A DNA stretch of 35,989 nucleotides, taken from NCBI GenBank assembly GCA_002256025.1, contig NKIB01015426.1, positions 1 to 35,989 on the forward strand. The letters are read 5' to 3'. Of the stretch, positions 1 through 35,989 are shown piece after piece (position 1 is the stretch's first letter; the number at the start of each line of letters is the position of its first letter). A model generated the notes under the pieces. The model saw nothing but the letters and a program-made list of their open reading frames with translations, ran no database searches and was not told where the DNA came from. The position numbers were made by a program, and so were the translations under genes. The stretch comes from Asterionella formosa. Lineage: Eukaryota.

Positions 1-20
1 TGCATTTGGTATACTGTACT

Positions 21-420
21 TGAATTAACTATTGAACTTGTCCGCATCTTTGATACCATCAAGAGAGCGAAAGCAAGTGGCTCTTTTCATTGTTGTTTGC
101 TTGTAGGAAAAATTTGATATCCGTATCGTCATTTGCTTGTTGGAACTGTCCGTTGCCTCAAACTTGCATGGCGTGTGCGTGCACACACTGTCGACTTGTT
201 TTCAATGGTATGTTGTTCTTCTTGTATTCACTGTTGAACTTGTCCGCATCTTTGTTACCATCAATAGAGCGACAAGTGGGTGCGTCTCTTCATTGTTGTT
301 TGCTCCTGGAAAAGTCGGTGTCCGTGTCATCCTCATCAATAGAGAGACAAGTTCTTTCGTTGGAAAAATTGGTACCGTATCATCATTCGCTCGTTCGAAC
401 CACTGTCCGTTGCCTCAAAC
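21..420. repeat. Degenerate direct duplication (~200-260 bp units)
   Basis: The blocks TTGAACTTGTCCGCATCTTTG..ACCATCAA.AGAGCGA, TTCATTGTTGTTTGCT and ACTGTCCGTTGCCTCAAAC each occur twice in the same order (about 32-163 and 234-420). Confidence 0.7.
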
Positions 421-1199
421 CTGATTAGCGTTTGAGTACTACCGGTATGTGCAATGGATCCCTGAGTATTGACCTCTTTCATTGGGCTTTTTCTAGCTTT
501 TAAAAATGGATCTTGATAGAACCATTTTTTGTCTAATGACCAATTCAACCACTGTTCCTTCCTTGATCCTTGTATATCTTTGTGTTTGATACAGCATTTT
601 CGTGAATGATGCTGCGTCAAATTTCTGACCAAAATGGGTGCTGCTAGAAAGGCTTACACTGAACATAATTGCCTTCAGTTATATCTTGTTTCTGAAGTAC
701 TCTTGTTGCTTGTTGACTCATGCCTTAAAAACCATCTGCAGACCTTGGTTCATTTCAATTCTTTCACCATTAAACATGACCACAAAATTCAATGTGGACA
801 CAGTAGTGTAGCTCCTTTTTGGCCGGCTTACAGTTTCACACAAAGATATGATACAATAGAGCAAGAACTTTTTCTTGAAAACTACATGATTTCTTGACTC
901 CATCACCCTGCCAAACACATAGACAGTATTATGATCACACATGCTCATAAAGTCTTTGAAAATAACAATCCTTCCCTTCCACACCTCAAGAGTGGCTGGT
1001 ACTATTACAAAAGGTGCAAACAAACTAAAATCTGGTCAAGAAGGTCCCCCAAGGCTGGTCAGGACATCGACATCATATATATCACTTTTTAACAATGCAA
1101 ATTGTAACTCTCTGTAAATTTTACACCATCTAATCTGGTACTATCCACTCCTACGGCTCTCCCTATGTGCTGCTGATGAATTTTCCGCCCCCATCTTGC

Positions 1200-2620
1200 T
1201 TGTGTCTTCGTCAGAAAAGGCAGCATGCAGTGCTGACTCTCCTAGCAACCCTCCTATAGATAATGATGACCGCTTTGCTCCTATTGACACTCCACGAAAA
1301 AGCGCCTGAATGCGCCACCAAGATCTCAAATCATGATATATCTGCTGGTGCTGCTGGACATCTACTTTGCCTTCTATGTTAGTAAAATTGGCAGCAAGGG
1401 GAATTGGTTTTGGTGCTTTTGACATTCAACATTTCAAAAAGGCAATTCTATCCACCCTGATAGTGTCACAGCCTACTTCACAGCCTACAGTTAATCTATG
1501 CAACTTTCAATGCGTGTGTGACACTACATTAAGTCAAGTCACTACTGAGACATTGACCAGCTGCTACACTTTGCAAACTACTCCATACTTGAATAATAGC
1601 ACAATTGTAGACTTTCATGTATTCCTTCTGGAGAATTAGGACTTCTGAGACTGGCAAAGGGCTCAGCAGCTCCCAACATATTTAGTGAATATTTTATTGA
1701 TTCGCTATGTGCTGCATGCTCTTTATTTGTCCATGGAAGGATGGAATTGGGTCTGACACAATGGATGGCTCAACACAGCCAATGAATGTGCATCTGACCT
1801 CCACTAGGTCGTGACATGTGATGCTGGAGGCTGTGTAGATCACATTGATCTGCAGAATGACCTTCTTGATGGTACCATTCTATCCATATTGGGTAGATTG
1901 ACTACATTGACATCGCTGAATTTATTTTTGAACAGTAATATTAGTGGGGAGATTCCTACAGACCTTGGGCATTTGACCAGACAGAAAAGTCTAAATATCT
2001 CCAAATGGAACAACCTTTTCTCCTCTCTCCCAACTGAGTTCTGCGAATAAATCTGGGGAAATTCCTATCGAAATTGAGTACCTGACAAATTTGATGCATT
2101 TACAGTATATAGGCTCCAATAGTATAGAACATCATGGCATCCTTCCAGTATGGCACATCTCGAGTCTCAGATTGCTGATTGTGGAGCAGTGCGGCATCAG
2201 CAAAAGTCTGCCATGGTCGCAATTGGGATTCATGACTGCCCTTACAGAATTAAATCTTGGGTATATAATGACCAGTTGACTGTAACCATTCCAATCTCCA
2301 TCGGGCACTTGAAGCATTTGCTTTCCTCTATTTCGTTGAATGGTACCAACTTTCGGGGCACATTGCCAACGGAAATTGCCGATTGAACTGGTGATTTTGC
2401 CTTTTAGTCAATCACAAAAAAATCATTTTCCGGATCAATTCTGGTTGTTGCCCTTGGAAATCTCATAAAACCTTCAACAGCCAGCCAAGTCTTCAATACA
2501 ACAAATTCCTCTCTGGGTCTATTGCAGCAATTTCGAGGCTCTGCGAGTGGGAAACAACTGACAATCATTTTGTTCTCGAAACAGATTGTGCTCCTAAGAA
2601 TCACAGACTTTTCTAGTATG
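1200..2620 (+). pseudogene. Leucine-rich repeat receptor-like protein pseudogene (diatom type: PT linker, LRRNT-like cap, plant-like LRRs)
   Basis: Fragments in several frames: SQPTSQPT linker; RYVLHALYLSMEGWNW*HNGWL..NEC..VTCD cap; LRRs IDLQNDLLDGTI, LGRLTTLTSLNL..NSNISGEIPTDLGHLT, EIPIEIEYLTNL, QLGFMTALTELNL, IPISIGHLKHL, NGTNFRGTLPTEI. Multiple stops and frameshifts. The 5' boundary is approximate. Confidence 0.8.
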
Positions 2621-3472
2621 TGATGAGCCATTTCCCAAGTTGCTGTACATCATGTGTTTAAGGTTCATAACATGAAAAGTAGTCAAAATCAAGAAATATC
2701 ATGATTCTGTTAAATCCGTTATTTTGAAATACACTTACTACAGTGACAGTCTCAGGGATAACAGAGCCAGATTTAGGACTGTCACTTGCTTGGTGAGATA
2801 CTCACATTTCAATCTAATGATCGACATACCAGCTTACTAGACACGACTGCAACTAGCTAGTAATCCAATTTCATCTCGAACACTCAATATTGTATGAATT
2901 TCAATAATGCATTCTTGTCCATGCTAAAAGATTTAAAATTGATCATTATTATGACTAACTTTCCATGAATAAATAACAGTGCATAAAACAACCAGTACAG
3001 CTCGATTTCACTCCTTGACACAAGTGCAAGCACAAGACAATCTACGAGGATGCATTGGCAGAGAAGCATGACAGGAACAGCTCAATAGTTTGAACATATT
3101 TGTAACAAAATAAGCATGGACCATATCTAACTGAGACTGGGGGAACAATGGCTTAATGGTAAGCAAAACTCATGCAGTGGCAGGTTGATTCCTACATTCT
3201 CGACCTGTATCTCATTTATGTGGCTGATGAGCGAGAAAAGAATGAAATAAATAAATGCACTTTGAATATATATCTGTCCCATTCCTTGTCATAAAATTGT
3301 CTAATTTGCTGCTCAAGCAATCCTTACAGTTTCCAGTCTGGAGGCAGTTATAGACTAAGTTATTGATGAAGTAGTCCGCACAATAAATAGTACACATGGT
3401 TAAATGCAGTGTTTCTATCTAGTTCGACTTTTGTCAACACCCCTTTGCTACCAGGCAGTAAATCTGCAACCG

Positions 3473-4249
3473 CTATTTCGGTTGGTCAAACAACATGCTT
3501 CCATGACCGTCACCATCGTCAATAATGAATACAAGATTATCATCTTTCTTCTTTCTTCCGCCAAATCTAGTTCTGAAGAACTTTCTGATGGCGTTTGGTT
3601 TTCCTCTCGGTCGGGGCCGAGCTCCAAAGCCCTCCAATAACGATTCCTCATCTTCTTCTTCACCTGATGTCGGAACCATCGCACTGCTGTCATCTCCCAC
3701 CCATTTGGTTGGATCTTCTGGGTTGACTTGCACTATTGGTAGAGGGGCATCAGGTGACGAAGCCGATGAAGGACTGCTCCACTCCGGATTATCAGAAGTC
3801 ACTGGGGAGGCAGGACGACGGACTCCTCCGAGAAGGTCGTCCTGCCCAGTGTCTAAAAGTTCATCTTCTTCCGCAGCACTCAGCAGTCGGTTGTTGTTGG
3901 CCGTCATCAGTTCCGTCTCACGCAAGAATTGTCCTGGACTGGCGGCCGTCGCTGCTGTCCCACTCTCTTCCTCGCTCTCGCTCACGACCACGACCTCCTC
4001 GTCTTCGTCACACTCGCGTTCAATGCCTGGCACAATCACAAGGGGAGAGTCGCGATGACCGCTGGGAGAGTCCACTACAATGTGCCAAATGCGCCCGCCT
4101 CGTACCTCGACAACAAAGGTTCGTTCTGATCCGTCGTCGCGGGTGACTGTGATCTCCTCTGCTGTCTCCTGCCTGCTGGAACAGGTGTGCTGCCGGACAA
4201 GATCATGTCGGAGCCTTCGACGATGCGTGCCTGATGCAACGCTTGGCAT
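3473..4249 (-). CDS. Hypothetical acidic/Ser-rich, probably disordered protein (~258 aa)
   Basis: Stop-free ORF 3473-4387. The GC- and CpG-rich, coding-like composition starts near the ATG at 4249 (MPSVASG...). Acidic tracts and a basic C-terminal patch (RKFFRTRFGGRKKK). No domain recognised. Confidence 0.6.
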   Translation of the reverse strand: MPSVASGTHRRRLRHDLVRQHTCSSRQETAEEITVTRDDGSERTFVVEVRGGRIWHIVVDSPSGHRDSPLVIVPGIERECDEDEEVVVVSESEEESGTAATAASPGQFLRETELMTANNNRLLSAAEEDELLDTGQDDLLGGVRRPASPVTSDNPEWSSPSSASSPDAPLPIVQVNPEDPTKWVGDDSSAMVPTSGEEEDEESLLEGFGARPRPRGKPNAIRKFFRTRFGGRKKKDDNLVFIIDDGDGHGSMLFDQPK

Positions 4250-5513
4250 GAGCTGCTGTTGAGGTCGAGACCAATGCAACGAATGTAAGTGTCGTTCTTG
4301 TTTTAATTTTGTGTCAACTGTGATCACGTTGATACCGGTAGCGCCTTTATGTAATTGCATGTATGAATAAGAATGACAGCGTAACATTTATGGACCGTGA
4401 TGTAACCATCGATACATACCAGTGTATTGAAAAAAGTTATTGTTTGTGTCTGCAATTTGATAACACAACCCTGGTAGATCTACCTGGTACATCCTATAGG
4501 ACGGTGTACACAGTCTCGCGGTTCTATCTATGATATGACTCTTCCTTTCTTGTGATTAAGCGACAATGGTAATGACGTCAATACAGTTGCGAAACAACCG
4601 GGCCTGTGGTCGCTGGATTACCGGTACTGGTACTGGTGCTGGTACCAGGTACTTGGTACCGGTACCTGGTAATTAGTTTGCGTACCGATACATGGATTTT
4701 GTTTTATGTACGACAGCGAACATTTCAAGACCGGGATTAGCTAATTATGTCGTAGGGAGAAGTCGTGACGAACTAGATTTCATTTGTACATTTATGAAAA
4801 AATAAAATAAAAACCATTTCACGAGACTACCGTGCTCCTAGTAACAATACTGGTACCCGTTACTTCAAAGCAAAGAATGTACGGGTACAAATGTGAATGA
4901 GCTCCTTAAGTAATTAATTATTTAAATGATTATTAATGGTATTCCCCTTGTGAACAACGGACAAATATACCGGTAATGACTATCATTTCTGCATATTTAT
5001 TTATTTGCCAAGGACCAACAGACTTAGTTGGCGACATCGGACATTCGGCAACCACGACCGATACATCAACAGGCTGTGACCCTGTCAATTGCTCGAGGTA
5101 ACAGTACATCAACGTACCAGGTACTCCATGATTTAGGCTGGTCCAAAGAAAAGGCTCACCAGCCGCTAGAAATATGAAAAAACCTATACTAACCATATAC
5201 TATTATGTAACTCCTACGACAAATGAAATATTGAGCAGATAAATGCCGAGGGACTCCGCAGAAAAATGATTCATGATTGATGATTGTCGTAAATACATAA
5301 AGGGATACTAAAGCATAAAAGATGCTGATCGAAAGGAGGGCTTTTGTTCTATATTTCATATCGGTATTCTCTCCAGCATTAAAATTTATGACAACGAAGT
5401 TGCATATCAAATGGTGCACTTTTTGTTCTGGATATGATTGGGATATTTTACCAGGGCAATACCAAAACAATTTATGCTAAATAAATATTTCTCTTCCATA
5501 TGTACTCCATCAT

Positions 5514-6259
5514 NNNNNNNNNNNNNNNNNNNNNNNNNNNNNNNNNNNNNNNNNNNNNNNNNNNNNNNNNNNNNNNNNNNNNNNNNNNNNNNNNNNNNNN
5601 NNNNNNNNNNNNNNNNNNNNNNNNNNNNNNNNNNNNNNNNNNNNNNNNNNNNNNNNNNNNNNNNNNNNNNNNNNNNNNNNNNNNNNNNNNNNNNNNNNNN
5701 NNNNNNNNNNNNNNNNNNNNNNNNNNNNNNNNNNNNNNNNNNNNNNNNNNNNNNNNNNNNNNNNNNNNNNNNNNNNNNNNNNNNNNNNNNNNNNNNNNNN
5801 NNNNNNNNNNNNNNNNNNNNNNNNNNNNNNNNNNNNNNNNNNNNNNNNNNNNNNNNNNNNNNNNNNNNNNNNNNNNNNNNNNNNNNNNNNNNNNNNNNNN
5901 NNNNNNNNNNNNNNNNNNNNNNNNNNNNNNNNNNNNNNNNNNNNNNNNNNNNNNNNNNNNNNNNNNNNNNNNNNNNNNNNNNNNNNNNNNNNNNNNNNNN
6001 NNNNNNNNNNNNNNNNNNNNNNNNNNNNNNNNNNNNNNNNNNNNNNNNNNNNNNNNNNNNNNNNNNNNNNNNNNNNNNNNNNNNNNNNNNNNNNNNNNNN
6101 NNNNNNNNNNNNNNNNNNNNNNNNNNNNNNNNNNNNNNNNNNNNNNNNNNNNNNNNNNNNNNNNNNNNNNNNNNNNNNNNNNNNNNNNNNNNNNNNNNNN
6201 NNNNNNNNNNNNNNNNNNNNNNNNNNNNNNNNNNNNNNNNNNNNNNNNNNNNNNNNNNN
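5514..6259. other. Assembly gap (N run)
   Basis: Run of N. Confidence 1.
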
Positions 6260-6369
6260 TGCCTGAAAATTTATTGTCAAAATCAAGTCACAAACAATTT
6301 GTTTGCTTATGAGTGGGGTGGACATTCAGTAATTTGTTACAGGAGACCACAGTAGAATGCATCAAATAG

Positions 6370-6975
6370 CTGGTACATATCAATTTTAATTTTTACTGCC
6401 AATTGGATTTCCAAATTAGTATCTATTGTTAGCTTTATGGTTAAGGTTTGAAATGTTGCTACCAATTTGGTATCAATTTTAATTGTGCTACCAATTGGGT
6501 TTCCAAATTGGTATCTATTGTTGGCATTAGGTTTATGGTATCAATTTGGATCCAAATTGGTATCTATTGTTGGCATTAGGTTTATGGTATCAATTTGGAT
6601 CCAAATTGGTATCTATTGTTGGCATTAGGTTTATGGTATCAATTTGGATCCAAATTGGTATCTATTATAATTTCAGTAGCAATCGGTTTTCCAATTGATA
6701 TCTCTTGTTGACTTGAAGTTTAGTGTTTGAAATGCTGCTACCAATTTGGATGCAAATTGGTATCAATTTTGATTTTAATACCAATCAGGTTTCCGAATTG
6801 GTATCTATTGTTGGCTATAGTGTTAGTGTTTGAAATGTTGCTACCAATTTGGATGCAAATTGGTATCAATTTGATTTTACTACCAATCGTGTTTCTCAAT
6901 TGGTATCTATTGTTGCTTAGCTTTGGCTAGGGTTAGTGTTTGAAATGTTGCTACCAATTTGGATCCCAATTGTAT
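6370..6975. repeat. Palindrome-containing minisatellite: 3+ perfect 49-bp units (6503-6667) within degenerate ~103-110-bp units
   Basis: The unit CCAAATTGGTATCTATTGTTGGCATTAGGTTTATGGTATCAATTTGGAT starts at 6503, 6552, 6601 and 6650 (partial). Longer variants start TAGTGTTTGAAATG at about 6721, 6824 and 6934. Confidence 0.9.
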
Positions 6976-8438
6976 ATAAATATAGAAAGAAAATTAGAAT
7001 GCATATTATATGTAATATTACGATTATTATTAGTATTCCGTATTGTTAATTGTTGTGTAATATGTTCCACCAGTGATTTGTGGAAGGTTTAGTATTTACA
7101 TATTTTCTCCAACACATTCCATTCCGAATCAATCATGGTTTATATTTAACTTCATTTTTATGGCTTCTTAAAACTATACTAATGGGATAGAATAGTTTGC
7201 ATGGAGCCTCGTGGTGACATAGGTAGCTGGGATCAACCCAACAAACTTGGTGACGCCTGCATGTATGTAGCGGAGGAGGGTGGATATTGTGTGATGTCCA
7301 ATCTTGTGAGAAAGGCTGGTTAAGCAAAATCTTGAATGCTTAAATTGCACACTGACCAGTGCTTTACCTCTTTATATGCACTCTTCGCACATAGTAGAGT
7401 CTGGTTTTGCAAATAGTAGAGATTGGTGGCCCGCAATTTTTTTGTCAGTGACCCTAATCTCCTTTGGGAACCTTCCTGACCAGATATAACTTTGTTTGGA
7501 CCGTTGTTACGGGCACCAGTCACTCTTGAAGTTTTCTATTTTTTGTTGGTTGTGTTTCTCTGATGGGGAAATGGGATTATGATTAAAAATCAATGTGTGT
7601 TCGTCTGCTTCTTGGTGCTGGAAATTGAATCAAATACTTGTCTAGAAGCTTGTGGTCAATTGCATTAACTGTGTGAGCATCAACGTTTTCGGTGTTGGAC
7701 TATTTTAAATGATATGGGAAGCGACCCAATAGCTCGTAAGAACAGAAGTCTCAGCTCAATGAACAGGTTCAAGCATATCTGAAAATTGTGCATGCTGATT
7801 CATGGCTCACATTATATATGATCGATGCCGAAAGCTGAATGAGCTGGCAAAGACAGATGACTTAGGAAATGGGAAACAAGAGGCTGACGGTAGAGATTTT
7901 CAGGTAACAAATGCTGTTTTACATGAAGAAATATTATCAGCACAAAAGAACTTTGGATATAGATGTTCCCCGCAGTTGGCTGAGACTGGCAAAGAGGTAA
8001 CGTTTTGTAGAAACTTCTTAAGAAGATACCATGACGAGAGATTTGATCCATTCATTTTAATTACCGAAACTAAGCTACAGAAAAATAATTAACTAAATTT
8101 TATAGGACGCTCTTGTTAAAAACTCGACAATTGTGGAGGTTTTGAAGTCGCACTTGCCCCCCCCCCCCAGAGGGCCTTGGACCTACTTGATGTCTGCCTC
8201 ACCACCCGGAGCCCAAGGGAATAGATAAACGAAGCAGGTGTGGGAGAATGCGGAAATAGAACCCGCCACGAGGCTAACCAAGAACTAAGCTATTCTCCAA
8301 AAGTAAGCTACAGAAAAATGGGTCAATTAGCTAGAAGGAACATGGACAGAAATTTCTTCAGGATGAAATTGGGTGCCTAACAGTTTTGCTGTAAGACCCA
8401 CTGCCCCAAAAATTCTCATTATGATGTATTATTTTTTA

Positions 8439-8549
8439 ATTGATCATACAAAAAAATTGATTGATCATACAGAATTACTGATTGATCATACAAAAACACT
8501 GATTGATCATACAGAATTACTGATTGATCATACAAAAAAACTGATTGAT
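8439..8549. repeat. 21-bp tandem repeat, ~5.3 copies, alternating A/B variants
   Basis: ATTGATCATACA starts at 8439, 8460, 8481, 8502 and 8523 (partial at 8544), followed alternately by AAAA(A/C)A(T/C)TG-like and GAATTACTG. Confidence 0.9.
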
Positions 8550-10856
8550 ATCAACCAACGTTTTGGTGTTCGATCTAATGATAATAATCGTGAGATCAAA
8601 TTAGTTATTCATTCGGTCTAACCTTTGGAATGCTAATATCAAATAGAATTTTTAGCTTTTGATCTAACTTTAATTACTTCTTATCTAACTGATTTCTCTC
8701 ATTGATCAAACCTATTATCATGTTCGATCAATGATGAACACAAATCGAATTAAATGGATTGCAATTTAATACTCAAATATTCTACTTCTGGTCATCCATA
8801 CTTTCCGCTGTGCATCCTCTATTAGAATGAGCACACAGTGGTCTTCAATACCTTAATTTTCACTTCCGGTAGCTATGTTTAGATCATTGCCTTTTCAAAA
8901 TGAAATGAGAGAGTAAACGAAATTGATGATGCTTTATTCGAACCTCTACCATTGCGAATGGCAGCAAGTCACATTCTCCAATGTTCTTGTACGACTTTCC
9001 TGTAAGAGATAAAAACAAAGTTACGATTGTTATTTCAAACCCCCTGCTATTCAAGGTTCATGTGATGCTACTATTTCCTAACTGAAATGAAGCTACTTCC
9101 TGATTAGTGATGTTGCGGCTCTAATTCTGCAGCATACAAACGTTCTCGCCAATAGCTAGTCAATGAGAATGGAAGACCCTTGATTAAGTCCATGAGCAAC
9201 AAACTGCGCCGCCATCTGGTCTATCTTCACATTGATCCACATCTCATCTTGATGAACAGATTCGAAATACGGATCGATGTTCGCAATGGACGAATTATGA
9301 TCAAAAGGTACTATCTTCTTGATTTCGGTTGGAATTGGAATCAGGTATGGCCTTCAATGCATCGTTCTCCAATTCTGTTGTATATGAAGGGACCAAAGCT
9401 TTTGATTTCGAGTAACAAACAAACAATCAAACTTCGCCAGCATAATTCCCCATCAATATCGAGACCATATCATTCATTATAAGACTGAGATCATCGTTGT
9501 CCCCGCAAGAAGGTAGCTCATAAGGGATTGTTCAACAAACGCACATGGCTTGTAAGAAATTCGATTACTGATATGCAAATGGAGAGATAATGACGAATAC
9601 AAGCAACCGGTACAAGAATTGGATCAAAGCATGTCCCGGTAGAGCATTCAAATCGGGATGGCAACAAGGAACGCACCGTTGTTGCACAGAATTCATTCTG
9701 ATAGCATCGTCAGGTACAAGGTTTCTTACATACACGTAAGAAGGTCATCTGTGTAAAGTCATAACCTTTGCTAAAACAATAATTGATCAAAGAACAACAG
9801 CTATTGATCAATCAAACAACGTATCAATATATCAAAGCATTTGGTTAGCATATTAAATTTGATACCTAATATATATGACTTCTATCTATGCGTAACCTGA
9901 CGTGTGTAAGAAAAGAATCTGATAAAAGCAGCACTGATCTTCGCATTCCAGCGCCCAAAGTCACTAAGTTGGTTGGGATGATACTGGGTCGGTAAGTAAG
10001 GTCTAGTAACCTTCTAATGAATGAGAAGTAGTAGTAAAGCGCTTAATAGAACATGACTCCGCAAAAATAAACCAACCTAGTATCCCAAGGAAGTATGTTG
10101 TGGCTGACCCCAATTTTCAACAGCAAGGCACCTTTTAAGTCAATCTGTTGTGGTATCTGATGAGATATTTACGCTGAAAGCACCTGATTTTCAAAAGTTC
10201 CCAACGAGCGGGTAGAGAGGAGCGCCTCGGAGAGACTACGCACACATTTGAACAACTTTTCGAGAGGGAGAACATGGCGGTGTGGAGTTCATCTTGTGCA
10301 TTCCAGCTATCAAAAAATACTCACAGGTTCCTAGGATAAAAGTCAATGTCAATGCTGTGTTCTCACCAGATTCCGGAGACCATGGCGTGTTTTTTTCAAC
10401 GCCCTCCATCCAGACCTCAAAAATGATCAACCCAGTGCTTGGTACACCAGGTACATTTGATTCATCAAAGCTTGGCGTACTTACTCTGCCCATGCTCATT
10501 ATTATAGAAATCATTGACAAAACATATTTAAAGAGAATTTGGTGAAAGATTACCATGACTAGGAGCATTTCCATTTATTCTTTCAAATCACATACCACGC
10601 TATTGAATGATTGTTTGTTTGGAAATACAAGTATACTTCTTGAAAGTTATGATACCTACCAGCTGTTGCATTCAATTCTCGTGTCTTCATGATTGGCACT
10701 ATTTGTCAACAGCAATCAACGAACCGCCAAAATAACCTTTTCATGAATTATCAGAAACTTATGTGCATTTAATCTTAAGAATATGTGTCTACTTGAGCAT
10801 GCAGTTGTAATTTCAATGATATTGGCAGGGATTGGGTTGAATTCCAAATGCCTGGT

Positions 10857-12720
10857 CTATTTCATCAAATTCTTGGCCCATGTCCTGGGAACATTGTTAT
10901 AATCAATTTGCCCATGTTTGTCTTCCATTTCTTTCAATTGTTCATGCACTACATTGTTGTCAACTGCCTTCCGAAAATTCTTGACAACATCAAATGACAC
11001 ACATCCTGCATTCTTCGCTTTGTCAAGGAGGGCACATGCTACACCATTTCTTTCATTTCCATTTGGCATCAGGTATGCAGTGGCTTGCATGAGTCGATCA
11101 AACGTCATGGCATCGGGGACCAATCCATCCAATAATAATGCTTTGTTCATGGCAAATGCTATTTTCAATGCAACCGTCTGTTGTTTGTCATCACCACAAC
11201 ATCTAGAACATGCATCAATGGCAGAATTGTACACCAAAAGAGATGGTTTGCAATTTTCATCACCATTGGTTTCAAACTGTTGTTTCATATTCCTTACCAA
11301 TGTCAAGACGCGTGTGGCCTTGGTGGGATCTTGCGATCGGGCCCAACATGTACATAGGGCAGCATAGGTTCGCTGATTGGGTTTCATTTCTGTAGAGGAT
11401 CCATCCAACATTTCTTGCAAGAGTTCTTCACCCCGCACAGCCGCCTTATCTGATTTGGTCTTGCTCCATGCTGAGATGAGGGATGTGTACGTTCGTACAT
11501 TGGGCAGTAGTTTTTCCAACTTTTGTTGGCTATACAATTCCTTGAGTTCTGTCAAGAGTGATTCTGCTTGCAAGGTCGACTTGACAACTCCACATCGTCC
11601 AAAAATATCGATCATGATAGAATATGTGAATGCATCTGGTTGTTGATCTGAGTCTTGTGTTTGTGCAAATCGTTCTTTTTCCTGTTGTAACAACTCATGT
11701 GCTTCCGTTGCCAAGGCTATCATATCATTTTTATCTTGTAATTTGGAAATGTGCTTTGCATATGCGCTCAAGAGAGAATTAAAGGTTCGAATATTTTTCA
11801 CCAAATTGGCTGATACCATGTGCTTATATATTTGCTGGAGTCGTCTTAGTGCATCTGGATCTTGGGATTGCGACCATGCTTCCAAAATCCCATGATATGA
11901 ATAGGCATCTGGCGTCAAAGTGTCATGCTCCAAGAGTTTCCGCAATAGCCGTTCGGCTGTGTGTGGAGCATCCTTATCATTGGATTTGGCCCATGCGTCT
12001 ATAGGATGTGTGTGTGTGTGTTTGTATGTATTTATGTATGAGAGAGAGTTGAAAAAGATGTGAGACCAGGGAAAGAAGTAATGCCAACATATCCCATCCA
12101 TTCCTGCTGAATCTTATTCGCTATTACATAAAAACATGTTTTCGTCGCACGTGCTTATACTGACCTATTACGACATTGTAACTTGTAGTTTCTGTCAGGT
12201 CCTTGTCTGATTGTAGTAATATCTTGGTGACATGTTCTGCGGCATCTCTCGCTGTATAAACGGCAATTGCCGCTGCAGGTGTCAGCATCCTACTACTACT
12301 GATATTCCCGGCAGCGATAGAATTTGTCAATAACGTGGCAGGTTCTTGTGTGCCATCCGCTAAAATGGCAGTCGTCTTTTGCCACACCTTCAAGAGCATA
12401 TTGAGCGAGTGAGTCGATTTGTTCGATTGAGCATGATACAGTTGTTCGACTTGCGATGCGATGAAGATAACATTTCTTCCTGGTTTGCATTTGGACGAAA
12501 GATGATCCATTTCTGCTTCTATGTTGCGGTCGCTTCGTTGCGTCGGTTCTTCTCCAATTGCGGAGGTGGCGCTGGTGGAGAACAATGGCAGTAGCGGTTG
12601 TCGCAAGGACAGCGGGGACGGTTGGATCACAAAGGCGCTCAATGTCGGAATCCTCCAAGACGAGGCGACAACCAAGAGAAGCGCAGTGGCAGATGCTGTT
12701 AGACGGAGCGCACTTGGCAT
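10857..12720 (-). CDS. Pentatricopeptide repeat (PPR) protein, predicted plastid-targeted; 2 exons (12720-12165, 11998-10857), 565 aa
   Basis: Splicing the GT..AG intron 12164-11999 rebuilds the PPR motif TTSYNVVIDAWAKS. Further motifs: PDAYSYHGILEAWSQS, NIRTFNSLLSAYAK, PDAFTYSIMIDIFGRC, PNVRTYTSLISAWSKT, PNQRTYAALCTCWARS, PSLLVYNSAIDACSRC. The N-terminal signal peptide ends LSA|FVIQP (ASAFAP-like). Confidence 0.92.
11999..12164 (-). other. Spliceosomal intron of the PPR gene (166 bp; contains a short CA/TG microsatellite)
   Basis: Donor ATAG|GTCAGT and acceptor CCTATAG|AC on the minus strand. The phase-1 junction keeps the frame. Confidence 0.85.
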
Positions 12721-13809
12721 GATGGAGCGTGTGATACGACTTAGGATTCTGTCTCGGCTTGCAATCTAACGATTATATGATGTTTTGCTTTTGATGTGGT
12801 GAATGTCAAAGTTGTGTTCTTTCGAAAAACTCACTGCCACGACAAATGGACTTTTTCTTTTCGTTTTGCCGACATCAAAGAAATCAAGTCTTCTTACCCG
12901 TATATACACACATATGAATACTGGTATTTATTACCTAGTTGATGGTTCCCAAATTGAAGATACCGTATCATGACTACCGGGTAATGTATCAGGTATTACA
13001 ATGATTTTGATGATACACAAAATATGGTACTGTATCTACAATATACGTAAAGTGGACCTCGTCGAATATATATATTCATCTTATGAATAGAGTTCAGTAT
13101 CACGTTTTTCGACACCAGGAACAACAATACAACAATGGAAGGTCCATTATTTATTTGATATACGAGGTCAGCTTTTCCCAGGTCATTTATGTGCCTGTGG
13201 TACATACCAGTACGGAGTACCGGTAACAGGTAGGAGTACCGGTACATAGGAAGAGGATCAAGAAGACACGCATATCTGGGTTCTTTCCAAGTTCCCGTTA
13301 CATACAAACAAGGTAATACAGCATATCTGCAAACAAAGAAGGGGTTGTCTCGCAACCAATCATACTTAACATGGATGAAAACCGATACTGGTCGTAGCTA
13401 TTCCTACTTCACACAGTGCGTCTACTAATGGTTGGTTTTGGCGAGATTGGGTTATAGGTCAGCGAAAAAATACGTACTACATTTTCAGCAATCCATTGCA
13501 CGGTAGATAACTGGCGGTGTGTCCGCGAGGAATGAAATGAACATGAAATGATGGCTGTGGTCGAGAGGAGCTGAAAACCTCCTGTGAAAATAATTTGCAT
13601 GTACCGCCGGTATATTGAGTGATGTTACATACCGGCAGTACCGGTATCCTCCTCTCTACCGGTAGTGATGATTGGCCATTCATATACGGATTAGTCAAAA
13701 ATATACGGTAGTATATCTTCATCCCTGCAATCGACATGCCAGCATAGAAGAAGTTGAATGAATGAGCTGATAAGATTGATCATATTTGAATGGCACGAAG
13801 ACGATTAAA

Positions 13810-15951
13810 ATGAGGCTTCTATCATTGGTTGCCCTTGGTGGAGTATTACAATTGCTGGACTGCCCAGGCCCTGTCGCCGTTTATGCTTTTTCCTACACAT
13901 GGACCATCAACACAGGACAACAACGACAAGCGCAACTACATAATCGCTATCGGTATTACGGGTCTACTACTGAGAATCGGTATGCCACTCGACGACACAA
14001 GTCATCAGAAAAGGGTTCTACTACTGATGAACATGACGATGTAAATGGTACCACACCAAAGTTCAGCAAATTGATTGACGAATCAACCACACTCATAACT
14101 CCATTACCAGAGTACTTAAAGGAACAATCATCAGAGCCAATTTCGGTATCGCCGCTACTGTTGCAGCAGCAGCAGCAACAACAGGATAATATAGCCATCT
14201 CAACACAGCAATTGTTGCGTCAACAACAAGAACAAATAGAGTTACTCATCAAAACCCTACAAAGTCAAGCAGCTACAACGCCAGTGACTCCAATAACTAC
14301 TACAATAACAAACTCCATCCCACCCCTCAAGGTCATGCTATTCATCGATGGAACGTGGTTGTATTATAGTATCTTCGAGCGACCCAAAAAGGCATGTCCA
14401 ATTTCTCAGCAATACGATACGGCCAGCCGTCCATGGTATACAACACATAAAGTGGATTGGGCTGCCATACCATCCCTTGTGGCGGAATGCTTGACACAAC
14501 AAGAACAAAAGAGTGGCTGGACACAACAACCGCGGACCGTTAGCATTGAACGTGCCTTTTGCTTTACATCCTACAAGAAAGACACATCTCCAACATCCAA
14601 TCGGGTGCGAATGTTTGAAGATATGAAAGATGCCAATTATGATGTGTTCATTATGGATACCATGGGACCAGGGGAGAAATGCGTCGATATTCAATTGGCG
14701 GTAGAAATGATGCACTATGCCACAATACCTGATGCCTACGATGTAGCCGTCTTGATTAGTGGCGACAAAGACTTTTTACCTGCACTTCTCAGGACTCGAC
14801 AAAAGGCACGGAATGTGGCACTAGTCAGTATGAGAACTGCCTGCAATCGGGCCTTATATGAAACACCAAATGCATTGGATTATGATGTTATTTGGATGGA
14901 AGACTACATTGACCGATGGGTAGTCGAGAAGGATGAGAATAAAGGAGAAGGGGATGTGACAGAAGCTTTAGTTTCTTCATTTACAATACTCAAGGTCATT
15001 TATGACTATATTGCAAATTCTGGGATGCAAAAAGTGTCATCAAGAGATATTGGAAGATATTTGAAGTCAATGGAGATTGGATCACCTGGGAAAGAGGCAT
15101 CTTTGCTGGATCAAGTCAAAATTCTTGGCGGTGGTCTCTTTCGCTTTCTAGTCTATCACAAGGAATATTTTGAGGTGACTCGAAGATCTCCGAAAGAAGA
15201 AAAGGCTGGCTTGCGCAACGATGCTGGTGATCGAGCGTTTGGAGTCTTCCTTAATCCGTTTGCGGGACTATATTTGGCGAAAGAAGAAAAGGAAGCAAAG
15301 CTTTCTAAGCTAGAAACTGACTTTTTCGAAAGTTATAATTTGGACAGACTGCGCGACAAAGACGAAGAATACCCTCTTTCCAGAACAATGCTTATGGATC
15401 CTAAGAACTCAAGAGGAGATACGTTCAAGACAAACCAAGGAATTATCCATTCGCATCATGATGTTGCAGGGGCGGTGGAAGCATCAATTGGTTTACCCAT
15501 GGACGAAACAGATTATTCAAAATTTACTATTGTCAATCTCAAGGAATTATGTCGTGAACGGGGTCTTAAAGTTACTGGCAGCAAAGCCATATTAGTGGAG
15601 CGAATTATTCAAGACAATATCATGAAAGTACAAGCCCAGAATCTTACTCCGAAACCAATTCGAGGTTCCACTATCAATCATGAATCACAGATCCAAGATA
15701 CACCCGAGTCTCGATTGTTTATTGCTCAAATAAACGAATATTTGACAGCATCTGGAGGTGAAGCAAGCTCACGTGATGTGGGTAGATATCTAGCTGCTGC
15801 ACCTGGATTGCGCGGAAGGGGCACCTCAGCTTTGACCGAACTTAAGGAAGCCTTTGTGAGCCTTCGAGCTTTTGTTGACGGCAACCAAGCGCATTTCTAT
15901 CGAGCAGAATGTGATTTGATTTATGAGTTCAGAATAGGTATCCAAAAGTAA
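13810..15951 (+). CDS. NYN-domain (LabA/DUF88-like PIN-fold) ribonuclease with SAP domain and two repeated SSRD(I/V)GRYL wHTH/LOTUS-like modules; predicted plastid-targeted; 713 aa
   Basis: Intact ORF. NYN motifs VMLFIDGTW, EKCVDIQLAVEM and DVAVLISGDKDFLPALLRTRQKARNVALVS. SAP motif YSKFTIVNLKELCRERGLKVTGSKAILVERI. Hydrophobic N-terminus ending VYA|FSY. First ATG at 13810. Confidence 0.9.
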   Translation: MRLLSLVALGGVLQLLDCPGPVAVYAFSYTWTINTGQQRQAQLHNRYRYYGSTTENRYATRRHKSSEKGSTTDEHDDVNGTTPKFSKLIDESTTLITPLPEYLKEQSSEPISVSPLLLQQQQQQQDNIAISTQQLLRQQQEQIELLIKTLQSQAATTPVTPITTTITNSIPPLKVMLFIDGTWLYYSIFERPKKACPISQQYDTASRPWYTTHKVDWAAIPSLVAECLTQQEQKSGWTQQPRTVSIERAFCFTSYKKDTSPTSNRVRMFEDMKDANYDVFIMDTMGPGEKCVDIQLAVEMMHYATIPDAYDVAVLISGDKDFLPALLRTRQKARNVALVSMRTACNRALYETPNALDYDVIWMEDYIDRWVVEKDENKGEGDVTEALVSSFTILKVIYDYIANSGMQKVSSRDIGRYLKSMEIGSPGKEASLLDQVKILGGGLFRFLVYHKEYFEVTRRSPKEEKAGLRNDAGDRAFGVFLNPFAGLYLAKEEKEAKLSKLETDFFESYNLDRLRDKDEEYPLSRTMLMDPKNSRGDTFKTNQGIIHSHHDVAGAVEASIGLPMDETDYSKFTIVNLKELCRERGLKVTGSKAILVERIIQDNIMKVQAQNLTPKPIRGSTINHESQIQDTPESRLFIAQINEYLTASGGEASSRDVGRYLAAAPGLRGRGTSALTELKEAFVSLRAFVDGNQAHFYRAECDLIYEFRIGIQK

Positions 15952-16036
15952 GGTGAGACAAAGTTATTTCCATGAGAGAAAACGATAAACTTGAGGTATC
16001 ACCTAAAAACTGAGAGTCATTTAAGGTTTACCCTAT

Positions 16037-16431
16037 NNNNNNNNNNNNNNNNNNNNNNNNNNNNNNNNNNNNNNNNNNNNNNNNNNNNNNNNNNNNNNNN
16101 NNNNNNNNNNNNNNNNNNNNNNNNNNNNNNNNNNNNNNNNNNNNNNNNNNNNNNNNNNNNNNNNNNNNNNNNNNNNNNNNNNNNNNNNNNNNNNNNNNNN
16201 NNNNNNNNNNNNNNNNNNNNNNNNNNNNNNNNNNNNNNNNNNNNNNNNNNNNNNNNNNNNNNNNNNNNNNNNNNNNNNNNNNNNNNNNNNNNNNNNNNNN
16301 NNNNNNNNNNNNNNNNNNNNNNNNNNNNNNNNNNNNNNNNNNNNNNNNNNNNNNNNNNNNNNNNNNNNNNNNNNNNNNNNNNNNNNNNNNNNNNNNNNNN
16401 NNNNNNNNNNNNNNNNNNNNNNNNNNNNNNN
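16037..16431. other. Assembly gap (N run)
   Basis: Run of N. Confidence 1.
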
Positions 16432-16589
16432 CTAAATCAATGATCATTCATTTTCATGCATTATCCCTTTCATAATATTCAGTTTGCCTCTTAATTCTCA
16501 TATTATTTAAGTTTTTCTGTCAATAGTCATATTAGTGCTTATTTTGATTTTGCTTTCTCTATATAGATTTATGTAGGAAATGTTTACGT

Positions 16590-17064
16590 TCATCACAACT
16601 AATGCGCATACATCTGGCTTCTGGTAATAGTATGACAGATGTCAGCCAACCTTTTGTTCATTCTTATGATCAGATTTTTTGTTGCTCGGCTTCTGCCTCC
16701 ACCCGGTCCTCTCCTCTCCTCTCACTCTTTCTATTCTTCCTCGCCAGTACCCACTGCATCTGAAGGCATTGATAGAACATCAATTTTCCCTTTTGTGTCA
16801 GCCACATCGGCACCAGCCAAAGGAAGATAGAGAATAGAGATGAAAGCCTCAACAGTTGTGGTCCGCCATTGTGGTTCTCACTGGTGGCCTCTCCTTGGCA
16901 TGGTGAGGTCTCACCCAAGCAAGTAAGTAAAACTTGTTTTGTTTGTGGTACTTGCAAATGGCCACTTCTTCAAAACCATTGCACAAGGATCTTGATCTCA
17001 GTAACTGATAATATATGGACTGCTCAGGCTTGTTTTCTGGTGTGATAGAAATAAATAGAATCAT
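16590..17064 (-). pseudogene. Degraded ORF divergent from the Harbinger transposase; possibly the element's second (Myb/SANT-like) gene
   Basis: Coding-like, charged fragments in shifting frames (e.g. GTGEEE*KE*EERRGPGGGRSRATK). The assignment rests on position only. Confidence 0.25.
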
Positions 17065-17429
17065 TCAATTGCTGGGGTGGTTCCCTCACCACTGCCTTGG
17101 CAGGGGCAAGATCAATAGGAGTATAAAAGTCACTGGTCACAATTGTGGAAAGGGAAGCAAAAGGTGCTGGTGTTACTACCACCACTGAGAACATGCTGGT
17201 TGATGCTGGTCATACTAGTACAAGTAGAGTAAATTTCATTAAAAACGGACGAAAAAGAAAGACATTGGACGAAGCATGAGCTTAGTAAATTGTATCCCAA
17301 TCCCAATGAGCAAGCAAGGTAGAAAAAAGGCACACAGAGATGCAGACAGCACTCCCTCATCCTCAACAAGACAAACAGAAAGAAGACCAAAAAGTCCTCC
17401 AGGTACACCAAAGACAATGAACATGGACT

Positions 17430-18560
17430 CTTCAACTCTGAAAGACTTCGCCTAAATCGATGAGGACAAGCTGGATACCAGTCACTTACATTTGGAGGCA
17501 ACAGTCCTTACAGACAATCAGAAAAAGGGAACCAAAGACATCTTGCCGAGAACGCAAGGATGGTGAATCCGAAAAATTGATGGGCATTCATACTCCAAGC
17601 TCGCAGAGGAAAACCTTAAAGGTAACCCCCAGATTCATAGGAAGTCAGATGAAAGGAAATCTCAGTACTATGCAAATAAAATCGATCGAACGGAAGAGTC
17701 AAATAGTGTCACCTCCATCATGGCCATTATCTGCTTGACCAAAAACTTATCCATCTGTTTATGCCATCACTAAAACATTCCTTGATGTGGTGAACTCCTG
17801 TACAGCATTATCAATAAATTCCCTACAACAAACAAGGAGAAACAAACAGTGATGAATGGATTCCTTGGAAAAAGCGAGCAGCAACTATCTCGTTGATGCA
17901 TTGGTGCTATAGAGGATGGATATTTACAGCCTATTGCTAAACAAAGAAAAAAGATCGTGATGGCTTCCCTCAAGCATAGTATTGTTCTGGGCCTTAAATG
18001 CATGTCATATGGATTGAATGTTCAAGCTGTTTGTGACAGCAATTGTTGTTTCCTATACTTTGGTGTCCTGGCACCAGGAAAATGTCCAGATCAGAAGGTA
18101 ATTGAAAGAACAAAACTTTTTCAGATTGTATCCAACCTTCGTCCAAGACAATACATAGTAGTAGGTGATGCTGCTTACACATTGACTGATCAAGTGCTCT
18201 GTCCACTTTTTGGAAGTCAAAGGGAATCAAAAAAAAGATGCATACAACTGATTGCTTCCTTTCACAACTCCGCATAAGAATTGAGATGATGTTTGGATTG
18301 CTCACCAATAAATGGAGAATCCTGAGGACATCGTTGTCTTTCAGGATGAAGAAATCATCTGCAATTCTTTCTGGTGCTTGTGCCCGCTTACACATTTTTT
18401 GCGTACTCATGGATGATGATAAAAAGAAAGAACTTGCTAATGGAATGGAATTTCTGACTAGTTTGGAGCTGGTTGATCCAATGCCCAATGCTCCTCTTGG
18501 GTGGGCTTATCTTCCAACTGTCAGGAAGTTGGATGTAGTACAACTTGTACTACATCCAAC
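17430..18560 (+). mobile_element. PIF/Harbinger transposase (HARBI1/DDE_Tnp_4-like) pseudogene, 3'-truncated
   Basis: Motifs FPTT, CIGAIEDG, YGLNVQAVCD, FGVLAPG, VGDAAY, LSQLRIRIEMMFGLLTNKWRIL and ACARLHIFC. Frameshifts and stops. It ends at a telomere-repeat tract. Confidence 0.9.
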
Positions 18561-18563
18561 TTA

Positions 18564-18581
18564 AACCCTAACCCTAACCCT
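18564..18581 (-). repeat. Interstitial telomeric repeat (AACCCT)x3
   Basis: AACCCTAACCCTAACCCT directly after the Harbinger coding remnant. Confidence 0.75.
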
Positions 18582-19615
18582 TGATAGTAGTAGGCGAGGA
18601 GACTTCCTTGTTGATTATTCAGGAGGAAAGGGAGCGCCATTTCTTTTCAGATACTTCTTTGGTTCTTTTGATGACTTTTTGTTGTAACTTGTCAAAACCC
18701 TTCGTTGTCAATGCAAAAATCAGTAGGAGTGGTACTTGCAACCCACTGGTCATCCTATTTCCTTGCTGTAGAGCAGGTATCATTGTCTAAAGATTCGAAT
18801 GATGCCATTGCGCAAGTCGTTTACAAGTGATGAAAAGCATTATTAAATTTATAAAATTAGTCTTGCTTAACGCTGTATCTGCAGCGATACACACAGATAC
18901 ACATTTCGGAGCAACAAAAAAATGTGTTGCTGGATGCACCATTTCACCCGGATATGGGCCGAGCAACATTTTTTTGATTTTTGTATCGCTGTTAATGCAG
19001 ATTATACCAAAAATATCAGGCATTATATCCACAAGGGCGTAATGACTTAAAATAAAGTTCACAGAAACAACTCCGCATTGAATTGTTTGAGCACTCAGAC
19101 ATATTTCAACACAACAAGCTGAAAAAGGTAATGGAAACACACAAGACATTAACTGTATCCCACTCAATATTCGGAATTTTATCGGTGATTACTATGTTAG
19201 GAGTATAATATGGTACCATGGCGGTGGAAAATCATATGGCACTGGCAAGACATACAAATGGCTATTCATGCACAAGGGACAGAGATTTCGATTTGGGCAA
19301 GTTGGTCGCAAATTCATGGATTGACAGTGTCCTCTCCCTCAGTTCATGCCACCACCATCAAGAGCAAGAAAGAGGACTACGAAGCGGTCTGCAATGCTGT
19401 CACAAAGATTTACGGAAAGGATATAGCAAATAAGGATTGGACTTGTTCTTTAGTCCGTTTTGTTCCTCTGTCTATGTTAAGGGGGGGGGGGGAATAAAAT
19501 TTTAAAGTATGTTAAATCTCCACATCAAATCGCACTTGGGCCTTAGAGAAACGATTGATGCTACTACTAGACAAGTGCATGCCTCAAATTCATCCTTGGC
19601 CAGCAACCCTTATAG

Positions 19616-19681
19616 TTGGGGTTAGGGTTAGGGTTAGGGTTAGGGTTAGGGTTAGGGTTAGGGTTAGGGTTAGGGTTAGGG
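19616..19681 (+). repeat. Interstitial telomeric repeat TTGGGG(TTAGGG)x10
   Basis: Ten perfect TTAGGG units at 19622-19681. Confidence 0.97.
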
Positions 19682-20230
19682 TATTAATACGATTCTGTCT
19701 GCTATGGACAAGCATCCCTCTGATGCTACTGTGCAGCACTTTGGTTGCGCTGCACTTTGGAACATTGCTGTGATTGAGAACAACCAGGAGACGATTGCAA
19801 AAGAAGGAGGTTCTGTTTTCCATCAAAAGTCATTCATCTAATGCGAATGTACAACACAATGGTTGTGCAGCACTTTGTGACTTGGCTGTGAATGACAACA
19901 ACAAAGTGTTGATTGTTGCAGCAGGAGGTGTCACTGTGATTCTGTCTGCTATGACGAATTATTCATTGAATTCTAATGTGCAATACTATGGTTGTGCAGC
20001 CAGCACTTGGGAAATTGGCTGTGAATTACAACATCACGGTGGCAATTGTGAAAGCAGGAGGTATTGCTACAATTCTGACTGCTATTGATAAGCATTCTTA
20101 TAATGCTGGTGTTCTAGAAAACGGTCTTGCAGCACTTCAGATCTTGTTTGTGAATGCCTACATCATGGTGGCGATTGAGATTACTAAAGCAGGAGGTATC
20201 ATTACTATTCTGGCTGCTATCATTCATCCA
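19680..20230 (+). pseudogene. Armadillo-repeat gene fragment (paralogue of the ARM-kinase at 21152-23991)
   Basis: GINTILSAMDKHPSDATVQHFGCAALWNIAV; HSSNANVQHNGCAALCDLAVNDNNKVLIVAAGGVTVILSAM; AIVKAGGIATILTAIDKH. Frameshifted and 5'-truncated at the telomere tract. Confidence 0.85.
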
Positions 20231-21151
20231 ATAGTGATGATGATTCTTGTAATAGTCATAATGAAACTTTCCATGCCTCTAATTCCTTGTTGAGTTTAAT
20301 CTTCATGTTTTTGAGGCGGCTTGTGTGTCCCTTCTCCCCTATAGTGTACCTGTGGCCGCTGTCGCTGCTGCTCTTTCCAAGCCTTGACTATTGCGAAGTG
20401 GTGGGTCGCCCTGAAGCCCAGATTGTCAGGATTGTAAATGTTGAACAGTGGAGGCTGGCAAGGAGCCCATGTGGCTCTTTGAGTATGGATGAGATTATGT
20501 AATTATTTTGTTGTAATGAAGGCAAGTAGCCCATGAAGCACTTAGAGTATTGTGGAGAAAGTGAGAGAAAATAAGATTGTCATGATTGAGAGAGAAAGTA
20601 AGCAGAGCAGTAGCTAGTAGTAGTTGATAGAGAGCTAAGTTTTTTTCTTCTAAAAACATAGGTCGACAAGGCAGCTTTGAATTAGATTTGGAAAATTAAC
20701 TTGGAAAGCTTTTGAGGCATGGTCTCAGAAGAAAGAAATGGAAGAATATCTTGGATGCTTATGCAGTTCAGTGTGATTCTGAGAGGGTCAAGAGATGTTG
20801 GTCAACATAGAAGACTCAGAGTCTGTCACAGTAGCTAATACAATCTGATGGTCTAAAAATGCAGCTGCAGTAGACTTACATACTATTTATAGGCTCCTGG
20901 CAGCACTCATGAAATGTCTGTTAAATGCTGCTTTGCAAAATCTATACATATCAAACAGTAAATGAAAGGTAAAAGAATTGTAAGTATAAATGTACTTTAA
21001 TTATCCAGACCTGCACAACATAGCCAAAATGTTTTTTCAATTCAAAACATTTGTAGCATTTTCACAGTGGTGACTAATGGTATCATATAAGCCAGAATAA
21101 TAAAATTATGTAATGTAATTTGAATTTGATTTCCGAATCCCCCCCCCCCTC

Positions 21152-23991
21152 TCAAGTCAAAAAAATGTATAGTAAATTACCAATTCTGTCCAAAACAGAG
21201 ACAAGATGATTCTTCCATTCAAAATGCTTTTCCTTCTGAGCCATAGTTGTAGTATGAATCTCCACATGAAAGTCATACAGGTTGCTGTGCAAGATTTGGC
21301 TGGTATATAGGTCCTCATTAGAAAATAACTTGTCACAACCAATGATTGGGTAATGAATGGTATCATCACCAAGATGCATATAAAACATGATCCTCAAATC
21401 ATTGTTGCATGTGGAATGGTTTTGGCAAATGGAAACATGAGTTGAACTTTTGACACAAAATTGACATAGTTTAGTGCTTTCATTCACATTGAGACTGTCA
21501 AATCATATGTTTGCCTTACAAGTCGACCAATTTCTTCAACCAATTCACTAGTCTTCGGCCTCTTCATACAATTGGTCTGGATGCAACGAATGGCTTTTGT
21601 ACACCAAAAGGACAGAATTCCATCTTCCCATTCCTCTGCAAGAAGATCAACATCCTCTACCAATTTTCGACTCCCCTCCCCCCTCAATGCATCATAATTG
21701 ATGATGTAGCGTTCATAGAAATCTCCCAACTTATCATTTTGGAGGCAGCCTGTCACAAGCTCAATCATGACCATGCCAAACGAATAGACATCACACGATG
21801 CTTCAAATGTCTTATGTCCACGAGAATACCATGGACATGTGTAGCCAGGTGTCCCAAAGATTCCACCATGTGATGTGTTCCAAACTAAAAAAGGAATTGC
21901 TCTGGTTGAAATGGAGTCATCTACAGGAACAAACTTGGCTAGACCGCAATCAATCAATTTGGCAGTATAGTTCTGTTGAAGGCATATATTAGCCGACTTT
22001 ATGTCGCCATGAAACAGAATGTGGTTGTCATGTGTATCAGTATGAAGGAAGTGGATGGCACGAATAATGTCGAACATGATTCGAAGTTGTCTCTCACTTG
22101 AGAGACTTGCTCTTCTTTGTTTACACGCATAAAATGTATCAAGCGAACCCTTGGATGCAAACTCATCACCAGGTATTGGGAAGGCAAACCAGGGGACAAA
22201 TGATATTCAAACAAAATAACAATATGAGGGTGTTGGAAACTCTTTAATGACTGAAACAGTATGATAGAAGAAAGAGAAACATAAGACTTGAAACGACATG
22301 CAATAGATGATATCAGAAATGAGCTCACCTCATATTCAGTTTTCAAACTCTTGCTAACATCCTGCACCTTATCTTTCTCAACAGCAAAATCGAAAAGCAT
22401 ACGTATAAAAGTAAAATACCGATTGTCATGCTTGCCTTCATAGACCGCACCCAAAGCTCCTTGACCAAGTTTCAAGGCTACATCAAAGTTGTTTGTACAA
22501 TTTATAATGAACTCCACTGGAAGCTCGATTGGTCTTGAATTCACATTATCAATAGCTTCCTTCATTTTCAACTGACCTACAGAAATGCGATCAGTTGAAT
22601 TGCTACTGCTTGGTGTTTGAGTTCTTGTTGAGATTGGTTGAAAATAGGAAGCACTAAGCTTTTTCATAGACACCAATATTGGATGAGTGATTTTGAATAG
22701 CAGACTCAACTGCGAATTTTCCACCAGCTTTGGAAATCGTCATCTTATTGTTGTCATTATTATAAGCAAAGTTAAAAAGTGCCTCACAACCATAGTGTTG
22801 TACAGGACTACTCCAGGAATATTTCTTCATTGCAGACAGAATTGTAGTGATACCTCCTGCTTCAGCAATCGTCACCTCGTAGTTTTCATTAAAAGCCAAG
22901 TTCCCTAGTGCTTGACAACCATACTCTTGCACATAAGCATTGGAGGAATGATTATCCATCGCAGACAGAATCGCAGTCCTCCTGCTTCAGCAATCGTCAC
23001 CTTGCTGTTGTCATCATTCACAGCCAAGCACCAAAGTGCTACACAACCATAGCGTTGCACATTAGCATTGGATGAATGCGTCTTTATTGCAGACAGAATC
23101 GCAGTGATACCTGCTGCTGCAGTGATTACTGCACTGAAGTAGTCATTCAAAGCTAAGTTTCTAAGTGCTGCACAACCATACTACTGTTGTACCTTAGCAT
23201 TGGATGAATTAGTCAACATCGCATGCAGAATTGTACTGCTGCAACAATTGACACCTTGTTGTTTTCAATCACAGCCAAGTTCTCAAGTGCTGCACAACCA
23301 TTGTGATGGACATCCTCATTGGAGCAATGATTTGTCATGGCAGACAGAAGCGTAATAATACCTTCTGGTTGTTATCATTCGCTGCCAAACGCTGAAGTGC
23401 TGCAAATCTATAGTGTTGCACATTGGCATTTGGATTTATGATTCTTCAGCGCAGACAGAATCGTAGTGATAACTCCTGTTTCAGCAGTTGCCACATCGTA
23501 ATCTTTCTCGAAAGCCAAGGCCCAAAAAAGCCCACAAGCGTAGTATTGCACATTTGCAATGGTTGAATGAGTCTTCATGGCAGACAGAATCAAATTGATA
23601 CCTCCTGCTTTAAGAATCGCCACCTTGTTTTCGTCATTCCAAGCCAAGTTCGCAAGCTCCTTCAGACCTTCTTCTTTAATGTAAGCATTTCGCTCATTCA
23701 TTTGAATCTCTGAAAGAATTGCAGCAGTCAGAGACGAAATTGAACTGTTTGGAATTTTTGTTGCTGGCAAAGAAGGAGGCAGCGGAGCATCGCATCTACT
23801 AGGGCAGCTCTCTCGCACGGTCTTCCAAACTCCATTCCATTTCTTTTTGCGAAGCTGAATGTCTGAGTGATAACGACAGAATCCATCTTTATGAGCTCAA
23901 CTTGTACGGCATGCTTAGACACTATTGGAGCATCATACTGAATAGTGGTAGGGTTGTATGAAGCCTGGAGTGTAGGTGAGAAACTTGCCAT
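21152..23991 (-). pseudogene. ARM repeats + IRAK/Pelle(RLK)-like protein kinase + degenerate RING-like zinc finger, frameshifted
   Basis: About 8 ARM repeats (xAGGIxxILSAMKxHSSNAxVQxYGCxALxNLA). Kinase motifs CTNNF, LGQGALGAVYEG, HPHIV, HGDIKSANICL, AKLIDCGLAK, FGTPGY and DVYSFGMVMIELVTG. Probable intron 22328-22251 (GTGAG..TTCAG). C-terminal CQFC..C..H..C..YPIIGC. Several frameshifts. Confidence 0.85.
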
Positions 23992-24309
23992 GTTTGATTT
24001 GTGTTACCGGTAATTAATTTAGTTCTTTTATCGTTCTTGTGATGAAACGCCTTTTTCTTTTTGTTCTTGTTTTTGTAATTCTTGCAGTCTCTACCATCTG
24101 AGGTTCAATTCTACATGGTACCTGGTGAAGTATCTAACTAGAAGTAGTAGTATTTGTTGAATATATGAGCATATTTGTTAATCTTTGTTTGTAACTCGTT
24201 CTCTAAGTCGACACCAAAGTATACAGTGAGGGTTACCGGTAGTCGAGTTCTCTCATTATTGAGTTCTGATACATAACCCTATATACATCTGTATTGATGC
24301 GCAAGATCG

Positions 24310-26790
24310 CTCACTCTCCCACACCAAGGAAAACCTTTTACCTTTGAAAAGGTTTGATGTAATGAATATTGATTCATTCTGTAGTATGCATTGTTTGTTG
24401 AAAAGTAACTGTACCATTGGCATATACTTGAATAATAGAATAAGGACCTCGTCCATGGTTATCCAAGGTAGTAGGATTATCCAAAAGGATTAAAACCTCA
24501 TCAACAACTTTGTAATCGCAAGAACGACGACGGAAATTATCACGAAATAGTCATTTGTCAATTATCACTTATCAACATTGATAACTCAATATCAATTACA
24601 TATCTGTAATCAAATCATGTTGGAAAACCCATGTTCCTGGTGAACACAATGTATTATAAATAGTAGCTCGAGCTGCATAGGATGCAGCAAACTGGTATCC
24701 ACAAAATTCTGAACTTGAAATTCCTTGATTGGAGGATGAGCCTTTAACATAACTCGTACATAGACTTTTACTGAAAGATTGATGTAAACGTTCATGGATA
24801 GCATTTGTTTGTGGATTCTTACTGACTGTAATGGTCCCAATTTTAATTCCATTCAACACTTACATGTTTATGAAAGGAATACCAGTAAATTAACCTCCAT
24901 TGTCATGTATACAACCTTCTGGACGGAGATATCTGTCTAACCGATCATTTTCAAGTTTCATCGCAATATATTCTGATGTCTTATTATTGATATGTGAAGT
25001 TTCTGGTACTAAATTGGTGACTGTTAACTCAAGTTGGAGCATGAAATTCAATCGCTTGTGCAGTCACTGTTATCTTCCATGGACCAATGAAATCCACTGT
25101 GACTTCTGAGCATTGTAATAACAATGCATTCCTTGGTGGAAGTTCAACAAAACCCAGCACCAGGTAATTTTGTACGTTTTGACATGTTTCATATATGCTT
25201 CCAATATGTTCCACTCTTGCTTTTAATGGAGGATAGTAGAAAATGTGCAGAAACTGTGGCATTTCATCTTGTCATACCCACATTAGCTAACATCTGATGA
25301 TACCAATTAATAATAGGATCCAATAGTGATATAGGAATAGCAATACGTCAAGTATCTCCTGGATTCTTCACAAAACATATTAAATGTACATGATGAAAAT
25401 CGATAGAAGGAAATTTTAACAGATTTGTTTGGTTTGTTGATTGAGAATGAGATGAGTTGTTTGATTGAGAATTAATTGCACATCCAGCAATTGTCTATCA
25501 TGTATTGAGTTATAATCCAGAGATATTGAATATTGTCTGCCAGAATTGGATGATTGAGGAAACAGATAAACAAAGGTTCATCATCTAATTCAATTGAGAA
25601 AGTAGAAATGGATGTTGATGCTGAAGATTTCGGTCCAATATCATCCCCCACCAAAGACTCAAGCCTCGGGAGGCAAGAGATAGAATCTGTAATATTTGAC
25701 ATTATCAGATCCCTTCATATTGTGAAAAGTGATAAGATATTCTTCAATATAAATCCTCCACCAGAGAACACGTTGAGTTTCTGTGTAGGGTAATAAAGAT
25801 AAAAATATGATGATCAGTGTGAACATGTAGAACCGCATTCAATGACATAGAGCGAAATTCTTTGAAAGTTTCTGAATTGAAAATCAGAAACATTAGTAAA
25901 AAATATGGAAAGGAAAATTAAGATCAGGATAACGCATGAGTGTATCTGCAACTAGCAATGCTTTCATTGATGCAAAAGTTTGTTGATGTATGCATAGTAG
26001 GTAGCCATACAAATGGACTAGTTCCATTTAAATCCTGTTTTTAATTTTGAAGACCAAAATTTGAAGTCAGTTGGAGTTTATCGATATCCCAATGAGTCAG
26101 TTTCTTCAGCAGACCATTTCATTTAGAATTGTGCTGGAGGATTTGTGGTTAAAAAAATTTATTTCAACCATAACAGTATCTTTCCGTATCTGTATAGTTA
26201 TGAGCTTGAATGTTCCATGTGTAAACATAATCCTTGATAGGCGTATCAAAATATGATAACAGGGCATTGTGCAAATGTTCTGTATCATTATCAAAGGAAT
26301 GCATGACATGCAGAAAGACACTGATATATCCACCATACAGACAGGACATGGTATTTGTAAATTATCCATCATAAATTAATCACCTGGACAAATGAGCAAA
26401 CTCGCAGAAGGTTCTAAGACCAGGTAATTCTGTTGCAAGATACAAGCTGACGGGCGGATTAAATTTTGGGAGCATCATGCTGATTACTGGCAAAGGAAGA
26501 AAAGATGGGATCATACCTGCTATGCATGGTATATATTTATTTTAAGTGTTCGATTTTACAACGAAATGTCCTGAAGTACAATCCATTCATAAGTTAAAGA
26601 TCAGGACCCACCGCAATCAAATTCATATACAACGCAGCCACCAATCCTTGGGTTGCTTATGACATGAGAATGAAATGCCATTAAGCTTATGCATTCTTAG
26701 GCAAAGAAAGAATGAGACCGGAATCAGGCCTTGAAATGTGCATATGGAATGATATATTGAATCTACCTTTGCATTTTAAAATATCCTGCA
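24310..26790 (-). mobile_element. Highly degraded Ty3/Gypsy LTR-retrotransposon pol relic
   Basis: Gypsy domain order on the minus strand: protease-like KA..DSG/SHSF (~26720); RT remnants; RNase H ASMKALLVADTLMRYPDLNFPFHIFT (~25930); CFLNHP; integrase EVTVDFIGPW, IHDNGG, KNPQTNAIHERLHQ, SPGTWVFQHDLI, RRRSCDYKVVDEVL. Purine tract GGGAGAG near 24315. No LTR pair found. Confidence 0.85.
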
Positions 26791-26808
26791 TTACAATAGC
26801 GGTGATAT

Positions 26809-27035
26809 CCAACCTGTAATTATCCTGTAAAGAACAATAGTTATTCAGGTAATGATTGATGTAAGACATATTCAATGTGCTGTTGCTCATATATATATAT
26901 ATATATTATATATATATATATATATATGTATATTCCAACCTGTAATTATCCTGTAAATAACAAAAGTTTTTCAGGTAATGATTGACGTAAGACATTTTCA
27001 AGGTGCTGTCACTCATAAATATATATATGTATATT
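26809..27035. repeat. ~80-bp direct duplication (period 126 bp), each copy followed by a (TA)n tract
   Basis: CCAACCTGTAATTATCCTGTAAA...TTCAGGTAATGATTGA.GTAAGACAT.TTCAA.GTGCTGT at 26809 and 26935; (TA)n at about 26889-26932 and 27019-27033. Confidence 0.85.
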
Positions 27036-28302
27036 ATTAAAATCATAGCATTGTTGCTATTGTCGCACGTACTTCTGTTAAGGCGATCTGTTCAGCATTC
27101 TGCTGGTTTTTTATTAGGTACATCGGCCACTAACTGACCAACAGGAGGGTTCAAGACCACTAAAATTTCCTGGGCAGATTCATAATAGTCGGCAGGTATG
27201 GCCCTGGGCACAGTACCCTAACCAGACATCATCATAGGGTTAACCCATGGATTTGCTTGTATAAAACATGTACGGAAGAAAAAACATGAATTGAGTTAGC
27301 TGTGTTAGTATGATAATTTGCTCCACGTAGAATTTCTACGCCAGAGGAACAGGAACAAGGTTAGTAGTGTTAGTAATGTTAACTCCATTAACCTTATGTT
27401 TGACCGTTGTTTCATATCCCATGCGTGGCCAGCTGCATTAAAATGCATTTGCCCTGCCATTGCCACTGAGTATAATTTTATCATGTACAAATTTATGCTT
27501 GAAATGGTGGTTGTATTCTTGATACATCACATGACTGCATTTAGCAATGCAAGACGATCTTTTGTTAAAATTGACACTAGTCACGCTTATTTTCTTGATG
27601 CATCATGGAATTGTCTTCAACTTCAACTATTTATATACGATTTTGTGTTAGAAAATTGACACCAGGCCCGCGCGATCTCTCGACATTACACGATTGCCTT
27701 CAGAGACGCGAAGTCGATTTTGGCTTATGGTAGAACTCATGCTTGAGGATGTGCTTGAGTTGATCTTTGAATGATTGTTGACTCTCGAAGTAAGTCAAAA
27801 CCAAGCGAATCAATTATTTTGTGTTCTTTTCATTGTTCCATTCAAACACTTGCTTGTTGCCACGCATTGTTGATCGATCAAAATGACAATCAACCTCAAA
27901 TCTTCCTTGGCGGAAACCTCTTGATCTTCTGAGTGAGTTATCAGTGTGTCAAATATTTGTCATTAAGGTTGTGGCCCTCGGCTTACCCCTAGTTTGGAGA
28001 AAAAGTCGATAGGGTTGTAAAAACGGCGTGAAACAGGGAATTTTTTCTGTGTATTCCCAAGATGCAAGTATCTCCCTGAATATTTAAACTAAGTAGAAAA
28101 TGGCGCCACATTGATAGAGTTCCATTTCAAAATGAATGAAGACATTTATGTTGTATCTACCTTGCTCAATGTAGATATAATTTTACTCCCCACCAGAGCA
28201 CATGTATATACTAGCTACTATATAGTATACCTCAAGCATGTACTGGTAGTCATCCTGCTTCTATAATGCAATATTGGTTCTCCTCTCTGCAAGCATCAAA
28301 CA

Positions 28303-28758
28303 ATGCAACAATCAACCATGAGTTCTGTTGGCTCTCCCCCAGTGCATGCCAATCCACTTCCAGACAATCATGTTCTGTGCCCCACTTGTATTGATCGTGA
28401 CATTGTCGAATCTGAAGTTGCAGACTGTGGGAATTGCATCTTCTGCGAATGCTGTGACTTTGCATGCCCAGAGTGCCAATCTCGATGGGACGAGATGGAG
28501 GAGTTAGTTGAACAATACATGGAAGCAGACTTGGTTCAGCTTCGACTTGACGAAGATGTTATCACGCCGGGCCAAGGAAGAAACCTTACATAGTACAAGT
28601 TTCTGGTCAAGATGTTCTGTGGCTCACTTGGGAAAGGCATTTGTATGGAACTTCCAGATTGTTGCCTGAAGGGGGTTTGTTCGCTTCTCAAGAATAAGGA
28701 TCACAAAGAAGAGTTCACTGGTTTCCAACCAGTATCTAAAAATTTTAAACACTGTTAG
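28303..28758 (+). pseudogene. KolX-like accessory protein (Cys-rich; similar to the P2X7 C-terminal 'ballast'-like domain), one in-frame stop at 28591
   Basis: CPTC..CGNCIFCECCDFACPEC, then RNLT*YKFLVKMFCGSLGKGICMELPDCCLKGVCSLL..EEFTGF, which matches the pattern R..AY..F....G.LGK..R..LP.C....IR..FP...Y.GF. Confidence 0.7.
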
Positions 28759-28931
28759 TCATCTATTAATTTTATTAGTTTGCTTATATTTGAACATTGT
28801 CATTATCATCGCATTGCTGAAAATATTCTTAGCCTTTATAACGTTAAAAACCATCAATAAATATTCAAACCTTTCAATCCTTGGCATTAAAAAATTAAAG
28901 AACATAAATTTATTACACTAGTTTCAAAAAT

Positions 28932-30269
28932 ATGAAAGGTTCAGATACCCATCTCAGTTCCTCGATTGCAAATGGTGGCAAAGGACGGCGCACACGCAAA
29001 GAGGCGCCTGATGAAACCATTTGGTTTGACGAAACAAAGAAAATTACAGATACAACAGAAAACACACCACCCGTAATGAATCTGAGCGGACATTGTTAAT
29101 AGTCTGCAGAATCATTAAAGCAGTTTATAGAGAGCAACAGTAGCTGTAGTAAATGCAGTGAAAAGTTGAGATTGCAAGCGTATAATATTGCATACAAACA
29201 AGGAATGGCAGATATACAAATGTACCTTATCCAAAAATGTCAAGGAAAAAGATCAATAGAAGATAAATACAATGAATTCATTGAAAGCCATGATATTTTC
29301 ATTGACAGCACAGAGTCATCAGAATCTCCTTCACAGATAACAAGGCTGATTGTTGCCAACAATGTTAGTCCATTTCTTGGCTTTGCTAGCCGAATTTCAA
29401 TTACCTATGCGCAATGTGATGAAAGAAAGTATATTGAACCTGTAATTTGCAAAAACAAAGAAGGAAATTATGAGAAAGGCAATCAATCAGAACACTTTGC
29501 AATCAATAACATGTTTGTTCTTGGTTGTCACGAAGCAGGAATGAGTCCGGTTGACGCTGATTAACAAAGAACGACTGCCTGCGACTGAAAATCTATTATG
29601 GATGCTGCTTCATAAAGAAAAATCGACATAAGCCATTCGAAGATTTTTGTACAGCATCAATGGCACCAATCCACCACTTATTTGACAGTCATGAGCACTG
29701 TAATCCGGAATGGTGTCCTGCAAAAGCAAGTAAAAAAGTTAGTAAAGGAAAACATTGAGGACAACAAGGAAATGTTTGATTGGTTAATTGAAAATGTTAG
29801 CAAAAAATGGAAGGTGAGAAGCTCAAAGCATTACATCATCCATTCGATACACAAATGAATGAGGTGATGAACAATGCTGTTGCAAGGCGTTGTCCAAAAA
29901 ACAAAATGTTTGCTGGCTCCCAAAGCCTGCTCTATCGAGTAGCATTAGTGGCAGGACAGCAAACACAAGGCGCTGATAAATACATGTCAGATGTATATGA
30001 AATGTTGGGGATGACTATGTCAACCCGACAACAAACCTTTTGGAGTCAACGGCAAAAAAGCGAACAAATGATGCTGAATACAAGAAAAACCCCACAAGGA
30101 AACGCAAACGAAGCGAAGCAATCCATAGTTCACGATTCGAAACAATGAAACAAGAAAAGACGACAAGAAAAGAGGAAGAACTTACGAATCAGGTATAGCA
30201 TTCACCATGGATACTCAAGGAAGTATTCAATCTCCCGCTGCCAAGAAATGCAAGAATTGCGAACATACC
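28932..30269 (+). pseudogene. Kolobok-type transposase, 5' part (internal deletion near 29560; interrupted by Copia)
   Basis: CSKC; FAINNMFVLGCHEAGMSP; then a jump to LTKNDCLRLKIYYG..PIHHLFDSHEHCNPEWCP; LHHPFDTQMNEVMNNAVARRCPKNKMF; YESGIAF; KKCKNCEHT. Confidence 0.75.
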
Positions 30270-30529
30270 TGTTAGGAAATATGGACGTACAAGATACAGA
30301 CGATGAATGGATTAAAGTACAAGGAAAGAAAAAGAAGAAAGAAGCCACTTCCACAGTGAAGGCTACGTGGCTGAATGAGTAGGTATATATATACACAGTT
30401 AACATGAGTTCTGCTCATTCTTTACTATTTATCGGGTTTACATCGATAAAGCCTCCCCTGTAGACTGTCTTCTGTCCATTGTTGTCTTACAGACACAATA
30501 GAATACAGTCCGAACTTGTGGATTTAACA
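30270..30529 (+). repeat. 5' LTR (260 bp)
   Basis: TGTTAGGAAATATGG...GGATTTAACA; about 98% identical to the 3' LTR. Confidence 0.95.
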
Positions 30530-30556
30530 TAATTAGTAAAGAAAAAGGCAAATACA

Positions 30557-33500
30557 ATGGGAGGCGGCAATATGGCACCCGATGATGGTGGCGGCGGTGA
30601 TGCCACACCAAAAGACAAGAAGGAAAGTGTTGGTGGCAAGAAGCTACTGTATCGATACGGAAACCATGGAAACCAGAAGAATGCTGTTCCACGGCAGCCC
30701 AAGTTTGAAGGGAAATGCGACAAGCTGAAAGGTCATGTCTACGATTGCTCAGATGCAAGACAGGCAGACTTGTTTATCAAGACAACAAAGGAGGTGGCTG
30801 AGTTTGTGGAGCGGACCTACAAGTATGGCAGTGACATCCGATTGGCAGTAGAAAACCTCCTGCAGGTGCCAAACATCGCTGAGCCATATGACCCACCAGC
30901 AGGCACATCCAGGACTCAGGAGCGCATTTGGGAAAAACAGGTAGATGAATCTGTTAAGCGAACAACCTACATAAGCAAGAATATTAAGACCCTATATTCA
31001 CTAGTCTGGCCAATGCACAGACATTATGAGGCAAAAAATCGAGGCCTTGCACGATTTCGAGGAGATGTTGACCAACGGTGATGGTCTTGCATTGCTCAAA
31101 GCAATCAAAAACACTGCTTTCAACTTCCAAAGCCAAAAGTACCTTCCACATTCACTGTATGAATCGACTCAACGTTTCTACATGACGGCCCAAGGAAAGT
31201 ATTTGACAACCCAGGCTTATCTTGAACAGTTTCAAAACATGATAGATGTCATTGTACATACAGGAGGAATGGTGGGACATCAACCTGGAATCATAAGAGC
31301 CATAATGAGGGAAAGGGGCATTGATCCAACAAATGCCACAACCATGCAACAAATGGAAATTGAGAAGGATGCCCAGAACCGCTATTTGGCTGTTGCCTTC
31401 ATGCTTGGTTCAGATAAGGCCAGGTTTGGTCGCCTGCTTGAGAACTTGGAGAATGACTATCTCCAAGGCCAAAATAATTACCCAACATCCATCACTGCAG
31501 CCTATAATCTGCTTACGCAATCTTATACGTACAAGTGGACCAGTCAGGAATGGATTATCGTTTACCAATGTAGATGGTGAACATGGAGAACAACACATTG
31601 CGCTTGCAAACAGTGGACATACTAAATCTCGACGAAATAAACTGTCACACGTCACATGCCACAAATGTGGCAAACAGGGACATGTTACTGACAAATGTGA
31701 AGAGGAGCAGCGTCAGGAGCCGTGTCAGGAGCATCAAACTGGCTCCATGCTTTTGACGGAAGGTATATAGAATGGAGAGTTCAATCATGACGTGCACTTC
31801 CAATTCCTGCAGCACACCAAGGAAGTATCATTGAAGCTAGATGAGGGCGGAAAAATCCCAAAGAGCTGGATCTTTTCAGACAACCAGTCTACTGTTGATG
31901 TCTTCTATGATGCAAATCTACTCAGGAATATCAGAAAAGTTGAAAAACATATGGATATTCACTGCAATGCAGGTGTTACAAGCACTAACTTGGTCGGTGA
32001 CTTGCCAGGATATGGAACAGTGTGGTACCATCCAAATGGGATTGCCAACATCTTGTCCCTGGCAAAAATGCAGGAACATGGGTACCACATTAAATATGAC
32101 AGCAAGTATGGAAATGCATTCATAATTCACAAACCAGACAGAAGCATGAGAGTGTTTAAACAATCAGATTGTGGTCTATACTTCATGGACAGCAAGACGG
32201 CCAGTGCGCACTACAGATGTCACACTGGTTAATACGGTAGACGATAACCGTTCTAACTACACCAACCGTGACTATTCTTGTGCAGTATTAGCTTGTCAAT
32301 TACAAAAGATCATAGGAAGGCCAAGTACTTGTACATTCACTAAAATTGAGGAGAACAATTTACTACCAAACTGCCCAGTGACGCAAAGGGACATCATGAT
32401 GGCAGAGGATATATTTGGTCCTGATGTGGGATCACTAAAAGGGAAAACCACTCGACGCGGAACTGATCATGTGGCAATCAATCTAATTGAAATCCCAGTC
32501 AGCATCATGAATCACTATAAAAGTATCATCTTGGGAGGTGACATCATGTTTGTGAACAAAATGCCTTTCTTTGTGACCATGTCCCGCCACATCAAATTTG
32601 GGACAGCAGAAATGCTGCAAAACCAACAAAGTAAGACAAAACTAAGGGCAATTAAACAAGTGAAAAGTGTCTATATGAAGAGGGGATTTAAGATTTCAAC
32701 ATTATTAATGGATGGACAATTTGAATCAATCAGAGGTGACCTGGCCGAAATGCAAATCAATCTCAATACTGTTTCCAATGATGAACACGTCCCAGAAGTG
32801 GAAAGATACATTTGTACCATCAAAGAGCGTGCACGTTGTGTATATAACACATTGCCATTTAGGCGAATTCCAACAAGGATGATAATTGAAATCGTCTATC
32901 ACAGTGTGTTCTGGCTTAACAGTTTCCCAGCAGAAGGTGGAATATCTCCTAAACTAAGCCCTCATGCCATTGTGATTGGAACACTCATCGATTACAATAA
33001 GCACTGCAAACTTGAGTTTGGTACATATGTGCAAGTTCATGAAGAGCATGACAACTCCATGGCCACCAGAACCACAGGGGCAATCGCACTACGACCAACA
33101 GGAAACGAGCAAGGCGGTTACTACTTTTACAGCCTCACTAGCGGTTGAGTTCTAAATCGGAACCATTGGACCGCATTACCTATGCCAGCAGAAGTAATTG
33201 ATAGAATACACGTCCTCACTCGCTGCAATACCGGCAATGGCACCCCTGAGCTGATGTTCACTGATCGTGATGGTGCTTCTCTCACCAACCATAAGGATGA
33301 CAATAGTGATGATGAGTCCTATCACCCTGATGAGGATGCCAATTCCATTATTAATAATACAATGATGACTATTATCTATAACTTCCGATGCGGAAAACAA
33401 CCCTAATGCTCCCATCGCAGGAGTGAATGATGAAGAACACGAACAAAATAATGCCGAAATCGAGGAGGAACACGAACATTATGATGAAGAACACTAACAG

Positions 33501-34790
33501 TATGATGAAGAACACAAACAAAATAATGCCAGAATCGAGGAGGAAAATTTAGAAAACGAAATTGAGGACGAAAATTTTGAAGATCATATTAATAATCTGG
33601 CCAGTGAAGAGGAGCAACAAAACATGTCACTAGACAAGGAAATGGATGCGAAATATGGGACCCGAAGCAGTGGATATGAACTACAACCCAGACGACCACA
33701 GGACTATAGTCACATGCATACAACTCTTGAAAATACAGTGATGACACAGCATAACATGAAAAAAGGGATTAAGCTCTTTGGTGATGCAGGAATTAATGCA
33801 GTACTAAAGGAACTACAACAGCTACATCTACATGACAGAAAGGTCCTAGAGCCAGTGAACGCCAAATAGATCCCAAACTATTCCGCAAACATGTACAGAT
33901 GCAAGGGGGTAAACAGGTCTTATATGTGGAACTAAAGAAAGCACTGTACGGAACTCTCAAGGCAGCGCTGTTATTTTGGAAGAAAGTCACAAAACGAAAT
34001 TGAATTAATGGGGATTTGAGGTGAATCCATACGATTGGTGTGTAATGAACAAGACAATTGATGGGGCCCAATGCACAATATTATGGCATGTGGATGATCT
34101 AAAGATATCTCATGTCAAGCCAAATGTGTTACCAAGGTAATCAAACAGTTGGAGGCGGAGTTTGGCATTGAGGCACCCCTTGCAAAGACACGTGGAAAAG
34201 TTCATGAATACCTAGGCATGATTCTTGATTTTACTACACCAGGAAAAGTCATGGTGTCAATGAAGGATTTTATTGAACGGATGCTAAACGAGCTACCAAC
34301 AGACATGGATGGGGAAGCTGTGACTGCAGCAGCAAATCATCTCTTTGAAGTGAACGAAACAGACCCAATCAAGTTGAACGAGGAACCGTGAATATGCCAC
34401 TAACACTGGAGGCAGAAAGTATGCAAATAGTCAAGTGGTGGGTCGACGCTTCATTTGCTGTTAACCCAGAAATGAAAAGTCACACCGGAGCTGTAATGAC
34501 CCTAGGAAAATGAGGAATATATGGCACATCAACCAGGCAAAGAATTAACACAAGAAGTTCCACAGAAGGTGATCGAGCAGCAAAAGAACTCGCCATATTA
34601 AGATCAGAAACTTTTTTGTTCGTGATCGTATTGAGGCAAAAGAGGTGTCAGTTCAATACTGCCCCACACAAGAGATGGTTGCAGATTTTTTACAAAGCCA
34701 CTACATGGCGTCCTTTTCCAGAAATTTAGAAACGAGATTATGAATGTTGATCCAGCAACTGTTAGCTTCCAGGATCACAGGAGTGTGTTG
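30557..34790 (+). pseudogene. Copia gag-pol polyprotein pseudogene
   Basis: Gag KFEGKCDKLKGHVYD and LENDYLQGQNNYP; CCHC CHKCGKQGHVTDKC; protease WIFSDNQSTVDVF; integrase GDIMFVN, MDGQFE and EHVPEVERYI.TIKER; RT KALYGTLKAALLFW and LWHVDDLKISH; RNase H WVDASFAV..MKSHTG, TRSSTEG and MVADFFTKPL. Stops, frameshifts and deletions (about 33865 and 34390). Confidence 0.93.
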
Positions 34791-35043
34791 GGAAATATGG
34801 ACGTACAAGATACAGACGATGAATGGATTAAAGTACAAGGAAAGAAAAAGAAGAAAGAAGCCACTTCCACAGTGAAGGCTACGTGGCTGAATGAGTAGGT
34901 ATATATACACAGTTAACATGAGTTCTGCTCATTCTTTACTAATTATCGGGTTTACATTGATAAAGCCTCCCCTGTAGACTGTCTTCTGTCCATTGTTGTC
35001 TTACAGACACAATAGAATACAGTCCGAACTTGTGAATGTAACA
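34786..35043 (+). repeat. 3' LTR (258 bp)
   Basis: TGTTGGGAAATATGG...GAATGTAACA, followed by the TSD ATACC. Confidence 0.95.
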
Positions 35044-35339
35044 ATACCGATCATTTGAGAAGGACAAGTGCACGATGTCAATACAAGAACAACAGCAAAA
35101 TGCTAGCAGCTCCTCGTGGTGAACTCGTACATGAAACTACTGGTAATACTGATTTTACAGATGAGTCTAATACATGTGGTTCAAGTGTGGCTGGCGTACC
35201 ATGGAGTAGCCCCTTTTTAAACTATTTTTGCGGTAGTTACGAATCTATGATACATAACTGCCACTTCTCTCCAGAAATGGGGTCCTTACCATATCTCTAT
35301 ATAGATCATACCCCTAAGTCGACCCATGACTGTATCTAA
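35044..35339 (+). pseudogene. Kolobok-type transposase, 3' part
   Basis: Removing the Copia and one TSD copy gives the in-frame sequence CKNCEHTDHLRRTSARCQYKNN (C-x2-C-x4-H-x7-C knuckle). Confidence 0.75.
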
Positions 35340-35989
35340 GCATATGCAAAGTGGTCGTATTGGTGAAAGCTAATTTTACCTTTAACTATTCTATTTAGTT
35401 GGACGTACTGTGTGGATTGAAGTACATACTAAAATTATTTTGGAAAAAAACAGACCTCGTGATGTGTAACTGCGGGGCCGCAACCTTAATATCCACTGGT
35501 CAAATGGATTGTGACTGCTTTTTTGAAACAAAGAACGATGCATTGAGCATGCTGTGACAACGAGTATCCAAAATAATATGTACCAGTAATCTTTATTACC
35601 GGTATATTTTATTCCTTGAACATAATTCCGTGCTATATAGGATCTATGGTTTTCTATCTACACAAATCGAGCATACTCAGGACTCATCACATACCAGGTA
35701 GTAGGGGATGCGTTCGGTTCTGAAACTACCGGTATTTTGTCATCCGGATACCGGCACGTTAAGTTACATCAAGGTGCCGATTTGTACCCTGATGGTATCA
35801 GGTACCAATGGTACCTGGTACCAGGGTAACTACAGGTAGAGGGTTGAATGATTAGAAACGGAATACCGGGAACGTAGTCGTAAAAAATTAAACTCCCAGT
35901 TAAACCCGTAGTGGAAGCTAGCACTAGTAGTTTACTACTACTCCAGTACAGTGCACAAAGCTATTCTTTGCGACAATACCGGTTGTGGT

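Follow-up and report, generated by a model that had tools for sequence, protein, structure and literature searches.

Cut-and-paste transposition is established for those DNA transposons that form the Kolobok superfamily. Kolobok termini follow the rule 5'-RR..YY-3', and diatom members are already in print (PMC9587614), so a stramenopile Kolobok family, put forward in an earlier note on the present locus, is not new as such. The Kol0 lineage is reported from animals and is the only Kolobok lineage for which the accessory protein KolX has been described; a zinc finger after the catalytic D1 is listed for other Kolobok lineages, and the link between KolX and the P2X7 ballast has likewise been published (PMC9587614). 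ZCD proteins are reported from Metazoa only (PMC7016195). In the part of the source available to us, the GDP and zinc sites of the P2X7 ballast are described as having no known function (PMC9859053).

The window analyzed here is a 35,989-nucleotide stretch of Asterionella formosa DNA (contig NKIB01015426.1, assembly GCA_002256025.1); the diatom host suspected from the letters alone is borne out by seven silicon-transporter matches over cut-off. The window very probably contains a two-gene Kolobok DNA transposon in the form of a dead copy with internal deletions, which was later split by a Copia-type LTR retrotransposon. Both genes are dead in this copy, and taken on its own it is ordinary genomic debris. 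Its one mildly unusual trait is a small KolX-like passenger on a Kolobok branch outside Kol0 that had not been described as carrying KolX. The features are collected in Table 1.

Table 1. Features of the Kolobok copy and of the LTR element nested within it (positions in the window).
Feature	Position	Strand	Remarks
Left TTAA target-site duplication	27963..27966		same tetramer at sister ends
Left TIR GGTTGTGGCCC	27967..27977	+	
Subterminal motif TACCCCTAG	27984..27992	+	sisters: AACCCTAG; also at ends of sister family B
KolX-like accessory pseudogene	28318..28758	+	short ballast-type, Cys-rich; ATG 28318
Transposase, N-terminal part	28932..29561	+	matches ~5-216 of P0027; contains two stops, at 29097-29102
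Junction of ~780-bp internal deletion	29559..29564		3-bp GAT microhomology
Transposase, C-terminal core	29564..30269	+	H..F..H..C...WC finger, catalytic E, basic region, first half of zinc knuckle
Left ATACC, target duplication of LTR element	30265..30269		5 bp
Copia-type LTR retrotransposon	30270..35043	+	decayed; 4774 bp
5' LTR	30270..30529	+	TG..CA; 260 bp
3' LTR	34786..35043	+	TG..CA; 258 bp
Right ATACC, target duplication copy	35044..35048		
Transposase, remaining half of zinc knuckle with exon-1 tail	35049..35198	+	
Junction of second deletion	35199..35206		~340 bp
Right TIR GGTTGCGGCCC	35475..35485	-	minus-strand reading
Right TTAA target-site duplication	35486..35489		

The transposase motifs named in the earlier note, HHLFDSHEHCNPEWC and TQMNE..N......PK, are present in the window, and the jump from GMSPVDA to LTKNDCLRLK is a true deletion. 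Sister copies carry 776-782 extra bases at this point (GMSPVDAD/TKNDCLRLK), and the missing segment corresponds to residues 217-480 of P0027, an intact 791-aa relative. The catalytic residues D1 and D2 were lost with it, as were the CCHC finger and DxxH. Sister copies and intact relatives have a DDD/E arrangement with C/DxxH between D2 and E, of which the window copy retains E alone (29861-29863, within TQMNE). Across 14 full-length relatives there is little or no variation in the D, D, DPxHR and E columns, and both the finger after D1 (C347, C350, H363, C365) and a zinc finger that lies after DxxH and before the catalytic E (H517, H522, C525, C530) are invariant; the latter is kept in the window. 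The remaining C-terminal core contains several stops and frameshifts, and the second deletion took out a conserved intron of ~72-75 nt together with an acidic second exon, both present in sisters. The KolX stop, the further transposase stops and frameshifts and the ~340-bp deletion near 35199 had gone unreported in the earlier note. Both deletion junctions and the KolX stop were absent from every other locus examined, and amplification of the deletion derivative was not seen among these loci. Transitions affect 10 of 78 CpG positions in the window copy as compared to 9 of 538 other C/G positions.

The family to which the window copy belongs (family A) is ~3.9 kb long, and no intact copy was found among 39 loci read. 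Family B, a younger sister of family A within this genome, pairs a 150-aa KolX-like protein, P0008, with the transposase P0027. No complete, stop-free single copy of family B was found among 57 scored candidates, the best pieces of which stop at contig ends. One RNA contig shows its 72-nt intron spliced out; in RNA run X1 the intron is covered unspliced, and run X2 shows no joint there. Rows with small word shares were set aside.

The small Cys-rich gene was found where the earlier note had placed it, with a frame from its ATG and the G.LGK..LP.C..GF tail. However, an in-frame stop, TAG at 28591-28593, interrupts this frame, and the two conserved Arg bracketed in the proposed signature read Cys in the window copy. 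The window product is 80% identical over 91 aa to that of an intact sister (P0001). Four Cys (CxxC, C.W, P.C) are conserved in the wider KolX-like family. Proteins of families A and B have 8-9 Cys, spaced differently from the seven Zn-binding cysteines of P2X7, and their N-terminal CPTC and extra CPEC pair are seen in no more than 8-10 of the 38 rows aligned. The KolX model has pLDDT below 60 across residues 1-50. One KolX-like protein is apparently fused to an OB-fold-like region. Among 70 KolX matches in the genome, 20 loci were read in search of other carriers, and all were family A or B.

The position of the gene varies. In this diatom Kolobok clade it stands in tandem upstream of the transposase in two lineages, lies downstream and convergent in two, and is absent in another. 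The tandem layout, which the earlier note thought might be distinctive, is found again in another clade, which has diverged deeply. Tree support for a single origin is 59/12 for the tandem layout and 76/73 for KolX carriage, so neither is shown or rejected. In seven loci (L046, L049, L053, L063, L097, L115 and L116) the KolX genes adjoin transposases and may or may not lie inside elements, a TIR search there having given no result. Fifteen complete relatives bounded by TTAA and TIRs, 3.2-3.4 kb long, have no detectable KolX gene, which indicates that the gene is dispensable for transposition in this clade.

We modestly favor the prediction that the KolX-like protein regulates, or serves as a cofactor in, transposition of the element itself; that it acts through a guanine-nucleotide pocket is a far more tentative prediction. 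The dN/dS of the gene between families A and B is ~0.12-0.18 (0.23 for the transposase core), which points to purifying selection and rules out a neutral passenger, although such selection is compatible with a second role as well. The gene could be genuine and yet serve as an anti-silencing or chromatin factor against the host, or be a hitch-hiker, with no action on the transposase or its DNA. The 15 relatives that lack it, its variable placement and the similar KolX proteins found on piggyBac (PMC9587614, Data S6) all argue against a dedicated partner, and the CpG decay of copies suggests that silencing is a real pressure; on the other hand, no host partner is known for the protein. We regard this alternative as plausible without preferring it to a role in transposition. 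A complex prediction for the family-B KolX (residues 18-152) and its transposase (60-740), in which alignments were not used, gave a score of 0.00 and counts neither way.

Kinship of the KolX-like protein with the P2X7 ballast is transitive and concerns mainly the C-terminal ~55 residues. The proteins of families A and B have no direct match to Pfam P2RX7_C (PF20478) or to P2X7. The small protein alone, or its family alone, gave nothing usable against PDB, Pfam and ESM Atlas, the leads in the last being RING/C2H2-like and all below 0.9. A PF20478 search of the genome returned 0 matches, as did its controls. The direct searches and the middling structural scores would suit a Cys-rich zinc finger that is unrelated and has a tail ballast-like by chance, carried by an element that is nonetheless Kolobok. 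This reading is improbable, however, in view of a two-step chain of profiles. The family KolX profile matches that of distant relatives (hhalign 99.1%, E 5.7e-19), which in turn matches P2X7 538-593 with E about 2e-7 to 3e-7. At E<=0.1, PF20478 matches 31 of 43 aligned KolX-like members, and its curated cut-off is passed by three genes in the equivalent position, upstream of related transposases. P2X7 is also the best fold match of the KolX model in both fold searches. It ranks first among 48,161 folds in the wide search, with a Z of 5.4 that is just 0.7 above the next fold; a second-look comparison gave Z 7.7, and the Foldseek E is 2.3. Equivalents of P2X7 residues are kept in most of the 38 aligned rows (R546 in 37, Y550 in 35, C572 in 37, R578 in 29 and G590 in 36). 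From the GDP-site set R546 and R578 are retained while H547, R574 and K583 are not, a pattern also seen in invertebrate ZCD proteins (PMC7016195). The ballast kinship claimed in the earlier note therefore stands through these profile and fold matches, not through any direct match, and the gene in the window is a pseudogene.

The copy spans 27967-35485, is GG..CC-ended and is flanked by TTAA, and its two 11-bp TIRs agree at 10 of 11 positions. Within the window the terminal pattern occurs once per strand; genome-wide, it has 258 exact matches versus 0 for a reversed control. In 39 loci of the same genome chosen without using this pattern, the same terminal base was reached by 16/23 left-end and 11/12 right-end matches, with TTAA at 11/16 and 5/11 of these ends, respectively, and mostly one-base variants at the remainder. 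The subterminal motif is a possible transposase-binding site.

A TTAA target is common to piggyBac, and short KolX proteins of a similar kind ride on piggyBac elements. The Pfam family matched by the transposase, PF20700 (sister ORF L022 at 1.4e-36, P0027 at 3.8e-43), bears the label Mutator-like transposase. An origin as a piggyBac or MuDR/Mutator transposon is nevertheless very improbable. MuDR elements have a variable 8-11-bp TSD and long TIRs, at odds with the fixed 4-bp TTAA and 11-bp TIRs found here, and piggyBac termini are CC..GG, i.e. other than RR..YY. No piggyBac family was matched in Pfam, whereas the GG..CC termini, the short TIRs and the TTAA-specific duplication agree with Kolobok (PMC9587614). 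By eye, the motif order of the transposase is that of Kolobok_1_FraCyl_2p (Data S5, PMC9587614). Assignment of the transposase to Kolobok is very probable from the ends and this by-eye motif match, not from a tree with Repbase references. With the catalytic D region lost, the earlier description of a non-autonomous Kolobok derivative is upheld.

Removal of 30270-35048, the nested LTR element with one ATACC copy, leaves 2740 bp, in agreement with the predicted ~2.7 kb, and rejoins the C-terminal zinc knuckle of the transposase (CKNCEHT/DHLRRTSARC). The 3' LTR differs from the 5' LTR by 5 substitutions and one 2-bp indel. Between them, frames lie in Copia order, from a gag with a CCHC knuckle through protease- and integrase-like to RT- and RNase H-like frames, integrase and RNase H being recognized by eye from motifs. 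A Pfam scan of the window's own LTR-element pieces gave 0 matches, and this copy lacks part of its RT; a sister element (L172) matches RVT_2 at E 1.1e-4, and the LTR element has 72 genome matches. The TG..CA LTRs, 5-bp TSD, integrase before RT and RVT_2-type RT are those of Copia. That the 260-bp direct repeats mark a composite KolobokP-like element was rejected as having a negligible probability, for although the Kolobok copy does contain long direct repeats, these are the internal, TG..CA-ended LTRs of a nested element with its own 5-bp duplication around gag-pol-like frames, which splits the zinc knuckle and exists as a separate family elsewhere in the genome. The KolobokP His-Me finger nuclease had no match in the frames scanned.

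The history of the copy may be pictured as follows. In an intact element, a DDD/E transposase of ~790 aa with a spliced acidic tail would bind the ends, excise the element and insert it at TTAA, which is duplicated. The window copy landed at such a site. Its catalytic center was lost by a deletion bounded by microhomology, which may have arisen during gap repair. The copy decayed with a CpG-biased spectrum, possibly through host methylation, and the LTR element entered inside the zinc-knuckle codons. It can now move only passively. The upstream gene, which selection acting on the element maintains, would encode a KolX-like protein of the short type that combines a zinc site of four Cys with a C-terminal ballast subdomain.

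No function is known for KolX, and P0008 with P0027 makes a compact test case for nucleotide binding and for an effect on transposition. These results extend the range of KolX from animal Kol0 to a separate branch of diatom Kolobok, a finding relevant to the question of whether the module passes from one transposon group to another. A broader proposal, which we consider speculative and rather unlikely in full, is that, outside animals, TTAA-targeting transposons have the short four-Cys KolX/ballast as an accessory cassette of old standing. This module would be the simplest free-standing ballast and a zinc- and guanine-nucleotide-binding transposition cofactor, perhaps steering insertion beside existing transposon ends, as suggested by the excess at family-A termini of insertions of family B. 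The carriers in this proposal are a clade of diatom Kolobok elements unrelated to Kol0 and algal and oomycete piggyBacs.

In comparison with known systems, the nested element shares TG..CA LTRs, a 5-bp TSD and the Copia gene order with diatom LTR retrotransposons of the CoDi type, as given in the available part of PMC7466962; the window copy differs in being decayed and in its missing RT segment. Kolobok-1_FraCyl (Data S5, PMC9587614) also has a diatom host, Fragilariopsis cylindrus. In the portion of its record at hand, which allows comparison of the catalytic core only and not of ends, layout or accessory gene, it shares by eye S.D.GW..RSSG..Y, the CxxC..H.C finger after D1, GS.K.ME, DDDSS, HG.L.L...EP...D..HR, D..RLK, HHF..H..C..WC, Y R...K and L...H...NT..E. 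Its '_2p' label may hint at a second protein, in which case the two-gene layout may already be recorded. Kol0 (type Kolobok-1_XT) has in common the TTAA target, RR..YY ends, two genes and a ballast-related accessory protein. However, Kolobok_1_XT is without the CCHC finger after D1 that is invariant in the 14 full-length relatives, and the window family is therefore Kolobok but not Kol0. KolX of Kol0 resembles the whole of P2X7 476-595, seven-Cys site included, whereas the wider KolX-like family has four Cys and resembles mainly 538-593. The second proteins of piggyBac-2_GrCh and piggyBac-14_PI (Data S6, PMC9587614) have by eye the same short four-Cys form as diatom KolX, sharing CxxC...PC.W, R..Y and G.LGKG.R..IP.C...IR..WP...Y.GF. 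They ride on piggyBac rather than Kolobok, and families A and B add the CPTC and CPEC pair. With the P2X7 ballast, Nanor and ZCD proteins (PTHR36981; PMC7016195), diatom KolX shares the C-terminal helical subdomain and equivalents of R546, Y550, P570, C572, R578 and G590/F591. Unlike P2X7 it has no channel part and does not retain H547, R574 and K583, and the place of P2X7 560-566 is taken by a GxLGKGxR loop in which an Arg is invariant.

The Kolobok copy in the window is dead, belongs to a known superfamily and holds a nested Copia element; its own family (family A) has two genes and a length of about 3.9 kb. The Kolobok reading of the earlier note holds with corrections, namely that the small gene is broken by a stop codon, that the transposase carries further stops and frameshifts, and that a second deletion is present. 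The element starts with GGTTGTGGCCC, and its other terminus is the reverse complement of GGTTGCGGCCC; the two sequences agree at 10 of 11 bases. This terminal pattern occurs once per strand within the window. The 15-mer TTAAGGTTGYGGCCC has 258 exact matches genome-wide, as compared to 0 for a reversed control. Own-genome loci (39) were also collected by internal similarity, independently of the terminal pattern. Among these, the match extends to the identical terminal base in 16 of 23 cases at the left end and in 11 of 12 at the right. The outer four bases are TTAA at 11 of the 16 left and 5 of the 11 right ends, the remainder being mostly one-base variants, and the flanks are unrelated. The TTAA duplications and 11-bp inverted repeats described in the earlier note are thus true element ends.

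Coordinates of features in the window
Feature	Position	Strand	Details
Assembly gaps of N	~5510-6260; ~16030-16430		beside AT-rich/tandem arrays
Repeat arrays	6386-6972; 8418-8570		array of AT-rich ~49/103-bp repeats containing palindromes; 21-bp tandem array
PPR protein, host gene	10857-12765	-	
NYN plus SAP domain protein, host gene	13780-15951	+	
DDE_Tnp_4 (PIF/Harbinger-type) transposase fragments	17897-18564		E 5.7e-10 and 2.4e-4
Interstitial telomere-type repeats	19616-19681		about ten TTAGGG, directly ahead of a degenerate ~129-bp coding repeat
~129-bp (43-codon) repeat array	19680-20220	+	armadillo-like by eye
Protein-kinase frame	21484-22739		Pkinase E 4e-16
~129-bp (43-codon) repeat array	22678-23896	-	armadillo-like by eye; opposite orientation to the first array; upstream of the kinase frame
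TTAA target duplications	27963-27966; 35486-35489		enclose the element
Small Cys-rich KolX-like gene	starts 28318		80% identity over 91 aa with its intact sister P0001
Nested LTR element	30270-35043		bounded by TG..CA repeats (260 and 258 bp); ATACC on each flank

Genome matches to family A numbered 54 for the left 1.6 kb (40 of 535 candidates scored), 61 for the right end (40 of 634) and 42 for the middle (40 of 94), and the longest copy among the loci read, L021, spans 3889 bp. A sister ORF (L022) matches PF20700 (1.4e-36). The host is taken to be a diatom because seven silicon-transporter matches exceed the cut-off. At window position 29561 the sisters hold 776-782 extra bases, and a 3-bp GAT microhomology marks the window junction; at 35199 they hold about 340 more. 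Relative to the intact 791-aa transposase of a younger sister family (P0027, family B), residues 217-480 are absent, including the first Asp (SYDMGW), a CCHC finger, the second Asp (ICDDDS) and DPSHR, which bears out the proposed loss of the central catalytic Asp region and non-autonomous status. The catalytic Glu (TQMNE, 29861-29863) is still present. Further damage consists of stops at 29097-29102 and several downstream stops and frameshifts. Microhomology-bounded internal deletions typically stem from interrupted gap repair. Neither window junction was found in any other locus compared, so this deletion derivative was not seen amplified; many shorter non-autonomous copies, with paired ends 0.8-1.3 kb apart, do occur in the genome. 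C/G transitions affect 10 of 78 CpG positions in the window copy versus 9 of 538 other positions, and the same lean is seen in all nine sisters, weakly in some. DNMT5-dependent transposon methylation is reported, in an excerpt of PMC9998398, for a model diatom.

The interior of the nested element contains gag-like frames with a CCHC knuckle, together with frames resembling protease, integrase, RT and RNase H, arranged as in Copia; integrase and RNase H were assigned by eye from motifs. No Pfam family was matched by its window pieces; a sister copy matches RVT_2 (1.1e-4), and 72 matches occur across the genome. Excision of the insert with one ATACC, as the earlier note had proposed, leaves a 2740-bp Kolobok in which the C-terminal zinc knuckle is restored (CKNCEHT/DHLRRTSARC). 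The two LTRs differ by 5 substitutions over 258 aligned bases plus one 2-bp indel. This divergence of 1.9% is lower than that of the host element from its family majority (2.4%), so the LTR element probably arrived later, on an uncalibrated clock.

The frame described for the small gene is present in the window, where it is disrupted by an in-frame TAG (28591-28593) and has Cys in place of two conserved Arg. Its proposed kinship to KolX and the P2X7 ballast drew nothing from the family A and B proteins themselves, which matched no Pfam or PDB entry; support came from relatives' profiles and fold searches. A profile from 13 family members, run against 1.84 billion proteins, retrieved 83 at E<=0.001. 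An alignment of 43 proteins (P0001, its family B counterpart P0008, P0015 and 40 of the weaker profile matches) gave the consensus CxxCxxxPCxW..R...Y..GxLGKGxR..LPxC...IR...P...YxGF. PF20478 (P2RX7_C) was matched by 31 of the 43 at E<=0.1 (best 2.8e-9), and the 43-protein profile matches P2X7 538-592 (2.9e-7). A 26-protein set without family A or B members matches P2X7 (2.1e-7) and aligns with the family profile (99.1%, E 5.7e-19), the two results being not fully independent, as 23 of the 26 were originally found via that profile. The AlphaFold model has a mean pLDDT of 72.7, with residues 1-50 poor. P2X7 was the top Foldseek row, yet at E 2.3; a second look gave it Z 5.2-7.7 versus 2.1 for other rows, and in a wide search it ranked first among 48,161 chains (Z 5.4; runner-up 4.7). 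On all this evidence the P2X7 ballast is a true but remote relative, with the resemblance concentrated in the C-terminal subdomain. Equivalents of R546, Y550, C572, R578 and G590 are conserved in 37, 35, 37, 29 and 36 of 38 rows, respectively, and those of H547, R574 and K583 are not. The same pattern of retention and loss is reported for invertebrate ballast proteins (PMC7016195, in part). Only four cysteines are generally conserved; families A and B carry additional CPTC and CPEC pairs, found in 8-10 of 38 rows. Between the families, dN/dS of the small gene is about 0.12-0.18, with dS near saturation, and that of the transposase core is 0.23.

Our best guess, held with modest confidence, is that the accessory protein acts as a zinc-stabilised regulator or cofactor of its own element's transposition. 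An anti-silencing or host-directed role is a less probable reading. A guanine-nucleotide role is possible, if rather unlikely, because two arginines are kept and the P-element transposase, a relative, uses GTP.

Family B has termini of TTAA-GGTTCCTGCATTTGAACCCCTAG with a 23-bp TIR, and its end gives 271 exact 18-mer matches. P0027 has 74 genome matches, including several stop-free pieces that are 98-100% identical and end at contig ends. The layout is that of family A, with the small gene first and the transposase about 190 bp later, and the cores share 66% DNA identity. Conservation predicts a GT..AG transposase intron of 72 nt in family B (L042:4176-4247) and 74-75 nt in family A, with counterparts in L021, L022 and L030, followed by an acidic second exon of about 57 aa overlooked by ORF callers. 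Skipping of the 72 nt was seen in one contig of run X5, one of three RNA runs; X1 reads through unspliced and X2 lacks the joint. The second deletion of the window copy removed this conserved intron and exon. In X1, X5 and X15, loose ends with many different flanks lie at both termini, in agreement with many insertion sites. Four CT..AC-type skips (L042:2046-2132 and three others, runs X5/X1) were also observed; the 87-nt minus-strand GTAAGT..CAG intron is well supported and the rest are weak. They point to spliced antisense RNA over the family B transposase.

Intact DDD/E transposons move by cut and paste, and end-intact copies are movable in trans. Family B might mobilise family A copies because the terminal GGTT is common to both, as is the subterminal motif AACCC(C)TAG; outside GGTT the TIRs differ. 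The 7.5-kb window copy with its nested element is a poor substrate. For this copy the sequence shows insertion at TTAA, ends shared with its relatives, catalytic-centre loss, decay of both genes and nested insertion.

At 18 exact junctions in the genome (G000; at loci L196-L207 and at six other sites), a family B end abuts a preceding RCAACC end, the shared tetramer being TTAA at 14 and TTAT at 4. Partners at the 12 junctions read were a family A end at 10 (6 TTAA, 4 TTAT), a B-like end at one and another end at one. About 0.2-1.1 TTAA junctions are expected at random versus six verified (P about 0.001, calculated by hand, ignoring repeat clustering), and right ends pair mostly with right ends. 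This suggests that family B targets sites beside Kolobok ends already in place. A single co-moved composite could have given rise to the TTAT class. A ~350-bp element (L152:4862-5215) has the family A right end at both termini and adjoins a family B end.

Gene layout was surveyed around related transposases at the best 80 of 121 metagenome loci. At 8 of the 80 a KolX-like gene precedes the transposase on the same strand, at 4 it lies downstream on the opposite strand, and at 68 none was detected. Fifteen of these 68 are complete elements, 3.2-3.4 kb long with TTAA/GG..CC ends, that lack a conserved second frame (a further candidate with TG ends, L070, is excluded); at the others the flanks are short or the ends undefined. 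Complete single-gene elements (L048, L055, L058, L060, L061, L065, L066, L073, L109, L114 and near copies) have about 0.8 kb of 3' sequence with no conserved frame. Three of the upstream genes independently pass the PF20478 cut-off. The tandem layout occurs in two lineages with long branches between them, and a tree of 22 labelled rows, from which near-identical and unlabelled ones were excluded, is compatible both with a single origin and with more than one. The termini search found no ends at seven KolX-bearing loci. At L063:2817-4046 (-) and L115/L116, where element ends were searched for and not found, a downstream-convergent KolX-like tail ends a ~375-410-aa frame whose front part gives OB-fold leads (RPA1 N-terminal/TPP1, Atlas score 0.86; leads only).

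Excerpts of PMC9587614 define Kolobok by TTAA and RR..YY ends, include diatoms (Fragilariopsis cylindrus) among its hosts, associate KolX with the Kol0 lineage of animals as well as with the P2X7 ballast, and describe KolX-like proteins without most cysteines borne by piggyBac. Cyclotella cryptica is also listed with Kolobok (PMC7466962, in part). A literature search on Kolobok, KolX, diatoms, stramenopiles and Fragilariopsis returned no paper on KolX in diatom Kolobok; Repbase, the likeliest place, lay outside its scope. By eye, the transposase agrees motif by motif with Kolobok_1_FraCyl_2p, and it has a CCHC finger after the first Asp, whereas Kolobok_1_XT does not. The small protein follows the pattern of piggyBac-2_GrCh_2p, also by eye; GrCh and PI in piggyBac names presumably denote a red alga and an oomycete. 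The element works like a Kol0 two-gene element, yet is not a Kol0 member, and what is notable is a short KolX on a non-Kol0 diatom Kolobok branch with variable gene order.
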